This document shows positions 1 through 64,000 of a stretch of 64,000 bases of DNA, one piece after another. The translations under genes and the position numbers were made by a program. The stretch is from Muribaculaceae bacterium. GTDB lineage: Bacteria; Bacteroidota; Bacteroidia; Bacteroidales; Muribaculaceae. The notes under the pieces are model-generated. The model made no database searches. It was not told the origin of the DNA and worked only from the letters and a program-made list of their open reading frames with translations. The stretch lies in contig JBJECX010000006.1 of NCBI GenBank assembly GCA_051871535.1, positions 9,273 through 73,272 on the forward strand, in the 5' to 3' direction. Within the stretch, counting starts at the first letter, position 1. Each line of letters begins with the position of its first letter.

Positions 1-298
1 TAATGGTGAATTCATCCATGTGGGCTGCCTTGTAGTATTTATCAAGCTTTCCCTCGATGGCGGCTTCGGCAGCCGTGCCTCCGGCTTTTTGCAACAGGTT
101 TTCGCTCTTGAACACGATAGCCGGGCTCACCGATTTCCAAGTGCCCTTGAGGTCGGCGATTTCAACCTTATCGGTCGATACAAGTGAATTTACCACACTG
201 CCAAGATTGAGGTTCTTGAGGCTTGAAAGGTCCCAAGCCCATGCATTTGCACACACTGCAGTGGCAAAGAGTGCCACAATTAACGATTTAAATTTCAT
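1..298 (-). CDS. Secreted lipocalin-like protein (DUF4923-like); 3' end runs off the window
   Basis: Absent from the ORF track because no stop lies in the window. ATG at 298-296 (minus) opens MKFKSLIVALFATAVCANAWA (signal peptide), then GTWKSVSPAIVFKSENLLQKAGGTAAEAAIEGKLDKYY, a pattern I recall from Bacteroidales DUF4923 proteins. Confidence 0.6.
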   Translation of the reverse strand, partial: MKFKSLIVALFATAVCANAWAWDLSSLKNLNLGSVVNSLVSTDKVEIADLKGTWKSVSPAIVFKSENLLQKAGGTAAEAAIEGKLDKYYKAAHMDEFTI

Positions 299-439
299 AG
301 TCTATTAAGAGTTGTTTTTATTAATTCTTAAGTTGCCGGCTCAAGGCTTCACTGCTCAGCCGCGCCACTTGTCCGACACAAAATTAGCATAAAACCACAT
401 CTCTGACAAATAATTAATATTATTTATCATCCTCGGCAC

Positions 440-1020
440 GATTCTACGCCTGTAGGGGCGTATGGCATACGCCCGGCGTCGGTGTGCGTCAATCGACGAT
501 ATTAACCGCGGAGCGGTTACAGCTTCAATAACCCCACATTGGCGGCGACAGCCGACTATGTGGGGACACGCATCCACCCCACCATCCACAACCGCGGCGC
601 GGTTGCAGACCCCGCAAAAAGATTATGATTCAATGCCATCGAAGATGGCAAAATATGCTTAACCGCGAGTGGGGCGCCAGCATAACCTGCGGATGTCGGG
701 TGCTTCACATCTGTTCGGCTTCGAAGATGTCGAACATTATTGTACCTCTTCGAGGCACATATTACGGTGGTGCACTTTCCGCAGGCTGCGCCCCGTAGGG
801 GCTTGCCAGCGGTTAAGCATAGTTCAGCGCCTTCGGCGCTCACCCGCTTATAGGGGCACAGGACGCTAATTATCTGAATCTGCAACCGCTCCGCGGTTGT
901 GTTTATTAGGGTGATTTTCGCTATCCCCACGTAGCCGATTGCGCTTCGCTTATCGTCAACATGGGGTTATTGAGGTTGCAACCGCTCCGCGGTTGTGCGG
1001 CCAATCGCCTGTAGGGGCGG
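440..1020. repeat. Cluster of GC-rich REP-like palindromic repeats in a non-coding gap
   Basis: Four copies of a ~20 bp unit CAACCGC-N3-GCGGTTG (503-520 and 587-608 in one orientation, 881-901 and 977-997 in the other). A ~40 bp inverted pair lies at 501-540 / 958-997. CCTGTAGGGGCG occurs at 449-460 and 1008-1019. Hairpin at 456-474. Only short ORFs with nonsense composition. Confidence 0.7.
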
Positions 1021-1082
1021 TCAGTGATATGAATGCGGCGGGGCAACGTGGTGCTTGCTACCCTGCTTGAAGAACCGGATTC

Positions 1083-3032
1083 TCAATCCTCGCCGATTTC
1101 CTTGTCGATGTCCTCGAAATCGGAATTATTGCTGCGATATTCGGGCACGAAACGCTTGATTGTCAGAATCATATCGTGCGTTTCACCCTTTTGTGCAAGG
1201 TCAATGATTTCGTCAATCACCGGCTTCACCGTGTTGTAGTCGTATTGGTTCACCTTGGCAATCATGATTTTCTTGTTGATGGTTGCCGTGGTGGTTTCGC
1301 GGTCGTTAAGCAGTTCCTCGTAGAGTTTTTCGCCGGGGCGCAACCCGGTTTCTACAATGTCGATATCCTTGTACGGTCTGAATCCGGCAAGCGAAATCAT
1401 CTTGGTGGCGAGGTCGATAATCTTCACCGGGTTGCCCATATCGAAGATGTATATTTCGCCGCCGTTGCCCATACATCCCGCTTCGAGCACAAGCGAGCAA
1501 GCCTCGGGGATGGTCATGAAGTAGCGAATGATTTCGCGGTGTGTGATGGTCACCGGACCGCCTTGCGCAATCTGGCGGCGGAAGATAGGAATCACCGAGC
1601 CGTTGGAGCCCAACACATTGCCAAAGCGAGTGGTAATGAATTTGGTTTGTTTGCCATGGCGTTGCGAGTAGAAGAACAGCGATTGGGTGTAGATTTCGGC
1701 AAGGCGTTTGGTGGCACCCATCACATTGGTGGGGTTCACCGCCTTGTCAGTCGACACCATCACAAACTTCTGCACCCCGTATTTCACAGCCAGGTCGGCA
1801 ACCACCTTCGAGCCCAGCACATTGTTGACGATGGCAACGGTGGGATTGATTTCCATCATTGGCACATGCTTGTAGGCAGCGGCATGAATCACTATGCGTG
1901 GACGGAATTGCTCGAAAGCGCGCTCCATGCGGTTGACATCGGTCACGTTTGCCATATATGGCACCACGTTGATTTGCGGATTCTTGTCGGCCAATTCCAA
2001 CATAAGCTCGTGCATGGGCGACTCGGCTTGGTCGACGCACACTATCTGCCTTGCCTTGCACAGAGCCACCTGCCGGACAATCTCGCTGCCTATCGAGCCA
2101 CAGGCACCGGTAATCATTATCACCTCGTCGAAGATGTTTTTCCGCACCAGCGTGTTGTCGGTGATGATGGGCGCACGTCCCAGAAGGTCCTCGATGTTCA
2201 CCTCTTTCATCTGGTTAGAAATGTCGGCATGCTCGTCGCCTTCGCCCGATAGTTTCTTGAGGTTGACACTACCGATGCGGTTGAACTGCAGCACTTTCAC
2301 GCCCGTGTTCAGTATCGGCTTTGCCACATCGCTATTGAGGATGGCAAGGTCGGCAGAATCGAAGATGATAGTGGATATATGCAGCTTTTCTACCAAAGCG
2401 TCGAAGGTGTCGGGGTTGAACGTATACACCGGGATGTTGTTCTTATACGACCGTGCTATCTCGGCGTCGCCGAAATTGAGCAGCGCCACCGGAGTGTACT
2501 TGCCGGAGATTTCGCTTTGCAGCATGTTGGCAATAAACAGCGAGTGGAGCGACGTGCCCACAACGCATGCCCTACGGCGTCCGTTGCCGAATTGCATCAA
2601 TTTAAAGTAGAGATACTTTATGGAGAGGCGCTCGGCTGTCATCAGGCAGAATGCAGTGAAAACCACCATTGCCATACCCCACATGCTAAACCATGGGGTG
2701 CCGGTGATTTGCTGCACCAACACATTTATCACCACAAGCACAATCAGCGACACGATGCAAAGTGTGAGCGTGCGAAACAAGTCGTTGAGAGCCGTAAGAC
2801 GTATGATATAGGCATAGCTTTTACTGAAGAAACTCATCACCAGGAACACCGCCGTGATTACGCAATAGTTGCGCAGGATATCGAAACCGGTGCTTGAGGC
2901 AATGTTCAAAGAGTCGGATGCAGTGACAATGGCGCAACTCAAAACCACGATCAGCATATCGATGACCAGGATAATCCACCGCGGTGTGGTGCGGTCGCTC
3001 AATGGTTTCAGGAAGCCAAATATTTCTTTCAT
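1083..3032 (-). CDS. Polysaccharide biosynthesis protein, CapD/WbpM/PglF-type NDP-sugar 4,6-dehydratase/epimerase
   Basis: N-terminal multi-TM region, Rossmann motif ITGACGSIGSEI, and STDKAVNPTNVMGATKRLAE typical of the family. Start moved to ATG 3032 (the track start at 3062 is TTG). Confidence 0.85.
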   Translation of the reverse strand: MKEIFGFLKPLSDRTTPRWIILVIDMLIVVLSCAIVTASDSLNIASSTGFDILRNYCVITAVFLVMSFFSKSYAYIIRLTALNDLFRTLTLCIVSLIVLVVINVLVQQITGTPWFSMWGMAMVVFTAFCLMTAERLSIKYLYFKLMQFGNGRRRACVVGTSLHSLFIANMLQSEISGKYTPVALLNFGDAEIARSYKNNIPVYTFNPDTFDALVEKLHISTIIFDSADLAILNSDVAKPILNTGVKVLQFNRIGSVNLKKLSGEGDEHADISNQMKEVNIEDLLGRAPIITDNTLVRKNIFDEVIMITGACGSIGSEIVRQVALCKARQIVCVDQAESPMHELMLELADKNPQINVVPYMANVTDVNRMERAFEQFRPRIVIHAAAYKHVPMMEINPTVAIVNNVLGSKVVADLAVKYGVQKFVMVSTDKAVNPTNVMGATKRLAEIYTQSLFFYSQRHGKQTKFITTRFGNVLGSNGSVIPIFRRQIAQGGPVTITHREIIRYFMTIPEACSLVLEAGCMGNGGEIYIFDMGNPVKIIDLATKMISLAGFRPYKDIDIVETGLRPGEKLYEELLNDRETTTATINKKIMIAKVNQYDYNTVKPVIDEIIDLAQKGETHDMILTIKRFVPEYRSNNSDFEDIDKEIGED

Positions 3033-3163
3033 AGTAAAAAGCCCAATATTAAACAACAACAATGATTGTGTAAAAAAATGTAAGTCGTAAAGTTACTATT
3101 CCTGATAATAAGCAAACAGCATTTCTCTGCTCAATCCGTAGCAGGAATATTGTATATTTTCGG

Positions 3164-3171
3164 CAAAGTTA
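3164..3171 (-). promoter_or_regulatory. Candidate Bacteroidetes -7 box (TAACTTTG on minus strand)
   Basis: Plus-strand CAAAGTTA matches the TAnnTTTG consensus, ~130 nt upstream of the capD-like ATG. Confidence 0.35.
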
Positions 3172-3356
3172 TGATTTTTTTTTCAAAAACCATCGTTGCT
3201 GAATCAGAATATTTTTTTGCACACCAAAATATTCTGTGATGTAATCATATAATTATTCTACGATTGGGTGCCTTTTAGGGCGGCATGGCGAGTGATATTC
3301 ATAGCAATATCAATTCTGCGGTGCAGCCTTAATAATGCTTCAAATAACGCCAGGCA

Positions 3357-3647
3357 TCAGTTGCTTCGCACTTGTCCGTCGCCTTCCACTATCCATTTAT
3401 AGGTGGTGAGTTCTTCGAGAGCCATAGGTCCGCGGGCATGCAGCTTCTGTGTGCTGATACCTATCTCTGCGCCCAGCCCAAACTCGCCGCCGTCGGTAAA
3501 CGAGGTGGGGGCGTTGACATAGACGCAAGCAGCATCCACTTCGCGCATGAATCGCTGCGTCGCTGCCTTCTTCTCGGTGACGATGCACTCGCTGCAGTGC
3601 TCACCGGTGCAAATCTCACCGCCAATCACGCCCCTGATTTGCCTCAC
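3357..3647 (-). pseudogene. proA: 5'-truncated remnant of gamma-glutamyl phosphate reductase (proA), last ~90 codons only
   Basis: The translation ends [58 protein letters not shown], which matches the conserved ProA C-terminus. A full protein is ~415 aa. Homology stops at ~3640, where AT-rich sequence begins. Confidence 0.75.
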
Positions 3648-3803
3648 TCAAGAGGCAATTATGATGATTCTACAACAAACACTACACAAAACCGCCCGTT
3701 TTGCGCTGTTGAAAACTATTGAAAAATGTGCAAATTTATCTATTTTGATATTTTGAACACACTTTTTACTCTATTACAGACAAGTTTATAACAAAAAAAT
3801 ATC

Positions 3804-3811
3804 TATCTTTG
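3804..3811 (+). promoter_or_regulatory. Candidate -7 box TATCTTTG upstream of the lipoprotein operon
   Basis: Exact TAnnTTTG match in an AT-rich region, 170 nt upstream of ATG 3982. Confidence 0.4.
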
Positions 3812-3981
3812 TAATGCCGAAACACAATATGCTTGAATATTTTTGAGAAACACAAACTGATTATGCATCTTTTTTGAAAAAAGTTACATGAAAGGGTTAA
3901 CACAGAACTATGAAAGCAAGAATCGGCACACAAATAAAAGCATATTAAACAAGTAATTAAAATAAACAGATTTATTTACAA

Positions 3982-6480
3982 ATGAAGCAAGGATTAATTT
4001 GGGTTACAGCAGCCATAACAATACTAATGGCTTCATGCTCGGGCGATGAGCCTAAGATGGAGGCAGGGTATGGCAAATTCAAACCCACCTTTACGGCGGA
4101 CTACAGCGTGAAGGATTCAAGAGCTACCACGAAAGCGGCTACAGTGCCCACCGTGGCACAGCCCGACGTGAACGATTTTTATGTTCATCTGTCGCGCACC
4201 GATGGCTCGGTTGACAAGACCTGGAGCAAGGTGAGCGAGATGTCGCAAACCGAGAAATTCCCGGTGGGCAAGTATAATCTTGAGATGTACTATGGCGACA
4301 TCAACGACGAAGGCTTCGACAAGCCTTACTACTACGGCACTACCGAATTCACTATCTACGACGGCGAAGTGAGCGAGCCACAGGTGAAAGCCACACTGTG
4401 CAACACCATGGTGAGCATCGACTACACCGACGCTTTCAAGGCATACTTTACCGATTATAAAGCCATCATCCACTCGGGCGGCGGCGACTACATCACATTC
4501 GAGAGCACCGAAACACGCGCAGCATACGTGAAGCCGGGCACCATAAGCATGAGCCTCACCCTCACCAACCGCGAAGGCAATACGGTGACCATCGAACCGG
4601 CTGCCATACCCAATGCGCAGCCTAAGACGCACTATCGCATCACCTTCGACGTCAACGGCGGCGAAGTGGGCGACGCCGTGCTGGTGATTACCTTCGACGA
4701 GACCACCGAGGATGGCGGCGAAGTGGCAATCACCCTTGGCGACGAACTCTTCAACGCCGAGGAACCGTCAATCACTGCCGACAATTTCACCTCGGGCGAA
4801 ACCATCAGCATGATTGAAGGCGACGTGTTGGCAAATAGTCCTAAAATACATATAGCTGCCATGGCAGGATTCAGCGAAGTCACCCTCACCACCCAGTCAC
4901 AATACCTGCTCGCCCAAGGCTGGCCTGCCGAGCTCGACCTCACCAAAGCCACCCCGGCGCAACGCGCGCTGCTGATGAAGTACGGATTGAAGGTGTCGGG
5001 TCTGTGGGGCTCGTCGGCTTGCACCATGGCGATGGTCGACTTCTCCGACGTGATGCCTGCGTTGCGCGTATACAACGGAAGCAGCTCGCACGCGTTCACC
5101 CTCGTTGCCAAGGACATACTCACCCGCGTCACCCAACCCGTTACATTCAACGTGTCGGCTCCGTCGGTAATCCTCACCTTGCCTTCGAGCCTGACCATCG
5201 AACCGGCGGTCAGCCAAGTGAGCTGCGAAGTGACCTACAGCGGCACCAACTTTGCACAAAATGTGCACATTCAATGCCAAAAGAGCAACGGCACATGGGT
5301 GGACTCGCAAATCACCAACATAACATCGCTTGGCGACAACAAATACAGCATAACATTCACCGTGCCTATGATTGCCGACGACATTCAGGTGCGTGCAATC
5401 TATCGCAACGGCGTGAAGACAGTGGACGGTCTGACCGTGTCGCACAACATTCCGTCGCTCTCTCTTGCCGTGAACGACTACGACGTGTGGGCTTATAACG
5501 CCGCCCTCACCTATTCGTCGAGCAACGAGAACTACACCGAGCTGAACAAGGTGCTCTCCGTATACCTGTCGTCGGACGGCGGCAAGACCTTTGCTGCAGT
5601 GAGCGCAAGCAACCTCACCGTCGACGGTCAGAACATCAGCCTCAGAAATCTGAAACCGGGCATCGCCTATCAAGCAAAGATTTCGGTTGCCGGCACCCCC
5701 AACAATGCAAGCAACACCGTTTCATTCTCCACCGAAGCGGCAACACAGATTCCTAACAGCGACATGGAAAGCTGGAGCACCATCCAGAACTCAACAGTGA
5801 ACAGTGCATATGAGTTTATGCCATATTCCGAAGGCGAGAGCGACATCTGGTGGGCAACCAACAGCAAGCGCTCATTGGATGGAAAGAAGATTCTTGGCAT
5901 ATGGGCAAAAGTGGCATTCAGCCCTTGCGTAAGCTACACCACAACCGACATTCACGGCGGCTCGCGTGCAGCACTCATCTACACCTCGGGGCACGGCGGT
6001 GGCTACGCAAGCACCAACGAGATAATCTACTCGGGCGGTGGATTTGCCGGCGAATTATTCATCGGCAGCTACACCTACAACGGCAGTTCTAACGCCAACA
6101 TAGCGTATGGTCACTCATTCGCTTCGCGTCCTGCCACATTCTCGTTCTGGTATAAATACCAGCCGAAGAACACCGACCACTTTGTTGTGACAGTTGAGCT
6201 GAAAAACGGCAACACGGTGATTGCCGACGGTTCGTTCATCTCCGACGACACCTCGGTGAGCGACTCCCAATACCGATTGGCAGACATTGCGCTCGACTAC
6301 AAGGACCGCACCAAGAAAGCCACCTCAATCAGCGTAAGCTTCAAGTCGACCTACCGCACATCGTTCTCCGACAGCGACTTCGACAAAGCACGCAGCATCA
6401 CCTTCCCCGCCCCGATGGGTTCGTGGACAGCCCACATGGGTAGCATACTGCTCATCGACGATTTATCACTCACCTATTAA
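3982..6480 (+). CDS. Surface lipoprotein: DUF4493-like N-module + FN3-like + PCMD-like C-terminal domain
   Basis: Lipobox ILMASC. N-module contains FDKPYYYGTTEFTIYDGEVSEPQVKATLCNTMVSIDY. C-terminal part contains NSDMESWS, WWATNS, GELFIGSY, FASRPATFSFWYKY and ends LLIDDLSLTY, the PCMD pattern as I recall it. Confidence 0.75.
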   Translation: MKQGLIWVTAAITILMASCSGDEPKMEAGYGKFKPTFTADYSVKDSRATTKAATVPTVAQPDVNDFYVHLSRTDGSVDKTWSKVSEMSQTEKFPVGKYNLEMYYGDINDEGFDKPYYYGTTEFTIYDGEVSEPQVKATLCNTMVSIDYTDAFKAYFTDYKAIIHSGGGDYITFESTETRAAYVKPGTISMSLTLTNREGNTVTIEPAAIPNAQPKTHYRITFDVNGGEVGDAVLVITFDETTEDGGEVAITLGDELFNAEEPSITADNFTSGETISMIEGDVLANSPKIHIAAMAGFSEVTLTTQSQYLLAQGWPAELDLTKATPAQRALLMKYGLKVSGLWGSSACTMAMVDFSDVMPALRVYNGSSSHAFTLVAKDILTRVTQPVTFNVSAPSVILTLPSSLTIEPAVSQVSCEVTYSGTNFAQNVHIQCQKSNGTWVDSQITNITSLGDNKYSITFTVPMIADDIQVRAIYRNGVKTVDGLTVSHNIPSLSLAVNDYDVWAYNAALTYSSSNENYTELNKVLSVYLSSDGGKTFAAVSASNLTVDGQNISLRNLKPGIAYQAKISVAGTPNNASNTVSFSTEAATQIPNSDMESWSTIQNSTVNSAYEFMPYSEGESDIWWATNSKRSLDGKKILGIWAKVAFSPCVSYTTTDIHGGSRAALIYTSGHGGGYASTNEIIYSGGGFAGELFIGSYTYNGSSNANIAYGHSFASRPATFSFWYKYQPKNTDHFVVTVELKNGNTVIADGSFISDDTSVSDSQYRLADIALDYKDRTKKATSISVSFKSTYRTSFSDSDFDKARSITFPAPMGSWTAHMGSILLIDDLSLTY

Positions 6481-6496
6481 TCCCCACACACCGACA

Positions 6497-8029
6497 ATGA
6501 AAAAATTATATAATATCATAATGCTCATGGCATTGGCAACATTTGCTTTTGCCAGTTGCGACGACCCTAACTATGGCACCCAGAATGCCGAAGAAGGGCA
6601 ACTGAAGATGTCGACCCTCGGCATCGACGTCGACGCCTCGGAGAATGTAGTGACAAAGGCGTCGATTGACGTGAGCGGTTTCACCGTGCGCATCCTCGAT
6701 GCCAAGAGCGGACTGCTCAAAAACTCATGGACATTCAGCCAAATGCCCGAAGTGATTACACTTCCTGTGGGCGAATACACCGCTGAGGTATACAGCGCAC
6801 CGGTGCAAGAGGCAGCCTTCGACGCACCTTACTACTACGCCAAGCAAAACTTCACGATTGCCAAAAACAAGGTGACCGAACTCAACCCGGTGACCTGCAC
6901 CCTCGAGAATGTGCGCGTGAGCATAGTGTACAGCGAAGCACTGAAAAACGTGATGAGCGACGACGTGAAAGTGACCGTTGAAGTGGCAGAAAAGAACACC
7001 CTCAACTTCGGCGCAAACGAAACACGCTCGGGCTACTTCCGCTACTACGAAACCAACACCACGCTGGTGGCTTCGTTCAGCGGCACCGTCGACGGCGTGT
7101 TCATCCAGGAGGACCACAAGATTATGACCGACGTGGCTCCGCGCAAGCACTACATCATCACTTTCAACTACAAAGAAAACCCGACCCCAGGCGATGAATC
7201 GGGCTCGCTTACAAGCGCAAATTTTACTATTGACGCCACTGTGACAGTGGTGAATGTAACCCGCGACATAGACATTGACGACGAGATAATCGAGCCATTC
7301 GATTTCCTCACCACCTCCGTTTCGAGTGTAAACCTGCCATGCGCAGCAAGCACCAAGGATGTCACCGTGAAATCGTCGGCAGCATGGACCGTTGAAAGCA
7401 GCGATGAAAGCTGGTGCACCATCACCAACATCACAAGCACAGGCTTCACTATCAACGCCACAGCCAACGAGGCTTCGACAAGCCGCACGGCTAACGTGAA
7501 GGTGACTATGGGCAACCTGAGCAAGACCATCAAGGTCACTCAAGCCGAATATGCCGATGTTAAGCCAGCTCCGTCGTTCCAGAGCGACAACATCGACCTC
7601 GACAACTACAACGACGCATCGAAATTTGGCGACGGCAAGAAATCGGCCATCGTGAACATCAGTGCTCCTAACGGCATCAAGAGCCTGTTTGTTAACATCA
7701 TATCGGGCACACTCACCCCCGAGATTCTCGAAGGTGTGGGATTGGGCACCCAGTTTGACCTTGCCACCGGTCTGGCACCTAACGGCACCGACTTCACGGA
7801 AGGTCTGGTTGGCCTCGGATTCCCGGTTGCCAATGGCGGCACAATGACTATCAACAGCGTAGTATATAACTATGCAGCTGTTGTCAACCAAACCGAAGTG
7901 GTGTTCAACATCACTTCATTTATGGACCTGCTCGGCCTCTACGGCGCCGCCAAGCACGACTTCGAAATCACCGTAACCGACAATGCCGGCCTGGTGAACA
8001 AAGCAACAATCAAGTTTGAAACAAAATAA
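6497..8029 (+). CDS. Surface lipoprotein: DUF4493-like N-module + BACON-like domain
   Basis: Lipobox FAFASC. N-module is paralogous to 3982 and 8042 (FDAPYYYAKQNFTIAKNKVTELNPVTCTLENVRVSIVY). The segment VNLPCAASTKDVTVKSSAAWTVESSDESWCTI...RTANVKVTMGNLSKTIKVTQ looks like BACON. Confidence 0.7.
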   Translation: MKKLYNIIMLMALATFAFASCDDPNYGTQNAEEGQLKMSTLGIDVDASENVVTKASIDVSGFTVRILDAKSGLLKNSWTFSQMPEVITLPVGEYTAEVYSAPVQEAAFDAPYYYAKQNFTIAKNKVTELNPVTCTLENVRVSIVYSEALKNVMSDDVKVTVEVAEKNTLNFGANETRSGYFRYYETNTTLVASFSGTVDGVFIQEDHKIMTDVAPRKHYIITFNYKENPTPGDESGSLTSANFTIDATVTVVNVTRDIDIDDEIIEPFDFLTTSVSSVNLPCAASTKDVTVKSSAAWTVESSDESWCTITNITSTGFTINATANEASTSRTANVKVTMGNLSKTIKVTQAEYADVKPAPSFQSDNIDLDNYNDASKFGDGKKSAIVNISAPNGIKSLFVNIISGTLTPEILEGVGLGTQFDLATGLAPNGTDFTEGLVGLGFPVANGGTMTINSVVYNYAAVVNQTEVVFNITSFMDLLGLYGAAKHDFEITVTDNAGLVNKATIKFETK

Positions 8030-8041
8030 CAACGACAGGGT

Positions 8042-10183
8042 ATGAAAAAGTTTTTTAATACAATAATGGCGCTCTGCTTGATTGCCGGAGTATTGACATC
8101 ATGCTCTGACGACAAGTTCCTCACCGAGGGTGAGGGCGCAGCAAACTTCAGCGTCGTGCTCGACACCGAAGCCAACGTGGTAACTCGCGCAAGCAACGAA
8201 GCTGCGCTTGCCGAAAACTGCATCGTTTACGTCTACAACACACAAGGCTTGATTCGCAAATATCGCGGTACAAGCACGCTGCCATCGCAGCTCTTCCTCA
8301 AGAGCGGCAACTACCGCGTGACAGCAGCTGCCGGCGACAGCGTGCCGGCCTCGTTCACCGACCGTTACTTCAAAGGCGCCAGCGACTTCACCATCAGCGC
8401 CGGCAACGAAACCCAGGTGAACGTGCGTTGCCGCATTGCCAACTCGGTGGTGGTGGTTGATTTCGGCAACATCGCCGAAGCGCTCAGCGACTACAAGATT
8501 GCCGTGAGCAACGCCAACGGTGAACTCGAATTCACAAGCGACATGGAAGGCACCAAAGGCTACTTCATGCTCGACGACGGCGAGACATCGCTCAACTGGA
8601 AGATAACCGGCACTCAACTCGACGGCTCGGAATACGAGAAAACCGGCACCATCGACAACGTGAAGCCTACTCACCAGTACACCATCACAATGAACTACAG
8701 CAGCGCCCCAACCGAATACGGTGGTGCACTCATCACCATCGACGTGGCTGAGGCTGAAATTGTAACCAAGGAAGTGGTTATCACTGCCGCACCAAAGTTT
8801 ATGCTCAATGGCGGCCGCGACATCAACGCCCCTGTGGTGTCGCAACCCGAGGCATTCACCAGCAATGTGGCAGTTTACTGCACCTCGGCTTGCGCCCTCA
8901 AGAGCGTGGATGTGAAAGCCGACAACAACGTGTTCACCTCGCTGCTCGGATTGCCCGACAACGAGTTTGAGATATTCACGATGACCGACAACTATCGTGC
9001 TTCGCTCGAAAGCGCCGGACTCACCTACACCTACGACTACAACACCGAAGCCGACAACGCAATTGCCAAAATCGTCTTCCAGGACGAGATGCTCAATAAG
9101 CTGCCCGACGGTGACTACTACATCCACTTCACCGCCACCGATGTGATGAACAAGGTGCGCACCTACACTATGCACCTGCAAATCACCGACTCGTCGGTTG
9201 GCACTGTCGACATCAACGTAGACGATGTGTACACCTCGCGCGCCACAATCTATGGCACAGTGCTCAAGAGCAACGCCACCGCTCTTCAATTCCGCTATCG
9301 CGTGCAAGGCACCACCGACTGGACCGTGGTCGACGCTACCGTTTCGGGCAGCACCATGAGTGCAAGCCTCACAGGCCTCACCGCCGGCACCACCTACGAA
9401 TTCCAAGCCATCTGCGAGGGTTCGACGCTTGCCGACATCAAGACCTTCACCACCGAAGAAAAAGCGCAACTGAAAAACGCAAGCTTCGAAGAATGGAATA
9501 CCTCGTCGAAGGCTTATCTGATTTGCTCTTCGTCGAGCGACATGTTCTGGGATTCGGGTAATCACGGTTCATCGACTATGAACAAAAACGTGACCGTTCC
9601 TTCAACCACCTATGTGAACGACGGCACCTACTCCATCAACCTCAAGTCGCAATTTGTGGGCATCGGCTCAATAGGCAAATTTGCTGCCGGCAACGTGTTT
9701 ATCGGAAAATACATCCGCACCGACGGCACCGACGGCGTGATAGGATGGGGACGCGAATTCCATTCCCGTCCAAAGAGCCTCACCGGTTATGTGAAGTATT
9801 CGCCTGTTGAAATCAACAACAACGCAGGCACCGTTGACGGAGCCACCGGCATGGACAAGGGTCACATCTTCATCGTCCTTTGGGACGACTCGAAAGAGAC
9901 CGACAGCACCAGCGGCGAATCGTGGCCAAAAATCATCAACACAAAGACACAGCAACTGTTCGACCCTAATTCGGAACACGTAATTGCCTACGGCGAATTG
10001 GTTCTGACCGAAAGCACTGCAGCCGAAGGCCTGCAGCAGTTTGAAATAGTGCTCGACTACCGCAGCAACAAAAAGCCATCGGCAATTATAGTGACCTGTT
10101 CGGCAAGCAAATATGGCGATTATTTCTGCGGTGGCAGCGGCTCGGAAATGTGGCTTGACAATTTACAATTAAACTACGAATGA
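8042..10183 (+). CDS. Surface lipoprotein: DUF4493-like N-module + FN3-like + PCMD-like C-terminal domain
   Basis: Lipobox VLTSC. Paralogous N-module. FN3-like LQFRYRVQGTTDWTVVDATVSGSTMSASLTGLTAGTTYEFQA. PCMD-like KFAAGNVFIGKYIRTDGTDGVIGWGREFHSRPKSLTGYVKYSP, ending MWLDNLQLNYE. Confidence 0.75.
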   Translation: MKKFFNTIMALCLIAGVLTSCSDDKFLTEGEGAANFSVVLDTEANVVTRASNEAALAENCIVYVYNTQGLIRKYRGTSTLPSQLFLKSGNYRVTAAAGDSVPASFTDRYFKGASDFTISAGNETQVNVRCRIANSVVVVDFGNIAEALSDYKIAVSNANGELEFTSDMEGTKGYFMLDDGETSLNWKITGTQLDGSEYEKTGTIDNVKPTHQYTITMNYSSAPTEYGGALITIDVAEAEIVTKEVVITAAPKFMLNGGRDINAPVVSQPEAFTSNVAVYCTSACALKSVDVKADNNVFTSLLGLPDNEFEIFTMTDNYRASLESAGLTYTYDYNTEADNAIAKIVFQDEMLNKLPDGDYYIHFTATDVMNKVRTYTMHLQITDSSVGTVDINVDDVYTSRATIYGTVLKSNATALQFRYRVQGTTDWTVVDATVSGSTMSASLTGLTAGTTYEFQAICEGSTLADIKTFTTEEKAQLKNASFEEWNTSSKAYLICSSSSDMFWDSGNHGSSTMNKNVTVPSTTYVNDGTYSINLKSQFVGIGSIGKFAAGNVFIGKYIRTDGTDGVIGWGREFHSRPKSLTGYVKYSPVEINNNAGTVDGATGMDKGHIFIVLWDDSKETDSTSGESWPKIINTKTQQLFDPNSEHVIAYGELVLTESTAAEGLQQFEIVLDYRSNKKPSAIIVTCSASKYGDYFCGGSGSEMWLDNLQLNYE

Positions 10184-10917
10184 CAAATCGAATAAAGCTA
10201 TTAATAGTAATGTTCTTGTTCTTGGGCGCACTTACCGCCCAAGGGCAGGAACATTTCAGTCGTAATATCGACCAAGTGGTGTTTGTGCCCAAAGGGCAGT
10301 GGGTGGTTGGGCTGAGTGCCAACTACGGGCAAAGCAAGTTCGACAACTATCAATATCTGGTGGTTGAAAACATCAATGGCGACAACTACTCGTTCAAGGT
10401 GAGCCCCATGCTCTGCTATATGTTCAAGGACGACCTTGGCATTGGCGGCCGTTTCGCCTACACCCGCACCCGCACAAAAATGAACAGCGCCGACTTTGTG
10501 CTATCGAGCGACGACTCGTTCAGCATCGACAACCTCTATGCCATCACGCAAAACTATCACAGCACCGTGCTCATGCGCCAATACATGAGTCTGGGAAAAT
10601 CGAAGCGCTTTGGCATCGTCAACGAAATGACGCTGCGCTACGGCTTGAGCGAATCGAAACTGGCAAGCGGCTCGGGCGTCGACTTTTCCGGCTCGTTTAT
10701 GCGCACCCACTCGTTCGGGCTGGGCGTATCGCCCGGCATTTGCGTGTTCCTAAGCAACTATTCGGCTGTGGAGGTTAATGTTGGTGTGCTCGAACTCGGC
10801 TACTCGAAGATGCGTCAAACCAACAATCAGATTCAAGTGGCTAACACCAAGAACAAGAGCGCTAATTTCAAGATTAACTTATTCTCAATATCCCTCGGGG
10901 TGGCATTCTACTTATGA
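10180..10917 (+). CDS. Small outer-membrane beta-barrel candidate (245 aa)
   Basis: Signal peptide. Alternating hydrophobic pattern with Y/G/S/N-rich segments. C-terminus ANFKINLFSISLGVAFYL. ATGA overlap with the upstream gene. Confidence 0.55.
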   Translation: MTNRIKLLIVMFLFLGALTAQGQEHFSRNIDQVVFVPKGQWVVGLSANYGQSKFDNYQYLVVENINGDNYSFKVSPMLCYMFKDDLGIGGRFAYTRTRTKMNSADFVLSSDDSFSIDNLYAITQNYHSTVLMRQYMSLGKSKRFGIVNEMTLRYGLSESKLASGSGVDFSGSFMRTHSFGLGVSPGICVFLSNYSAVEVNVGVLELGYSKMRQTNNQIQVANTKNKSANFKINLFSISLGVAFYL

Positions 10918-11810
10918 TTACAAGTCTAAAACACATAATTTGCCTCATAGCAGCGGCAGCGGCATTCACACTTCCGGCAGCGGCACGGGATGCCGATATG
11001 CCCGGGCTCAAAGACGTGGTAGTGGCGGACAGCATAGTGGGCGAACTGGCTTCAGTATTGGCTGAGGACGCCGAACTGCACAAGAAAGTGATTGTGGGCA
11101 AGGACACCGTGAGTGTGATTATCCCCGATCGCAACTACGGTCGCTATCATCGCGGCCTTTACACCCACCTGTTTGTGCCCAAGGGGCAGTTTGCCTGCGG
11201 CTTGCAAGCCTCCTATGGCAGCGCCAGCTCCGAGGACCTACAAGTGCTCAGCTACATCACCGACCTCGACTTCGACGGCACCACCTACTCGTTCAAGCCC
11301 TATTTCAGCTATTTCTATAAGCACAACAAATGCTTGGGCGTGCGGCTTGGTTTCTCGCGAAACGAGTTCAACCTCAACAGCTTCTCGGTTGACTTCGACG
11401 ACGACATCAACTTTGATGTGCGCGACGTGAAATACTACACTAAAAGCACCTCAATCGAGCTGTTCCGACGCAACTACATCGGCTTGGACAATAGCCGACG
11501 CTTTGCCGTGTTCAACGAGGTGGCTCTGAAGTATGGCAGCGGCAGCGGCAAGTTTCAACGCCTCTACAACGACGAGCCGAAACTCACCGAAACCAACACC
11601 AACGAGCTGCGCCTCGATTTCTCGCCGGGTCTGTGCGTATTCATTCAGGAGAAAGTGGCATTCAACGTGTCGTTTGGCATCTTTGGATGGTACTACCGCC
11701 GCGACAAGCAGACAACCGACGGTGTCAACGAAGGCTCGCGCTCGTCGAGCGGTGCCAACTTCAAAATCAATCTGTTGAACCTGAAACTTGGCATTGCCAT
11801 CTTCATGTAA
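10914..11810 (+). CDS. Small outer-membrane beta-barrel candidate (298 aa), paralog of 10180-10917
   Basis: Shares LFVPKGQ(W/F)..GL.A.YG, the Y(S/T)FK(V/P)...Y block and the C-terminal ANFKINLLNLKLGIAIFM with the preceding gene. ATGA overlap with that gene. Confidence 0.55.
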   Translation: MITSLKHIICLIAAAAAFTLPAAARDADMPGLKDVVVADSIVGELASVLAEDAELHKKVIVGKDTVSVIIPDRNYGRYHRGLYTHLFVPKGQFACGLQASYGSASSEDLQVLSYITDLDFDGTTYSFKPYFSYFYKHNKCLGVRLGFSRNEFNLNSFSVDFDDDINFDVRDVKYYTKSTSIELFRRNYIGLDNSRRFAVFNEVALKYGSGSGKFQRLYNDEPKLTETNTNELRLDFSPGLCVFIQEKVAFNVSFGIFGWYYRRDKQTTDGVNEGSRSSSGANFKINLLNLKLGIAIFM

Positions 11811-11827
11811 TCAAACCAGCAATAGCT

Positions 11828-13408
11828 ATGAAAGTATTCAGCAACATATTTTGCCGGATTATGGCAGCAACGGCTATTACGCTCGTGGCTTCGGGATGCT
11901 TGAAAAACGACATCCCCTACCCGCTTATTCAGGCTGCTTTCACCTCCATCGAGGCAGAGCACCAGGCGGGCACGCCAATCATCGACACCAAGAACCAAAT
12001 GGTAACACTGCGTCTCGACGAGCAAGCCAACATCAAGCAGGTGATGATTAAGAGCTACACCATCACCGAAGGCGCCACCATATCAAACGACATCAAGGGC
12101 GGGCTCAACCTCAGTGGCGAGCCCTACAGCGTGGTGCTCTCGCTCTATCAGGACTACACCTGGGTGATTACCGCACAACAGGTGATAGAGCGCTACTTCA
12201 CGCTCGCCGGTCAAGTGGGCAGCTCAATAATCGACGTCCCTGGCAAGCGCGTGGTGGCTTATGTGCCCAAGAGCGCCGATTTAACCCAAGTGCAGGTGAC
12301 GTCGGCAAAGCTCGGTCCGGCTGAGGTGTCGACCATGACACCCGACCTCAACAATCAGACTGCCGACTTCTCGTCGCCCGTGAAGGTGAAGGTGAACTAC
12401 CATAACACCGTTGAAGAATGGACCATCTACGTCGAGCGCAGCGAGCAGGACGTGCAGCTGAGCAGCGCCGACGCATGGACGCGCGTGATTTGGCTCTACG
12501 GCAGCGCCGAAGCAGGCAAGACCAACGGCTTTGAATACCGCGAAGCCGGCAGCAGCCAGTGGATTGAGGTGCCGCAAGCCCAAATCACCCACAACGGCGG
12601 CTCATACAGCACCTGCGTGAACGGATTGAAGCCGAACACCCTCTACGAGTGCCGTGCCACAAGCGGCGAACTCAAGAGCGGCACCACGGCTGTAACCACC
12701 GACTCGGAATACACCATTCCTAACCTTAACTTCGATTCGTGGTGGCTCAACGACAAGGTGTACTGCCCGTGGGAAGAAGGTGGTGAGACCTATTGGGACA
12801 CCGGCAACAAAGGCGCCACTACGCTTGGCAGCAGCAACAGCGTGCCTTCAACCGACACATGGAACGGCAAAGGCAATTGCGCCGAACTCAACACCAAGTT
12901 TGTGGGCATCGGCGTTGTGGGCAAGCTCGCCGCCGGTAACCTGTTCACCGGCGACTATGTGCGCACCGACGGCACAAACGGCATCCTGCACTTCGGACGC
13001 CCGTTCACCGGACGCCCCACCAAGCTCAAAGGACACTGGAAATGCAACGTGGTGAACATCTCGCACTCATCCAACGAGTTTGCCCATCTCAAGGGTCAAC
13101 CCGACACCTGCGTGGTGTACGTTGCCCTTACCGACTGGAACGAACAATATGAGATTCGCACCAACCCCAACAACCGCCAACTGTTCGACCGCAATGACGA
13201 ACATGTGATTGCCTACGGAACCATCGAGACGGCTAAGACAATCGCCAACTGGCAAGACTTCGAAATCAAGCTGGAGTATCGAGCCACCAACCGCAAGCCT
13301 AAATACATCCTCATTGTGGCTTCGGCAAGCAAATATGGTGACTACTTCACCGGCGGCGACGGCACCACCTTGTGGGTCGATGACTTCTCGCTCGAATGGG
13401 ACTATTAG
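11828..13408 (+). CDS. Surface lipoprotein with FN3-like + PCMD-like C-terminal domain
   Basis: Start moved to ATG 11828 (MKVFSNIFCRIMAATAITLVASGC lipobox); the track ORF extends upstream into the previous gene. FEYREAGSSQWIEVPQ...LKPNTLYECRA is FN3-like. GKLAAGNLFTGDYVRTDGTNGILHFGRPFTGRPTKLKGHWKC and the ending LWVDDFSLEWDY are PCMD-like. Confidence 0.75.
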   Translation: MKVFSNIFCRIMAATAITLVASGCLKNDIPYPLIQAAFTSIEAEHQAGTPIIDTKNQMVTLRLDEQANIKQVMIKSYTITEGATISNDIKGGLNLSGEPYSVVLSLYQDYTWVITAQQVIERYFTLAGQVGSSIIDVPGKRVVAYVPKSADLTQVQVTSAKLGPAEVSTMTPDLNNQTADFSSPVKVKVNYHNTVEEWTIYVERSEQDVQLSSADAWTRVIWLYGSAEAGKTNGFEYREAGSSQWIEVPQAQITHNGGSYSTCVNGLKPNTLYECRATSGELKSGTTAVTTDSEYTIPNLNFDSWWLNDKVYCPWEEGGETYWDTGNKGATTLGSSNSVPSTDTWNGKGNCAELNTKFVGIGVVGKLAAGNLFTGDYVRTDGTNGILHFGRPFTGRPTKLKGHWKCNVVNISHSSNEFAHLKGQPDTCVVYVALTDWNEQYEIRTNPNNRQLFDRNDEHVIAYGTIETAKTIANWQDFEIKLEYRATNRKPKYILIVASASKYGDYFTGGDGTTLWVDDFSLEWDY

Positions 13409-13437
13409 CGCATGTTTCATAAAAAACCATAAATAAT

Positions 13438-13476
13438 AAGGCTGCAAGCAACCATAATGTAACGCTTTGCAGCCTT
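13438..13476 (+). terminator. Hairpin terminator closing the lipoprotein operon
   Basis: AAGGCTGCAA (13438-13447) pairs with TTGCAGCCTT (13467-13476), followed by T-rich sequence. Confidence 0.55.
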
Positions 13477-13482
13477 TATTCT

Positions 13483-13490
13483 TATCTTTG
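13483..13490 (+). promoter_or_regulatory. Candidate -7 box TATCTTTG
   Basis: Exact TAnnTTTG match 50 nt upstream of ATG 13540, directly after the terminator hairpin. Confidence 0.4.
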
Positions 13491-13539
13491 CCATAGCTAT
13501 ACAGGCAGCGTTGCCTGAACAATATTGATTGCAGGAATT

Positions 13540-14538
13540 ATGAAACGATTGTTTGCCGGATTATTGCTTGCTGTGGCGGCGCTCGTTGGCGCGGCACAAG
13601 AGCACATTGTGGTGATGGACAGCCACGGCGGAGGCATACTGCCCGACTCGGTGATGCCCGATGCGCTGAAGCAACGCCTCTACGGCACCCGCGTCACGGC
13701 CGAAGGCTTCAACCTGCAACGCAGCACCGGACTCGATGCTCCCACTCTGGCGCCTAAACTCTCGCCGATGAACAACGTGGAATCGCCGCGGCTCAATGCC
13801 GACCGTTACATCGACTCGCTCGGCATGCGTCGCCCCGACGTGGCACTGCCAAGCAGCTATGCCGTGACCGGCTCCAACAGCCACCTGATTTGGCAACGCA
13901 ACATGTTTGCAGGCGATTTTTCGCACGAAGGCATAATAGCCGACTGGTACGACGGCCACGTGAGCGGCTACAGCGGCATGTCAACCCAACCTATGCTTGG
14001 CTCGGCGCGATGGGCGGGCGCTGCCGTCACTCAGAACTTTGGCGAACACTGGCAGGCGTCAACCGGCATCACCTTCAACAAATACGCCGTACCCTGGAAT
14101 GCCTTTAACACCTATTCGTTCAACGGACAACTGATGTATACGCTCAACAGCAACGTGTCGGTGAGCGCTTTCGGCATCTATGAATCGGCGCCGTTCTTCA
14201 GCCATAGCAACAGCAACCGCGCATCGATGCTATATGGCGGATACCTCACTCTGAAAACCAACAACGACAAGTGGGGCGTGGACATGGGTGCACAAACCTA
14301 TCGCGACCCCGCCACCGGACGCTCTGCCACGCTGCCCATCTTTCGCCCGTTCTACAACCTCAACGGTCAGAAACTCGGCTTTGACCTTGGCGGACTGCTC
14401 TACCAGATTTTCCGGAACATAAGCATCAATGCCAACGGCAGCGGATATGTCGACGGCAACTACACACCGGCTAAAGTGCCACCCATGGGTGGCGGCACTC
14501 ACGGCAAAACACTCGGATTCGAACGCCGACAGCGCTGA
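13540..14538 (+). CDS. Secreted hypothetical protein
   Basis: ATG 13540 gives MKRLFAGLLLAVAALVGAAQE (signal peptide); the track start at 13525 is TTG. No family recognised. Confidence 0.5.
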   Translation: MKRLFAGLLLAVAALVGAAQEHIVVMDSHGGGILPDSVMPDALKQRLYGTRVTAEGFNLQRSTGLDAPTLAPKLSPMNNVESPRLNADRYIDSLGMRRPDVALPSSYAVTGSNSHLIWQRNMFAGDFSHEGIIADWYDGHVSGYSGMSTQPMLGSARWAGAAVTQNFGEHWQASTGITFNKYAVPWNAFNTYSFNGQLMYTLNSNVSVSAFGIYESAPFFSHSNSNRASMLYGGYLTLKTNNDKWGVDMGAQTYRDPATGRSATLPIFRPFYNLNGQKLGFDLGGLLYQIFRNISINANGSGYVDGNYTPAKVPPMGGGTHGKTLGFERRQR

Positions 14539-14590
14539 AAGCCGCTGTCACGCCAATTGCCATATTGTTTTCACAGGCATCCCGAAACCA

Positions 14591-15901
14591 TTATTTACAG
14601 AACTGCATAATCCAATCCCATCCGGTTTTCCACTGATAGGAATAGCGCCAATGACCCGTTTCGGGCACCACCAACAATTTCTTTTGGCTCGAAGCCAGCG
14701 AGTTCCAGCAGGCATAGGTGCTCGTAGGGGCGCAAGTGAGGTCGTTGTAGCCAAACGACATATACACCGGCACTGTGAGAATGCGGGCAAAATTCACCAC
14801 ATCAAAGTAGCGGATGGTCTCAACAGCCTGCTTCACCGAGGCATCGTCCTTGTGGAACAGGAAATAGTGAGGCCAGCCGCCGGCACGCCCGTCGAGATAG
14901 GCTTGCTGGTCGCACAGCGCCGGGAAGAAGCTGATTATCGCTTTCACCTTGGGAAACAATGCAGCGGTGACAATGCTCAATGCGCCACCCTGGCTGCCAC
15001 CCACCACAAACAGGTTCTGCCCATCATACTCGGGCAACGAAGTGAGATATCTGGCAGCGCTCACGCAGCCCAGATACACCTTGCGATAGTAGTAGGTGTT
15101 GCGCGACGCGATGCCGATTGACATATAGTCGTACAGCGCACCTTCGCCCAAGGCAGTATAGTACTGCGCGTCGGCATCGAACGGCAACGAATGAATGCCC
15201 AAATCGAGGGTGATGAACCCGTCGTTGGCAGGCTCGAGATAGCCGCCGATGCGATGAATTCCGGCTCCCGGCACACGCATCACCGCCGGATGTTTGCCGG
15301 GTGTCTTGGGCACGGCAAGTATGCCATAGATGGGCTTCAGCGAAGCTATTTTCACTTGATAGACGTCAATCTTGTCGGTGCATCGGTCGTCGAGGCGCTT
15401 GAGCGTTGCCTTTGGCTCAATCTTGTCGAGAGCAAGCAACTCGCCATCCCACCATTGCCTGAAATCGGCAGGCATGGTCACAGCAGGCTTTATACGGTCG
15501 GGAGCAAAGCCCACGGCGCACGTGCCGGAATATTTCACGCCATCCACCACCACCTCAGCCGTACAGCGCAGAAAACCCGGCTCTTTCATGGTGCCGCCTT
15601 TGATGGTGGCAACGCCACCCTTCACAACGGCGCTACCGCCGGCGTGCGCCGGCATCTTGTCGCAACAAATGGAGTAATCGGTTGTCACTCCGTCGAGCGC
15701 CACGCCAGACGATTTCACTTCCACGTTAAACTTAACCTGCTTTCCCAAGTCATAATAATAAGAATTAGCCACTTCGCCGATATCGGCTTTGCTGCAAGCT
15801 CCGGCAGGAGTGACGGTGACGGTGACAAGCTTTTGCGAAGGTTGCGCTGCTGCCACGGCAAAAAGCACAAGGGCTACGATGGTTGATGCAATGCGTTTCA
15901 T
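14591..15901 (-). CDS. Acetyl xylan esterase / cephalosporin-C deacetylase-like (CE7, AXE1 family) with an N-terminal extension
   Basis: Signal peptide from ATG 15901 (MKRIASTIVALVLFAVAAAQ). GGSQGGALS nucleophile elbow. C-terminal ...LLVVPETGHW with the catalytic His context. Confidence 0.75.
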   Translation of the reverse strand: MKRIASTIVALVLFAVAAAQPSQKLVTVTVTPAGACSKADIGEVANSYYYDLGKQVKFNVEVKSSGVALDGVTTDYSICCDKMPAHAGGSAVVKGGVATIKGGTMKEPGFLRCTAEVVVDGVKYSGTCAVGFAPDRIKPAVTMPADFRQWWDGELLALDKIEPKATLKRLDDRCTDKIDVYQVKIASLKPIYGILAVPKTPGKHPAVMRVPGAGIHRIGGYLEPANDGFITLDLGIHSLPFDADAQYYTALGEGALYDYMSIGIASRNTYYYRKVYLGCVSAARYLTSLPEYDGQNLFVVGGSQGGALSIVTAALFPKVKAIISFFPALCDQQAYLDGRAGGWPHYFLFHKDDASVKQAVETIRYFDVVNFARILTVPVYMSFGYNDLTCAPTSTYACWNSLASSQKKLLVVPETGHWRYSYQWKTGWDWIMQFCK

Positions 15902-15930
15902 GTTAAGGGGTGCTATATAGTTCTTACACC

Positions 15931-15938
15931 CAAAGTTA
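15931..15938 (-). promoter_or_regulatory. Candidate -7 box (TAACTTTG on minus strand)
   Basis: Plus-strand CAAAGTTA, 30 nt upstream of the esterase ATG 15901. Confidence 0.4.
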
Positions 15939-16023
15939 GCAAGAATTGAAACAACCGCAGCAAAAACCAATTAAAAAAATTTAAAAACACTGCCACCGAC
16001 AGCTGTTTGAACAAGATAATTGC

Positions 16024-16031
16024 TATCTTTG
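16024..16031 (+). promoter_or_regulatory. Candidate -7 box TATCTTTG
   Basis: Exact TAnnTTTG match 60 nt upstream of ATG 16092. Confidence 0.4.
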
Positions 16032-16091
16032 GCAGCATAATCAAGCTATCGAGAAAAAAACAATATAAACTGATTAATTGCAAACAAAACT

Positions 16092-16490
16092 ATGAAAAAG
16101 GTTAGAGTATTACTTTTGATGGCACTGCTGAGCGTGATGACAATGTCGCTCACATCGTGCGAAGAAGATGAGCACTACTATGGCAACGTGGTGGGCATAT
16201 GGGAGTTGCAATCCGACGAATACGGCTATGTGCCCGACATCGATGTCGACAAATATGCATTCTATCCCGACGGAACCGGCGTATACGGATGCTACAACGA
16301 CAAAGGCTACTGGATTTCCGACATACCGTTTCTGTGGAGCTACGGATGGAATGGCCCCGGCAGCATCTGCATCGACTTCGGTGGCGCCAACGAATATTAT
16401 TACTACTACGACTTCGACGGCCCGAATCTGGTGCTGAGCGAAGACCCATATTTCCGCAGCTGGCTCTCCTATCGCCGCGTTCCAAATTGA
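16092..16490 (+). CDS. Small hypothetical lipoprotein
   Basis: MKKVRVLLLMALLSVMTMSLTSC lipobox, followed by an aromatic/Gly-rich mature region. No family recognised. Confidence 0.55.
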   Translation: MKKVRVLLLMALLSVMTMSLTSCEEDEHYYGNVVGIWELQSDEYGYVPDIDVDKYAFYPDGTGVYGCYNDKGYWISDIPFLWSYGWNGPGSICIDFGGANEYYYYYDFDGPNLVLSEDPYFRSWLSYRRVPN

Positions 16491-16525
16491 TGGCTCGCCC
16501 CGGGAGGGAGGCATGTGCCGAACAA

Positions 16526-16588
16526 ACAATTGGCTGTTGCATCGGCGCCGGGCAGGCGTGGCGGCAACAGCCAATTTCTATATCCAAT
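16526..16588. repeat. 63 bp direct-repeat copy 1, containing a 13 bp-stem hairpin
   Basis: AATTGGCTGTTGC (16528-16540) pairs with GCAACAGCCAATT (16564-16576). 60/63 identical to 17128-17190. Confidence 0.85.
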
Positions 16589-16598
16589 GGTGGAACAT

Positions 16599-16820
16599 TC
16601 AGTTATTTTCTTCAAATTCCTCATACAACGCCACCGGACCAAGATGCCACATTTTTGAGCTTTCTTGCTCGAGTTGCCGATAGGTGTTTGATGAATATAC
16701 GCATTTAATGGCATCTATCACGCCAATGTTATCTTTCAAAGCAAGGTAATCAGCAATGCGGCTGACTTTTGACGGCAGAAGCAAATAAAGATTGTTCTGG
16801 TTAATATCGAATTGCATCAT
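16599..16820 (-). CDS. DUF3791-like small protein
   Basis: 73 aa; ...IADYLALKDNIGVIDAIKCVYSSNTYRQLEQESSKMWHLGPVALYEEF resembles DUF3791 members. Low-GC cassette. 4 nt overlap with the upstream gene. Confidence 0.55.
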   Translation of the reverse strand: MMQFDINQNNLYLLLPSKVSRIADYLALKDNIGVIDAIKCVYSSNTYRQLEQESSKMWHLGPVALYEEFEENN

Positions 16821-17038
16821 AATGTAATATTTTTTGCCTCAATAAGGCTTTCTATTTCTTCAGTTATCCATTGTGCACTTTGGGTGTGAAGAATCTCATA
16901 ATGCTCGTAGAGATAGTCGAGGATGCCATTTTCTGCCAAGATGTTCATAGCTTCCTCACCCTTTATACCTTTCTTGTTCTTGTACTGCTCAATACAGAAC
17001 GAAAGAAAAAATGATATGTCCTGATTACGATTTGCCAT
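16817..17038 (-). CDS. DUF3791-like small protein
   Basis: 73 aa; DISFFLSFCIEQYKNKKGIKGEEAMNILAENGILDYLYEHYEILHTQS matches the DUF3791 pattern as I recall it. Confidence 0.6.
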   Translation of the reverse strand: MANRNQDISFFLSFCIEQYKNKKGIKGEEAMNILAENGILDYLYEHYEILHTQSAQWITEEIESLIEAKNITL

Positions 17039-17127
17039 TTTCGCAATTATAGCTATTCTTGAGATTTATATTACAAATATACAAATATTATTGATTATTT
17101 TACGATAATTATTTCGTCAAAATAAAC

Positions 17128-17190
17128 ACAATTGGCTGTTGCATCGACACCGGGCAGGCGTGGCGGCAACAGCCAATTGCTATATCCAAT
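17128..17190. repeat. 63 bp direct-repeat copy 2, containing a 13 bp-stem hairpin
   Basis: AATTGGCTGTTGC (17130-17142) pairs with GCAACAGCCAATT (17166-17178). Same orientation as copy 1. Confidence 0.85.
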
Positions 17191-17208
17191 ACAATAATAA
17201 TCTACTGT

Positions 17209-18510
17209 TTATTTGGCTCGATAGGCACGATATCCGTAGGTGGCAATCACCACAAAGCAGATGAACGGCAAGATGAACGAGGCGTTCACAGCCGGCAGCG
17301 GCCCTACGGTGCCAAGGTCGATGATGGTGCCCTGCAACGGCGGCATGATTGCACCACCCACAATGGCAAGCACAAGGAATGCTGCGCCAAAGGTGTGGTC
17401 GGCATGGTCGACACTCTCAAGCGCGATGCCATAGATGGTGGGGAACATCAGCGACATGAAAATCGACGTTGCCACCAGGCAATACAGACCAGCAATGCCG
17501 TCGATGAGTATTGTGCCGGCATTGGTGACCATAGCACAAAGGGCAAACACCATGAGCAGCATGCGCGAGTTGACGTATTTCATCAGGAAAGTGCTGATGA
17601 AACGGCCGCAAAGAAACATACCCATCGCCACGATGTTGTAGAGCTGGGCTGTAGCCTTGTTGATGCCCAAGCGGTCGGCATACTGGATGATGAACGTCCA
17701 GGTCATGATTTGAGTGGCAACATAAAACACCTGTGCTATCACACCCTCGCGATAGATGCGGTTGCCGAACAGACGCTTCACCGAATGTGTGAACTTGGCT
17801 TTCGGCGCCGACTGTTCTTCCTCGGTTTTCTTGGATGTTTTTACAAACACGGCAATGAGCAGGAACATGAACACCACCACGCAACCAAGTATCACATACG
17901 GGTTGCGAATCACCTCCAGGTCGTGGAGGCGGATGGCTGTCTTGGCTGCTTCATCGAGGTTGGAGAATCCCACTTCGCGCACTTCGGGAGCATCGCTCTG
18001 CAGCGATGAGAGCACCACATTAGATGCCACAAACATACCCAGCAGCGAGCCCATGGGGTTGAACGACTGCGACAGATTGAGACGGCGCGTAGCAGTGTCC
18101 TTGCTGCCTAACGAGAGTATGAACGGGTTGGAAGTGGTTTCGAGAAACGCCAACCCGAAAGTGAGCACATACAGCGACACGCAGAAGAACGAGAACTGCT
18201 GATAGGCAGCAGCCGGAATGAACATGAACGCACCCACGGCGTAGAGCGTAAGCCCAAGCAGAATGCCGCTCTTGTAGCTATAGCGATGCACAAACAGGGC
18301 TGCGGGTATTGCCATGGTGGCATATCCGCCATAGAACGCAAATTGCACCAACGACGCCTTTGCTGCCGAGATTTCCATCACGGTTTGAAAAGCTGCCACC
18401 ATAGGGTTGGTGATATCGTTGGCAAAACCCCAAAGCGCAAACAGTGAGGTTATCAATACAAAGGTCAAAATATATTTCTTTTCAACCAACGGCGACGTGT
18501 TATTTGCCAT
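17209..18510 (-). CDS. fucP: L-fucose:H+ symporter (MFS, FucP family)
   Basis: 433 aa, 12-TM MFS-like sequence typical of FucP (FALWGFANDITNPMV..), located beside fucI/fucA. Confidence 0.8.
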   Translation of the reverse strand: MANNTSPLVEKKYILTFVLITSLFALWGFANDITNPMVAAFQTVMEISAAKASLVQFAFYGGYATMAIPAALFVHRYSYKSGILLGLTLYAVGAFMFIPAAAYQQFSFFCVSLYVLTFGLAFLETTSNPFILSLGSKDTATRRLNLSQSFNPMGSLLGMFVASNVVLSSLQSDAPEVREVGFSNLDEAAKTAIRLHDLEVIRNPYVILGCVVVFMFLLIAVFVKTSKKTEEEQSAPKAKFTHSVKRLFGNRIYREGVIAQVFYVATQIMTWTFIIQYADRLGINKATAQLYNIVAMGMFLCGRFISTFLMKYVNSRMLLMVFALCAMVTNAGTILIDGIAGLYCLVATSIFMSLMFPTIYGIALESVDHADHTFGAAFLVLAIVGGAIMPPLQGTIIDLGTVGPLPAVNASFILPFICFVVIATYGYRAYRAK

Positions 18511-18719
18511 ATTCTTTAGGGGAGTGTATTATGGAAGGATAGATTATCAGGTTAATATCTCTTCATCGGGCGGGAGGGAAAAGGAGTGTGGAGTGCACCG
18601 GCTGCACATACTGCCCAAGCCCGCAAGCGAGGCTCCGCCGCATAGCAATTGTTTTCGCGGCACGCGCAGCACAGGCAACCATGCACCACTGCAGGCTCTG
18701 TTTTCTCCAAGCCCCGGTT

Positions 18720-19358
18720 TTATTTCTTCTTGCCCAAGAATTTCACTTCCACTTCCTCAACCTCGGCATCGGTGAACGTCTCCAGATTGTCGCCGTTGAG
18801 CACAGCCAGACGCGAAGCCATTTCCATGAATGTGGCACGCTCGAGAGCCTGGTTGAAGTCCTTGCCGCATACCACCTGACCATGCTTGAGCATGAATGCC
18901 GAATTGTGCTCCTTGAGGGCTGCAATCACAGCTTCGGCCAACTCAGGCGAGCCTGGACGATAGTAAGGAATCTCAGGAATCTCCACACCAACGTGATAAG
19001 GAACCTCGGCTGTTACATTGAGGCTCTTTGGGCGAACCTTCATGCACGATATTGCAGTGGCATACGGAGCCTGGAAGTGAAGCACCACCGTCTGGTCGGG
19101 ACGCTCGCGCAGCACGCCAAGGTGAAACACGCTCTCCATCGAGGGCTTGACGCCATTGAGAACCTCACCATCGGTAAAACGCACCACCGACACCTGCTCT
19201 TTTCTGATTTCGGGCACCCACGAGCCTGTACCGCTCACCAGCACCTCGTCGCCTATGCGCCACGACAGGTTGCCGCTGCTGCATACGGTTAATCCATATC
19301 GACCCACCTTGTGAGCCATTTCAACGAATTCTTCGATTTGTTGTTCGGTTATTTTCAT
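18720..19358 (-). CDS. fucA: Class II aldolase, L-fuculose-phosphate aldolase-like
   Basis: 212 aa; N-terminal ...GLTVCSSGNLSWR and His-containing motifs of the class II aldolase/adducin family. Sits between fucI and fucP. Confidence 0.7.
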   Translation of the reverse strand: MKITEQQIEEFVEMAHKVGRYGLTVCSSGNLSWRIGDEVLVSGTGSWVPEIRKEQVSVVRFTDGEVLNGVKPSMESVFHLGVLRERPDQTVVLHFQAPYATAISCMKVRPKSLNVTAEVPYHVGVEIPEIPYYRPGSPELAEAVIAALKEHNSAFMLKHGQVVCGKDFNQALERATFMEMASRLAVLNGDNLETFTDAEVEEVEVKFLGKKK

Positions 19359-19410
19359 TGTAAGAGAAAAAATAAGGAATGATTAAAGATTTTGTTTATT
19401 ATCAAAATAA

Positions 19411-19457
19411 CCTCTCGGGCGACAGCGGTGCCGGTTGTGCACTTCTCACCCGAGGGG
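19411..19457 (-). terminator. Intra-operon hairpin between fucI and fucA (possible partial terminator or processing site)
   Basis: CCTCTCGGGCG (19411-19421) pairs with CACCCGAGGGG (19447-19457), giving ~9-10 bp including one G-U. T/A-rich runs on both sides. Confidence 0.3.
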
Positions 19458-19487
19458 CGTTTTGTGTATGTCGAACTATCGGTTCAA

Positions 19488-21281
19488 TCACTTATACATT
19501 GGGCCGAAAGCAGCGCAAGCGCGGTAGTCCTGACCTTCCTTGTCCATGCCGAATGCGTTCCAGGCAGCCGGACGGAAGATGTCGTCCTCAGGCACGTTGT
19601 GCATCGACACCGGGATGCGCAAAATAGAGCACAGCGTGATGAGGTCGGCACCGATGTGGCCATAGCTGATGGCACCGTGGTTGGCACCCCAGTTGTTCAT
19701 CACATCGTAAGCGCTCTTGAATGCGCCCTTTCCGGTGAGGCGTGGAGCAAACCAGGTGCACGGCCAAGTGTAGTCGGTGCGCTTCCACAATTTGTCGCTC
19801 ACCTCGTCGGGCAGGTTCACTGTCCACCCTTCGGCAATCTGCAGCACCGGACCGAGGCCCTTCACCAGGTTCAGGCGAATCATAGTGACAGGCATTTCGG
19901 CACGAGTGAGGTAGCGCGACGAGTAGCCGCCGCCGCGGAAATATCCATAGTCGGCCTGACACCATTCGGTGGCAGCAAGCATCTTCTTCTGGTCGTCGTC
20001 TGTGACTTCATACCAAGGCTTCATCACATGGTTGCCCTCGGCATCGGTCACTTCGCCGCAAGCGTCGAGGCAGGCAGCGCCACTGTTAATAAGGTGCAAG
20101 AAGCCTTTCGACTCCTTGGCAACGCCTTCGAGGTCGTAGCCGGTGGTGCGCTTCACAGCCTCCGGGCTCCAGTAGGTGCGCACGTCGGCAAAGATTTGGG
20201 CGCGGTTGGTGAGCAGCTTCATGAACAGCATACCCAGGCCGTTAAGCACGTCGTTTTCGGTGGCAAGGATATATGGTTCGCGGGCACCGTTCCAGTCGAA
20301 CGACGAGTTGCAAAGCGCTTCGGCAAAGTCGCCGTTAGGATAGAAGTCGGTCCATTGACGTTGTCCCTGGAAACCGGCAGCGATGGCATTATGGCCCACC
20401 ATTTCCTCTTCGCAGCCCTTAGGCAGATTCTTGTTGCCGTTCATCAGGTCCTTGATGATAACCATCATCTTCACCACAAATTCCCAAGCCTCCTGTTTCT
20501 GCTCGGGTGTGCGCTGAAGTTCGGCAGGATTCTTGTCGAAGCCTTCGCGACAGTTAGCCTTGGTCCAGGCAAGAGCCTTCTGATATTCTTCTTCGTTGTA
20601 GATGCCTTCGGTCATGCGACGGATAATTTCCACTTCGTCGACACTTTCAACGCGCATGCCAAGGTATTCTTCGATGAATTGAGGGTCGATAATAGAGCCG
20701 CCGATACCCATGCAAATCGAGCCTATTTGCAACCACGATTTGCCACGCATGGTGGCAGCAGCCACAGCGGCACGGCCAAAGCGCAACAGTTTTTCGCGCA
20801 CGTCAGCCGGGATGGTGGAGTCGTCGGCATCCTGCACGTCGCGGCCATAGATGCCAAATGCAGGACGACCCTTTTGGGCATGGGTGGCAAGCACCGAAGC
20901 CAAATACACGGCGCCCGGACGCTCGGTGCCGTTGAAGCCCCATACGCCCTTGATGGTGAGCGGGTCCATATCCATTGTTTCGGCGCCATAGCACCAGCAA
21001 GGAGTGACGGTGAGCGTGATGTCGACGCCCGCCTTCTTAAACTTCTCGGCGCAAGCGGCACTTTCGCCCACACGGCCGATGGTGGTGTCGGCAATAACTA
21101 CCTTCACCGGTTCGCCGTTAGAGTAGCGGATATTCTCTTCAAATAGTTTGGCTGCAGCACGAGCCATGTTCATTGTTTGCTCTTCGAGCGATTCGCGCAC
21201 CTTGAGCACACCGCGGCGGCCGTCAATGGTAGGACGGATGCCAATTACCGGGTAATCACCCACAAGTCTGTTTTCTGCCAT
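19488..21281 (-). CDS. fucI: L-fucose isomerase
   Basis: 597 aa; [36 protein letters not shown]... and the full-length pattern are characteristic of FucI. Confidence 0.93.
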
Positions 21282-21576
21282 AGAATAGGTATTTAGTTAT
21301 TTTAAAAAGTTTTTTTGGTTAGAATAGTTGGTTATTAATTTTATTGAGTTGTCCACGAAGATACACAAAAAATATGAAATAACGGCAAAAGCGACGCATA
21401 ATTAACCCCGCCCCTCGGCTTTTTTTTCACATTCTTAAGAAAAACTCACCCGCCGGCTGCCACTCACCGCCAAGCGCCACCATATCTGTTGCATGCCGCA
21501 CACGGCTTTGCCAGGCGCAATGGCGTTGAGGGAAATATTTTCGGGCAATCAGCACTTGTTTTGGATAATTTTTCAG

Positions 21577-21584
21577 TAATTTTG
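21577..21584 (+). promoter_or_regulatory. Candidate -7 box TAATTTTG
   Basis: TAnnTTTG match 47 nt upstream of ATG 21631. Confidence 0.35.
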
Positions 21585-21630
21585 AAGTCACTAAACAATA
21601 CCAACAAACCAATACATATTTTAAACCTTT

Positions 21631-22512
21631 ATGATTAAGCTACAGAATTGTGAACTGGAGATTGCTGTGAAGCTGCATGGCGCCGAACTATGCAGCATAG
21701 TGAAGAACGGCTGCGAGCACTTGTGGAACGCCGACGCTGCCATTTGGGCGCGCCACTCGCCTGTGCTGTTTCCCATTGTGGGGCGGGTGTGGGACAACCG
21801 CTACCGTGTGCTGAACCGCGAATACAGCCTGCCGCAGCACGGCTTTGCCCGCGACATGGATTTTACGCCGGTTGAACAGACTCCGTGCAGCGCCACGTTT
21901 GTGCTGGAGAGCAACGAAGAGACGCTTGCCAAATACCCCTACCCTTTTCGCCTTACCATCGGCTACCGTCTTGAAGGCAACCGTGTGGTGGTGAGCTGGG
22001 ATGTTGAAAACACCGGCGAGGGCGCCATGCACTTCCAGATTGGCGCTCACCCGGCATTTGTGCTGCCCGACTTCGACGCTGCCGACCCGACTCCGCGAGG
22101 CTATTTCACCTTCAAGGGCAACAAACAGCTCTATTACACCCATCCGGGCGAGAAGGGCTGCGCTGCCACCGAGGTGACCGAATTCCTGCCCGATTGCGGC
22201 AGCATGCTTGCCATCACGCCCAATGCTTTCGGCCCCGACACCTATATGTTCGAAAACAATCAGCTCACCGGTGTGGGCATCGTCGACAAGCAGCAACAGC
22301 CCTACATCGACGTTGAATTCTCTGCCCCGCTGCTGGCGCTGTGGGCTCCGGTGAAGGCTCACCCCGAATGTCCGTTTGTGTGCATCGAGCCATGGTATGG
22401 CCGCTGCGACTATATGCACTACGAGGGCGATTTTGCTTCGCGTCCGTGGATGAACCACCTGGGCGCCGGCGAGCACTTCAAAGCCGAATACACCATTACG
22501 GTGCACCGCTGA
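21631..22512 (+). CDS. Aldose 1-epimerase family protein (mutarotase-like)
   Basis: 293 aa; SPVLFPIVGRV...LPQHGFAR and ...HPAF...EPW motifs of the aldose epimerase family. Divergent from fucI. Confidence 0.7.
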   Translation: MIKLQNCELEIAVKLHGAELCSIVKNGCEHLWNADAAIWARHSPVLFPIVGRVWDNRYRVLNREYSLPQHGFARDMDFTPVEQTPCSATFVLESNEETLAKYPYPFRLTIGYRLEGNRVVVSWDVENTGEGAMHFQIGAHPAFVLPDFDAADPTPRGYFTFKGNKQLYYTHPGEKGCAATEVTEFLPDCGSMLAITPNAFGPDTYMFENNQLTGVGIVDKQQQPYIDVEFSAPLLALWAPVKAHPECPFVCIEPWYGRCDYMHYEGDFASRPWMNHLGAGEHFKAEYTITVHR

Positions 22513-22549
22513 TGCCCAGAAAGGCGCCAATGCACCGTGACAAAATAAT

Positions 22550-22596
22550 GCCCCGGGCGATGCTGATGATAGCGCATCGTCCGGGGCAAGTTTTTT
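22550..22596 (+). terminator. Rho-independent terminator
   Basis: GCCCCGGGCGATGC (22550-22563) pairs with GCATCGTCCGGGGC (22574-22587) with one mismatch, then TTTTTT (22591-22596). Confidence 0.75.
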
Positions 22597-22618
22597 CAGT
22601 GATTATGTAACAATAAGA

Positions 22619-23686
22619 TTAGAATACAACGAACTTCTTGCCGTTCTTGATGTAGATGCCTGGAACGGTGGTGTCAGTTACCTTGCGGCCCATGATGTCG
22701 AATGTAGGAGCATTTTCGTCGTCCTTATCAGCCTTGACGGTTGATATGGCATCCAGTGCGCCCCATGCAAATTCAAGTATACCTTCTGTGTAATTACTCT
22801 CGTCATTATAATTTGGCATGTGTTCACAATAGCCCCACAGCATGCCACCTGTTGAACCGTCTGAGGTAAACATGCAACCTATGTCCTCAGGATTAAAATA
22901 ATATTTATCAGCATACGACCCGTCAAGATAATAGAAATAGTCTCCATTCATCTCGTAACTATCATAAAATGGGTTCTCAGCTAACATAACGATATCGCCA
23001 TCTACATTAAACTTTATATATGAACCTAAGATTTCGAGTTCATATTGATAGCCTAATTCCTTAGCATCGTCATCAGAATACTTTGAAAGAGTTCCTTCAC
23101 CACCGAAACTAATTTCTGACGAGTAGTTCTCTCTCGAATCGTATTGTTCTTCACTTTCGTTATGCAAATAATATGCATAGTGCCCGTTAGCAGTCCATTC
23201 AGGAATTACTGCAACTGTATAAGTATCGGTTTGAATCATATAGATTAGCTCTTCTTCACCATACTTATACGAAACAACATAATAGAAAGTTAGTGTACCA
23301 TCGGAATTGATTGTGCCAACAATTGGTTTTGTCACATCAGCCAAACCTTTTCCATATCCATCAGTGCCAAACTCATCAGGAGCACCGCAATAGGTGTAAT
23401 ATGATGCTGCAGTGGCAGCAACGGTGATTGTGCCTGCTGTGATGTCAACAGTGCCAGAAAAAGTAGCTCCAGTGTTTGCAAAGTTCTTGATGGTGATTGT
23501 GTTGTCGCCAGTCTTTGCAATAGTGGTTTTAAATGCATCGGTGTAGTCAGACCAATTGTCTGCAGTTGTGCCATAACTACCAGTTTGAGAAACTTTATAA
23601 CTTCCTACCAGTTCGTCTACCGATTCGATTGCGTTAGCTGCAAACACGCTCAATGCTGCAGCGACAAGTAAAGTAAATTTTTTCAT
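22619..23686 (-). CDS. Secreted protein with a T9SS-type C-terminal sorting tail
   Basis: Signal peptide MKKFTLLVAAALSVFAANA. C-terminus ...FDIMGRKVTDTTVPGIYIKNGKKFVVF resembles Por-secretion tails. Clearly lower GC than its neighbours. Confidence 0.55.
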   Translation of the reverse strand: MKKFTLLVAAALSVFAANAIESVDELVGSYKVSQTGSYGTTADNWSDYTDAFKTTIAKTGDNTITIKNFANTGATFSGTVDITAGTITVAATAASYYTYCGAPDEFGTDGYGKGLADVTKPIVGTINSDGTLTFYYVVSYKYGEEELIYMIQTDTYTVAVIPEWTANGHYAYYLHNESEEQYDSRENYSSEISFGGEGTLSKYSDDDAKELGYQYELEILGSYIKFNVDGDIVMLAENPFYDSYEMNGDYFYYLDGSYADKYYFNPEDIGCMFTSDGSTGGMLWGYCEHMPNYNDESNYTEGILEFAWGALDAISTVKADKDDENAPTFDIMGRKVTDTTVPGIYIKNGKKFVVF

Positions 23687-23745
23687 ACGCTACAAAAAAA
23701 ATTAAGTTTGAAATAAAATAATAGTTATGTTAATTATAAAAATAT

Positions 23746-23773
23746 GGGCGAGGCTTTTTCAGGGCACTCGCCC
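23746..23773 (-). terminator. Hairpin downstream of the 23796-24554 gene
   Basis: GGGCGAG (23746-23752) pairs with CTCGCCC (23767-23773). A T-run follows on the minus strand. Confidence 0.4.
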
Positions 23774-23795
23774 TGTTATTGTCATGTAAGTTTTA

Positions 23796-24554
23796 CTATT
23801 CTGCTGCTGCCCAGGTGTAATAGTCATAACCCTCGCTTGAGCCGCGTGTGGCTTTAGCATAGAAGTAAAGCTCAAGGTTTTCGCGGTCGAAATAACTGTC
23901 GGCTTGGTTGATAAGCAAACCGTTCTTCACACGCACATTTGAGTTACCAGTTTTCATTTTTATCCAACCAGTAGTTGCGTCAACCTCGCCATTGAGGATG
24001 TTAATGGTGTTGTTGGCATTTACGGTGAACACCAAGTCGTAGCCCTCAGCGCCATAGAAGCCTTTGATGGTGAACGTGCCGAATCTGTCCTGAGAGGTGC
24101 GTTCCTCCACGATGGTGGCATCGTACGAGCCGTTGGGGACCACCGCGCTGGTCAATACGCCCGAGTCGTTGAGAGCAGTGTAGAACGATGTGGAGCACGT
24201 CAAGATGGCTTCGTCGGAAGCCGTAACAGCTTCGTCAGCCATAGATGGATAAGCCCAGAGGTGCAGGGTGTATTCGCTGAGCAGTGCCAGTCCGCTGAAC
24301 GAAACGGTAGTGACGCTGGTTACACCGCCTTCCACTATTTCGCCCATGCTGTCGCAGAGTTTATAGCCATATTGCACAGCCCCGTCAACAGCGCTCCACT
24401 CAAAGGAGAGGCTATTGTGAGATGCCTGAGTGACCTGAATGGAAGGTATGTCGATTGGTGTCTTCACCGGGTCGTCGTCGCTACACGATGTGGTGCACAT
24501 TGCTGCAATGGCAACCAATGAGCAAGCTATATTTGAAAACTTAAAGAATCTCAT
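23796..24554 (-). CDS. PUL-associated lipoprotein with an FN3-like domain
   Basis: ATG 24554 gives MRFFKFSNIACSLVAIAAMCTTSC (lipobox). SLSFEWSAVDGAVQYGYKL...SEYTLHLWAYP is FN3-like. Lies downstream of SusD. Confidence 0.6.
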   Translation of the reverse strand: MRFFKFSNIACSLVAIAAMCTTSCSDDDPVKTPIDIPSIQVTQASHNSLSFEWSAVDGAVQYGYKLCDSMGEIVEGGVTSVTTVSFSGLALLSEYTLHLWAYPSMADEAVTASDEAILTCSTSFYTALNDSGVLTSAVVPNGSYDATIVEERTSQDRFGTFTIKGFYGAEGYDLVFTVNANNTINILNGEVDATTGWIKMKTGNSNVRVKNGLLINQADSYFDRENLELYFYAKATRGSSEGYDYYTWAAAE

Positions 24555-24576
24555 AATCAATTGAGCTGATGGTTAA

Positions 24577-25524
24577 TTAGTAGTAAAGATAGATGTCAAA
24601 GCTCACATAGTCACCGTCGTCGATGATGACGCTGTTGATTGAGCCATAGGAGTAGTAGAACGTACCTGCCGAAGTGGTATACTCATATTTCTGGAGATAG
24701 ATGCTGAAATAGTTGAAACCTTCGTAAGGATAGTAGAAATAGATATAGTCGGCAATAGGCGTTGTAGAGCCCTTAGGAGTCCAAGCGGCGTATGTGGCGT
24801 TTTCATCGTTGGCAGCCTGTTCTTCTTTCATAAAGTACCAGCCGTAATCGTCGCCAGAGCAGTGGTTGAGCGGAGTGACAGCGCCGTAACTGTTGGTTAC
24901 GTCTTCGGAATCGAAGTTGCCATCGATGCGGAATTGCAGGTCGATGCCCGAGCCGAGGAAGTTGCGCCAGATGAAGCGGTTGTCGTTGCCAAGCTGGTAG
25001 ATTGCCATGTCGTCGACGCCGGCAAAGTAGTCGACACCCGAGCCGCTGACCGTCACGCTGATGTTCTCGCTGATGGTTTTGAGCTTATACACCGACAGGC
25101 TGTGGCGCATCGAGCCATCCTTTATCTTATACGGGTTGCCGTAGCGCTCGTCGATGAGCAGTTCGCACTTAGGCGTTGTCAAGAGGTCGCTATAGGTGAG
25201 TTGAATGGTGGTTTCGGCTTCGCCGGCAGCAAAATTGGCAGTAGCCGGGCAAGTGATGTTGTCGGTTTTGTTAATCACGCTGATGGGCACCTGGGCAGCT
25301 TCATTGGTGCGGGTGCGCGCCACCACCACGTCAATCACGCGTTCGTCGGCATCGGCACGCATCACCATGCTTTCGTTGGTGCTTGGGAAATATACACCCA
25401 TATTGTCGTCGCCCACAGGCTGTGGCGCATCGTAAGGCACATCGTCGGTTTTGCACGATGTGATGCCAACAACCAGCGCCAGCGCCATTGTCAGTGAAGC
25501 GATATATTTATGCTTTGTTATCAT
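24577..25524 (-). CDS. PUL-associated hypothetical lipoprotein (SusE/F-position surface protein)
   Basis: Lipobox VVGITSC. Located directly downstream of SusD. No family recognised. Confidence 0.55.
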   Translation of the reverse strand: MITKHKYIASLTMALALVVGITSCKTDDVPYDAPQPVGDDNMGVYFPSTNESMVMRADADERVIDVVVARTRTNEAAQVPISVINKTDNITCPATANFAAGEAETTIQLTYSDLLTTPKCELLIDERYGNPYKIKDGSMRHSLSVYKLKTISENISVTVSGSGVDYFAGVDDMAIYQLGNDNRFIWRNFLGSGIDLQFRIDGNFDSEDVTNSYGAVTPLNHCSGDDYGWYFMKEEQAANDENATYAAWTPKGSTTPIADYIYFYYPYEGFNYFSIYLQKYEYTTSAGTFYYSYGSINSVIIDDGDYVSFDIYLYY

Positions 25525-25617
25525 AGTGTTAAGCGTTTTTTATTTTTTCTGGAATATTCTTCAATTCTGTTTCTTGCGAAAAAATGTTTTTTATCTGTGT
25601 GAGAAACCGCAGTGATT

Positions 25618-27393
25618 TTATCTCACCGTTGCCTTGATGCAACCCGAGGTGTCGGGGTTAGGCACGATGTTCGGATTCATTTCGTACTCATATTCAAGGA
25701 TGAAGAAGTTCATCCACGGAGCCACATAACCCTCCATCGAGTCGAGCAAGAACTGGTCCTCATAGTTGGTGTTGTCGCTGCGGCGCACTTGCATGCGCAG
25801 GCGCTTGAGGTCGAAGTAGTTGATGCCTTCACCCCAGAACTCGATGCGCTTTTGCGTCATGAGCTGCGAGAGGAACAATGGTATGCTCACCGGGTTGCGG
25901 GCGGTGTATGAGCCATCGGTGTAGCGATAGGTGTTGATGAAATCGCGCAGCGCAGTGGTGCCGGCAGCCAAACCGTCGAGGTAGGCAGTGGTTTCAATCT
26001 CGATAAACTTCATTTCCTCAACACGCATGAGCGGGATGTCGGTGAGCATACCCACTTCGTAGTCCGACTTGCCACCGGGAGCGTAACGGAACTTGGTGTT
26101 GGTGTAGGCAGGGAGCGCCTTCCATTCGTCGGCGGTGAGGTTGGTGAGGTTAATCTTGGTGCCGTTGATTTCCTGTTGAGTGAAGCGGGCGTAGCCTTCG
26201 TCGGTGCCGGCATAGTTGGGGTCAATCCACGACCAGCGGCGCCAGTCGCCTTCTTCAATCATGCTGTAGAGCGCGCTGCCAATCATGCGCACAGCGTTGT
26301 AGCCGCGTGCCATGCTCCAGTCGGCTTCGCTGTTGATGGTGCCTTGGAAACTGCAGTAGATGTAACCGAGCTGCTCCTTGGTGGTGGTTTCGATATCCCA
26401 CATCCACGAGTCGACAGGTGTGTTGAAGCCGGTCTCGTTGTTGAGCCATTGCTCAGCGGTGGTTATACTATAGCCCACTTGAGCCTTGCGGGCATATTCG
26501 CGTGCCAAGGAGTAGCAGTCTCTTGCGCTGGTCACGTTCATCTTGTCGTAGGTGTCGCTGCTCGAGTCGCTCTCAATCATTGCCTGAAGGTCTTCGGGCG
26601 AGTTCTCGAAACGAGTTCCCAGTTCCAGATAGAGGCGAGCCTTGAGGCCGTAAACCACGCTCTTGTTAGGCAGCGTCTTGCTGGCGCGGCTGAACCCGTC
26701 GATATATTTTTCGGCATTGTTGAGGTCGGTGATGATGAAGCGATACATATCGGTGAACTTGGCGCGCGAGTTCTGTTTGATTTGTTCAAGCGTCATGTCC
26801 TCGGTGACGATGGGCACTGTCAAGCCCCAGCTGCCAAGCTCGTCGGCCTTCGAGTCGACCGAAGCCACGCCGGTGCGCTTGTATTCAAACAAGCGAGCCA
26901 TGTCGAGGTAAGCCATTGCACGATAGGCAAGAGCGCAACCCAGATACTGGCGCGACAATGTAGAACAATCCTCCGGGTCGACAATGCCGATGAGGTTGTT
27001 GCAGCACTTCACGAGGTTGTAGTAGAAGCGATAGGTATAATATGGAGTAAAGCGGGTTTCGGTGCCGGCTTCCACCGGATACCAGTAGTTGTAGCCGCTT
27101 GACAACGCCGGGAAGTCGCCGCCGAGAGTTTCGCGGAAGAACATCTGGCAAGGATAACCCCAGTCGTTCACGGGATGGGTTTGACCGCCCCACGAGTCGT
27201 AGGAAATCATATAAGAGACAATGCCGTTGAGCAAACCCTCTTGCGACGAAGCCATCTCTTTCACCTGGTCGGAAGTGAGCACATCGGTGGGTAGAGTGGT
27301 GTCGATACACGAAGTGGCGGAAATCATGGCAGCAAACGCCAGAGCCACACACTTGGTCTTGATGCTTATTTTATTGAATATGTTGGTTGTCAT
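25618..27393 (-). CDS. susD: SusD/RagB family nutrient-binding outer-membrane lipoprotein
   Basis: 591 aa; lipobox ISATSC. TPR-like helical N-half and position directly after SusC. Confidence 0.85.
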   Translation of the reverse strand: MTTNIFNKISIKTKCVALAFAAMISATSCIDTTLPTDVLTSDQVKEMASSQEGLLNGIVSYMISYDSWGGQTHPVNDWGYPCQMFFRETLGGDFPALSSGYNYWYPVEAGTETRFTPYYTYRFYYNLVKCCNNLIGIVDPEDCSTLSRQYLGCALAYRAMAYLDMARLFEYKRTGVASVDSKADELGSWGLTVPIVTEDMTLEQIKQNSRAKFTDMYRFIITDLNNAEKYIDGFSRASKTLPNKSVVYGLKARLYLELGTRFENSPEDLQAMIESDSSSDTYDKMNVTSARDCYSLAREYARKAQVGYSITTAEQWLNNETGFNTPVDSWMWDIETTTKEQLGYIYCSFQGTINSEADWSMARGYNAVRMIGSALYSMIEEGDWRRWSWIDPNYAGTDEGYARFTQQEINGTKINLTNLTADEWKALPAYTNTKFRYAPGGKSDYEVGMLTDIPLMRVEEMKFIEIETTAYLDGLAAGTTALRDFINTYRYTDGSYTARNPVSIPLFLSQLMTQKRIEFWGEGINYFDLKRLRMQVRRSDNTNYEDQFLLDSMEGYVAPWMNFFILEYEYEMNPNIVPNPDTSGCIKATVR

Positions 27394-27417
27394 TGTTTCA
27401 ATATTTTTTAGGGATTA

Positions 27418-30400
27418 TCAGAATGTAACCTTCACACCGCCCGAGATGGTTGCCGAAGGGCTGTAGCTGTAGGTGTTATCGGTGTCGCCGGTGAACGAAC
27501 TGCGAGGGTCGAAGCCGCGGCGTGCACTCCAGTAGTAGAGGTTAGAACCGGCTGCATAGATGCGCACGTTGCTCAATCCTACCGAACGTACCCACTTGGT
27601 AGGCAGCGTGTAACCCAAGTTGATGTTCTGCAGGGTGAGATTGCTTGCGCTGCAGAGAAAGCGGTCGCTCGAAGCAGAAGAGTTGCTGTCGCCGTATTGC
27701 AGGCGCGGTATGTTGCTGTCGGTGTTGGTTGGCGACCAAGCGTTGAGGATGTCCTTGTGGAGCGAGTGGCCGCCGTTGATGCCCGTAGGCGTGGTCATTG
27801 ATGCCGCATAGCCGTGGTCGTAAGCCTTGCCGCCAAGCGAATAGGTGAACGACACGTTGATGTCGAAACCGTAAAGCGAGAGCGAGGTGCCGAAACCGCC
27901 GTAAACGGTTGGGTGCGGGTCGCCGCACAGATAGGAGGTGGCGTTGCCATAGACGTCGGTCACACCCAGTGTGCCGTCGCTCTTGGTGTAATACCAAGTC
28001 GACTTACCTTCCTCACTGACACCGGCATAGCGCTTCAAATACCATTGATAGATTGGCAGGCCCTCGCAATACACGTTGTTCACCGAGGTGTAGCCGGCGT
28101 GGCCGTCGACCTCGAAGCCTTCTTTGAGCGATGGAGCCAGCTTCACGATGCGGTTCTTATAGAGAGTGGCGTTGAGATTAACATCCCATGTGAAATTGGC
28201 GGTATTGATAATCGAGCCGTTGAGCTCAATTTCCACACCCTTGTTCACCATGTCGCCGATGTTGTCGTAGGTGCCGTTGTAGCCCGAGCTGTAAGGAGCA
28301 ATCACAAAGCAGAGCATGTCGGTGGTCTTCTTGTAGAAGTATTCCACACCACCGCGCAAGCGGCTGCCGAACAGCTCAAACTCGATGCCGGCATTCATGT
28401 TGTTGTTGGTTTCCCAAGTGATGTTTTCGTTACCCTTGTTGGAGAGCACCAGACCAAGCTGGTTGTTGCTGTTGACAATATCGTAGGTGTCGATATAGCG
28501 GTAGTCGCCGATTTTGTCGTTACCCTGCTGGCCAAACGATGCCTTGAGCTTGAGCAGGTTGAGCCAACTGCCGGAGTTGTTCATAAACGATTCCTTCGAA
28601 ATAATCCAGGCACCGCCAACCGAGTAGAAGTTACCCCAGCGGTGGTCGGGGTGGAAACGGCTCGAAGCGTCGCGACGATAAGAGATGTTGGCGAAATAGC
28701 GCTGTGCATAGTCATACTGGCCGCGGAAGAAGAAACCTTCGGAGTTATAGTCGCTCATGGCATCGCTGGCGTCGCTCACCTGAATGGCGCCCGAAAGCGT
28801 CTGGTTGAAGAAATAGTTAGCCATATTCTTCCTTGTACCCGACAGATACTCGTAGCTCTGCTTGTAGTATTCGTGACCCAGAAGCAGCTCGATGTGGTTG
28901 TTGCCAAATTCGCGCTGATAGTTGATGAGTTGTTGGAAATTGTAGGAATAGGTCTGGGTGCTGTATTTTGTGATAGTACCGTTCGAGGTGTTGTCCTCCC
29001 AATAGCCGTAGAATGGGTTGGCAGTTTCAAGGCCCTTGGTGAAGCGGTTCGACACCGTTCCGTTCACGGTCACCTTCAAGCCCTTCACCTGTTGGGGCGT
29101 GATGTCGGCATAACCGTAAATCGAGAATGCGTCCTCTTTGAACTTGTTCACGTTCAAGCTGTTGTCCTGCAGAGGGTTGATGTTAGGCAGCACAGGGCGA
29201 GTCAAACCTATTTCGTCGCCATCGCCGTAGTCGTACATCACGCCGTTTTCGTCGCGCATGATGTTGCCGGCACCATCGCGGATGTAAGCGGGATAGATAG
29301 GCGCCATATTGTTCACCTGATAGAACACGCCGCTATCGTCGCTTGGCACGGTGTGATACTGGCTGTGAGCGAAGTTGATGTTTGTGCCAATCTTAACCCA
29401 GTCCTTCAAGCGGTAGTCGGCCTTGACGCGAGCCGAATAGCGGTCGTAGTCGCTGTTGTAAACAGTACCCTCGTTGTTGAGGTAGCCCAACGAGCCGTAG
29501 AACTGCAGACGGTCGTTACCGCCGGTGACGTTGAGGTTATACTCTTGGCGCATGCCGTGGCGGAAAGCCAGCTTCTGCCAATCGTCGGGCGTGATGGTGT
29601 AGAAGTTGCCATTGTTGTATACACGGCGTCCAAGTGAGGCGTTAGGGTTCATGCGGCCGTTTTCGCCGATGAAATACTCGCCGTCGGGCACCGTGTAGCA
29701 GATATAACCCAAACCGCCCACACCGGCTTCGCCTGCCATCTGGGCATTGGCAAGTGCAGTGGCATCTTGTGCGTTCACGCCGAGCGAATTGGTCTGATAG
29801 TTATAGAGTGCTTTATAATATGTCTCGTAGTAAAGAGCCGGATTCTTGATAGTCTCGTAGTCGCGCGAGATGCGAATGTTAGAACCCAATCGGGCATCGA
29901 GCGTCACCACAGCCTGACCTTGTGCCGAACGCTTGGTGGTGACCATAATCACACCGTTAGCGCCACGGGCACCGTAGAGCGCCGTCGACGAAGCATCCTT
30001 GAGCACTGTCACCGATGCCACGTCGGCAGGGTTAAGGTTGTTCCAACCGCCATCGTATGGGGCGCCGTCAACCACAATAAGAGGGTCTTTGCCGGCGCTG
30101 ATACTGCTGAAACCGCGCACGCGAATCGATGGTGTGGCAGTAGGGTCGCCGCTGTTGTTCACCATCTGCACACCGGCAGCCTCGCCCTGCAACGCACTCA
30201 TCACATTGGTCAGCTGCTTGGTCTCGATGGTCTTGGCTTGCACCACGGCAGCCGAACCGGCAAATGCCGAACGCTTCTGCTCGCCGAAAGCAGTAACCAC
30301 CACTTCCTCGAGCACCTGCTCATCGCTGTCAAGGGTAATTTTCATGTCCTTCGACACTGTCACCACTTGTGGTTTCATTCCCACATAAGTAATCTCGATT

Positions 30401-30609
30401 TTGTCGCCGGGCTTAACGCTGCTCAAAGTAAACCGTCCGTCGATGTCGGTCGCTCCGAGAGCTTTGCCGTTCTTGAGTTTGATTGTGGCTCCGATGATAG
30501 CTTCGCCTTGCGCATCAACTACCACACCTTTCACCGCATTGCTTTGCGATGTCATAGTGATTGATGATAAAGCCATAGCTATTACCACTAAATACTTTGA
30601 AAATCTCAT
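27418..30609 (-). CDS. susC: SusC/RagA family TonB-linked outer-membrane transporter
   Basis: 1063 aa. N-terminal carboxypeptidase-regulatory-like VKGVVVDAQGEAIIGATIKL, then plug and barrel, ending in GGVKVTF. Confidence 0.9.
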   Translation of the reverse strand: MRFSKYLVVIAMALSSITMTSQSNAVKGVVVDAQGEAIIGATIKLKNGKALGATDIDGRFTLSSVKPGDKIEITYVGMKPQVVTVSKDMKITLDSDEQVLEEVVVTAFGEQKRSAFAGSAAVVQAKTIETKQLTNVMSALQGEAAGVQMVNNSGDPTATPSIRVRGFSSISAGKDPLIVVDGAPYDGGWNNLNPADVASVTVLKDASSTALYGARGANGVIMVTTKRSAQGQAVVTLDARLGSNIRISRDYETIKNPALYYETYYKALYNYQTNSLGVNAQDATALANAQMAGEAGVGGLGYICYTVPDGEYFIGENGRMNPNASLGRRVYNNGNFYTITPDDWQKLAFRHGMRQEYNLNVTGGNDRLQFYGSLGYLNNEGTVYNSDYDRYSARVKADYRLKDWVKIGTNINFAHSQYHTVPSDDSGVFYQVNNMAPIYPAYIRDGAGNIMRDENGVMYDYGDGDEIGLTRPVLPNINPLQDNSLNVNKFKEDAFSIYGYADITPQQVKGLKVTVNGTVSNRFTKGLETANPFYGYWEDNTSNGTITKYSTQTYSYNFQQLINYQREFGNNHIELLLGHEYYKQSYEYLSGTRKNMANYFFNQTLSGAIQVSDASDAMSDYNSEGFFFRGQYDYAQRYFANISYRRDASSRFHPDHRWGNFYSVGGAWIISKESFMNNSGSWLNLLKLKASFGQQGNDKIGDYRYIDTYDIVNSNNQLGLVLSNKGNENITWETNNNMNAGIEFELFGSRLRGGVEYFYKKTTDMLCFVIAPYSSGYNGTYDNIGDMVNKGVEIELNGSIINTANFTWDVNLNATLYKNRIVKLAPSLKEGFEVDGHAGYTSVNNVYCEGLPIYQWYLKRYAGVSEEGKSTWYYTKSDGTLGVTDVYGNATSYLCGDPHPTVYGGFGTSLSLYGFDINVSFTYSLGGKAYDHGYAASMTTPTGINGGHSLHKDILNAWSPTNTDSNIPRLQYGDSNSSASSDRFLCSASNLTLQNINLGYTLPTKWVRSVGLSNVRIYAAGSNLYYWSARRGFDPRSSFTGDTDNTYSYSPSATISGGVKVTF

Positions 30610-30685
30610 ATTCTTGGTTTTAGGTTATTCTTAATTTTTTTTAATAATTATAGCATGACCACAAACAATCTTTCTTTATATTTGG

Positions 30686-30693
30686 CAAAATTA
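30686..30693 (-). promoter_or_regulatory. Candidate -7 box (TAATTTTG on minus strand) for susC
   Basis: Plus-strand CAAAATTA, 77 nt upstream of ATG 30609, in a very AT-rich region. Confidence 0.35.
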
Positions 30694-31147
30694 GCAATTT
30701 GTTACAAAATATCAAATTATTCTACCATAAAAATAAAAATAATCATATTTGGAATTTTAACTTACATTTTGTTACGCAAACATATCAATAAACCACTTTT
30801 TGATATTTTCGATGTTTACGGATGCAAATATAATGCTAATACTTGAATTATGAAAGATTTTTGATAGATAACATATCATTTTGCTACTATATAACCTAAT
30901 TCTGCTCATTAAATGATATTTTGTGTTACACAATATTTACACAATGAAATACGTTATTTTATAGACGAAATCGGATTTTACCTAAATCGAAATTACATTT
31001 ATTAACACATTTGCACAGTCAATATTTATTCTATACACCGGCATATATGCAAGGCGCAGCCAACCCGATGTCGACCCCGCAATGCTACATGCCGACAATT
31101 TTTTTGTAACTTTGCACCGCAAAATTATAGGAACAACCCTGCAACGA

Positions 31148-32092
31148 ATGACGACCGACAGCTCAAACAAGCCCAAAGGCAAACCTGCCTCGATTTGGCA
31201 ACGCCCCATGTGGGTGTCGCTGTTCGCCCTCACAGCCGCCGTGGCGTGGGGATGGGCTTACCCATTGATAAAACTCGGATTTGAAGAATTTAGGATTGAA
31301 GGCGCCGACGCAGGCAGCAAGATGCTGTTTGCCGGTATACGCTTTGCGGTGTCGGGGCTGATAATACTTGCGGCAGCCCGTGCCCGCCACTGCCGTATGA
31401 CACCCGCTCGCGGCTCCGACTGGCTGATGGTGCTTGCCTTTGCGCTGGTGAACACCACGCTGCACTATGCATTTTTCTACATCGGGCTGTGGTATAGCGC
31501 CGGTTCGAGGGCTGCCATACTCAACTCGCTGAGCGTGTTTGCCGTGGTGCTGCTGGCATGCGTGTTTTTCCGCAGCGACCGCCTCACCACCCGCAAGATT
31601 GCAGGCTGCGCCATGGGCATCGCCGGCATAATAGCGCTGAACATGGGCGGCACACAGAGCAGCGACTTCAACTTGCTGGGCGATGTGCTGATTGCGCTGA
31701 ATGCGCTGTGCGGAGCAGCCGCAAGCCTGATGACACGCCCGCTGAGCCGACGCATCGACATCTTTGCCGGCACCGGCTACAGCCTCGCCATAGGCGGCGC
31801 ACTGCTGCTGACGGCAGCGCTACCCATGGGCGGAACTCTGCCACGCATCACCCTTTGGGGCACCATCATACTGCTACTGCTCATAGCCATCAGCACCATA
31901 GGTTTCACATTATATAATAAGCTGCTGTCGTGCAACCCCGTCGGCAAGGTGGCAATATTCAATTCGCTCATCCCCGTGGTGGGCGCCGTGACATCATGCA
32001 TGTGTCTCAACGAGCCTTTCCAGCCAAAATATGCCATAGCAGCCGTGCTCGCCGCCGCCGGAATCTACATTATCAACAAAGGCAAAAAATAA
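31148..32092 (+). CDS. EamA/DMT family transporter
   Basis: 10-TM pattern with two EamA-like halves. Start moved to ATG 31148. Confidence 0.75.
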   Translation: MTTDSSNKPKGKPASIWQRPMWVSLFALTAAVAWGWAYPLIKLGFEEFRIEGADAGSKMLFAGIRFAVSGLIILAAARARHCRMTPARGSDWLMVLAFALVNTTLHYAFFYIGLWYSAGSRAAILNSLSVFAVVLLACVFFRSDRLTTRKIAGCAMGIAGIIALNMGGTQSSDFNLLGDVLIALNALCGAAASLMTRPLSRRIDIFAGTGYSLAIGGALLLTAALPMGGTLPRITLWGTIILLLLIAISTIGFTLYNKLLSCNPVGKVAIFNSLIPVVGAVTSCMCLNEPFQPKYAIAAVLAAAGIYIINKGKK

Positions 32093-32095
32093 CCG

Positions 32096-33499
32096 ATGGA
32101 CAACGAAAAAGCCGGAGCAACCAATTCGATATTCAGCCGCGATTATCTGGCAGCTGTGGCTGTGATGTGCGTCATTATGATGAACGTGCTCGACACCACC
32201 ATTGTGAACGTGGCATTGCCCACGCTTGCCCAGTGCTTTGGTGTGAGCGACACTGCCATCACTTGGGTTGCCAACAGCTATTTGATGCTCATTCCAATGC
32301 TCATGCTGTCGTTTTCGCTGGCAGGCGACGTGTGGGGATATAGGCGCATGTTTGTGATAGGCACGGTGCTGTTCGGATTGGGTTCGTTTGTGTGCGGCAT
32401 GTCGTTGACGTTTGCGCAACTCATAGCCGGGCGAATGATGCAAGGCGTTGGGGCAGCCGGCGTGATGAGTGTCAACACCGCCCTCGTGCGAATCATCTTC
32501 CCTCGCGAGAAACTGCCCATAGCCATGGGAGTCAATGCCATGGTGGTGGCGGTGAGTTCGGCTGCCGGTCCTACTTTGGCAGGAGTGATTCTTCACTTTT
32601 TGTCATGGCAATGGATGTTTTTTATCAATGTTCCCGTGGCTGTGATTGCAATAGTGATAGGTGTACGCCTACTGCCGCGCAACCCCGCATCGCAAGGCGG
32701 AAAAGCCCGTTTCCACTGGTCGAGCGCAATAATGAATTTTGCATTTTTCGGACTGATGCTTCACGGCTTAGACGAGTTTGCTCAGCACGGTTTTAGCGCC
32801 ACGGCAGGCATAGAGGTGGCACTCGGCACAGCGCTTGGCATTGTGTATATGCACAGGCAGACGCGCATCGCCACACCACTGTTTCCTGTCGACTTGATGC
32901 GCAATTCCACTTTCGCCCTGTCGGTCGGCACATCGATATGCTCCTACACGGCGCAAAGCCTTGCCTATGTGTCATTGCCTTTCTTTCTGCATTATGTGAT
33001 GCACTATCAAGCAGTGGCTATTGGAGCCATGATAACGCCTTGGCCGCTTGCCACGGTCATCACCGCCCCGCTTGCAGGCAAATTAGTGTGCCGATTCCGC
33101 GCAGGCATCATCTGCACAGTGGGCATGCTGCTTCTTGCCGTAGGGTTTGCCTTGTTGCTTCTGATGTACGAAGGTTCGCCGGCATGGCAGATGGCTGCCA
33201 CACTGGCACTTTGCGGAGTAGGATTCGGATTGTTCCAGACGCCGAACAATGTCACGTTGGTGAGTTCGGCACCAACACATCGCAGCGGCGGCGCAAGCGG
33301 GATGCTCGGCACGGCACGCGTAATCGGTCAGACCGTGGGCACCACACTGGCAGCCCTCATGCTGCGGTTGTTCACCGACGAGCAACAAGCGTCGGCATGC
33401 CTTGTGGCTGGCATAGCGATGGCTATTGCAGCAGCCATTGTGAGCAGTATGCGACTTAAAGATTCCGGCGCACATGCCGCATCTAACATCAAAGCATAG
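32096..33499 (+). CDS. MFS transporter, DHA2 (EmrB/QacA-like, 14 TMS) family
   Basis: 467 aa; LDTTIVNVALPT and GRMMQGVGAAG motifs typical of DHA2. Confidence 0.8.
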   Translation: MDNEKAGATNSIFSRDYLAAVAVMCVIMMNVLDTTIVNVALPTLAQCFGVSDTAITWVANSYLMLIPMLMLSFSLAGDVWGYRRMFVIGTVLFGLGSFVCGMSLTFAQLIAGRMMQGVGAAGVMSVNTALVRIIFPREKLPIAMGVNAMVVAVSSAAGPTLAGVILHFLSWQWMFFINVPVAVIAIVIGVRLLPRNPASQGGKARFHWSSAIMNFAFFGLMLHGLDEFAQHGFSATAGIEVALGTALGIVYMHRQTRIATPLFPVDLMRNSTFALSVGTSICSYTAQSLAYVSLPFFLHYVMHYQAVAIGAMITPWPLATVITAPLAGKLVCRFRAGIICTVGMLLLAVGFALLLLMYEGSPAWQMAATLALCGVGFGLFQTPNNVTLVSSAPTHRSGGASGMLGTARVIGQTVGTTLAALMLRLFTDEQQASACLVAGIAMAIAAAIVSSMRLKDSGAHAASNIKA

Positions 33500-33533
33500 T
33501 GCCCAAGCATACCCCACGTAGACCGCACCATTT

Positions 33534-33633
33534 TGGGCGAAAAGTTGCAAAAACACCCTCAAACCCTTGGCAAAAAGTTGCAAAAACCTCTTGCAAACAT
33601 TGGCGAGAAGTTGTAAAAACCTCTTGCAGGCAC
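33534..33633. repeat. Three tandem ~33 bp repeats
   Basis: Units at 33534-33567, 33568-33600 and 33601-33633. Consensus is TGGC(A/G)A(A/G)AAGTTG(C/T)AAAAACCTCTTGCA. Confidence 0.8.
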
Positions 33634-33739
33634 TACATATATCACTATGCATCAACCCGTTACGACAATAACGGATAAAACACCAAAAATGCATCAATTT
33701 TAAGGCAGAGTGTTCTATGCCAAGAAAATACGTTAAACT

Positions 33740-33789
33740 CAAATCGGTCATTAGAAAAAACTTTTTAACATTTCTAATGACCGATTTGG
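33740..33789. repeat. Perfect 18 bp-stem hairpin, copy A of a direct-repeat pair
   Basis: CAAATCGGTCATTAGAAA (33740-33757) pairs with TTTCTAATGACCGATTTG (33771-33788). Same unit and orientation at 35017-35069. Confidence 0.85.
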
Positions 33790-33821
33790 GATAAATTGAG
33801 TCGATAGGATTAACTATAAGG

Positions 33822-33862
33822 CTATTTTAGTGCAGGAACAGCCTATTCCTGCACTAAAATAG
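33822..33862 (+). terminator. Perfect 17 bp-stem hairpin followed by T-rich sequence
   Basis: CTATTTTAGTGCAGGAA pairs with TTCCTGCACTAAAATAG across a 7 nt loop, followed by TTTGTAAT. Confidence 0.5.
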
Positions 33863-33967
33863 TTTGTAATAATGCTGATTAGACGTGCTTCCTCACATTA
33901 TGAACAAATTTACTCTATACTACTAAGTAGAATATCTAAATTTGCACAATTAACTAACCACAAATAT

Positions 33968-34759
33968 ATGAGAAGTATTTTTTTATTTCTTTTTTTTGTC
34001 TCAACATTAAGTATGCTGGGGCAGTATCAAACTGATATGGACGTTCAATATACCTCGAAAACAGATGGATATTCTGTAGAACGATGTAAATTGGATATCT
34101 ATTATCCTATGAAGACCTCCGGTATGCCTGTTGTCATATGGTTTCATGGTGGAGGATTGACCGGTGGACAAAAGTCAATACCAGATGGTCTTAAAGACGC
34201 TGGATTCATTGTCGTTGCACCAAACTACAGATTAATACCTAATGTAAAAATAGATGATTGCATTGATGATGCAGCGGAAGCTGTAGCATGGGTGTTCAAC
34301 AATATCAAGGAATATGGAGGTGATTCTTCCAAGATATTTGTCTCTGGTCATTCGGCAGGTGGATACCTCACGAGTATGATTGGATTGGATAAAAAATGGT
34401 TAAAGAATTATGAGATAGAAGCTGACTCTATAGCCGGACTAATCCCATATAGTGGACAAGCGATAACACATTTTGCACATCGCCGAATCAATAATATTCC
34501 AGAGCTACAACCTACCGTTGATGAATATGCGCCATTATTCCATATTCGTAAAGAGGCTCCTCCATATATTATAATTACAGGTGATGAAGACCTTGAGTTA
34601 TATGGTCGATATGAAGAAAACCTATATCTTTGGCGGATGCTTAAACTTGTAGGTCATCCTGATGTACAGATATTCAAGCTGGATGGTCATAATCATGGGG
34701 ACATGGTTAGTCCAGCACATCATATACTTAAACAGCAGATTAAACGGCTAATCCAATAA
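33968..34759 (+). CDS. Alpha/beta hydrolase (carboxylesterase/lipase-like, HGGG type)
   Basis: Signal peptide from ATG 33968. VVIWFHGGGLTGG oxyanion motif and GHSAGG nucleophile elbow. Low GC. Confidence 0.75.
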   Translation: MRSIFLFLFFVSTLSMLGQYQTDMDVQYTSKTDGYSVERCKLDIYYPMKTSGMPVVIWFHGGGLTGGQKSIPDGLKDAGFIVVAPNYRLIPNVKIDDCIDDAAEAVAWVFNNIKEYGGDSSKIFVSGHSAGGYLTSMIGLDKKWLKNYEIEADSIAGLIPYSGQAITHFAHRRINNIPELQPTVDEYAPLFHIRKEAPPYIIITGDEDLELYGRYEENLYLWRMLKLVGHPDVQIFKLDGHNHGDMVSPAHHILKQQIKRLIQ

Positions 34760-35016
34760 ACCATCCTATATTTATTACTGGTGCAATAAAATCGCGTTAA
34801 TTAAAAAATCATCAAATAAAGAGAACCCTTTTACATTTTGGGCTGAATTAGTTGATGAGTCTTGCTTGGTTATGAGTTGTCATAATTTAACACGCTGCAA
34901 AGCAGAGATTCTGATCAAGGTAGTAACTTCGGTGATAGAATAGTTGCTTTTGTTGTCAACCTTAATCCATGCTACCATAATGTAGAAAATGATAGTGGTA
35001 TAGAGATGGACTTTAT

Positions 35017-35069
35017 CCCAAATCGGTCATTAGAAAAAACTATTTAACATTTCTAATGACCGATTTGGG
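35017..35069. repeat. 20 bp-stem hairpin, copy B of the direct-repeat pair
   Basis: CCCAAATCGGTCATTAGAAA (35017-35036) pairs with TTTCTAATGACCGATTTGGG (35050-35069). The loop differs from copy A by 1 nt. Confidence 0.85.
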
Positions 35070-35096
35070 TTTAAGTTAAAAAACTGATTTGCTGAA

Positions 35097-35270
35097 TCAG
35101 CAACAGCGCCGCGGTTAATATCGCTGGTAATCGGATGGCTACAGACTTTGTTATCGGGTAATTCGCGTCCTGTACGCCATTATCGCAGGACAGTGGTCCG
35201 TGGGTTACGCTTCGCTTACCCACGGTATGTGATGCACACTACCATCCGGCGAGTACAGGACGCAAATTTT
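35097..35270. repeat. GC-rich REP-like structured element, related to the 440-1020 cluster
   Basis: CCGCGGTTAATATCG (35109-35123) is the reverse complement of 497-511. Inverted pairs: GCGTCCTGTAC 35165-35175 / GTACAGGACGC 35253-35263, and CCGTGGGT 35198-35205 / ACCCACGG 35218-35225. Confidence 0.6.
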
Positions 35271-35557
35271 ACTCTGCTGCCGGGTCTGTGACCACGCCAA
35301 AGTTGAATATCCGGAATAACAGCCCTCCTTGCAACAAAGCAGCAACAGCGCCCATTTTGTCGAGAAAATCAACCATTATGACACGCTTATCATAATATTT
35401 CTGCCAAAATGTTTGGATTTTCAGAAATTTATACTCATATTTGCATTATGGACAGGCGATAACATCACAATCAACATTCATATTGCCATCCACTCAAGTA
35501 GCTTGCAGGTTTATTTCAAACCGCCAAATATATTCAGTAACAAAAAGTGGAACAGAC

Positions 35558-35791
35558 ATGAACGACAAGGCAAATCACAGCACCGAGGTTGCAAGCAAAT
35601 CGCAAGAAAAGCAACCCACCGCCAACGAGGTTAAGCAATGGATGAACGCTCAAGCCGAGCCACAGCAAAACGCCAACAATGGCAACATGGAGCTTAACGC
35701 TTTTCGCGCTTCTACTTCGCAGACGTCGGGCGGCTACGGCAAACGCGTCGAAGACCTGGTGAAAGGCCTCATGAACAAGACTCTGCTGTGA
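35558..35791 (+). CDS. Small hypothetical protein (77 aa), low complexity
   Basis: ATG 35558 opens MNDKANHSTEVASKSQEKQ... Polar composition, no family recognised. Could be non-coding. Confidence 0.3.
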   Translation: MNDKANHSTEVASKSQEKQPTANEVKQWMNAQAEPQQNANNGNMELNAFRASTSQTSGGYGKRVEDLVKGLMNKTLL

Positions 35792-36072
35792 GGCTGCCGA
35801 CAATGCAAAGTTGCTAACCACGACCCGAGCGGCACTCGCCCACCCTGCATTATATATTGCAACAATAAATAAATCAGAATTCAATAATCAGAAATTAAGC
35901 CTATGGAACCAACAACTTACGACAAGTTCTCGATGCAAGCCCTGCAAGAGCTACATCGCTATAGGGCAGTTATGTTCAGTCCCACCTGCTGAGGACATTC
36001 CATTCCACTCCTCTGTCCCCGGCAAAAAACAGAAACTGAACAAAACAACAACCCTAAAAAAATTCATAATAT

Positions 36073-39000
36073 ATGGCAAATCCAACAATAAAAGAAGTGA
36101 AAGAGTGGATGATGACACTCTATACCGAGAGCCAAAACCAAATCACTCCGGCAGAGCGCACCGAGCAATATAAATATGCCACAATGGTGAAAAAACCCAG
36201 CGACAAACAGTTCCTGGTGAAGATGCTCGACGAAAGCTCGCAGATTCGCAACAGCAAGATTCTTGCACGCCGCATCAAGGACCTCATCGACCAATTTGGT
36301 GTGCCCGAATTCCTGAACACCCGCGACCGCATGCTGTTCAAGCTCTATCAGTGGATTGGACACTACTTCGACTTTATTGCCGTGCCAATCATCAAAAAGC
36401 GTCTGCGCAGCGACTCGTCGCGCGTGATTCTCGATGCTGCACGCCCAAAGCTCACTAAGCACCTTGCCACCCGCTTCGACCAGAAAATCGGTCAGAACGT
36501 CAACCTGCTTGGCGAAGTGGTGCTTGGCAACAAAGAAGCCGACGCCCGCTACCACAAATATCTCGAGGCACTCGAGCAACCCGACATCAACTACATCTCA
36601 GTGAAGATTTCGGGCATCTATGCTCAAACTCATTCGCTCAACTACGAAGAGAGCTTCCCCGAACTGGTTCGCCGCATGAGCGCCCTCTATCAGAAAGCCA
36701 TCGACTTCCCTTACGTCGACCCCGACGGCGTGAAGCGCAGCAAATTCATCAACCTCGATATGGAGGAATATAAGGACTTCCACCTCACCATCAAGGTGTT
36801 CAAAGCCACTTTGAGCAAGCCCGAATTCCTCAACTACGAAGCCGGCATCGTGGTGCAATCCTATCTGCCCGACGCATGGAACTTCCAAACCGAGCTGCTG
36901 GAATTTGCCAAGGAACGCATTGCACGCGGCGGCGCCCCAATAAAGATGCGCATTGTGAAAGGTTGCAACCTCGACATGGAAACCATCACCGCCAGCCTGC
37001 GCGGCTGGGCAAACCCTGTGTTGCCTAACAAGACCATCGTCGACGCCAACTACCTCAAACTCATCGAACGCGGCTTGAAACCTGAAAACGCCAAAGCGCT
37101 GCACATAGGCATGGCATCGCACAACCTGTTCACCATCTCCTACGCCTATCTGCTCACCCAAAAGCTGGGCACACCCAAGGATTGCTTCTGCTTTGAGATG
37201 CTCGAAGGTATGGCTGACCACGTTTGGCGCGCACAAAGCAAGCTTGGCAACCATGTGATTCTTTATGCTCCGGTGGTTAAGGACGAAGACTTCCTCTACG
37301 GCATCAGCTATCTGGTGCGCCGTATGGACGAGCAGACTGCTCCCGAAAACTTCCTCACCCACTCGTTCGACTTAAAGCCAGACACCGACACCTGGCGTTT
37401 CCTCGAAGAACAATTCGAAGAAGCCTACAAGCTCAAGGACAATGTCACCGAAGAGCCCGCCCGCAAGCAGGACCGCAACAAACCCTACACTCCGGTGCCT
37501 CCTACCGACGAGATGCGCAACGAGCCCGACACCGACTTCGACCTCGTGCCTAACCAAGAATGGCAGGCTGGCATCTTCAAGAAATGGAAGAAATCGACTG
37601 CCGACAAACCGGAAATCATTCCGCTGCAAATCGGCGCTAAAACTATTGAAACCGAAAGCCGTCAGAAATACTTCGACCGCAGCCAAGGCGACGCCGTGCA
37701 AGTGGCTGAAATGTGCCGCGCCGGCGAAAAGGAAATTGCCGAAATCATAAAGATTGCCGACGAAGACCCCGCAGGATGGCGCAATACCACCCTCGAACAA
37801 CGCCACCAAATCATGTTCAAGGCAGCCAATCTGCTTGGCGAGATGCGCGGCGACCTCATCGGCTCGATGTGCGCCATCACCGGCAAGACCGTGGTTGAAG
37901 GCGACGTTGAAGTGAGCGAAGGCATCGACTATGCACGCTTCTACACCACATCGATGAAGAAGTTTGCAGCCCTCGCCGACGTCGACATCACTGCCAAGGG
38001 CACCATCCTGGTGATTTCGCCATGGAATTTCCCATGCGCCATTCCGTGCGGCGGCGTTGTAGCAGCATTGGCAGGCGGCAACACCTGTATTCTCAAGCCC
38101 GCCTCGGTGGCTGCTCCTGTGGCTTGGCTCTTTGCCAAAGCATTCTGGGATGCCGGCGTGCCTAAAGAAGCACTGCAAGTGGTAATCACCGACCGCCCTG
38201 CCCTCAAGGCACTCACCACTGCGCCCGAAATCAAACACATCATACTCACTGGCGGCACCGACACCGCTCAAGCCATCACCCGCACTGCTCCGCTCACTCC
38301 GCTGAGCGCCGAAACAGGCGGCAAGAATGCTATGATTCTCACCGCTTCGGGCGACCAGGACCACGCCATCATGAACGCTTGCCACTCGGCATTCGGCAAC
38401 GCCGGTCAGAAGTGCTCGGCATGCTCGCTCTTCCTCGTTCACCGCTCAATCTACAACGACCCGAAGTTTATGGCAAAGTTGAAGGACTGCGCCGAATCGA
38501 TGAAGGTGGGTTCGGTGTGGAACGCAGGCAACGTGGTAGGCCCGATGATTACCAACGAAAACGACAAGCTAAAACAGGCATTCACCCTCGAGCCGGGCGA
38601 AGAATGGCTTGTTGAACCCAAGTTTATCGACGAAAAGAAGTATATTCTTGCTCCAACCATCAAGATTGGTGCCAAGCCCGAAAACTTCAGCTTCCGCACC
38701 GAGCTGTTTGCTCCGCTGCTCACCGTGGCACCATTCGACACCCTCGAAGAAGCTGTGGCTATGGTCAACAGCCTCGACTATGGCTTGACAAGCGGTTTGC
38801 AATCGCTCGACGAAAACGAACAAGCCTACTGGAAAGAGCACATCGTGGCAGGTAACCTCTACATCAATCGCGGCATCACCGGCGCCATCGTCAACCGTCA
38901 GCCATTCGGCGGCATGAAGAAGAGCGCATTTGGCGGCGGCGTGAAAGCCGGCGGCCCCAACTATGTGGCTTGCTTCGTGAACATCACCGACAAACCCGGC

Positions 39001-39510
39001 AGCACCACCGACTGGCGCAAGAGCTATGCTGAAGCCTACGAGACCGAATTCCGCCACGCCCGCGACTGGAACAAGTGCACTGGCGAACAGAACGTGTTCC
39101 GCTATCGTCACCTCGACAGCATGGTGCTCCGCCTATTGCCGGGCGACAGCAACGAATATGCCGAAATGGTGGCTGAAGGCGCACGCCTGTGCGGAACTCC
39201 GCTCACCATCAGCCACGAACCAAGCGACGACCGCTCGGCACTGGCTTTGCCGGGCTGCAAAGTGGTGGCTGAAACAACCGAGCAATTCCTCGCTTCGATG
39301 CCCCGCTACGACCGCGTGCGCATCGTGGTGAGCAAGGACAAGGCGCCACGCGAATTCTACGAACGGGCAGCCGAAACCGACAAGTATATTGCCGCCGGCG
39401 CTCCGCTCAAGTGTGGCCGCGTTGAGCTCATCAACTACATCAAGGAGCAGTCAGTCACCTACGAATACCACCGCTACGGCAGTATTCAGCGTGTGCCCGA
39501 CGTGGAATAA
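36073..39510 (+). CDS. putA: Bifunctional proline dehydrogenase / L-glutamate gamma-semialdehyde dehydrogenase
   Basis: 1145 aa. N-terminal PRODH barrel region and a C-terminal aldehyde dehydrogenase with ETGGKNAMIL and GQKCSACS motifs. Confidence 0.88.
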   Translation: MANPTIKEVKEWMMTLYTESQNQITPAERTEQYKYATMVKKPSDKQFLVKMLDESSQIRNSKILARRIKDLIDQFGVPEFLNTRDRMLFKLYQWIGHYFDFIAVPIIKKRLRSDSSRVILDAARPKLTKHLATRFDQKIGQNVNLLGEVVLGNKEADARYHKYLEALEQPDINYISVKISGIYAQTHSLNYEESFPELVRRMSALYQKAIDFPYVDPDGVKRSKFINLDMEEYKDFHLTIKVFKATLSKPEFLNYEAGIVVQSYLPDAWNFQTELLEFAKERIARGGAPIKMRIVKGCNLDMETITASLRGWANPVLPNKTIVDANYLKLIERGLKPENAKALHIGMASHNLFTISYAYLLTQKLGTPKDCFCFEMLEGMADHVWRAQSKLGNHVILYAPVVKDEDFLYGISYLVRRMDEQTAPENFLTHSFDLKPDTDTWRFLEEQFEEAYKLKDNVTEEPARKQDRNKPYTPVPPTDEMRNEPDTDFDLVPNQEWQAGIFKKWKKSTADKPEIIPLQIGAKTIETESRQKYFDRSQGDAVQVAEMCRAGEKEIAEIIKIADEDPAGWRNTTLEQRHQIMFKAANLLGEMRGDLIGSMCAITGKTVVEGDVEVSEGIDYARFYTTSMKKFAALADVDITAKGTILVISPWNFPCAIPCGGVVAALAGGNTCILKPASVAAPVAWLFAKAFWDAGVPKEALQVVITDRPALKALTTAPEIKHIILTGGTDTAQAITRTAPLTPLSAETGGKNAMILTASGDQDHAIMNACHSAFGNAGQKCSACSLFLVHRSIYNDPKFMAKLKDCAESMKVGSVWNAGNVVGPMITNENDKLKQAFTLEPGEEWLVEPKFIDEKKYILAPTIKIGAKPENFSFRTELFAPLLTVAPFDTLEEAVAMVNSLDYGLTSGLQSLDENEQAYWKEHIVAGNLYINRGITGAIVNRQPFGGMKKSAFGGGVKAGGPNYVACFVNITDKPGSTTDWRKSYAEAYETEFRHARDWNKCTGEQNVFRYRHLDSMVLRLLPGDSNEYAEMVAEGARLCGTPLTISHEPSDDRSALALPGCKVVAETTEQFLASMPRYDRVRIVVSKDKAPREFYERAAETDKYIAAGAPLKCGRVELINYIKEQSVTYEYHRYGSIQRVPDVE

Positions 39511-39578
39511 TCAAAAAGAATCGAACTACATGAACCACGTCGCGACGACGTGAAATCATATTTCTGATTATTTATTCG

Positions 39579-39619
39579 TAGCCCTGCCACAATGTATTGT
39601 CGGCAGGGCTATTTGTTTG
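39579..39619 (+). terminator. Rho-independent terminator after putA
   Basis: TAGCCCTGCC (39579-39588) pairs with GGCAGGGCTA (39602-39611), then TTTGTTTG. Confidence 0.65.
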
Positions 39620-39689
39620 TCAGGCAGCAACGCCTCCGCCAAAAAGCATATTCACCACCCGCGGATTTGCTGAATGCCAAAAGATTGCT

Positions 39690-39697
39690 TATCTTTG
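39690..39697 (+). promoter_or_regulatory. Candidate -7 box TATCTTTG
   Basis: Exact TAnnTTTG match 58 nt upstream of ATG 39756. Confidence 0.4.
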
Positions 39698-39755
39698 CAT
39701 ACCGAAAATTGTTGTATTAACGATATTTTTTCAATTAACAAAACGATAAACTGAC

Positions 39756-40157
39756 ATGAAAAAATTATTCTCAATTGTATTCGGCGCAGCGCTCATGGTT
39801 ATGGGCAGCTGCTCCACACAAAACAACGTGAAGATGGACGGAGAGTGGCTAATCACCAAAGCCTGCGGCGTTAGCACCGTGGGCGGCGACAAGCAAGCCT
39901 CGATTCGATTCGACGGCAAAGGCCAAGTGAACGGCAACGCCAGCGTGAACTCATTCTTCGGTTCTTACACCACCGAAGGCGACTCGCTGAAGTTTGGCAC
40001 CATGGGAATGACCCGAATGATGGGTGGTAGCATGGACATGGAAGATGCCATCACCAAGGCCCTTAACAACACTGCCACCGTGAAGATTGAAAACGACGAA
40101 GCAACCGTTTTCGACCGCGAAGGCAATGCTGTGATGACACTCAAGCGCAAAAAGTGA
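39756..40157 (+). CDS. META domain (HslJ-like) lipoprotein
   Basis: Lipobox VMGSC. DGEWLITK...ASIRFDGKGQVNGNASVNSFFGSYTTEGDSLKFGTMGMTRMMG is the META/DUF306 pattern. Confidence 0.75.
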   Translation: MKKLFSIVFGAALMVMGSCSTQNNVKMDGEWLITKACGVSTVGGDKQASIRFDGKGQVNGNASVNSFFGSYTTEGDSLKFGTMGMTRMMGGSMDMEDAITKALNNTATVKIENDEATVFDREGNAVMTLKRKK

Positions 40158-40316
40158 GCCCGCGGGCTGACAAACGCGAAATCCTGAAAATGTGCCCGGG
40201 AATGTGTGTGTGAATGCAACAATCGAATCATACCACAAGCCCCGAGGCACATCAATTTTTTTTGGCGGAGAAACTGAATTACACTACTTATATCATATAA
40301 AGAAAAACATATATCT

Positions 40317-41420
40317 ATGCCTAACAACGATGTCAAGCGCATTGTGCTCACGGGTGGGCCTTGTGCAGGAAAGACCACGGCACTGGTGAGAGTGATTGAA
40401 CAGTTCAGCAACCTGGGTTACAAGGTGTTCACCCTGCCCGAAGTGCCCACCATGTTCACACAGGCGGGTATGAACTACCTCACCACCAACAAAGACTTCT
40501 TCTTTGAGGGTGAAAAAGCCACACTCGAAATACAGCTTGCCCTCGAGGACAAATTTCAGCGAATGGCTGAAGCATGCACCGAACCCTGCGTGATAATCTG
40601 CGACCGCGGCACACTCGACATCTCGGCATATATGAGCGCCGAGATGTGGGACACCATCACCGGCAGCGTGGGCGTTGACACCGCCAGCCTGCGCAGCCGC
40701 TACGACGCCGTGCTCCACCTGGTGTCGGCTGCCGACGGTGCCGAACAATTCTACACCACCAGCAACAACGCCCAACGCCTCGAAAAAGCCGACGAAGCCG
40801 GACTGAAGATAGCCCGCGAACTCGACAAGAAGGTGATTAAGGCATGGAGCGGACACCCTCACCTGCGCGTAATTAACAACAACGAGGACTTCGACCGCAA
40901 GCTCAACCGCGTGCTCAAAGAAATCTCCAACGTGCTCGGACTGCCGCAACCCATCGAAGAAGAACGCAAATACATTGTTGAACTAATTGGCGAAGTGCCC
41001 GACTGCATCGAGAGCGACATCACCCAGACATATCTGGTTGCCGACCCTGACTGCGAAGTGCGCCTGCGCCGCCGCGGCTGGAACGGAAAATATGTGAACG
41101 TGCACCTCACCAAGAAGAAACTGTCCGACAAAGAGGAACTGGTGACCGAGCGGCAGGTGAGCAACAACCTATATCGCTCGCTGCTGCAGCAAGCCGACCC
41201 TTATCGTAGCACCATAAAAAAGATGCGCAAAAGCTTTATCTGGAAAGGCCAGTTCTTCGAACTCGACACCTACCTAGAGCCGATAAGCAACCTTATGATT
41301 CTCGAAACCAAAGGCATATCGCGCCACGAGGACGTAAAATTCCCGCCATTCATTCGCGTGGTGGAGGACATCACCGGCAACAAGAAATATTACAACTACA
41401 CCCTCGCCCTGCGCAACTGA
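40317..41420 (+). CDS. P-loop NTPase (AAA_28/NadR-kinase-like) fused to a CYTH (triphosphate tunnel) domain
   Basis: Walker A LTGGPCAGKTT at the N-terminus. The C-terminal half starts EERKYIVEL (EXEXK-like CYTH signature). Confidence 0.55.
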   Translation: MPNNDVKRIVLTGGPCAGKTTALVRVIEQFSNLGYKVFTLPEVPTMFTQAGMNYLTTNKDFFFEGEKATLEIQLALEDKFQRMAEACTEPCVIICDRGTLDISAYMSAEMWDTITGSVGVDTASLRSRYDAVLHLVSAADGAEQFYTTSNNAQRLEKADEAGLKIARELDKKVIKAWSGHPHLRVINNNEDFDRKLNRVLKEISNVLGLPQPIEEERKYIVELIGEVPDCIESDITQTYLVADPDCEVRLRRRGWNGKYVNVHLTKKKLSDKEELVTERQVSNNLYRSLLQQADPYRSTIKKMRKSFIWKGQFFELDTYLEPISNLMILETKGISRHEDVKFPPFIRVVEDITGNKKYYNYTLALRN

Positions 41421-41658
41421 TGCGCACCCCACGGCAAGGGCCGATAAACCTAATCGACGGCTGCTTAGAGCGGAATAGTGTTGATATTCCGCTCGGCATT
41501 GCCAACGCATACATCGGCGTAGTAGCGCAATTTCCCCAAAATCGCCACCGACTATTAATCTACACACCATTTTTTCGCCATATTACATACACAGTTTTGC
41601 CCGAGTTGAGGCAGGCTGCGTAGTGCGTTTTTTGTTTGGCATAGACAGCAGATTTTTG

Positions 41659-41666
41659 TAAATTTG
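41659..41666 (+). promoter_or_regulatory. Candidate -7 box TAAATTTG
   Basis: TAnnTTTG match 29 nt upstream of ATG 41695. Confidence 0.4.
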
Positions 41667-41694
41667 CCGGAGTTTTCTTAAAAGCATTATCGTT

Positions 41695-42987
41695 ATGGAA
41701 AGAAGTGAAACACCTGTGTTGCTGCTCACAGGCTATCTGGGCAGCGGAAAAACTACTTTGGTAAACCGCATACTGAACAACAAGCGCGGCATTAAGTTTG
41801 CCGTAATCGTCAACGACATCGGCGAAGTGAACATCGATGCGTCGCTGATTGAAAAAGGCGGCATCGTGGGCAAGAAGGACGACAGCCTTGTGGCACTGCA
41901 AAACGGCTGCATCTGCTGCACGCTCAAGATGGACCTTATCGAACAACTTCACGACATCACCCGCACTCACCGTTTCGACTATATCGTAATTGAAGCCAGC
42001 GGCATCTGCGAACCGGTGCCTATTGCACAAACCATCTGCTCGATGCCGCAGATGGGCGCCGAGTATATGCTCGACGGGCTTGCGCGACTCGACTGCATCT
42101 GCGCCGTGGTTGATGCCCTGCGCCTGAAGGACGAGTTTGGCTGCGGCGGTGCGCTACTGAGCGCCGACATCGACGAGGAAGATATCGAAAACCTTGTGAT
42201 TCAGCAGATTGAATTCTGCAATATTGTGCTGCTCAACAAGGCTTCGATGGTTGAACCGAGCGAACTGGCACGCGTGAAGCAAATCATACGCACACTTCAG
42301 CCCAAAGCCGAAATTGTGGAGTGTGACTATTGCGATGTTGAACTCGACAAGATTCTGAATACCGGCATGTTCGACTTCGACAAGGTTGCCACATCTGCCG
42401 CATGGATTAGAGAAATGGAAAACATCGAAGACGAAGACGACGATGATGACCACGACGAGCACGAGCATCACCACCACGATGACGACGACCACGACGAGCA
42501 TGAGCACCACCACCACGATGACGACGACGAGCATCATCACCACCACGATGATGACGAGCACGAGCATCATCACCACCATCATCACCACCACCATCACGGC
42601 GAGGGCGAGGTGGAGGAATACGGCATAGGCACATTTGTCTACAAGGCACGCCGCCCGTTCGACCTCAACCGCTTCGACTATTTTGTGGCACGCAACTGGC
42701 CCAAAGGCATCATCCGCGCCAAAGGAATATGCTACTTCAAGAGCGAATCGGAAATATGCTACCTGTTTGAACAGGCAGGCAAGCAAGTGAGCCTCAACAA
42801 TGCCGGTCAATGGTATGCTACCATGCCCGACGACGAGTTGCAGGAGTTGCTTATGCGCGACGAAAGCCTGCGCCGCGACTGGGTGGACCCCTACGGCGAC
42901 CGCCAGCAAAAACTGGTGTTCATAGGCCAGCACCTCGACCGCGAAGCCATCACTCAAGTGCTGAACGATTGCCTGGTGGATTTCTGA
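41695..42987 (+). CDS. COG0523/CobW-family G3E GTPase metallochaperone with a His/Asp-rich insert
   Basis: Walker A GYLGSGKTTL, CxCC motif GCICCTL, a ~57 aa D/E/H tract, and a CobW_C-like tail. Confidence 0.85.
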   Translation: MERSETPVLLLTGYLGSGKTTLVNRILNNKRGIKFAVIVNDIGEVNIDASLIEKGGIVGKKDDSLVALQNGCICCTLKMDLIEQLHDITRTHRFDYIVIEASGICEPVPIAQTICSMPQMGAEYMLDGLARLDCICAVVDALRLKDEFGCGGALLSADIDEEDIENLVIQQIEFCNIVLLNKASMVEPSELARVKQIIRTLQPKAEIVECDYCDVELDKILNTGMFDFDKVATSAAWIREMENIEDEDDDDDHDEHEHHHHDDDDHDEHEHHHHDDDDEHHHHHDDDEHEHHHHHHHHHHHGEGEVEEYGIGTFVYKARRPFDLNRFDYFVARNWPKGIIRAKGICYFKSESEICYLFEQAGKQVSLNNAGQWYATMPDDELQELLMRDESLRRDWVDPYGDRQQKLVFIGQHLDREAITQVLNDCLVDF

Positions 42988-43011
42988 TATTTTAGTGCAA
43001 CACCATAGCTG

Positions 43012-43101
43012 CAAGAGGCTGTGTCGGGATGGATATTACCAACAATGTTGCCTGAAGGGCGCCAAATCAGGATAATTCCATAATTACGACACAGCCTCTT
43101 G
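43012..43101 (+). terminator. Long-range 15 bp inverted repeat followed by a T-run (terminator-like structured element)
   Basis: CAAGAGGCTGTGTCG (43012-43026) pairs with CGACACAGCCTCTTG (43087-43101) across a 60 nt loop, then TTTTCCC. Confidence 0.4.
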
Positions 43102-43190
43102 TTTTCCCATGCACATAACGAAACAAGAGTAAGATTTGCCAAAAGCCCGCACTCTCTCACATTTCTTTAGGAATTGACCAACAAATTCAT

Positions 43191-43198
43191 TAAATTTG
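43191..43198 (+). promoter_or_regulatory. Candidate -7 box TAAATTTG
   Basis: TAnnTTTG match 54 nt upstream of ATG 43252. Confidence 0.35.
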
Positions 43199-43251
43199 CA
43201 ATATGCAAAAACATAATGTATAATAAACCCCTAAACCTCGAAGAATTGTTA

Positions 43252-44757
43252 ATGAAATCGTCAATCCTATCAATTGCTGCAGCGGCATGTTTGCTGCTAT
43301 GCTGCTCCGAAGCCCAAGCCGGGAATCCTAAGCGCGAATTTCGCGGTGCGTGGATGCACACCGTTGGTCAAATGCAATATTCGCGCATGACCACCCAACA
43401 GAATCAAGCCTACCTGCGCCGTCAGCTCGACTCGCTGCAAATGGCTGGCATAAACGCCATTGTGTGGCAAGTAAGGCCCAAAGCCGACGCCTTCTACCAG
43501 TCGAATTTAGAGCCTTGGAGCGTGTATCTCACCGGCGAATTCGGCAAACGCCCTGAGCCATTCTGGGACCCTCTGCAATTTATGATTGAGGAGTGCCACA
43601 AGCGAGGCATGGAGCTGCACGCATGGCTCAACCCCTATCGCGTGACCAACACCAAGGGCGAAACCAAGAAACTGTCGAAGGACCACATCTATCACGCCCA
43701 TCCCGAATGGTTTGTGAGCTATGGCGGTCAGACCTATTTCGAGCCAGGGTTGCCCCAGTGCCGCGAATTCATATGCAACGTGGTGCGCGACATTGTCAGC
43801 CGCTACGACATTGACGCCATTCACATGGACGACTATTTCTACCCCTACCCCACCAAGGACGAGTTCCCCGACAGCAAGAGCTACGCCCGCTACGGTGGCG
43901 GCATGAGCCGTGGCGACTGGCGCCGCCAGAACGTGGACTTGCTCATCGAGGGGCTGCACAAGGTGATTCTCGACGAGAAGCCTTGGGTGCGCTTCGGCAT
44001 CAGTCCGTTTGGCGTATGGCGCAACCTCACCAGCGACCCGCGAGGCAGCCAAACAAATGCGCTGCAGTGCTACGATGCCTTGTATGCCGACGTGCTCAAG
44101 TGGACCGAACTGGGATGGGTTGACTATATGGTGCCGCAACTCTATTGGGAACTCGACCACAAACGCGCCCCGAGCCGCGTGCTCAACCCCTGGTGGAACG
44201 ATAATGCCAACGGGCGCCACATGTACATCGGTCAATCGGTGGAAACAACCATGAAAACCGCCGACCCCGACAGCGAAAACCCCACCGAACTCGACCACAA
44301 GATTCGCCTCACCCGCCAATTGCCTAACATACAAGGCAACTGCTGGTGGCCCGGCTACTCAATCACCCGCAACAGCCACGGCGTGTGCGACTCGCTTGCC
44401 ACTCACCAGCAATCGACTATTGCGCTGGTGCCTGCCTACACCTGGCTCGACAACATCGCCCCCGACGAGGTGAGCAACCTGAAGCTGCAAAACAAGCGCG
44501 GCACCAAGTCGCTCACTTGGCGAGCACCCGAAACCACCGACCCGATGCAGGTGGCTAAGGCGTTTGTAATATACCGCTTTGCACAAGGCGAGGATATCGA
44601 CCTCGACAATGCCGCCGCCATACAGGCTGTAACGCCATATGCCGAATACGTCATTCCTGCCGACACGCCTCGCGGCACCTACCGATTTGTAGTGACCACG
44701 CTCGACCGCGTGAACAACGAAAGCCCCGAAGGCAAATCGCTGACGGTGAAGATTTGA
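43252..44757 (+). CDS. Glycoside hydrolase-like GHL10 (DUF187/YngK-like) secreted protein
   Basis: Signal peptide from ATG 43252. REFRGAWMHTV..., NAIVWQVRP.ADAFY and ELHAWLNPYR motifs are typical of GHL10. Confidence 0.7.
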   Translation: MKSSILSIAAAACLLLCCSEAQAGNPKREFRGAWMHTVGQMQYSRMTTQQNQAYLRRQLDSLQMAGINAIVWQVRPKADAFYQSNLEPWSVYLTGEFGKRPEPFWDPLQFMIEECHKRGMELHAWLNPYRVTNTKGETKKLSKDHIYHAHPEWFVSYGGQTYFEPGLPQCREFICNVVRDIVSRYDIDAIHMDDYFYPYPTKDEFPDSKSYARYGGGMSRGDWRRQNVDLLIEGLHKVILDEKPWVRFGISPFGVWRNLTSDPRGSQTNALQCYDALYADVLKWTELGWVDYMVPQLYWELDHKRAPSRVLNPWWNDNANGRHMYIGQSVETTMKTADPDSENPTELDHKIRLTRQLPNIQGNCWWPGYSITRNSHGVCDSLATHQQSTIALVPAYTWLDNIAPDEVSNLKLQNKRGTKSLTWRAPETTDPMQVAKAFVIYRFAQGEDIDLDNAAAIQAVTPYAEYVIPADTPRGTYRFVVTTLDRVNNESPEGKSLTVKI

Positions 44758-44778
44758 ATCACTCATTACACCGAATCA

Positions 44779-45300
44779 ATGCAAATCAACGACGAAATAT
44801 TCCGACGTGCCACAGCGGCCGACACCGACCGCTGCTGGCTGATTTTGCAGCAAGGCAAGGCGCAGATGTTCCGCGAAGGCAAACATCAGTGGACCGAAGC
44901 CTATCCCTCGCGCCAAAGCGTGGAGAACGACATTGCCGCCGGCAACGCCTACGTGATTGAGCAACAGGGCACGGTGATTGCCTACGGTGCCGTGATTGCC
45001 AACGGCGAACCTGCCTACCGGCAGATTGCCGACCTGTGGCTCACCAATGCCGACTATGTGGTGGTGCATAGGCTTGCCGTTGCCGACGAAGCCAAACGCC
45101 GCGGCGTGGCGGCGCGTTTCTTCGGCTATGCCGAGCAATGGGCACTGCAGCGCGGCATAACCAGCTTTAAGGTCGACACCAACTACGACAACTTCTATAT
45201 GCAGCGTCTGCTGCGCAGCCAAGGCTTTATGTATTGCGGCGACGTCCACTATCCCCAAGGCGACCGCATGGCATACGAGAAAGTGCTGATGCAAGATTAA
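44779..45300 (+). CDS. GNAT family N-acetyltransferase
   Basis: 173 aa; VVHRLAVADEAKRRGVAARFF acetyl-CoA binding motif. Confidence 0.7.
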   Translation: MQINDEIFRRATAADTDRCWLILQQGKAQMFREGKHQWTEAYPSRQSVENDIAAGNAYVIEQQGTVIAYGAVIANGEPAYRQIADLWLTNADYVVVHRLAVADEAKRRGVAARFFGYAEQWALQRGITSFKVDTNYDNFYMQRLLRSQGFMYCGDVHYPQGDRMAYEKVLMQD

Positions 45301-45377
45301 GTTAAGTACTGCCGAGTTTGTGTGAAAAAGAGTGGGGAAAAGAGGCTCTATTATTTTGTATTTCAAAACTTTATTTA

Positions 45378-45385
45378 TACATTTG
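45378..45385 (+). promoter_or_regulatory. Candidate -7 box TACATTTG
   Basis: TAnnTTTG match ~150 nt upstream of ATG 45539. Confidence 0.3.
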
Positions 45386-45538
45386 CATCATAGCTGCTAA
45401 TGTAGGCCTACACGCAGCACGTTGCCAAAGATATACCCGGCGGCACTGCTCTATGTTTGCACTATATGTTTGCTTTCGATAATAGTATGTAAATAAAAAT
45501 ATCAGATTAGTAAAAACATCTTAAAACCCCATCGCACT

Positions 45539-46066
45539 ATGACACCCACATTAATCATCATCATTGCTGCTGCAGCCATTTTGTTGGTTCTGCTTTTCAT
45601 GTATTTCACCTACAACAACAAGGAAATATACTTGCGCAAAGAGGCAGATGCCCAACGTAAAAAGATTGAGAGCACCCACGACAAAATGTGGAAAGTGATT
45701 AAGCAAAAAGCCGAGGTGAGCGAACAATATCGCGAGGCATTCGAACGCATATACCCCGAATTAATTGCCGGTCGCTACAGCGAAGGCTCGTCGGCAATGA
45801 AGTGGATTCAAGAAGCCAACCCCGACTTCGACACATCGCTCTACAACGACCTGATGCAAGCCATCGAGATTCAGCGCACGCATCTGCACAATGCGCAATC
45901 GCGCATGCTCGACGTGATTCGCGAACGTGCTTCACTCATCGAGAGCTATCCTTCGCGCTGGTTCATCACCAACAAGAGCGAGATTGAATATGAACTGATT
46001 TCGTCGACCAACACCCGTGAGGCAGTAGCCACCCACACCGACGACAACATAGATTTGTTCAAATAA
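45539..46066 (+). CDS. LemA-like single-pass membrane protein
   Basis: N-terminal TM followed by helical repeats. ...QRTHLHNAQSRMLDVIRERASLIESYPSRWFI parallels the LemA C-terminal motif. The match is weak. Confidence 0.4.
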   Translation: MTPTLIIIIAAAAILLVLLFMYFTYNNKEIYLRKEADAQRKKIESTHDKMWKVIKQKAEVSEQYREAFERIYPELIAGRYSEGSSAMKWIQEANPDFDTSLYNDLMQAIEIQRTHLHNAQSRMLDVIRERASLIESYPSRWFITNKSEIEYELISSTNTREAVATHTDDNIDLFK

Positions 46067-46140
46067 TCGCAGTTCAATACGTTTAGCCACCTTGCATGCC
46101 CGGCAAGCACTGCGGGCGGATGCTTTACTCTCACCCACCG

Positions 46141-47295
46141 ATGGCAGCCATTACCTACATATTCATCATTCTGGTGTTCGCCACCATGTGTTATTTCAAC
46201 AACGACAGCGAGCACCTCACCAGCTGTGCAGTTTTATTTGGCATTGTGATGGCGCTCACCGGCCTTGTGCACTATCTGATGCTACGCCATAGGCGTACTG
46301 CCATCGAGTATCTTGGCGGGATAATCGACACCATCACCCACTACGATTCGTGGACCGAGGTGCAGTTATACACCGTAAACGTGCCGGACGGCAAAGACTC
46401 CAACGGACATACCACCTACCGCACCGAAACGCGCGTGCGCTACATCCATCACCCCGACGAATGGTGGTTCCGCACCAGCGTAGGCACCAGGCACGAAATA
46501 TCGCATGCTACATACAATATAATAGCCGCCACATGGAACACCCCGATGTACAATTTCAGCATCACAGGCAGTGCTATTAGCGGCGGCGAACGCTACGGCG
46601 ACGAGTACTATTTCAACGACGTGATTAGGCGCGAAGGCGGCAATTGCAATCCCCTCTACAACCAGGCGCTGACAAGATATATGTTCACCATCACCGAGCC
46701 GCACACCTACGAGAACAAGGTGCAAAACTCCAACTCGATTTTCCGCTTCGAAAAAATAACCGACGACGAAGCCCAAGAGCTGGGGCTGCATCCTTATCCC
46801 GCAATAAACAATTTCGACCAATCGCCCATTTTGGGCAAAAGCATCGACATCAACACCGAGCAGCTAATCAGGGCATTCAATGCCTTTTATGGCCAGGTCT
46901 GCCAAATCAGATTGTATGTGCATCTGTTCGATGCTTCGCAAGGCATCGTAACAGCCGAGAAACAACAAGCCTATTGGAAAGGCGGCAACAAAAACGAGTT
47001 CTCGGTATGCTTGGGGCTCGACGGCAACACCGTGAAGTGGTGCTACACATTCAGCTGGATGGACGAACCCACGCTGGGCGTTATGACCGAGGACTATTTT
47101 CGCCACCATCCCGAGCTCGACCTGAAGTTATTTGTGCAATGGCTTGCCGCCAACATCAATCATTGGAAACGCAAAGAGTTTGCCGACTTCCACTATCTGC
47201 GCGTGCAACTGACACCGGCTCAAACCGCGCTGCTGCTTGCTACCAGCGCCGCCCTATGCGCCGGCGCCGTCTACATTCTTCTCGAAACGATTTAG
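46141..47295 (+). CDS. Hypothetical membrane protein (2 N-terminal TM + 1 C-terminal TM)
   Basis: Start moved to ATG 46141. ~300 aa soluble region between the TM segments. No family recognised. Confidence 0.5.
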   Translation: MAAITYIFIILVFATMCYFNNDSEHLTSCAVLFGIVMALTGLVHYLMLRHRRTAIEYLGGIIDTITHYDSWTEVQLYTVNVPDGKDSNGHTTYRTETRVRYIHHPDEWWFRTSVGTRHEISHATYNIIAATWNTPMYNFSITGSAISGGERYGDEYYFNDVIRREGGNCNPLYNQALTRYMFTITEPHTYENKVQNSNSIFRFEKITDDEAQELGLHPYPAINNFDQSPILGKSIDINTEQLIRAFNAFYGQVCQIRLYVHLFDASQGIVTAEKQQAYWKGGNKNEFSVCLGLDGNTVKWCYTFSWMDEPTLGVMTEDYFRHHPELDLKLFVQWLAANINHWKRKEFADFHYLRVQLTPAQTALLLATSAALCAGAVYILLETI

Positions 47296-47313
47296 GCTAA
47301 TACTACGGCGTGC

Positions 47314-48762
47314 TCACTCGGCATCGGCAGCCGACTGATGGCGATGGCGGTCCATGATGCGATAGCCCGTGGCTGCAACAACTATGCTCATAAGCGGACT
47401 TGCCAGATTGAATACGCAATAAGGCAAATAGGTGAGTGTGGCAACACCAAGCACCGTGCTCTGCACCATGCCGCAAGTGTTCCAGGGAATAAGCACCGAA
47501 GTGACAGTAGCCGAATCCTCAGTGGCACGGCTGAGCACCCGCTGGTCGATGCCCAAGCGACGATAAATGTTGCCAAACACGCTGCCGGTGAGCAGGATGC
47601 TTATGTATTGGTCGGACGTGGCAGTGTTGAGCGTCACACCGGTGAATGCCGTAGAAGCCACCGCCGACACCCTGCCGCGCGCCACCTTGGTGAACAGGCG
47701 CGTGATGCCGTCGGTCATGCCTCCGGCCGTGAGCGTGGCACCGAAGCACATGGCACACAAAATCAGCCACACAGTGGGCATCATGCCGCCCATGCCGCGG
47801 GTAGCCACAAGCTCGGTGAGCATCTCATTTGAAGTGGATATGGCAGTTGAGCCATAAAGCACCTGCATTGAGCCGGCAAACTTGTCGCCACCGGCAAGCT
47901 CCGCAACGATGTCGGGCTGAAAGGCAAGCGCGCATATCACACCCATCACCGACGCCGTGAGCAAAGTCACCAACGCCGGCACTCGCTTCACAATCATCAC
48001 CGCCGTTATTATTGGCACCACCAGCAGCCACGCACTGACGTTGAAACGCATGGCAATAGCTCCACGAAACGCATCAAGCTCGCCCGACGTCACCGCATCG
48101 TGCTGGAATCCCGCCACAACAAACACAATCAAAGCAAGCACAAGCGACGGCACTGTGGTGATGAGCATAAACCGTATGTGCGAAAACAGCCTCACGCCAC
48201 ATATACTCGACGCAAGAATGGTGGTGTCGGACAACGGCGAAATCTTATCGCCGAAATACGCCCCGCTGATTATGGCTCCGGCAATCCAACCCTCGTCGAA
48301 CCCCTGGGCCCTGCCAATGCCCATCAGCGCCACGCCGATGGTGGCAATTGTGGTCCACGAACTGCCCGTCATCACACTCACCGCTGCACTCAGCACGCAT
48401 GTGGTGGCAAGAAACACGTCGGGGCTGATGATGTTCACCCCATAATAAATCATGGTGGGCACCACACCGCCCACCATCCACGAACCTCCAAGCGCACCAA
48501 TCAGCAACAGGATAATCACTGCCGACGACACGCTGGAAATATTCTTGGTGATTGCCGCCTCAAAGTTTCGCCAGGGCACACGGGCGTACACTGTGGCAAT
48601 GATGCAACTCACCGCCGACGCCGCCAACAGCACCACCTGAGTGGCTCCGCTGAGCGAATCGCTGCCAAAGGTGCGGATGGTGACAACAAGCATTGCAACC
48701 AACACCAGCAGCGGAACCACCGAAAGCACAATCGGCATCTGCCGAGTCTTAGTCTTCTTCAT
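47314..48762 (-). CDS. nhaC: Na+/H+ antiporter, NhaC family
   Basis: 482 aa polytopic protein with the sequence pattern of NhaC-type antiporters. Confidence 0.75.
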   Translation of the reverse strand: MKKTKTRQMPIVLSVVPLLVLVAMLVVTIRTFGSDSLSGATQVVLLAASAVSCIIATVYARVPWRNFEAAITKNISSVSSAVIILLLIGALGGSWMVGGVVPTMIYYGVNIISPDVFLATTCVLSAAVSVMTGSSWTTIATIGVALMGIGRAQGFDEGWIAGAIISGAYFGDKISPLSDTTILASSICGVRLFSHIRFMLITTVPSLVLALIVFVVAGFQHDAVTSGELDAFRGAIAMRFNVSAWLLVVPIITAVMIVKRVPALVTLLTASVMGVICALAFQPDIVAELAGGDKFAGSMQVLYGSTAISTSNEMLTELVATRGMGGMMPTVWLILCAMCFGATLTAGGMTDGITRLFTKVARGRVSAVASTAFTGVTLNTATSDQYISILLTGSVFGNIYRRLGIDQRVLSRATEDSATVTSVLIPWNTCGMVQSTVLGVATLTYLPYCVFNLASPLMSIVVAATGYRIMDRHRHQSAADAE

Positions 48763-48824
48763 TCTTCTTCAATTTCCCTTAATTATTTCAATAACCGAAA
48801 TAACACTCTTTTTCAATTGTTTTG

Positions 48825-48832
48825 CAAAGTTA
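48825..48832 (-). promoter_or_regulatory. Candidate -7 box (TAACTTTG on minus strand)
   Basis: Plus-strand CAAAGTTA, 63 nt upstream of the nhaC ATG 48762. Confidence 0.4.
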
Positions 48833-48894
48833 CAACAAACTCCCCACCCCCGCAAATAGCCCCGCCCCTCGACATAAGTCGTTTGCGGAAGATG

Positions 48895-48926
48895 CAGCAG
48901 TCGCGAATCTTGCGGCACTCGCCGGA
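48895..48926. repeat. 32 bp direct-repeat copy 1
   Basis: CAGCAGTCGCGAATCTTGCGGCACTCGCCGGA, identical to 49764-49795. Confidence 0.9.
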
Positions 48927-49093
48927 GGAAAAACACTGCATGAGCCTCTAAGCCAAGCAGGTTTTCTATGCTTGGAAGCATAGCGACGTTGTCGATAACA
49001 ACCGAGTTGATATTGAGGTCGGAAAAGAGAAGTCCATAACTTTCTGATATTTTCAGTGAAGTTATGGACCTTATGATGGTTGTGAAAAGACGC

Positions 49094-49672
49094 TTATTTC
49101 TTAGGAAATTTTGGATTAAGTTTTAAGTTGCTCATGCCTTCGTACCAAGCATTTCTTTTTTCCGGTATAGATTGAATAAAAGGCAAAATATCATCACCAT
49201 AAGCACGACTGGAATAGAAATATAAAACACATGCATTTCTACCGTTAATTGTCATTTGCTTATAATAATGCACATCAACTTCAACAGTATTCATTTTACC
49301 GTTACTACTATCGCTAACAAGAAACTCAAGGATATAATCGCCGTTATTTTCAGCGACCATATATTTAGTAATTGGGTCCGATTTTTTTCTTTCTTCCAAT
49401 TCTGCAACTTTGGCTTGAACCGCTTCTAAAGGCGTTCTATCCCAAAAGATTACACTAACTGTAAACATTTGGTTGTAGTGTTCAAGGGTTTCACCTTTTG
49501 GCAGGTACTCTTGAACAAAATAATTTTCTTGCGGTTGTGCACTCCACACAAGAGAGTATTTTGTTCCGCAGTATTTGATTGGATTTCCGACATTGAAGTA
49601 TTCCGTGGCTGATTGAGCTGACAAACTCAAACAACTCAAAAGAGATATAATAATGGATAATACTACTTTCAT
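49094..49672 (-). CDS. Secreted hypothetical protein (192 aa), low GC
   Basis: Signal peptide MKVVLSIIISLLSCLSLSAQ. No family recognised. Lies between the 32 bp direct repeats. Confidence 0.55.
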   Translation of the reverse strand: MKVVLSIIISLLSCLSLSAQSATEYFNVGNPIKYCGTKYSLVWSAQPQENYFVQEYLPKGETLEHYNQMFTVSVIFWDRTPLEAVQAKVAELEERKKSDPITKYMVAENNGDYILEFLVSDSSNGKMNTVEVDVHYYKQMTINGRNACVLYFYSSRAYGDDILPFIQSIPEKRNAWYEGMSNLKLNPKFPKK

Positions 49673-49763
49673 TTTATATTAGAGTTATATTTCATGGGTG
49701 TAAATATAATCATTCCCAACGAAATATCAACGAAATACTTCACAATCATTCACGGAAAATATA

Positions 49764-49795
49764 CAGCAGTCGCGAATCTTGCGGCACTCGCCGGA
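49764..49795. repeat. 32 bp direct-repeat copy 2
   Basis: Identical 32-mer, same orientation as 48895-48926. Confidence 0.9.
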
Positions 49796-49948
49796 AGCTT
49801 GTTTTACCCTTTTCGAGCGTAGATAAATCGCCAACTTTGTAATGGAAATTTTTCTATCGTGCTTTAGGCTTGCACAATGTTATGTGACAATCAATTCTGT
49901 TAAGCAACAATGACCTTATATTTGGCTTCGCCCTTTCCTTGGCGTTCA

Positions 49949-49975
49949 GCAATGCTCGTGCAAGCACGGCATTGC
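49949..49975. other. 12 bp-stem hairpin in a GC-rich non-coding segment
   Basis: GCAATGC-T-CGTGC AA GCACG-GCATTGC. Confidence 0.6.
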
Positions 49976-50060
49976 ATTCACTGTGGGCGTCAAGTCTTCG
50001 CAGTTTGGACTCAGAGCGGAGAAAGCGGCAATTCTTTGAAAATTGCTCCTCCTCCGCCAC

Positions 50061-50088
50061 ACTAACCTCTAACCAATAACCACTAACC
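50061..50088. repeat. Four tandem heptads NNTAACC
   Basis: ACTAACC TCTAACC AATAACC ACTAACC. Confidence 0.8.
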
Positions 50089-50113
50089 ACGGCGCAGCCG
50101 TTAATTCCACCGC

Positions 50114-50144
50114 AAAAGAAAAAGCCCCGGAGGTATCTCCGAGG
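50114..50144 (-). terminator. Rho-independent terminator (minus strand) ending the upstream part of the array
   Basis: On the minus strand, CCUCGGAG-AUAC-CUCCGGGG is followed by CUUUUUCUUUU. Confidence 0.6.
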
Positions 50145-50392
50145 CAATGCGTTATGGGATTCGTTTTGTCGGATCTCACAAGGCAAGCTCTATTACCACA
50201 TTAGCATACTCTAAATTTGTTTTAGTTAAACCTAGTAGGAAAAAATCAATGATTTTGATAAAAACAAGAGTTGGACATCTTTAAGATATAGGTTCCATGT
50301 GCTGGATTTGCTTGCAATTCAATTATTAGCAATCAGATATTCAGTCACATACATAGCGGTTAAAATATCCTAAATAACTCGCGAAACCGAAG

Positions 50393-51091
50393 TTAAAAAA
50401 CTTTTGCTATATTATAATAAAAACGCAAAGAACAAATAAATGCGTTAATGCCGATAATCATTAATGCAATACCCATTTTATTATATGCACTCGTCAAAAT
50501 CCAGATTAAAAAACACAAAATTGGAGATACAAGTATTATAAAACCTATTAGATATAACCCCAAATACCGAAATACTTTTCTACTCTTCTTATTAACGAAG
50601 CAATAAAAAGAAAAGAAATATACAACTATAAATATTGGCGTGAGAATTGAAGAAATAACCAACGACCAAAAACAACATACAATAAACAATAATAGCATCT
50701 CGACTTTTATCAATTTATTGTTACTCAGATTTTGCAATCTTTTGTATTCGTTAATATTAATGGCAAATAAATACATGGTTCCAATTACAATCAACAGTAA
50801 ATCAACAGGAGTTACAGTACAAATTCCTTGCGAGAAAACTAATGATAGCCCAATAACAAGAAAGCAAAAATAGGCAATAAATATTCTTGGGATAATAGTT
50901 GTTTTACATTCCTTCAAACGAAATACTACAGTTGTCGTTGTAATAATGCACGAAATTAAAAACACAATACCTATTATGGGATTATCTGATAATTGGAGTA
51001 AAAACACTTCACATAATAGTGGCAGACAAATCAAAGAAATGTCTATATACTTATTATTTACAAAAAACTTATTTATAAATGTATGTGCCAT
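50393..51091 (-). CDS. Polytopic membrane protein (candidate immunity protein)
   Basis: 232 aa, ~6 TM, very low GC. Its start overlaps the stop of the upstream gene by 1 nt. Confidence 0.5.
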   Translation of the reverse strand: MAHTFINKFFVNNKYIDISLICLPLLCEVFLLQLSDNPIIGIVFLISCIITTTTVVFRLKECKTTIIPRIFIAYFCFLVIGLSLVFSQGICTVTPVDLLLIVIGTMYLFAININEYKRLQNLSNNKLIKVEMLLLFIVCCFWSLVISSILTPIFIVVYFFSFYCFVNKKSRKVFRYLGLYLIGFIILVSPILCFLIWILTSAYNKMGIALMIIGINAFICSLRFYYNIAKVF

Positions 51092-51636
51092 TATCTCCGC
51101 ATATTACCATAGATATCTTCGATATACATACTATCAACTTCCGCTATACGCTTTTTTGCATAATCTACTGCCTTATAATTGCTTGTAACTTTTCCTTTTT
51201 TAGTATCACTATAACCAGGCATTGAGATTAAGGTAGTATAAAAGCCCCCCTTAGAAAAAGGGATCGCGCTAAATCGGGAACTATCCGTAATATGTACCTC
51301 CCCTTCCCTTCTATAAATTCCAATAAAGTATGTATGTTTTTTTATCGATTTCTCCATTCTTTGCTTAAATGCTTTAGTAGCAAATTTCCAATCGCCCCAA
51401 AATCCTATTGAATCAAGTTCTAACTTTCCATTAAAACCAAGATACACCGGACCCGGCATATGCACCTGCCCCATAAGAATCGCATTTGTTACACTATCTC
51501 CATATACATCTAATAATACTTTTAAAACATTAATCTCATTCTTAACCCAAAAATTAGGACTATGTGTAAGCACACAATTCTGGCTATTACAAACCGAAAA
51601 GCTAAACAAAAATAAGACATATAATAACTTTCTCAT
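51091..51636 (-). CDS. Secreted hypothetical protein (candidate immunity protein)
   Basis: Signal peptide MRKLLYVLFLFSFSVCNSQ. Follows a YD-repeat fragment ORF by 8 nt. Confidence 0.5.
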   Translation of the reverse strand: MRKLLYVLFLFSFSVCNSQNCVLTHSPNFWVKNEINVLKVLLDVYGDSVTNAILMGQVHMPGPVYLGFNGKLELDSIGFWGDWKFATKAFKQRMEKSIKKHTYFIGIYRREGEVHITDSSRFSAIPFSKGGFYTTLISMPGYSDTKKGKVTSNYKAVDYAKKRIAEVDSMYIEDIYGNMRR

Positions 51637-51643
51637 AATAGTT

Positions 51644-52021
51644 TTATTTTTTACACTTATTTAAAATATTTGATAATGTACTTGGAAAGGCGTTCACAGG
51701 CTCCCCATCTTTAGTGACTATGAAGTAGCCACGAAACTCTATTGTGCGAACCTTCGCACCTTCGGCTATGTAGATATACTTTACCTTTCTTCCGTCGGTA
51801 AATGTAATTTCTCCCGGCAAGTTTAGCAAATTGTAGATGATATTCGAGATACCCTTATTGAGGTCTCGCGTCATATTGCCGTTGGCATCGTAGGCGTATT
51901 CTTGCACTTTATTGGCTCCGTCGGTGAAATACATAGATGACACAGTATTCACTTCCTTTGCCGACGATGATGCAAGGTAGCTCATCAGCAGAATGATAAA
52001 TATGTCAACCTTGACATTCAT
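51644..52021 (-). CDS. YD-repeat (Rhs-family) fragment ORF with a hydrophobic N-terminus
   Basis: ATG 52021 gives MNVKVDIFIILLMSYLASSSA..., then YAYDANGNMTRDLNKGISNIIYNLLNLPGEITFTDGRKVKYIY (YD repeats). Only 125 aa. Confidence 0.55.
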   Translation of the reverse strand: MNVKVDIFIILLMSYLASSSAKEVNTVSSMYFTDGANKVQEYAYDANGNMTRDLNKGISNIIYNLLNLPGEITFTDGRKVKYIYIAEGAKVRTIEFRGYFIVTKDGEPVNAFPSTLSNILNKCKK

Positions 52022-52195
52022 GGCTCTTGGGGATTGATGTAATAGCAAAATTATGCATTATATTCCGTTTCGTCAAGAATAACCGCTGAAAATTCAATGC
52101 AAAGCTATGAAGATGAGTGTTTTTTACAATTGCCGGCTACTATGGCATACGCACCCTTAATGAGCATCTCACTCATAACGCCGTGGCAGTGGTTA

Positions 52196-52729
52196 CTATC
52201 CACAAGGAAACTCCCAAAAATCATCCCAGGATGTAAATAAATATAACGCAAACGCAAACGCTTGATTACCCACCACAACAAACTCTATATCCAAACCTCC
52301 GAACTGTTTGATACTAACATCCCAATGGGCAAAAATATGAGAATGTGTCCTTGAAATATATAATGGGTATTCGTCTTCAAGACACATGTAATGAAAGAAT
52401 GGATTGTGTTTATGTCTACCCTCGTCACAATCATTGAATGGCATACAATATGAAGGTGCTCCCCATCTATCGACACATTCTTTCAGTGTCATGCCTTGAT
52501 ATTGTTCTCCGGGAAGGTAAATCATTACCACATCATTTGGCACTTGGTCCAAATCGCGAGTTACAATGTTCCCAAAAAAGTCGTTGGACATTTCGCAGTA
52601 TTTCGCAATTTCAATTGAGTCAGTTTGCTTTTTTGTTAATGTTAAACTCTGTTTACTTCCGCTATTGCATGAATCTAATGTCAAAGCTATCATTAGCAAA
52701 ATGAGAATACCATAATTCATCTTTTTCAT
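52196..52729 (-). CDS. Hypothetical lipoprotein (candidate immunity protein)
   Basis: ATG 52729 gives MKKMNYGILILLMIALTLDSC (lipobox). ATGA overlap with the upstream gene. Confidence 0.5.
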   Translation of the reverse strand: MKKMNYGILILLMIALTLDSCNSGSKQSLTLTKKQTDSIEIAKYCEMSNDFFGNIVTRDLDQVPNDVVMIYLPGEQYQGMTLKECVDRWGAPSYCMPFNDCDEGRHKHNPFFHYMCLEDEYPLYISRTHSHIFAHWDVSIKQFGGLDIEFVVVGNQAFAFALYLFTSWDDFWEFPCG

Positions 52730-53271
52730 AACCTTTTGCATTTTATCACATATGTCATATTGTTATATAGAATAACCCACAAATCAACCTTCGTTTTACC
52801 TTTTAATAACAACGACTTCGTGAATCGTTCACTCAATGCAAGCGATTTATACTGCAACAAACAACCTGAATACTTGTACTTTTCAAGCACTTGCAATATG
52901 TTTTCATCACATTCATTAGCATTTATGTACTCACATTTGCCCTCCTTAAAATCATAGACCGAAATACTTGACATATCAAATTCAAAATATTCATCTAACC
53001 GATTATTTGGGATTTTAATTTCATCACAAGAATTCCTAAAATATCGAACAAAAACACTATCGGGTTTCATATAGAACGCAGTATTTTCTAAAATATCACC
53101 ACCGCTCTTTTCATCATGCAAATCTTGTATTATGGAATTAATCACATCAGAGTTTTCTACAACCGGCTCAATAGTCGTAACACTCTGTTCATCATTTTTC
53201 GTATTATTGCATGATGCAAGAATGCTAATCAGCAGTATTATCAAATATTTGTAATTTTTGCTTACGTACAT
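52726..53271 (-). CDS. Hypothetical lipoprotein (candidate immunity protein)
   Basis: MYVSKNYKYLIILLISILASC lipobox. Low GC. Confidence 0.5.
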   Translation of the reverse strand: MYVSKNYKYLIILLISILASCNNTKNDEQSVTTIEPVVENSDVINSIIQDLHDEKSGGDILENTAFYMKPDSVFVRYFRNSCDEIKIPNNRLDEYFEFDMSSISVYDFKEGKCEYINANECDENILQVLEKYKYSGCLLQYKSLALSERFTKSLLLKGKTKVDLWVILYNNMTYVIKCKRL

Positions 53272-53370
53272 AATAATTTGTTTAATAAGATTTATTTATG
53301 TTTTCTGATGATTGGCTTTTACATACGGTTTTTATTGTTTCATTTTTGAATTATTTTTTCATTACTTCTA

Positions 53371-53979
53371 TTACTTTTTCAAATCTATCCAATCATGAAA
53401 CATATAATAATCACATTTGGTTTTGTTACATTCGAATATAATCCTTGAAGCTGTATATAAATACTCGGGGGTATGGAACCAACTACCATTTTTACGAAAT
53501 GAATATGATATAGAATCCCTGTTCCGAATATTTGTGGTGTCCCATGCAGATATTAATTGCATTCTTTCTATATTTAATCTCGACAAACTATTTCCATTTT
53601 TTTGCATGACTTTTTCATATTTTACACAAGTATCTCTTTTATTCCAAAATATGCTAATACTAAACCCTTCAACACTTTGAGCATCGAGAATGAAAAGTGT
53701 GTCAGAAGATAAATTTATTGGCATAATATCATATAAGCCGGCTCGCATTTTTCTGTAAACAATCTTAAATGAATTTTCATTTGGTGTAGGCATAAAGAAT
53801 TTTATATTACCGGTTTTATATGCCATTTCTTTAAAATCTTGATACATTATACTGTCGAAATATTCTTTTGTCGTAGTATAGTCACTATTTTTACCCTCAA
53901 AAATAGTGGTTTTATCTGTTTTGCAAGAAAATATTACCTGCAAAACAATAAAAACAAAAATATAAAGTAGGTGTTTCAT
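53371..53979 (-). CDS. Hypothetical lipoprotein (candidate immunity protein)
   Basis: ATG 53979 gives MKHLLYIFVFIVLQVIFSC (lipobox). Follows the second YD fragment ORF. Confidence 0.5.
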   Translation of the reverse strand: MKHLLYIFVFIVLQVIFSCKTDKTTIFEGKNSDYTTTKEYFDSIMYQDFKEMAYKTGNIKFFMPTPNENSFKIVYRKMRAGLYDIMPINLSSDTLFILDAQSVEGFSISIFWNKRDTCVKYEKVMQKNGNSLSRLNIERMQLISAWDTTNIRNRDSISYSFRKNGSWFHTPEYLYTASRIIFECNKTKCDYYMFHDWIDLKK

Positions 53980-54079
53980 ATTTATTTGCCTCGTCTTAAT
54001 AAATAATATGTACAAAATGGCGAAAACAAAGATGATTTAGGACATACAGTTTCGTTGTTATAATAACTATAGTGTGTCC

Positions 54080-54379
54080 TCATAGGTATTTTATGCTCTG
54101 CTCGAATCTTGTTTTCAATTGAACATGCGTAAATTTCAGATTTTGTAACAATTGTATTTCTCCCGGCAAGTTTAGCAAATTGTAGGTGATATTCGAGATG
54201 CCCTTATTGAGGTCTCGCATCATATTCCCACTGGCATCGTAAGCATAAGCAGCTGAGAAATCGCCTGCGCCGGTATAAACCGCCTCCACAAGGCGGTCGA
54301 CGCCAGATGCCGACGCATAGTCTCTCCCAAATATGAAGCAACCGAACAACAAGAATAATATGCAAAGGTATCGTTTCAT
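54080..54379 (-). CDS. YD-repeat (Rhs-family) fragment ORF with a hydrophobic N-terminus
   Basis: MKRYLCILFLLFGCFIFG..., then YAYDASGNMMRDLNKGISNITYNLLNLPGEI. Only 99 aa. Shares a 92 bp DNA repeat with 51644-52021. Confidence 0.55.
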   Translation of the reverse strand: MKRYLCILFLLFGCFIFGRDYASASGVDRLVEAVYTGAGDFSAAYAYDASGNMMRDLNKGISNITYNLLNLPGEIQLLQNLKFTHVQLKTRFEQSIKYL

Positions 54380-54445
54380 CGATGAGATTTATGATATTAT
54401 GTCTCACAAATATATCAAAATCAGTATAATTGGCAAAATATATGC

Positions 54446-55078
54446 TCAATAAAACAATAATTGTGCTCTTATGTGTTTTGGTAGTGGTGTATACTTTTTG
54501 TTTGTAAAAACGATTGTTATAAAAAAGCCTTGCCCATATACCCTTAAGCCATAGTCAGTTCTTATTGTAAGGTCGTGATATATATTTGATTCCGCTACAT
54601 TCTCAACCAGCCAGTTGCGTACCGTGAAAATGCTAACGCTCGCTTTTCTTGCCGTCCAATCATCATCTTCGCTGAGTTCAGCTACTGTGCGATAGTTCTT
54701 CGATTGATAGCTAAAGTCATCGCCTGCCTTATAATAATCAATATATATGGTTTTTGCCCCATTCGCATTCTCCTTTCGCGGTTTTGCTTCTCCATATCGT
54801 ACCACCACCAACTCATCGTCTTTAACCCTTTTATCGTGTAATATTATTGGTTTAGCTGTTGGCTTTCCCTCACGGTTCTTCAAATAATAGCGTTTATTTA
54901 GCACTTCGCTAATCGATTCAAATGAGCGAAAGAGCATAAAATCAGAATCAGACAAGGCAGAAAAATTGCTATATTTTAATTGATAGACCCAATTATTATG
55001 GTCATAATCATAACTTGTTTGACATAAAGCTGTTGATACCGATACCAAAACAAGTATTAGTGCATATATTCGTTTCAT
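54446..55078 (-). CDS. Secreted hypothetical protein (candidate immunity protein), paralog of 55098-55757
   Basis: Signal peptide. Shares the block order and the C-terminal ...YTPLP..(I/Y)R motif with the upstream gene. Confidence 0.5.
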   Translation of the reverse strand: MKRIYALILVLVSVSTALCQTSYDYDHNNWVYQLKYSNFSALSDSDFMLFRSFESISEVLNKRYYLKNREGKPTAKPIILHDKRVKDDELVVVRYGEAKPRKENANGAKTIYIDYYKAGDDFSYQSKNYRTVAELSEDDDWTARKASVSIFTVRNWLVENVAESNIYHDLTIRTDYGLRVYGQGFFITIVFTNKKYTPLPKHIRAQLLFY

Positions 55079-55097
55079 ATCTTAAATGCTTTGTGAG

Positions 55098-55757
55098 TTA
55101 CAATATCATTCTGCGATAACGCGTGGGCAACGGAGTGTAATCATCTGATGTATATATGATTATAAAACCATAAGATTTCGTTCCCGCAATATTCCGAACT
55201 CCATCCAACGTCATTACCACCGTCGGATAGTATAGCAATTGCTCTGATAGATGCGAGTGATACCATTTATTCATATACATAATATCATCATATATAACTC
55301 GCAAATGCTTATGTTTTTTGCCAATTTTGTCACACAATTCGCCTAAATCCTCAATTCGGAAAATTGCCAAAGTATCACCACGCTCTTTACCTGTAACATA
55401 CCGATAAATATCAACATTATACCAGGTATCTTTATCGTTCTTTGTTTCCGTGTATTCCACGCAGATTAGTGCATCCCTCTTGAGGGCTTTGCTTTTTATT
55501 ATAATAGGCTTCCAGTTTGGGCGACCAAAATCACCGGTAAAATAACACTTCTTAAAATGGGAATCCTCGTTATTTGATATGGCGCGCAAATCGCCAAATG
55601 CTTTAAACATAACAAAATCTTCAATCATAACACTATCTATGAAATCCACACTTCCTTGCGTGAGTTGTGGAATCATATAGCTGTTTTGAGAAGCAATATT
55701 CATGGCAACGAACAGCATAATACTTAACGCCAAATATTTCAACAGCATACGTTTCAT
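55098..55757 (-). CDS. Secreted hypothetical protein (candidate cognate immunity protein)
   Basis: Signal peptide MKRMLLKYLALSIMLFVAMNIASQ. ATGA overlap with the Rhs toxin ORF stop. Confidence 0.5.
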   Translation of the reverse strand: MKRMLLKYLALSIMLFVAMNIASQNSYMIPQLTQGSVDFIDSVMIEDFVMFKAFGDLRAISNNEDSHFKKCYFTGDFGRPNWKPIIIKSKALKRDALICVEYTETKNDKDTWYNVDIYRYVTGKERGDTLAIFRIEDLGELCDKIGKKHKHLRVIYDDIMYMNKWYHSHLSEQLLYYPTVVMTLDGVRNIAGTKSYGFIIIYTSDDYTPLPTRYRRMIL

Positions 55758-56689
55758 TTCTTTTTAAGTAAATATTTTTTTAACAATGAGTCTGACGTTG
55801 GGGTACTTCCCAATTTATAAGATGAATACAAAGAATTCGCACCATTAGGATAATTGAAATATGAACCAGACTTAAAATTTGCAATCACCGTTTCAAAAGC
55901 TTCCTTATTATAGCCTTCTGTTAACGTCTTAAATGCTTTATTAAAAGCAATTTCTGCCAAATTCGGTGGATCATATTGTTCTGCAATGGACCTTGGTACA
56001 ATATAATACTCAAATGCATAAGCCTCCGCTTCATTATATATAGTTCTTCCACCTCTGCCATTTAAATACTGTGCACAATGAAATGACTCATGCGAAACAT
56101 CAGCTTTAATATCATTTGTCAATTTTATATTAACAGTGTATTCCGACTCGGAATCTTTCACTACTGAGCTCTTGCTATTATTAAATGTAAAATAGTACGA
56201 TTCAGAAGAATTAATTAAGTCAGTAATTAGCCCATTACCATTTTCGTAAACAACGTTTAGTGCCAAAGCCATCTTTTTAGAAATGTCATCTAAATCTAAT
56301 TCAGGCATATATTCATAAATAGAACCATTTGGAAGATAAATAACCTTTCCACTCGGGTCAACGTATTTCACCGGATTTCCGGCGCACCAGAGGTAGGGAC
56401 TGAGACCGTAGTATTTTTCGGATTTAGGGTCCATTGTGGTGGTGCGGCCGAGCAGCGAGTCATACCATCGGGCTTCGGAGTCGTATAGGTCGAGGCCATG
56501 GGTGCGGTCGAGTTCTTTTGCTCCGTATTTATAGGGCTGTACTGCTCCTGCAGTGGTGAATGGCGTGCCGTAGGGATAATAGTCGTTGCTCTCCACCTCT
56601 GCCCCATCTTGGCGCACTACGATGCGCACATTGCCTTGGTAATCCTTGATGTAGTGGTGCAGGTTACTGAATAATTGCCTCGCTTCCAT
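55754..56689 (-). CDS. Orphan Rhs C-terminal module: RHS repeat-associated core + HExxH toxin domain
   Basis: YIKDYQGNVRIVV...DYYPYGTPF...YKYGAKELDRTHGLDLYDSEARWYDSLLGRTTTMDP...SPYLWCAGNPVKYVDPSGK is the Rhs core. It is followed by a ~190 aa tip containing HESFH. A full Rhs protein is >1000 aa. Confidence 0.75.
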   Translation of the reverse strand: MEARQLFSNLHHYIKDYQGNVRIVVRQDGAEVESNDYYPYGTPFTTAGAVQPYKYGAKELDRTHGLDLYDSEARWYDSLLGRTTTMDPKSEKYYGLSPYLWCAGNPVKYVDPSGKVIYLPNGSIYEYMPELDLDDISKKMALALNVVYENGNGLITDLINSSESYYFTFNNSKSSVVKDSESEYTVNIKLTNDIKADVSHESFHCAQYLNGRGGRTIYNEAEAYAFEYYIVPRSIAEQYDPPNLAEIAFNKAFKTLTEGYNKEAFETVIANFKSGSYFNYPNGANSLYSSYKLGSTPTSDSLLKKYLLKKK

Positions 56690-56703
56690 AATTGTCGTTT
56701 TTG

Positions 56704-56711
56704 CAAAGATA
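56704..56711 (-). promoter_or_regulatory. Candidate -7 box (TATCTTTG on minus strand) directly upstream of the orphan Rhs ORF
   Basis: Plus-strand CAAAGATA, 15 nt upstream of ATG 56689. Confidence 0.4.
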
Positions 56712-56877
56712 ACTTATTTCTCGCAAAAATAGAATGACTGAAAGATATGTTGTTGAGCATATGCCATAAGCGCAACACCACCCGGGAGCATTAGCCCACG
56801 GGGCTTAGCCGCAAGCATTGATATAACTTCAATATAACTTCAAAGCACGTATTGTTGCCGATAACACAGCATTTTTG

Positions 56878-56885
56878 TAATTTTG
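56878..56885 (+). promoter_or_regulatory. Candidate -7 box TAATTTTG
   Basis: TAnnTTTG match 28 nt upstream of ATG 56913. Confidence 0.4.
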
Positions 56886-56912
56886 CAATCAACAACAACA
56901 CACAAATCGGAA

Positions 56913-57776
56913 ATGAAGAAACGTAACACAAATAATTTCAAGCAGATGCAACGCCGTGCCGCCGATGTCAAGCGCCGCTTCACGCTGGTGTGCTGGCTCG
57001 CCGTGATTGCACTTGTAACAATCGTTATAGGCAAACATTTCGCGCAGGAGCAACTCAGCACCCCCGAACTGCCCGCCGACGCCACCGAGCAGCTGCAACA
57101 GATTGCGGTGAACGACTCCATAGCCAACACCGTGATAAAATACAAGGCCTACACCGTGTATTTCAACCCCAAGACGCACCAACCAAACGCCACCATCTAC
57201 GAGCTGACCGCCGACGAGACCGAAGGCAACCAGCCGCGAGCCAACAACTTCATTCACGACGAAAACGTGGAAGGATGCGCCCACGCATGGGACTACAGCA
57301 ACTCGGGATACGACCGTGGCCACATGACCCCTGCCGCCGACATGAAGTGGGACGCCGAAGCCATGCAACAATCGTTTTTCATGACCAACATCTGCCCACA
57401 AAACCCGGGACTCAACTCCAACGGATGGTCGCGCCTCGAAAAGAAGATTCGCTCGTGGGCAAAACGCGACAGCTCGCTAATCGTAGCCACTGGACCAATA
57501 CCGGGCGCCACACTCGGCTCGATAGGCAAAGAAGTGACCGTGCCGGTGCCCGAAGCATTCTTCAAGGTGGTTTACGCCCCACGACACGCCCGAGCCATAG
57601 CATTTATCTACGCCAACAACGCCCAGTGCAACAGCAAGATGCGAAAATATGCAGTGACAGTGCGCCAGGTGGAACAACTCACCGGACTAAACTTCTTCGC
57701 CTCACTGCCCGACGACGAAGAAAACCGCATAGAACAGCAATGCGACTTTGCACAATGGGAACAAAACATCAAATAA
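56913..57776 (+). CDS. DNA/RNA non-specific endonuclease (NucA/EndoG-like), membrane-anchored or secreted
   Basis: N-terminal TM FTLVCWLAVIALVTIVIG. DRGHMTPAADM and NICPQ..GLN...W..LE active-site motifs. Confidence 0.8.
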   Translation: MKKRNTNNFKQMQRRAADVKRRFTLVCWLAVIALVTIVIGKHFAQEQLSTPELPADATEQLQQIAVNDSIANTVIKYKAYTVYFNPKTHQPNATIYELTADETEGNQPRANNFIHDENVEGCAHAWDYSNSGYDRGHMTPAADMKWDAEAMQQSFFMTNICPQNPGLNSNGWSRLEKKIRSWAKRDSSLIVATGPIPGATLGSIGKEVTVPVPEAFFKVVYAPRHARAIAFIYANNAQCNSKMRKYAVTVRQVEQLTGLNFFASLPDDEENRIEQQCDFAQWEQNIK

Positions 57777-57789
57777 CACACCACACATC

Positions 57790-59187
57790 ATGTACAGCAA
57801 CGAAAGCACAATCTGCGCCATATCCACCCCTCACGGCACCGGAGGCATAGCCGTGATTCGAATCAGCGGACCACAAGCCATCGACATCGTAAGCCAATGC
57901 TGGAAAGGCGCCCCTATAGCCCACATGGCATCGCACACCGCACACCTGGGCAACATACTCTTTGCCGACGGGCAAATGCTCGACCAAGTGGTGCTCACAC
58001 TGTTTCGCGCACCCAACACATTCACCGGCGAAGACGTAATCGAAATATCGTGCCACGGCTCGGTGTGGATACAGCAGCAAATTGTCAACCGCCTCATCGA
58101 AGCAGGATGCCAAGCCGCCTCAGCCGGCGAATTCACCCGACGCGCTTTCGCCAACCACCGCATCGACCTCTCACAAGCCGAAGCAATAGCCGACGTGATT
58201 GCCGCATCGTCGCGCGCCGCACACCGCATTGCCATCAACCAAATGCGCGGAGCATTCTCACACCAACTCGCCAACCTGCGCGCACAACTGCTCGACTTCG
58301 TCTCGCTCATCGAACTCGAACTCGACTTCAGCGAAGAAGAAGTGGAATTTGCCGACCGCACTCAACTGCTAAACCTCGCCAATCAAATCCTTGACATAAT
58401 CACACGCCTCGCACAATCATTCGCAACCGGAAACGTGATTAAAAACGGACTGCCCGTAGCCATCGTAGGCGAAACAAATGCCGGAAAATCAACCCTGCTC
58501 AACTACCTGCTGCACGACGACCGTGCACTGGTGAGCAACATACACGGCACCACACGCGACGTAATCGAAGACACCATAACACTCGGCGGAACACTCTTCC
58601 GATTCATCGACACCGCCGGCATTCGACACACCGCCGACACAATAGAAGCAATGGGCATTGAACGCACATTCAAGAAAATCAACGAAGCACAACTCGTGCT
58701 TTGGCTAATCGACGGCACAAACCCACCACAACACCTGACACAACTCAGCACCGAAATACTGCCCCACACCACCGGCAAACAACTGCTGGCAGTGGTGAAC
58801 AAAGACGACTGCCTAAACAACACACAACGGCAAGCCATCACAACAACCCTCGCACAACTGCTTCCACCCAACGCAAAACACATCTTCATCTCGGCAAAAC
58901 AGCAAACTGCACTCGACCAACTGCAACAAATCCTCATCGACGCTGCTGCCCTGCCCGAAGCCGACGAAAGCCAAGTGATAGTGACCAACGCACGACACTA
59001 CCAAGCACTCATCAACGCCCGGCAAGCACTGCAACGAGCCATACAAGGCCTCAACGACGGCATCAGCGGCGACTTCGTAAGCCAAGACATACGCGAAACT
59101 ATGCACTACCTCGGCGAAATCACCGGCGAAATCACCACCCACGACATCCTCGGCAACATCTTCGCCCGCTTCTGCATCGGTAAATAG
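57790..59187 (+). CDS. mnmE: tRNA modification GTPase MnmE
   Basis: ICAISTPHGTGGIAVIRISG N-terminus, G-domain GETNAGKSTLLN and DTAGIR, and the C-terminal FCIGK hallmark. Confidence 0.93.
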   Translation: MYSNESTICAISTPHGTGGIAVIRISGPQAIDIVSQCWKGAPIAHMASHTAHLGNILFADGQMLDQVVLTLFRAPNTFTGEDVIEISCHGSVWIQQQIVNRLIEAGCQAASAGEFTRRAFANHRIDLSQAEAIADVIAASSRAAHRIAINQMRGAFSHQLANLRAQLLDFVSLIELELDFSEEEVEFADRTQLLNLANQILDIITRLAQSFATGNVIKNGLPVAIVGETNAGKSTLLNYLLHDDRALVSNIHGTTRDVIEDTITLGGTLFRFIDTAGIRHTADTIEAMGIERTFKKINEAQLVLWLIDGTNPPQHLTQLSTEILPHTTGKQLLAVVNKDDCLNNTQRQAITTTLAQLLPPNAKHIFISAKQQTALDQLQQILIDAAALPEADESQVIVTNARHYQALINARQALQRAIQGLNDGISGDFVSQDIRETMHYLGEITGEITTHDILGNIFARFCIGK

Positions 59188-59229
59188 ACCATCTGACCAT
59201 ACTTGCAAAACGATTTTATAACTGCTTAT

Positions 59230-59260
59230 AAGCCACCATTTTGGTGGCTTTTTTCGTTTT
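59230..59260 (+). terminator. Rho-independent terminator after mnmE
   Basis: AAGCCACCA-TTT-TGGTGGCTT followed by TTTTCGTTTT. Confidence 0.75.
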
Positions 59261-59362
59261 AACACTTTCCATTTGTAATTTGTTGATACCAGTTTTTCGA
59301 GGTAACTTTGGCTCAAATTTCGTTCCTGCGTTTCAATCGTGCGAACAAATGGAATAGCAAAA

Positions 59363-59453
59363 CGCTATGTAGGACACCTCGTGAGAAATACTGAGAATCC
59401 TCCATTATCCGTCACAACCGCTATGTAGGGCACTCGTGAGAAATACTGAAAAT
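59363..59453. repeat. Two ~35 bp direct repeats 56 bp apart at the edge of the mobile element
   Basis: CGCTATGTAGGACACCTCGTGAGAAATACTGAGAAT (59363-59398) and CGCTATGTAGGGCACTCGTGAGAAATACTGAAAAT (59419-59453). Confidence 0.8.
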
Positions 59454-59521
59454 ATGTGATAAAGACTGAGACAAAATCGGGGGTCTTTTCCATCAAAAAA
59501 CATCAGAATTGCAAACGAAAA

Positions 59522-61030
59522 ATGGAGATAATTAAAGAATGTGGAGTATGCGGAAAAGAGTTCGTTGCTTCCAAAATGTCGGTCAAGTACTGCTGTCGAG
59601 GGTGTGAACGTGTCGCATTTCGGAGACGCGAGGCAGAAAAGAAAAAAAGGGAGAAGGAAAATGCCGAATCTCTTCGAAACGCTGAGAGAAATAACTCTCT
59701 GCGTGATAAGGCATTTTTATCCCCCGAGGACGTGAGCGTTCTGTTCGATGTCAGTCTTCCCACAGTGTATCGTTATTTCCAGACAGGCTTAATCAAAGCT
59801 GTAAAGATAAGAAATAAGACCTTTGTGAGATACTCAGACATTGAACGTGTGTTTGATGATGCCACTCCCTATCGGAAAAGACGTTATCAGAGAAAGGAGG
59901 AACAGGAATACTATACTCTCCGGGAAATCATGGAGAAGTACAATATCGGTCGTAAGGCTATATGGGGGCGTTGTGACCGTCTGGGCATCCCCAAGATATA
60001 CGAAGGACGCAACACTTTCTTTAGCAAGAAAGCTATTGACGCACATTTTGCGGATCTCCTTGAAGAGATAGACATTGATAATTATTACACTGCTGACCAA
60101 ATCATGGATATGTATAATATGACAAGGACAGCTGTTATCACTTTTGTGATGCGTCACAAAGTTCCAAGAGTAAACCGTAACGGGAAAGCTTTCTACTCCA
60201 AGGTGCATATTGACTGTATCAAACGCAAGGATGATAGTATCGATCCGGACTGGAGTACCTATGAAGAGGCTATGGAAAAATATGGCATATCAAAAGACCA
60301 AGTAAGTTACACCTTGAAGCATTTTGATGTCAGAACGGAAAAACGTGGAAAGTTTACGATGATATTCCGTACTGACTTTGATAAAGTCATGCGTGAACGA
60401 ATGGCAAATGCAAAAGTAGCAGAAAAGTCAGACGGAGACGAAAAACTTGTTTTCCAAGCTCAACACCAGGAGAAGAAATGCCCACCAACCCCAGATGGCT
60501 ATTATTCAACTGAAGAGGTTGCAGAGATGTTCAAGGTGGGAGTTAAACATGTAGGTGTAATGACCAGGGAGCATAAAACGCCAAAGATTGCACTCAAAGG
60601 ATTCAACTTCTATGAGAAGAAAGCTATAGATGTGCTGTATAATTTGAAGAACAACTATTCAGAAATTACAGACTGGATTACACCGGAAGAGATGCGTTCA
60701 ACATATAAGATGACAGCAGAAGCTGTACGCTCCTTTATCTACCGCCATCAAATTCCCGCAAAGGTGGAGTATGGTACTACCTACTATTCTAAACAGCATA
60801 TCGAACAAGTGAAAAATGGAGATTTTGATGGTCGCGAACGATATTACACTGTCGAGGAGGCAATGAAGAAGTATCATTTATCAAAAGATATAGTTCATTA
60901 TTATGTAAAACGCTATAAAATCACTAAAGTAAAGAAGAAGAAATGCATATATTTCAGAAAAGAAGAGTTCGACAGATTGATGGAAAAACGTCTATCAAAA
61001 GACGATTTACTATCAATTACTCTTGATTAG
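59522..61030 (+). CDS. DNA-binding protein: N-terminal CxxC...CxxC zinc ribbon + seven tandem excisionase/MerR-like HTH modules
   Basis: ATG 59522 gives MEIIKECGVCGKEF..YCCRGC. Seven ~50-60 aa repeats follow the pattern (Y/W)(Y/S)T..E.....Y.........V.......P....G...(F/Y)....(I/F)D. Confidence 0.65.
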   Translation: MEIIKECGVCGKEFVASKMSVKYCCRGCERVAFRRREAEKKKREKENAESLRNAERNNSLRDKAFLSPEDVSVLFDVSLPTVYRYFQTGLIKAVKIRNKTFVRYSDIERVFDDATPYRKRRYQRKEEQEYYTLREIMEKYNIGRKAIWGRCDRLGIPKIYEGRNTFFSKKAIDAHFADLLEEIDIDNYYTADQIMDMYNMTRTAVITFVMRHKVPRVNRNGKAFYSKVHIDCIKRKDDSIDPDWSTYEEAMEKYGISKDQVSYTLKHFDVRTEKRGKFTMIFRTDFDKVMRERMANAKVAEKSDGDEKLVFQAQHQEKKCPPTPDGYYSTEEVAEMFKVGVKHVGVMTREHKTPKIALKGFNFYEKKAIDVLYNLKNNYSEITDWITPEEMRSTYKMTAEAVRSFIYRHQIPAKVEYGTTYYSKQHIEQVKNGDFDGRERYYTVEEAMKKYHLSKDIVHYYVKRYKITKVKKKKCIYFRKEEFDRLMEKRLSKDDLLSITLD

Positions 61031-61112
61031 TACGATTTACTTTCTCTTTACTGAGGTCAACATTGTATCATTTAGGAATTTTGCATCAAAAAACAAATAA
61101 TAATAAAACAAT

Positions 61113-62318
61113 ATGCAAGTATGTAAATCTGTCAAACTCCGAATGCGAGATAGGCGCAACGGAACCAAATCCCTGTTCCTGGACTTCTGGCCCGGGTACA
61201 GAGACCCTGAGACGATGGAGTTAATTCGTCGTCGCTCACTTGGCTTGTATATCTATGCCAATCCAATCAATGCCCAGCAGAAGCAGTACAATGAAATCAT
61301 CCTCTCAAAGGCAGAAGCCATCCGTTGTAGAGTGTTCATTGATGTAATTAACGAGAAGTACGACTTCTTTAATCAAGACAGGCTTAAAGAAGATTTTCTG
61401 ATCTATTTCAAAGAAATGGTGAACAGGAACTTTGCAAAATGTGATGCTGCGTATAAACAATTCGAGAAGTTTTGCAAGGGCAAATGTACTTTTGAGATGC
61501 TTGATGTGGTGTACTGTAACAAGTATAAGGAATATCTTCTTGATACAAAAGTATCGTCAAGAGGTAGAAACATTGTCAATAAGCCTTTATCAAGAAACAC
61601 GGCTTCCGCCTATTGGAATATATTCAAGCAAGTCTTGACGAAGGCTTATCGTGAAAGACGTTTTACCGATGATATTGCAAGTCTGTTAGATAACATACCT
61701 TGTACGCCGCCTGTAAAGCAAAGTCTCTCATTGGAAGAAGTCAGGAGACTTTATAACACAGAATGCTCTGAGCCTGTTGTTCGGAAAGCTGCTCTGTTCT
61801 CCTGTCTGAGCGGACTGCGTATCAGTGATATACTCAACCTCAAATGGAATAATGTTTGTAGCTATGCAGATGGTGGGCACTATCTGGATTTTGAATGTGT
61901 GAAAACAAAGAGACAAACAAAGGTTCCTATTGGAGAAGATGCTTATGCACTTATCATGCCCAAAACTACTGATGAATACGTATTTGAAGGTTTCAGCAGG
62001 TCTATGACCTACGGAGTAATGCAGCAATGGCTTAAAGCGTCAGGAATCACCAAGCACATCACCTTTCATTGCTTCCGCCATACTTATGCTTCACTGCAGC
62101 TCGAAATGGGTACAGACATCTATACAGTACAGCATCTGCTCAATCATAAGAATGTGAGCACAACACAGATATACGCATCACATGCAGACCCCAAAACACG
62201 CGAAGCAGCCAACAGAATTACGTTAACGAATGTGAAAGGCGGATTACAAACAACAGCAAGTGAAAATAATCAAACAGAAACTAACCGAAAAGAAGATATA
62301 AGCAAAGCAAAAAAGTGA
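61113..62318 (+). CDS. Tyrosine site-specific recombinase (Bacteroidales mobile-element integrase type)
   Basis: 401 aa. N-terminal arm-binding-like region, SAM-like core, and catalytic HCFRHTYAS...LLNHKNVSTTQIY. Confidence 0.88.
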   Translation: MQVCKSVKLRMRDRRNGTKSLFLDFWPGYRDPETMELIRRRSLGLYIYANPINAQQKQYNEIILSKAEAIRCRVFIDVINEKYDFFNQDRLKEDFLIYFKEMVNRNFAKCDAAYKQFEKFCKGKCTFEMLDVVYCNKYKEYLLDTKVSSRGRNIVNKPLSRNTASAYWNIFKQVLTKAYRERRFTDDIASLLDNIPCTPPVKQSLSLEEVRRLYNTECSEPVVRKAALFSCLSGLRISDILNLKWNNVCSYADGGHYLDFECVKTKRQTKVPIGEDAYALIMPKTTDEYVFEGFSRSMTYGVMQQWLKASGITKHITFHCFRHTYASLQLEMGTDIYTVQHLLNHKNVSTTQIYASHADPKTREAANRITLTNVKGGLQTTASENNQTETNRKEDISKAKK

Positions 62319-62460
62319 AAGCAAAATCACTATGTAAAACGCTGAAACAGAGAAATATAAATAATGTTTAGGGCGGTCATTTTGTTGGTGCTAAATAGTA
62401 GTAAATAGAAGATTTCTCTCTAACTTTGCATTCATAAAACTCGAAAAAAGTACAGTTGCA

Positions 62461-63156
62461 ATGATAAAAAAGCTAAAAGAGAACTTTTTGATTCTTCTCA
62501 TTTCAAACCTCGTAACCGTTGCTTTGGTTGTAATCGCTCCAACAATTCTTGGAGCGATTACAAACCTGAGCCATACCTCTCAGACAGAGAAGGTATTCTT
62601 TTCTTTGCCGATGATATTATATTATTTTCTATGTGTTATCTGTGTATGCACGGTTTTCAGTATCTTCAAATCTCAGGCCATTAGGGATATTGTCATCAAC
62701 AATAGCATCAATCCTGGGATCAACTCTCATGAAACAGATAAGGTCACGATAATGCGTGAACGTTATATTGCTAAACAGCAAAGCAGGAAAAGTGCTATCT
62801 TTGATGCTGTTTCAGAATACACTTATGCAGTTTTCTCACCCTACATGACTGACGATAACTTGGAAATACTAAACCAGAATATCAAACTATATGAGGTACC
62901 AGATTCTTGTATTATTCCTGTTTATACAAATGGTAAACTCAACACTCTCGATATTAGACACTATGCATGGAACATCGGTGAGAGACTTGGTTGGAGTGGA
63001 CAAAAGAGAGCGACTTTTATCAAACAATGCTTCCCCCAAGAACTTCAGGACGTTGAGATTGAAAGCATGAGAAGAACACTTAGACAAAGAGGTAAATGCG
63101 TTATTGGCATTGATGTGCCCGACAACAACGATTACAAATTTCACTATCATAACTAA
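62461..63156 (+). CDS. Hypothetical membrane protein of the mobile element
   Basis: 231 aa, two N-terminal TM segments. No family recognised. Confidence 0.5.
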   Translation: MIKKLKENFLILLISNLVTVALVVIAPTILGAITNLSHTSQTEKVFFSLPMILYYFLCVICVCTVFSIFKSQAIRDIVINNSINPGINSHETDKVTIMRERYIAKQQSRKSAIFDAVSEYTYAVFSPYMTDDNLEILNQNIKLYEVPDSCIIPVYTNGKLNTLDIRHYAWNIGERLGWSGQKRATFIKQCFPQELQDVEIESMRRTLRQRGKCVIGIDVPDNNDYKFHYHN

Positions 63157-63539
63157 TGGAAGAATACTATATGGAGTACGAAGAGATAACTTTTAATGAC
63201 ATTCCAAGAGCAATGGCCAATATTCTCAGGAAATGTGATTTGCTGGAACAATCAATTGATGTCTTGCGTGAAGAAATCCGGCAGACCAATAAACCATCAA
63301 CCTCACAACATATACCTATGGATGTGAAGGAGGCATGTGATTTTCTCAAAATCAAGAAATCCACCATGTACCTGTATATCCAAAATGGTCAGATTCCTGT
63401 CAACAAGAAAGGTAAGAAATACACTTTCTTCAAAGATGACCTTATTAAATGGTTGGAATCTGGATGCAAGACTGAGGCTCCTATGACTCCTGATGAGATA
63501 AATCAACTCTTGCGCCAACGACCGAATAGAAGAAAATAA
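63156..63539 (+). CDS. Excisionase-like helix-turn-helix DNA-binding protein
   Basis: 127 aa; DVKEACDFLKIKKSTMYLYIQNGQIPVNKKGKKYTFFKDDLIKWLE is the HTH_17/excisionase pattern. 1 nt overlap with the upstream gene. Confidence 0.65.
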   Translation: MEEYYMEYEEITFNDIPRAMANILRKCDLLEQSIDVLREEIRQTNKPSTSQHIPMDVKEACDFLKIKKSTMYLYIQNGQIPVNKKGKKYTFFKDDLIKWLESGCKTEAPMTPDEINQLLRQRPNRRK

Positions 63540-63786
63540 TCTTCCATATCATCTTACAATTGAAATCTACATTGGACTTTCTGATGTAGATTTTTCATTT
63601 TATATCCCAAAATGATTGTAACATATAATATTTAACAAGCTGTGCAAATAGACTGCACCGTAATATTGTAATTTTGCACTAATATGACACTATATATATC
63701 GTTTACAAGCAGAGATAACATGTATTCGTCCGCCCTTTCATGCGGACTTTTATTTTATATTTTTTTAATAACAAAAAGCATTATGA

Positions 63787-64000
63787 GTCAGAAGAAAAAC
63801 TCCTCTGTGCTCTCTCTTTTTGTGTTTGCAGTGTTCTAATCATTGCCCAGAACAAGAGAATGAGCCTTCCAAAGAAGAACTTTGGACACTCTTTCGTGCT
63901 GCATACGAGCAGTACCAGTCTGAAATCGTTAATGACAGCAAGTTGTATGACCGCTATGTTAACGACTTTATCAGTTATCATCTTCCCGTTTTCTCTCAGG
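63787..64000 (+). CDS. Partial ORF running off the window; start unresolved
   Basis: Open frame ...CLQCSNHCPEQENEPSKEELWTLFRAAYEQYQSEIVNDSKLYDRYVNDFISYHLPVFSQ with protein-like composition. It has no in-frame ATG. ATG 63783 lies in an adjacent frame, before an A5 run. Confidence 0.4.

Follow-up and report, generated by a model that had tools for sequence, protein, structure and literature searches.

Gene Organization of the Six-Gene Unit

The window analyzed here is a stretch of 64,000 nt from a Muribaculaceae bacterium (contig JBJECX010000006.1). Six ORFs are encoded on the + strand between positions 3982 and 13408 (Table 1), at the same positions as in an earlier note made from the sequence. 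They encode three lipoproteins with a DUF4493 domain (g1, g2, and g3), two paralogous small barrels (g4 and g5), and one lipoprotein with a PCMD domain (g6). The earlier note had described co-directional genes with short gaps or ATGA overlaps, and the same junctions were recovered: three pairs of genes are separated by 16, 12, and 17 nt, and two pairs overlap by 4 nt (ATGA). This arrangement supports the six genes as one tightly packed unit. As had also been claimed, enzymes, transporters, and regulators were not detected in the six-gene unit, and it contains no gene for SusC/D, a TonB receptor, or a sigma/anti-sigma pair.

Table 1. Positions of the genes and candidate transcription signals in the window.
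Feature	Position	Strand	Basis
Candidate Bacteroidetes-type promoter region, two TAnnTTTG boxes	3804-3845	+	Consensus match only
g1, 832-aa lipoprotein, Cys19	3982-6480	+	Pfam, paralogy, hhalign, lipobox statistics
g2, 510-aa lipoprotein, Cys21, C-DDPNY	6497-8029	+	Pfam, AF2 model, Foldseek, hhalign
g3, 713-aa lipoprotein, Cys21, C-SDDK	8042-10183	+	Pfam, PDB sequence match, paralogy, hhalign
g4, 245-aa outer-membrane beta-barrel, ordinary signal peptide	10180-10917	+	ATGA overlap with g3
g5, 298-aa outer-membrane beta-barrel, ordinary signal peptide	10914-11810	+	ATGA overlap with g4
g6, 526-aa lipoprotein, Cys24	11828-13408	+	Pfam, motif, hhalign, synteny
Hairpin followed by T-rich stretch, candidate intrinsic terminator	13438-13476	+	Sequence inspection

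The candidate promoter boxes, TATCTTTG (3804-3811, + strand) and TATTTTTG (3838-3845, + strand), are located 137-178 nt upstream of the ATG of g1. Only the former had been recognized before. No other TAnnTTTG was found on the + strand over the 9.6 kb between the latter box and positions 13483-13490, and there is no room for intergenic promoters because of the ATGA overlaps and the gaps of 12-17 nt. The sequence at 13483-13490 resembles a promoter box and is assigned to the following gene (ATG at 13541), outside the operon; the unit end previously placed at 13490 falls in this box. The hairpin proposed as a terminator, AAGGCTGCAAGC ... GCTTTGCAGCCTT, is present with its T-rich stretch; a simple hairpin scan listed it only in a shortened form of 5 bp, on the - strand.

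Domain Composition of the Lipoproteins

Pfam matches were obtained for DUF4493 in g1 (E 5e-45), g2 (5e-49), and g3 (4e-47), for BACON in g2 (E 8e-11), and for PCMD in g3 (E 4e-40) and g6 (E 2e-47). These are the three families named in the earlier note, and the Pfam search it had proposed agrees with them. The PCMD part of g3 also matches the PDB entry 4HET by sequence (E 1.2e-05). The tail described as FN3-like plus PCMD-like holds for PCMD in g3 and g6; the PCMD match of g1 is partial and marginal (E 2.7e-07, 31 bits vs the cut-off of 28), and the FN3-like regions in the window are under the Pfam threshold (fn3, 21 bits vs 25). BACON and PCMD are named in annotation as putative binding, carbohydrate-related families, and their ligand-binding roles are such annotations. 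No mention of DUF4493 was found in the literature.

The g1 protein is composed of DUF4493 (aa 29-244), a domain designated X (aa ~260-385), an FN3-like region, and a divergent PCMD tail (aa ~595-832). The order in g3 is DUF4493 (aa 30-245), X (aa ~250-385), FN3-like (aa ~390-471), and PCMD (aa 481-710). In g2, BACON (aa 283-350) is inserted between DUF4493 (aa 33-258) and X (aa 355-510), and the AF2 model shows pLDDT >90 across DUF4493 and X. The N-terminal modules of the three proteins are 24-29% identical in pairwise comparison. Their paralogy was recognized earlier, but the homologous part is longer than the ~230 aa proposed, as the ~130-aa X domain next to DUF4493 is also homologous among them (hhalign probability 96-97%).

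A homologous FN3-like+PCMD tail is common to g1, g3, and g6, and the tails of g3 and g6 are 34% identical over 351 aa (E 5e-58). Upstream of its FN3-like region (aa ~215-295) and PCMD (aa 301-522), g6 has two tandem ~95-aa repeats (aa 24-212), which are related to each other (hhalign probability 99%) and unrelated to DUF4493 (hhalign probability <1%). The earlier note likewise gave g6 a different N-terminus and the same tail. Across 79 orthologues, 112 residues of g6 are at least 90% conserved; PCMD is very strongly conserved, with many invariant G/N/T/W residues. As a counterpoint to an adhesin, this conservation of PCMD would also fit an enzyme or the binding of a conserved cell-envelope ligand.

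Lipoboxes are present in g1, g2, g3, and g6. The Cys of g1 is in an acidic context (C-SGDEP), an export-type signal, and the g1-g3 classes are acidic at positions +2 to +6 after Cys, with at least two D/E in 79-91%. This pattern matches the Bacteroidota lipoprotein export signal. This signal was reportedly described by Lauber in 2016 and Valguarnera in 2018. The concept of the signal in Bacteroidota is presented in PMC10319031. In g6, Cys24 is followed by a near-invariant, non-canonical motif, C-[IL]-x-N-D-[IV]-P-Y-P. Because the canonical acidic export signal is absent, g6 could face the periplasm.

Paralogous Outer-Membrane Barrels

The g4 and g5 proteins are paralogues (29% identity, E 4e-34) with mature sizes of 223-274 residues. 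Neither belongs to a Pfam family, and the OMP_b-brl match of g4 is weak (E 5.7e-04, under the cut-off). The barrel family comprises 1,166 clusters at 50% identity. The AF2 model of g5 (pLDDT 77.8, pTM 0.67) shows about 10 long strands and neither a plug nor TonB features. Foldseek with this model returned only generic small outer-membrane proteins, with the OmpA TM domain, OmpX, Pla/OmpT, and NspA among the best, and OmpW/OprG-type channels also among the structural neighbors. In the g5 family, 73 residues are at least 90% conserved, and a highly conserved N-terminal segment of ~35 aa (aa 59-91) precedes the barrel strands. One homologue, P0372, contains a g4-like and a g5-like barrel fused in a single chain, which hints that the two barrels may associate physically. 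One match to Omp85 in the operon is sub-threshold (E 0.0037), and no homology to Slam (DUF560) or TpsB was detected.

Conservation of the Gene Order

Synteny was compared among 80 related genome loci. All 80 contain both barrels, always with the g4-like gene before the g5-like gene, and the two barrel genes and the g6-type lipoprotein gene are adjacent and co-directional in 78/80. The copy number of DUF4493 genes upstream of the barrels varies from 0 to 3, and DUF4493 genes are missing altogether from about half of the loci, which retain the barrels and g6. Thus, the invariant core is g4, g5, and g6, and the DUF4493 genes are optional. The synteny check proposed in the earlier note shows strong co-conservation of barrels and lipoproteins, while its centering on the three DUF4493 lipoproteins was misplaced. 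In loci L004-L006, the three DUF4493 genes have no barrel genes in their neighborhood, indicating that the accessory lipoproteins are not strictly dependent on linked barrels.

The flanking contexts differ between loci, and the same gene order is observed in dozens of unrelated contexts; the full architecture is retained in divergent family members. No other neighboring gene is conserved, the best being common to 13/80 loci, and the 80 loci share no conserved gene for an inner-membrane transporter, a periplasmic binding protein, or a catabolic enzyme. The gene arrangement is not due to chance, and the operon is real and widespread in gut Bacteroidales (Muribaculaceae).

Similarity of DUF4493 Proteins to Type V Pilins

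Among specific matches, Foldseek ranked nine entries of the type V pilin superfamily best for the g2 model (3UP6, 4H40, 3GF8, 4QDG, 5CAG, 3R4R, 3UFI, 4RDB, and 6JZK; probability 1.00, E 6e-07 to 7e-05), although the TM-scores are just 0.30-0.40 (target-normalized) and the identity is 8-11%. The matches include the Mfa2-like anchors 3GF8 and 4QDG, the tip pilin 3UP6, and the FimA protein 6JZK; the matched structures are sorted into anchor, tip, or FimA in PMC5789003. The DUF4493 modules have a pilin-like N-terminal beta1 strand (aa 33-37 in the g2 model) and then a T-R/K-A loop, with the sequences VVT-K-AS in g2, VVT-R-AS in g3, and DS-R-ATTK-A in g1. At this loop position R/K is observed in 58/84 distinct homologues, and the motif [TSVEA][RK][AST] in 49/84; the site is missing from many g1-type homologues and from every single-copy DUF4493-BACON homologue. 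No Pfam fimbrillin family was matched even at E<=1 in 45 members, the DUF4493 proteins do not belong by sequence to P_gingi_FimA, Mfa2, or Mfa_like, and profile searches did not reach PDB pilins. Neither stalk (FimA/Mfa1-like) nor Mfa2-like anchor genes that could supply donor strands were found in the operon or its flanks. These matches count in part against the earlier reading, which placement of the N-modules in a characterized family would have refuted: type V pilins are the best specific match of the predicted fold, but with low TM-scores and no fimbrillin Pfam match. Given the fold matches, the beta1 strand, and the loop, the earlier statement that no pilus-assembly gene is present was too strong.

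Comparison with Known Systems

Judged by gene layout and published descriptions, the closest known analogue is the S-layer pair BT1927/BT1926 of B. thetaiotaomicron. There, a large surface lipoprotein gene is beside a small outer-membrane barrel gene, enzymes and transporters being absent; the N-terminus of the lipoprotein is conserved past the signal peptide, comparable to the g6 motif, and the barrel is proposed as an anchor or export partner (PMC12578637, PMC4611039, 10.1101/521070). That pair has one predicted 8-stranded barrel encoded after the lipoprotein, whereas the present operon has two paralogous ~10-stranded barrels encoded before g6, up to three extra pilin-like lipoproteins, and neither a tyrosine recombinase nor a GTTAC-N7-GTAAC invertible promoter.

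Type V pili of Bacteroidia (FimA/Mfa1 stalk, FimB/Mfa2 anchor, Mfa3-5/FimC-E tip) are also built from lipoprotein precursors. DUF4493 is predicted to be a module of two beta-sandwiches, closest among solved structures to anchor and tip pilins, and it shares the N-terminal strand with an exposed Arg/Lys loop and, as tip pilins do, carries appended, putatively adhesive domains. It differs in its position outside the pilin Pfam families, its low TM-scores, the absence of stalk and anchor genes, and its invariant partners, namely a pair of barrels and a lipoprotein that is not a pilin, none of which occurs in described type V pilus operons. SusCD, RagAB, BtuBG, and HmuYR similarly combine an acidic-signal surface lipoprotein with a co-transcribed outer-membrane barrel to which it is presumed to bind, and BACON and FN3-like beta-sandwiches are typical of PUL surface proteins. 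However, the barrels here are 245-298 aa, in contrast to the ~1000-aa, 22-stranded, plug-containing TBDTs, and Pfam identifies no Plug, TonB_dep_Rec, or SusD-like domain in the operon, which also has no linked glycoside hydrolases or regulators. Slam/TbpB of Neisseria is similar only in concept, as a dedicated barrel gene beside the surface lipoprotein served; Slam has a 14-stranded barrel and a periplasmic TPR domain, and it is absent from Bacteroidota (PMC12578637).

Possible Functions of the Operon

It is fairly unlikely that the operon product is a minimal, divergent form of the type V pilus or a fibril derived from pilins. In such a structure, g1-g3 would be pilin-like lipoproteins cut after the conserved Arg/Lys of the beta1-beta2 loop, freeing the lipid anchor and opening a groove for inter-subunit strand exchange; the barrels would be the outer-membrane device for export or anchoring that has long been missing, and g6 would be a retained anchor. 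The nine pilin entries and the strand and R/K loop in all three lipoproteins are consistent with this, as is the fact that tip pilins require just an acceptor groove and bear extra adhesive domains. The low TM-scores and identity, the lack of sequence-level pilin matches and of a donor-strand source, the unrelatedness of g6 to DUF4493, the homologues missing the R/K site, and the loci with no DUF4493 gene argue against it. Also unlikely, and lower in our estimate, is a dedicated translocon in which g4/g5 would flip or export g6, perhaps g1-g3 too, by recognizing the invariant g6 motif, as a functional analogue of Slam or of the two-partner-secretion idea for BT1927/BT1926. Its support is purely positional: the g6 gene is always directly 3' of the barrels, its protein has a near-invariant N-terminal motif and no canonical acidic signal, and the N-terminus of BT1927 is similarly over-conserved beside a barrel gene. 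According to PMC12578637, no surface lipoprotein (SLP) flippase has been identified in Bacteroidota, and more than one dedicated flippase is considered possible, but ~10-stranded barrels are narrow for protein translocation and, except for the sub-threshold Omp85 match, show no homology to Slam, Omp85, or TpsB.

TonB-independent capture and uptake, in which PCMD lipoproteins would bind a specific small ligand or oligosaccharide at the cell surface and pass it to g4/g5 as diffusion channels (a 'SusCD-lite'), is improbable. A lipoprotein with a barrel is the standard nutrient-uptake layout in Bacteroidota, the conservation of g6 PCMD is as strong as would be expected for a defined ligand, and OmpW/OprG-type channels are among the barrel neighbors; the barrels are nevertheless small with non-channel or generic best matches, no transporter, binding protein, or catabolic enzyme is co-conserved, and the genomic contexts are mutually unrelated. 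That the genes form no system and are functionally independent surface proteins clustered by happenstance is very improbable. The DUF4493 triad without barrels in L004-L006 and the loci without DUF4493 could be read in this way, but it is disfavored by the fixed-order co-occurrence (80/80 and 78/80), the overlapping stop/start codons, the varied contexts, and the retention in distant members.

No published characterization of the operon was found in the literature. Complexes of surface lipoproteins and barrels are recognized as characteristic of Bacteroidota; in one of them, a small barrel is proposed to anchor an S-layer lipoprotein or to take part in its secretion (PMC12578637). This is therefore not the entirely undescribed kind of system that the earlier note had suggested. 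Most likely, the operon builds a cell-surface complex in which sugar-binding-like lipoproteins are held by the two small outer-membrane barrels, an uncharacterized example of an assembly whose kind is already known. We give about an even chance to a self-contained outer-membrane surface module, a lipoprotein/barrel complex showing lectin-like domains. In this module, g4 and g5 would be neighbors in the outer membrane, probably forming a hetero-oligomer, and serve as a membrane platform, that is, an anchor and possibly an assembly or export partner. The g6 protein would be their obligate cognate lipoprotein, exposed at the surface, with a lipid anchor, two repeats, an FN3-like region, and the highly conserved beta-sandwich of PCMD. 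As many as three accessory lipoproteins (g1-g3), exported to the surface via acidic signals, would join this platform, each with a type V-pilin-like two-sandwich stalk (DUF4493), X, and carbohydrate-binding-type heads (BACON, FN3-like, PCMD). The complex would perform neither catalysis nor TonB-dependent substrate import; its lectin-like domains, displayed at the cell exterior, may bind glycans or cell surfaces, or may form a protective coat.

Organization of the Six-Gene Unit

The six co-directional genes g1–g6 (table below) are separated by 16, 12 and 17 nt at three junctions and overlap by ATGA at the other two. Lipoboxes were found in g1, g2, g3 and g6 (the lipobox cysteine is Cys19 in g1 and Cys21 in both g2 and g3), and ordinary signal peptides in g4 and g5. 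An AT-rich spacer of ~900 bp (GC 0.39) lies 5′ of g1 and contains TAnnTTTG boxes at 3804 and 3838. TAnnTTTG is absent within the 9.6-kb unit, because the first plus-strand occurrence after the spacer boxes is at 13483. The observation of a six-gene unit in the earlier note was confirmed. The end coordinate of 13490 proposed there was not retained: the box at 13483–13490 precedes the ATG at 13541 of an unrelated secreted-protein gene, to which it belongs, and is separate from the g1–g6 unit.

Features of the g1–g6 unit and of an unrelated polysaccharide-utilization-type region in the window
Feature	Position	Strand	Length (aa)	Description
g1	3982–6480	+	832	DUF4493 lipoprotein
g2	6497–8029	+	510	DUF4493 lipoprotein
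g3	8042–10183	+	713	DUF4493 lipoprotein
g4	10180–10917	+	245	small barrel
g5	10914–11810	+	298	small barrel, paralogous to g4
g6	11828–13408	+	526	PCMD lipoprotein with tandem repeats
Hairpin	13438–13476			hairpin with T-rich tail, 3′ of g6
L-fucose isomerase	19488–21281	−		
Aldose epimerase	21631–22512			
ORF	23796–24560			downstream of SusC/D-like genes, without Pfam family
ORF	24577–25524			downstream of SusC/D-like genes, without Pfam family; lipoprotein
SusD-like gene	25618–27393	−		
SusC-like gene	27418–30609	−		

The separate unit right after the candidate terminator hairpin has the TATCTTTG box at 13483–13490. Its ORF (13541–14538, ~332 aa) starts with ATG and has the signal peptide MKRLFAGLLLAVAALVGAAQE. 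It belongs to no Pfam family, showing only a faint match to DUF2490 (E 0.085), and may encode another outer-membrane protein. This gene is not kept beside the module in other loci. The polysaccharide-utilization-type region at 19488–30609 is unrelated to the module.

The divergent gene upstream of the operon encodes a Polysacc_synt_2 (CapD-like) protein, and the convergent downstream neighbour an AXE1-type esterase. Within the otherwise AT-rich spacer there is a GC-rich island of ~300 bp (3300–3660) with ORFs on both strands (3357–3647 on the minus strand, 96 aa; 3372–3722 on the plus strand). The Pfam scan of the minus-strand ORF gave no match. The island looks like what remains of a decayed gene, suggesting that the 5′ border of the operon was rearranged in the past.

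A sigma-70 promoter scan was disregarded, since the model is not applicable to Bacteroidetes. No convincing inverted repeat was found around the candidate promoter of g1–g6, and the motif GTTAC-N7-GTAAC gave two one-mismatch matches (516 and 4003), which are at chance level and do not flank the promoter. Phase variation was rejected on the absence of invertible-promoter repeats and on the identity of the upstream gene, which does not encode a recombinase.

Domain Composition of the Lipoproteins

Pfam gathering thresholds were used as the membership test for DUF4493 (PF14900), PCMD (PF13201) and BACON (PF13004). DUF4493 was confirmed for g1–g3 (E 5e-45 to 5e-49; 154–168 bits against a cut-off of 27), as was BACON for g2 (E 8e-11; 42 bits against 25). 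The PCMD assignment stood for g3 (4e-40, 139 bits) and g6 (2e-47, 163 bits), and became marginal for g1, where the Pfam match is partial (2.7e-07; 31 bits against 28). The FN3 domains suggested previously fell below the Pfam threshold in the window (fn3, 21 bits against 25). No NCBIfam model matches g1–g6 (nine window proteins were scanned). The tails of g3 and g6 share 34% identity over 351 aa (E 5e-58) and are plainly homologous; that of g1 is a distant relative.

The C-terminal domain of g2 has homologues in g1 and g3, in the ~130 aa that follow DUF4493 (profile–profile comparison, probability 96–97%). Therefore, the module shared by the three proteins consists of DUF4493 plus this domain, designated here as X, and BACON in g2 is an insertion between the two. 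Among 45 DUF4493 proteins homologous to g2 (P0004–P0049), 19 show weak matches to DUF4397 (best E 2.4e-06) and 6 show matches to DUF5006; these matches might correspond to the shared X domain.

In g6, the N-terminal half consists of two tandem ~95-aa repeats (profile–profile comparison, probability 99%). These have no relation to DUF4493 (hhalign probability <1%), and the idea of a degenerate DUF4493-type "anchor pilin" at the g6 N-terminus was rejected.

At least two acidic residues are present at positions +2 to +6 in 79–91% of the proteins of the g1–g3 classes. Acidic residues at these positions typically mark the export signal of Bacteroidota lipoproteins. Unlike these classes, g6 has a non-canonical and near-invariant mature N-terminus, C-[IL]-x-N-D-[IV]-P-Y-P. 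Among 79 g6 orthologues, 112 residues, mostly in the PCMD domain, are at least 90% identical, and the conservation of g6 equals that of the barrels.

The Twin Barrels

The two barrel proteins, g4 and g5, are paralogous (29% identity, E 4e-34) and give only a sub-threshold OMP_b-brl signal. The predicted structure of g5 (pLDDT 77.8, pTM 0.67) is a barrel of ~10 mostly long strands (13–26 residues). Foldseek matched it to generic small outer-membrane proteins only (OmpA transmembrane domain, OmpW/OprG, OmpX/Ail, Pla/OmpT and NalP), and the target-normalised TM was never above 0.57. Across 60 members of the barrel family, DUF3575 was matched once and below threshold (E 0.0095), OMP_b-brl weakly in seven, and PorP_SprF in none; DUF3575 and PorP/SprF are small barrels associated with pili or the T9SS.

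The pre-barrel segment of g5 (aa 59–91) is very conserved, with near-invariant D64, T65, N74, R77, R80, G81 and L82. The g5 of the window has just ~65 residues before the barrel. Many g5-like homologues, such as P0239, P0246, P0325 and P0086, carry a low-complexity, charged N-terminal extension of 100–300 aa rich in K/E/A/P, which suggests periplasmic reach or linkers. The homologue P0372 (449 aa) unites a g4-like barrel (aa ~4–234) and a g5-like barrel (aa ~247–449) in one polypeptide. This arrangement could have arisen by natural fusion of the two paralogues or from a frameshift where their genes overlap at ATGA, and it offers a weak Rosetta-stone hint of a contact between g4 and g5.

Conservation of the Core

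The barrel-profile scan of one genome per species gave at least 600 pattern matches; tblastn confirmed at least 518 of them. Among the matches listed, the 80 best loci, almost all from Muribaculaceae or Bacteroidales MAGs, were annotated using HMMs of the window proteins. A g4-like barrel lies directly 5′ of a g5-like barrel in all of these 80 loci, and a g6-type lipoprotein with repeats and PCMD follows the barrels in 78. One of the two exceptions is at a contig end, and in the other (L046, 1–3300) dnaN follows the barrels. L046 is the only evaluable locus with dnaN instead of the g6-type gene after both barrels; this junction could stem from loss of the gene or from a join made during MAG assembly. 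Upstream DUF4493 genes are more variable among the best 80 loci: none in 46, one in 13, two in 2 and three in 19. Another PCMD lipoprotein gene is upstream in 6 of the 46 loci without a DUF4493 gene. The module thus has an invariant part, g4+g5+g6, and a frequent but optional extension, the DUF4493 lipoproteins.

In separate look-ups, the full six-gene order recurred in unrelated contexts, and both the barrel–barrel–PCMD set alone and the core with one DUF4493–BACON gene were found as well. When the barrel profile was searched exhaustively with HMMER, 1,166 clusters (50% identity) were found at E ≤ 1e-3, of which 242 reach E ≤ 1e-30, and family members ranked towards the end of the top 150 have the same operon layout. 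The recurrence in unrelated contexts and these distant members therefore indicate that the unit is an ancient, autonomous module. Clustering of 768 neighbouring ORFs revealed no other conserved partner gene, none being common to more than 13 of the 80 loci. A third round of homologue searching used a broad DUF4493 profile and added just 26 DUF4493-only proteins and no new architectures. In one lineage (L004–L006, 7.1–13.6 kb), a DUF4493 triad of 808, 435 and 755 aa has no adjacent barrels or g6-type gene. This triad follows a RhuM-family gene and has a GerE-type regulator nearby.

Predicted Similarity of the DUF4493 Module to Type V Pilins

The AF2 model of g2, built from 45 sequences, has a mean pLDDT of 79.7, with values >90 across the DUF4493 and X domains, including aa 61–230. 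With the whole four-domain g2 model as the Foldseek query against PDB, not the DUF4493 module alone, the best specific matches were nine Bacteroidales type V pilin-superfamily structures (3UP6, 4H40, 3GF8, 4QDG, 5CAG, 3R4R, 3UFI, 4RDB and FimA 6JZK). These matches have probability 1.00 and E 6e-07 to 7e-05 at 8–11% identity, with a target-normalised TM of 0.30–0.40 and rmsd of 7.6–12.3 Å, and generic multi-Ig proteins gave comparable E-values. Two of the nine, 3GF8 and 4QDG, are Mfa2-like anchors, and 3UP6 is a tip-type protein (Hall et al., PMC5789003).

Sequence searches returned no such similarity. The Pfam families P_gingi_FimA, Mfa2 and Mfa_like_1 had no match to the window modules at E ≤ 10, and fimbrillin families are absent among the 25 most often matched of the 38 families that 45 homologues match at E ≤ 1. 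Neither phmmer nor two profile searches of PDB sequences recovered a pilin for DUF4493; the results were noise, and the sole non-noise match was 4HET, to the PCMD part. The earlier note had named placement of the N-terminal modules in a characterised family, such as type V pilins, as a finding against its own reading. This objection applies in part, Foldseek favouring pilins and the sequence searches returning none.

The layout of g1–g3 is prepilin-like: the lipobox is followed by a short strand (GxGxLxLxVxV) and then by a T-R/K-A loop, recognized by motif only (VVTKAS in g2, VVTRAS in g3 and DSRATTKA in g1). Rgp-type processing of FimA and Mfa proteins occurs at this R/K loop. R or K is present at the loop position in 58 of 84 distinct homologues and is missing in many g1-type and all single-copy DUF4493–BACON homologues.

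Interpretation of the Module

The best-supported reading is a surface lipoprotein (SLP)–barrel complex, in which the twin barrels would be a putative membrane platform for g6. Where present, the pilin-fold, lectin-headed lipoproteins g1–g3 would also be served by the barrels. The literature names SLP–barrel complexes as a hallmark of Bacteroidota (PMC12578637), and the feature of this kind, a lipoprotein with an acidic export signal encoded beside an outer-membrane β-barrel, is present here. In Bacteroides thetaiotaomicron, the small barrel BT1926 was proposed to anchor the S-layer lipoprotein BT1927 or to be its secretion partner (PMC12578637, PMC4611039, bioRxiv 10.1101/521070); the N-terminus of BT1927 is conserved beyond the signal peptide (PMC4611039). 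Compared by description, the g6 N-terminus is over-conserved as in BT1927, but here there are two paralogous ~10-strand barrels and another gene order. The present module also differs in its pilin-like accessory lipoproteins and in having no invertible promoter or recombinase, while that of BT1927/BT1926 is GTTAC-N7-GTAAC-flanked with a tyrosine recombinase.

Four other readings were weighed against the SLP–barrel complex. A minimal type V pilus would agree with g1–g3 being lipoprotein precursors with a lipobox cysteine and an N-terminal β1 strand followed by an Arg/Lys site. However, g1–g3 have no sequence membership in fimbrillin families, and no stalk and anchor pilins that would donate C-terminal strands are co-encoded, either among the six genes or their neighbours. 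A search for canonical fimbrillin genes in 1.6 Mb of flanking sequence gave 7 lipoprotein candidates, none of them pilin-like. With these caveats, a pilin-like fold of DUF4493 is likely, and the module is unlikely to be a type V pilus. Another alternative is a TonB-independent uptake device. The module differs from SusCD/TonB-dependent transporters, which have a 22-stranded barrel with a Plug domain and a SusD-like partner: Plug, TonB_dep_Rec and SusD have no matches in g1–g6, and the barrels are 245 and 298 aa long. The genes might also form no system at all, a reading disfavoured by the recurrence of their order in unrelated contexts.

The remaining alternative is a dedicated lipoprotein translocon. 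In its most specific form, the twin barrels would be an export and anchoring device for some Bacteroidales SLPs, recognizing the conserved N-terminal motif of mature g6, and a docking platform for pilin-fold lipoproteins; this proposal is rather improbable.

The earlier note interpreted the unit as an undescribed multi-component surface assembly. This was supported in part: the module is co-conserved and uncharacterised, but its building blocks are of known kinds, namely type V pilin-like lipoproteins, lectin-like β-sandwiches and SLP–barrel pairing. The literature search found no paper naming DUF4493 and just incidental mentions of PCMD, and family members are named "hypothetical protein" or "DUF4493 domain-containing protein" in databases.

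Two questions stand out in the biology of Bacteroidota: by which route hundreds of surface lipoproteins reach the cell surface and are held there (PMC12578637), and how proteins of the type V pilin-like kind pass the outer membrane (PMC5789003). The twin barrels are a possible dedicated device for lipoprotein display or export. If they are such an export device, no specialised SLP flippase or anchor would have been identified in Bacteroidota before them, and they would be a candidate for the outer-membrane step that is missing from the display of type V pilin-like proteins. If the module is only a lectin-bearing surface complex, it would still provide context for DUF4493 and PCMD and a new family of outer-membrane proteins. 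The three-gene core, its wide spread, the unclassified twin barrels and the near-invariant g6 motif make the module a tractable test case for barrel-dependent display, and one that lies in Muribaculaceae, a dominant and poorly studied gut family.

Follow-up and report, generated by a model that had tools for sequence, protein, structure and literature searches.

A low-GC row of genes in the chromosome of a gut Muribaculaceae bacterium, 8 kb long and foreign in appearance, is probably a stand-alone, decayed island of Rhs toxin and poly-immunity genes. Islands of this kind are already known, and the row described here is a new, lineage-specific example. It was analyzed within a stretch of 64,000 nucleotides, hereafter called the window. 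Three of its genes (g1, g4 and g8) are of Rhs origin, two exported proteins (g2 and g3) co-occur strictly with the toxin tip of g1, and cassettes of the row are reused at other loci. We propose that the row consists of three units, each of which would be left over from one rhs toxin–immunity locus. Unit 1 would comprise an 88-nt promoter-like head, g1 with its core plug and intact HExxH tip, and the cognate immunity genes g2 and g3. Unit 2 would be formed by g4 and the lipoprotein genes g5 to g7, and unit 3 by g8, g9 and the membrane protein gene g10. Units 2 and 3 would have lost the toxin by deletion and kept only an Rhs stub (g4 and g8). The first-pass annotation had described an orphan toxin tip, Rhs fragments and an array of immunity genes. 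This description holds for g1 to g3, where tip and g2/g3 occur one-to-one, is plausible for g5 to g7, g9 and g10, and probably does not extend to g11.

Composition and limits of the gene row

All 11 open reading frames (g1 to g11) are located on the minus strand between 49094 and 56689, at the positions annotated before. The GC content of the row is 0.353 (0.27–0.43 for the single genes), compared with 0.532 (40000–48866) and 0.542 (56850–59190) in the flanks, in line with its earlier description as AT-rich. The genes are as closely packed as had been stated: coding density over g1 to g10 reaches 93%, ATGA/TAATG overlaps are present, and the successive intergenic gaps are −4, 19, 66, 100, 99, −4, 147, 7 and −1 nt. 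Three Rhs-derived fragments were found in the 64-kb window, and neither a full-length rhs gene nor an Rhs shell was present, the latter in agreement with the first-pass annotation. Signal peptides, lipoboxes and 6–7 hydrophobic segments were detected in the small proteins, which supports their previous classification as secreted, lipoprotein and multi-TM proteins. Family and fold searches did not match any of them to known immunity families or folds. A prophage origin, considered earlier as a refutation, was not supported, and the array gave no phage, plasmid or defence-system matches.

The row most likely gives rise to one or a few polycistronic messages. Their likely end is an intrinsic-terminator-like hairpin at 50124–50145 (minus strand), which has a stem of 9 pairs, 7 of them G-C, and runs on into TTTTTCTTTT; the hairpin with its T-run confirms the terminator annotated after the 6-TM gene. 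In another strain (L051), this locus carries an unrelated restriction/methylase-like gene, and the same sequence stands behind it. Contigs of pig-gut metatranscriptomes, which may include DNA and carry no strand information, covered g4 to g7 in one piece and also g1 to g3, g10 and g11.

The secreted protein g11 (192 aa; 49094–49672, minus strand) had been counted as the last array member. It lies 720 nt past g10, between 38-nt direct repeats (48889–48926 and 49758–49795) that agree perfectly over 32 nt, where chance would give 0 such repeats. Its cassette (49031–49784) was also found in an unrelated context, and the protein has a precomputed Pfam match (PF27161, HI_0983). Since g11 is located beyond the terminator and inside its own repeats and travels independently, it is probably a separate cassette and not a member of the array.

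The toxin tip of g1 and its exported partners

The orphan Rhs fragment g1 (311 aa; 55754–56689, minus strand) combines an Rhs core end of about 110 residues (56350–56665), which ends with NPVKYVDPSGK, and a zincin-like tip of 198 aa (55757–56349). Residues 37–114 match TIGR03696 (Rhs_assc_core) with an E-value of 3e-14, a score that passes the curated cut-off. Solved TcC/Rhs/teneurin cocoons are matched by the core part, and over its whole length g1 can be aligned to the final ~310 residues of DUF6443-Rhs proteins. Thus, its initial reading as Rhs core plus toxin tip was correct. Because g1 has neither a shell nor a signal peptide, it would be undeliverable. It starts with MEARQLFS from the head element (56675–56762, minus strand), which provides the ATG and the first ~8 codons. 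The head holds a Bacteroidetes −7-type box (TAtcTTTG), a motif match that suggests a promoter. It is present in a single copy in the window, and seven other contigs carry a copy with 90–97% identity, which there lies ~40 nt upstream of g6. Another protein (P0003) has the same MEAR start codons as g1, but there the Rhs gene is joined 104 codons earlier.

HExxH and NExE are invariant among the tip homologues. In the first-pass annotation, a lack of recognizable motifs had been stated for the putative immunity proteins; the tip does carry one, formed by HExxH and NExE, and is a predicted zincin peptidase. Peptidase_M91 was matched at E ≤ 0.01 by 7 of 26 tip homologues (E down to 1.7e-6); g1 itself gave no match to the Pfam model. 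An AF2 model of the tip (pLDDT 89) yielded weak fold matches, mostly to zinc proteases (best E 0.019, TM ~0.4), and none of the solved structures matched by sequence. The tip belongs to an uncharacterized family of HExxH zincins that is a distant relative of Peptidase_M91, and presumably has peptidase activity.

The tip family was C-terminal in all ~75 loci examined. Among its carriers are DUF6443-Rhs proteins of 1122 and 1153 aa as well as larger ones of up to 2830 aa. It is thus well supported that the tip is a true toxin domain, found at the C-terminal end of full-length Rhs proteins. N-terminal signal peptides were found in all seven parent Rhs proteins with complete N-termini, and no T6SS genes were found near the three parent loci inspected. 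The absence of PAAR, VgrG and T6SS genes noted in the first-pass annotation is therefore real, but expected and not anomalous. At the parent loci, a ~1160-aa YD protein is paired with a ~1150-aa Rhs protein, similar to a split TcB-TcC. In the close tip clade all known carriers have ≤415 aa, and therefore no matching attacker was seen.

The start of g2 (219 aa; 55098–55757, minus strand), an exported protein with a signal peptide, overlaps the g1 stop by 4 nt. The following g3 (210 aa; 54446–55078, minus strand) is an exported paralogue of g2 (26% identity, E 6e-13), so that the two paralogous secreted proteins annotated after g1 were found as described. Among 5.8 billion proteins only three 90% clusters of g2 were detected, each directly after one of three close tip variants, and g3 always followed g2 at the three loci L011, L012 and L056. 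No family or fold match was obtained for g2. In 65 of 72 loci, the tip is immediately followed by a gene whose product has a signal-peptide-like N-terminus; among other ORFs, this was observed in 304 of 870. One distant full-length toxin (L045) also has two exported paralogues encoded behind it. Profile similarity of g2 and g3 to the proteins following distant tip relatives was not found. Since g2 and g3 occur only beside the three close tip variants, they are likely the cognate immunity proteins of the tip.

The array might also be mainly a toxin-switching reservoir, in which g1, g2 and g3 are kept for grafting onto a full-length rhs gene elsewhere. Grafting by Rhs-core recombination has been selected experimentally in Salmonella (PMC3967940, PMC3150448). 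The g1 core has 61% protein identity to a full-length Rhs of another organism and is 80–94% identical to many metagenome core fragments, and the tip ORF is intact in unit 1 and lost from the other units. However, no tip that could be donated is left in units 2 and 3, and the window holds no full-length rhs gene as a recipient. We regard such a main role as possible, but hold it only tentatively. In the decayed island that we favour, the intact tip may still double as a silent reservoir, which recombination via core homology could join to a full-length rhs gene.

Rhs stubs, downstream genes and the genomic site

The Rhs stub g4 (99 aa; 54080–54379, minus strand) heads g5 to g7 and consists of a signal-peptide-like N-terminus fused to an internal YD-repeat piece, corresponding to residues ~687–741 of full-length Rhs proteins. 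Similarly, g8 (134 aa; 51644–52048, minus strand) heads g9 and g10 and has a hydrophobic N-terminus fused to a YD piece (Rhs residues ~691–774) with a YD_repeat family match. The annotation of both genes as YD fragments is confirmed by these alignments. A 92-nt repeat with 91% identity is common to g4 (54156–54247) and g8 (51807–51898), and the junction of g8 with the following cassette lies at ~51699.

The lipoproteins g5 (202 aa; 53371–53979; lipobox IFSC), g6 (181 aa; 52726–53271; lipobox LASC) and g7 (177–181 aa; 52196–52741), all encoded on the minus strand, are candidate orphan immunity proteins. The likely start of g7 at 52729 results in a 4-nt overlap with g6. No family match was found for g5. 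This gene accompanies g4 and g6 in a different chromosomal setting as well, and at eight other loci it is preceded by the g4 stub. The genes g6 and g7 are a fixed pair in 10 of 10 contigs carrying g6, at three loci downstream of a different Rhs core and tip, and at three loci preceded by a 114-aa gene. Further candidates are g9 (181 aa; 51091–51636, minus strand), an exported protein or lipoprotein, and g10 (232 aa; 50393–51091, minus strand), a membrane protein with 6–7 hydrophobic segments that is a candidate for immunity against a membrane-acting toxin. At ten other loci g10 is always the last array gene. The cassette 50308–51699 (1392 bp) is 98.9% identical at two loci (L136 and L137), where it is preceded by an Rhs core stub that breaks off at DSEAR. 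Overall, the g4–g7 and g9–g10 blocks recur at 91–100% identity elsewhere, with Rhs debris always alongside. An adjacent toxin for g5 to g7 or g9 and g10 was not found in any context seen. From this context, an orphan immunity role of g5 to g7, g9 and g10 is plausible.

The array occupies a hot spot that varies between strains and is bordered by nhaC on one side and an endonuclease/mnmE pair on the other; its upstream neighbour is the divergent core endonuclease gene. A comparison across strains, as suggested in the first-pass annotation, revealed that the content of this site varies. Relatives carry unrelated low-GC cargo here (a helicase-like pair, a restriction/methylase-like gene, a beta-lactamase-like gene). 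The same array type was found after a full-length Rhs at one locus and alone at another. The unrelated cargo of relatives is compatible with the view that the small genes encode unrelated accessory envelope proteins that accumulated at a variable site, with the Rhs pieces being chance remains of pseudogenes and functionally unconnected to them, as is the lack of a family, fold or adjacent toxin for g5 to g7, g9 and g10. We consider this view unlikely, however: wherever the blocks were seen in an independent context, Rhs fragments stood beside them, g2 and g3 co-distribute one-to-one with the tip, and exported partners are the rule for its toxin family.

It is very unlikely that the truncated Rhs modules are themselves active, with signal peptide, core plug and tip exported to the producer periplasm or vesicles without a shell and the downstream genes guarding the producer. 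The common 349-aa form is a signal peptide fused to core plug and tip, three proteins (P0002, P0004 and P0013) have a signal-peptide-like N-terminus directly before the core, and fusions of the same kind occur in g4, g8 and two proteins of other loci (L137_94 and L145_56). However, g1 of the window does not share this N-terminus, the same pattern would remain if an rhs gene with a signal peptide lost its repeat-rich shell by internal deletion, and no evidence of secretion was found. 

In the decayed island that we favour, the small exported proteins would most likely each act as immunity proteins in the periplasm or membranes and neutralize Rhs-delivered, envelope-acting toxins of neighbouring Muribaculaceae. 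This would amount to poly-immunity, as with acquired interbacterial defence islands.

Recombinases and known related systems

The first-pass annotation had stated that the window contains no recombinase, but a tyrosine integrase is encoded at 61113–62318 on the plus strand, 4.4 kb from the array and past two GC-rich core genes. Its neighbours beyond mnmE are an excisionase-like gene and a gene for a multi-HTH protein, and it belongs to a separate integrative element by mnmE and not to the array. A rAID-1-type island, with cassettes captured integron-like by a dedicated tyrosine recombinase, is hardly credible: co-directional short genes with a GC content ≤41% in a gut Bacteroidales genome agree with two published criteria (10.1101/471110) and the window does encode a tyrosine recombinase, but membership is contradicted on two defining features, as a co-directional recombinase 5′ of the array and a repeated intergenic motif within it were not found, and four related arrays are also devoid of an adjacent recombinase.

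The g1 core matches the C-terminal plug of TcB-TcC/Rhs cocoons (TccC3, YenC2, Rhs) with E-values of 1e-9 to 1e-16. In contrast to these, only the last ~110 cocoon residues are present in the window and therefore no capsule can form, and no TcA-like or T6SS partner was seen. With Peptidase_M91 zincins (NleD/HopH1-type) the tip shares HExxH, a downstream conserved glutamate and the C-terminal position in a polymorphic toxin. It differs by the missed Pfam model and the weak structural matches, and M91 effectors act inside eukaryotic cells, whereas the exported partners found here point to the bacterial envelope.

Similar to the AID-1/rAID-1 islands of gut Bacteroidales (Ross et al. 2019, 10.1101/471110; PMC12247911), the array brings orphan immunity-type genes together in one row of skewed GC content on a gut Bacteroidales chromosome, is strain-variable and is seen in metatranscriptomes. 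Besides having no adjacent XerD-like recombinase and no repeated intergenic motif, it differs in not being on a conjugative element, in having no gene that matches a T6SS immunity family, and in its interspersed toxin-gene remnants, including an intact tip. The orphan rhs-CT/rhsI modules of Enterobacteria (Poole et al. 2011, PMC3150448; Koskiniemi et al. 2014, PMC3967940) are located directly downstream of a full-length T6SS-linked rhs gene, unlike the array, and their toxins are mostly cytoplasmic, whereas all partner proteins are exported here. Moreover, the parents of the array are signal-peptide-bearing DUF6443-Rhs proteins with no nearby T6SS genes, and two units have lost the tip entirely. 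Common to both are a truncated Rhs with a partial core and a complete variable tip, an immunity gene directly after it, and several modules in a co-directional low-GC row.

Anatomy and insertion site of the array

The array comprises eleven open reading frames, numbered here g1 to g11 from 56689 down to 49094, and all 11 lie on the minus strand, as the first-pass annotation had described. Its account of low GC content and close packing was likewise confirmed by measurement. The array has a GC content of 0.353 versus 0.53-0.54 in both flanks, and the individual genes range from 0.27 to 0.41, except for g4 with 0.43. The spacings from g1 to g10 are -4, 19, 66, 100, 99, -4, 147, 7 and -1 nt, and 93% of this DNA is coding. 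Between g10 and g11 a gap of 720 nt was found, and the terminator assigned earlier is indeed a strong terminator-like hairpin with a T-run (50124-50145). N-terminal signal peptides were detected in g2, g3, g9 and g11, lipoboxes in g5, g6 and g7, and six to seven (6-7) hydrophobic segments in g10.

Both flanks are formed by ordinary core genes: an NhaC-type antiporter gene (47314-48762) on one side, a non-specific endonuclease gene (56883-57776) and, beside it, mnmE (57748-59187) on the other. Judged by the names of near-identical proteins, the contig belongs to Muribaculaceae. Host-like sequence restarts at or before 48866 and at or after approximately 56847, and the island is therefore about 8 kb long. 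The nhaC-endonuclease site is a strain-variable hot spot, and in contigs of related species or strains it carries low-GC cargo unrelated to the array. This cargo consisted of a helicase-like protein of 1258 aa and its 597-aa partner, which may form a defence system (L022, 1954-7732), of an AAA_14/DUF4143 ATPase, a beta-lactamase-like protein and an acyltransferase (L020, 480-10000), and of the last part of a restriction/methylase-like gene, after which the terminator of the window recurs (L051, 3-554). A prophage or plasmid origin of the array was rejected, since 50,697 phage and 72,556 plasmid records contained no similar DNA. Nothing meaningful emerged when the window and the spacer 48763-50392 were scanned for Rfam families and tRNAs.

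The gene g11 (49094-49672) had been counted as the last member of the array. This is probably not so, because g11 lies past the terminator, is enclosed by 38-nt direct repeats of its own (48889-48926 and 49758-49795; 32 nt exact, none expected by chance) and belongs to a segment (49031-49784) that recurs in contig L048 in an unrelated context, beside a periplasmic-binding-protein gene. We therefore treat it as a neighbour. Its precomputed Pfam match is HI_0983. From this arrangement, g11 may be a small cassette that was mobilised by recombination, either site-specific or mediated by repeats. Between g11 and the terminator there is a GC-richer non-coding stretch (49800-50120) that matched no RNA family; short pieces of it (49995-50043 and 50106-50145) are found again in L049 and L051, in an altered order.

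Rhs fragments and their signal-peptide-bearing parents

Three genes of the array are derived from Rhs proteins. Residues 37-114 of g1 (55754-56689; 311 aa) match TIGR03696 (E 3e-14, 53 bits, cut-off 32.5), and this core ends with NPVKYVDPSGK, the PxxxxDPxG cleavage motif. A profile containing the core matches cocoon structures solved for TcC, Rhs and teneurin-like proteins, in the part that forms their C-terminal plug. The whole of g1 can be aligned to the C-terminal ~310 residues of full-length DUF6443-Rhs proteins (identity 33-35%, E 1e-43 to 1e-52); its start falls at about residue 849 of 1135 in the Rhs alignment. It is a piece of an Rhs protein and not functional as one. In the full-length proteins, the stubs g4 and g8 correspond to residues ~687-774; they have a 92-nt repeat in common (91% identity). 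When the 64-kb window was searched by tblastn with three full-length Rhs queries, only these three fragments were detected. The window therefore holds no Rhs shell, as had been claimed, and no full-length rhs gene lies upstream of the orphan module. A search for homologues of the Rhs core returned only short fragments of at most 196 aa, which are probably orphan genes and products of assembly breaks.

The N-termini of g4 and g8 are signal-peptide-like segments, and the same applies to the stubs L137_94 and L145_56 and to the 349-aa protein P0002. We infer that such stubs would remain if an rhs gene with a signal peptide lost its repeat-rich shell through an internal deletion. P0002, P0004 and P0013 (349/346 aa) fall into the same 90% cluster as g1 and represent the commonest form of the orphan module. 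In these proteins a signal peptide is fused directly to the Rhs core plug and the tip, giving a predicted exported "mini-Rhs". Unlike them, g1 of the window begins from an 88-nt head element and has no signal peptide.

The seven carriers seen with complete N-termini all begin with a signal peptide, and no T6SS genes were found within 6-10 kb of the three parent loci inspected. The first-pass annotation had remarked on the lack of PAAR/VgrG and T6SS genes here. The absence is real, and it is not an oddity of this locus; because the signal-peptide parents also have no T6SS genes nearby, it is a property of the family. An array of this kind lies downstream of a full-length DUF6443-Rhs gene in L015 and stands alone in L014, with identical gene content. 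At the parent loci L045 (1427-9462) and L015 (1-5736), a 351-aa protein of no family, a ~1160-aa YD-repeat protein and a ~1150-aa DUF6443-Rhs protein are encoded, and all three carry signal peptides. These loci resemble a split TcB-TcC pair, but neither TcA nor T6SS genes are nearby. DUF6443 is not mentioned in the literature searched.

A zincin-like tip and its candidate immunity pair

The C-terminal 198 residues of g1 (residues 114-311) form the tip, whose close relatives are few and all short proteins. An exhaustive HMMER search of 1.84 billion representatives gave 67 relatives. In the larger ones (1122, 1153 and 2070 aa) the domain lies at the extreme C-terminus, and three of the larger carriers contain DUF6443 and RHS repeats. 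The tip is hence a variable C-terminal domain that is also found on full-length carriers, namely on DUF6443-Rhs proteins (1122 and 1153 aa) and on larger proteins.

Among 26 and 8 homologues, H87-E88-x-x-H91, Q94, E107 and E109 (tip numbering) show no or almost no variation. The tip thus has a zinc-binding HExxH motif and a conserved downstream acidic ligand, as in zincins; the earlier remark that no motif was recognisable had been made of the putative immunity proteins. The Peptidase_M91 model of Pfam gave no hit with g1, and hence none above its gathering score; at E ≤0.01 this family matched 7 of the 26 tip homologues (best 1.7e-6). By these profile matches, the tip is a distant M91 relative that falls short of membership under the curated threshold. 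A confident AlphaFold model (pLDDT 89), for which the alignment served as input, gave weak matches in the PDB (E at least 0.019, TM ~0.4), mostly to zinc metalloproteases, and no solved structure matched the tip by sequence. An assignment as Lysozyme_like (E 0.002-0.003, below cut-off) was dropped in view of the conserved HExxH motif. We conclude that the tip is a putative, so far uncharacterised zincin-type toxin domain, distantly related to M91.

The neighbourhoods of tip relatives were analyzed in 80 fetched metagenome loci. The tip was always the last domain of its ORF, and in nearly all loci the following gene started at -21 to +13 nt. With a crude predictor, a signal-peptide-like N-terminus was assigned to the gene directly after the tip in 65 of 72 loci, compared with 304 of 870 other ORFs. 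This indicates an envelope-acting toxin paired with an exported immunity protein. In the window the post-tip position is taken by g2, which overlaps the g1 stop by 4 nt, and g1-g2 has the organization of an orphan module, a partial core and complete tip followed by a specific small gene. The g1-g2-g3 module is kept in L011, L012, L056 and a third metagenome-assembled genome. Among 5.8 billion proteins g2 forms only three 90% clusters, and each is encoded directly after one close tip variant (window, L011, L056) and followed by g3. Identity among the window, L011 and L056 variants is 71-74% for the tip and 51-55% for g2, and g3 is 63% identical between the window and L011. Downstream of the distant full-length toxin of L045 two exported paralogues are likewise encoded; profile-profile comparison of these 188-aa proteins with g2/g3 revealed no detectable similarity (probability 0.2%). 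For g2 no family match was obtained, and its model (pLDDT 68, moderate) had no credible PDB match. Position and co-occurrence make g2 and g3 candidate immunity proteins for the tip.

Recurrent cassettes, probable function and relation to known islands

The comparison of the small proteins with immunity families, which had been proposed earlier, gave no match, and the Pfam, NCBIfam, PHROGs and PADLOC scans also found no phage or defence family in any of them. Unit 2 (g4-g7) recurs between yebC and serS in other contigs with 91-100% protein identity. The lipoprotein genes g6-g7 lie downstream of a different Rhs core and tip in L002, L003 and L005, and a 114-aa gene precedes them in L002, L003 and L007. 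Within unit 3 (g8-g10), the g9-g10 cassette (50308-51699; 1392 bp) is 98.9% identical in L136 and L137, where greA follows it and an Rhs core stub that breaks off at DSEAR precedes it; a fragment of a Peptidase_M91 tip, together with a lipoprotein of its own, lies upstream as well. In both contexts the left junction of the cassette falls on one and the same nucleotide, 62 nt upstream of the g9 start, and is read in different frames. In L002, g9 is absent between a g8 remnant and g10. In every context seen, Rhs debris accompanied the small genes of units 2 and 3, and no intact partner toxin was found for them there. In another Muribaculaceae contig, an Imm-NTF2-2 protein, a recognised immunity family, is encoded beside an Rhs core stub (L145 295-717, L148 457-879), in a neighbouring small array. 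Several such arrays per genome are therefore possible.

The 88-nt head element (56675-56762) provides the ATG and first codons of g1 and carries TAtcTTTG, a -7 box of the Bacteroidetes type. Transcription is predicted to start ~7 nt after TATCTTTG, at about 56705-56710. The head is present once in the window, and copies with 90-97% identity lie ~40 nt upstream of g6 in seven contigs (L002, L003, L005-L009). This promoter-like element is reused before different cassettes, and in the other contigs it is preceded by one to three (1-3) copies of the variable-number tandem repeat TTGGCAAATA. An exact scan of the metagenome collection gave no match to the 88-nt element. P0003 starts with the same MEAR codons, and its Rhs gene is joined 104 codons earlier. 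In pig-gut metatranscriptome assemblies g4-g7 are contained in one 2.26-kb piece, and g1-g3, g10 and g11 are also represented; these contigs are unstranded, may include DNA and are supportive only. One metatranscriptome contig joins 50023 to 56369, skipping 6345 nt, and so connects the g1 core/tip boundary with the post-terminator spacer. One side of this joint is backed by 30 nt only, and it may reflect a different array variant or an assembly artefact.

The array is a stand-alone, partly decayed Rhs toxin-immunity island. We infer its function throughout from anatomy and co-occurrence, and most likely it would confer poly-immunity when neighbouring Muribaculaceae attack with envelope-acting Rhs toxins. 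The g1 tip, intact but undeliverable, may be retained as stock for recombination. A more far-reaching model is offered tentatively, and we consider it rather unlikely. It holds that Muribaculaceae possess recombinase-independent poly-immunity islands derived from decayed units of Sec-exported, T6SS-independent DUF6443-Rhs proteins with envelope-acting toxins, that the cassettes would be exchanged among chromosomal hot spots and regain expression through the portable 88-nt promoter head, and that the M91-like tip and g2/g3 would constitute a new envelope-acting toxin-immunity family.

Muribaculaceae are dominant, little-studied gut bacteria, and to our knowledge their means of interbacterial competition are largely unknown. 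This locus and those related to it suggest that a widespread Rhs pathway relies on signal peptides instead of a type VI apparatus, with toxins that seemingly act in the envelope and have exported immunity proteins as partners. Strains seem to retain and swap protective gene blocks even after they have lost the weapon. The locus also offers reagents, namely one intact zincin tip, two candidate immunity proteins and five further exported proteins, with which effects of the toxin and immunity repertoire on strain coexistence could be tested in pig, mouse and human guts.

The first-pass annotation had seen no recombinase in the window, which is incorrect, as a tyrosine integrase is encoded at 61113-62318. 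It was rejected as the array recombinase: it lies 4.4 kb from the array in a separate low-GC element beyond mnmE, is directed away from the array and belongs together with the genes of a multi-HTH_17 protein and an excisionase-like protein. This second element (59456-64000) begins directly after mnmE and extends past the window end. Besides the integrase, which has 401 aa and includes an arm-binding domain, it encodes a 524-aa protein with several HTH_17 domains, a membrane-type protein of 231 aa and an excisionase-like protein of 127 aa. It resembles an integrative element with its attachment region at the mnmE 3' end.

The islands termed rAID-1, acquired interbacterial defence islands of gut Bacteroidales, are defined by a 5' XerD-like recombinase, co-directional genes of GC ≤41% and repetitive intergenic motifs (10.1101/471110; PMC12247911), and the recombinase has to be co-directional with the array and at least 44% identical to BF9343_RS08045 (Ross et al. 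2019). With ten or eleven genes the array exceeds the minimum of two co-directional downstream genes of this GC content. The gene 5' of it is the divergent endonuclease gene, and apart from the Rhs-derived 92-nt pair and the 38-nt repeats that flank g11, no repeats and no repeated intergenic family were found. Membership was rejected on the recombinase position and the missing intergenic repeats; only orientation and GC content agree. The kind of island is already known, both from orphan rhs modules of enterobacteria (PMC3150448, PMC3967940) and from the AID islands of Bacteroidales. The concept is established; the novelty here lies in the lineage, in the type of parent Rhs protein, in the toxin and partner families and in a mosaic architecture that lacks a recombinase.
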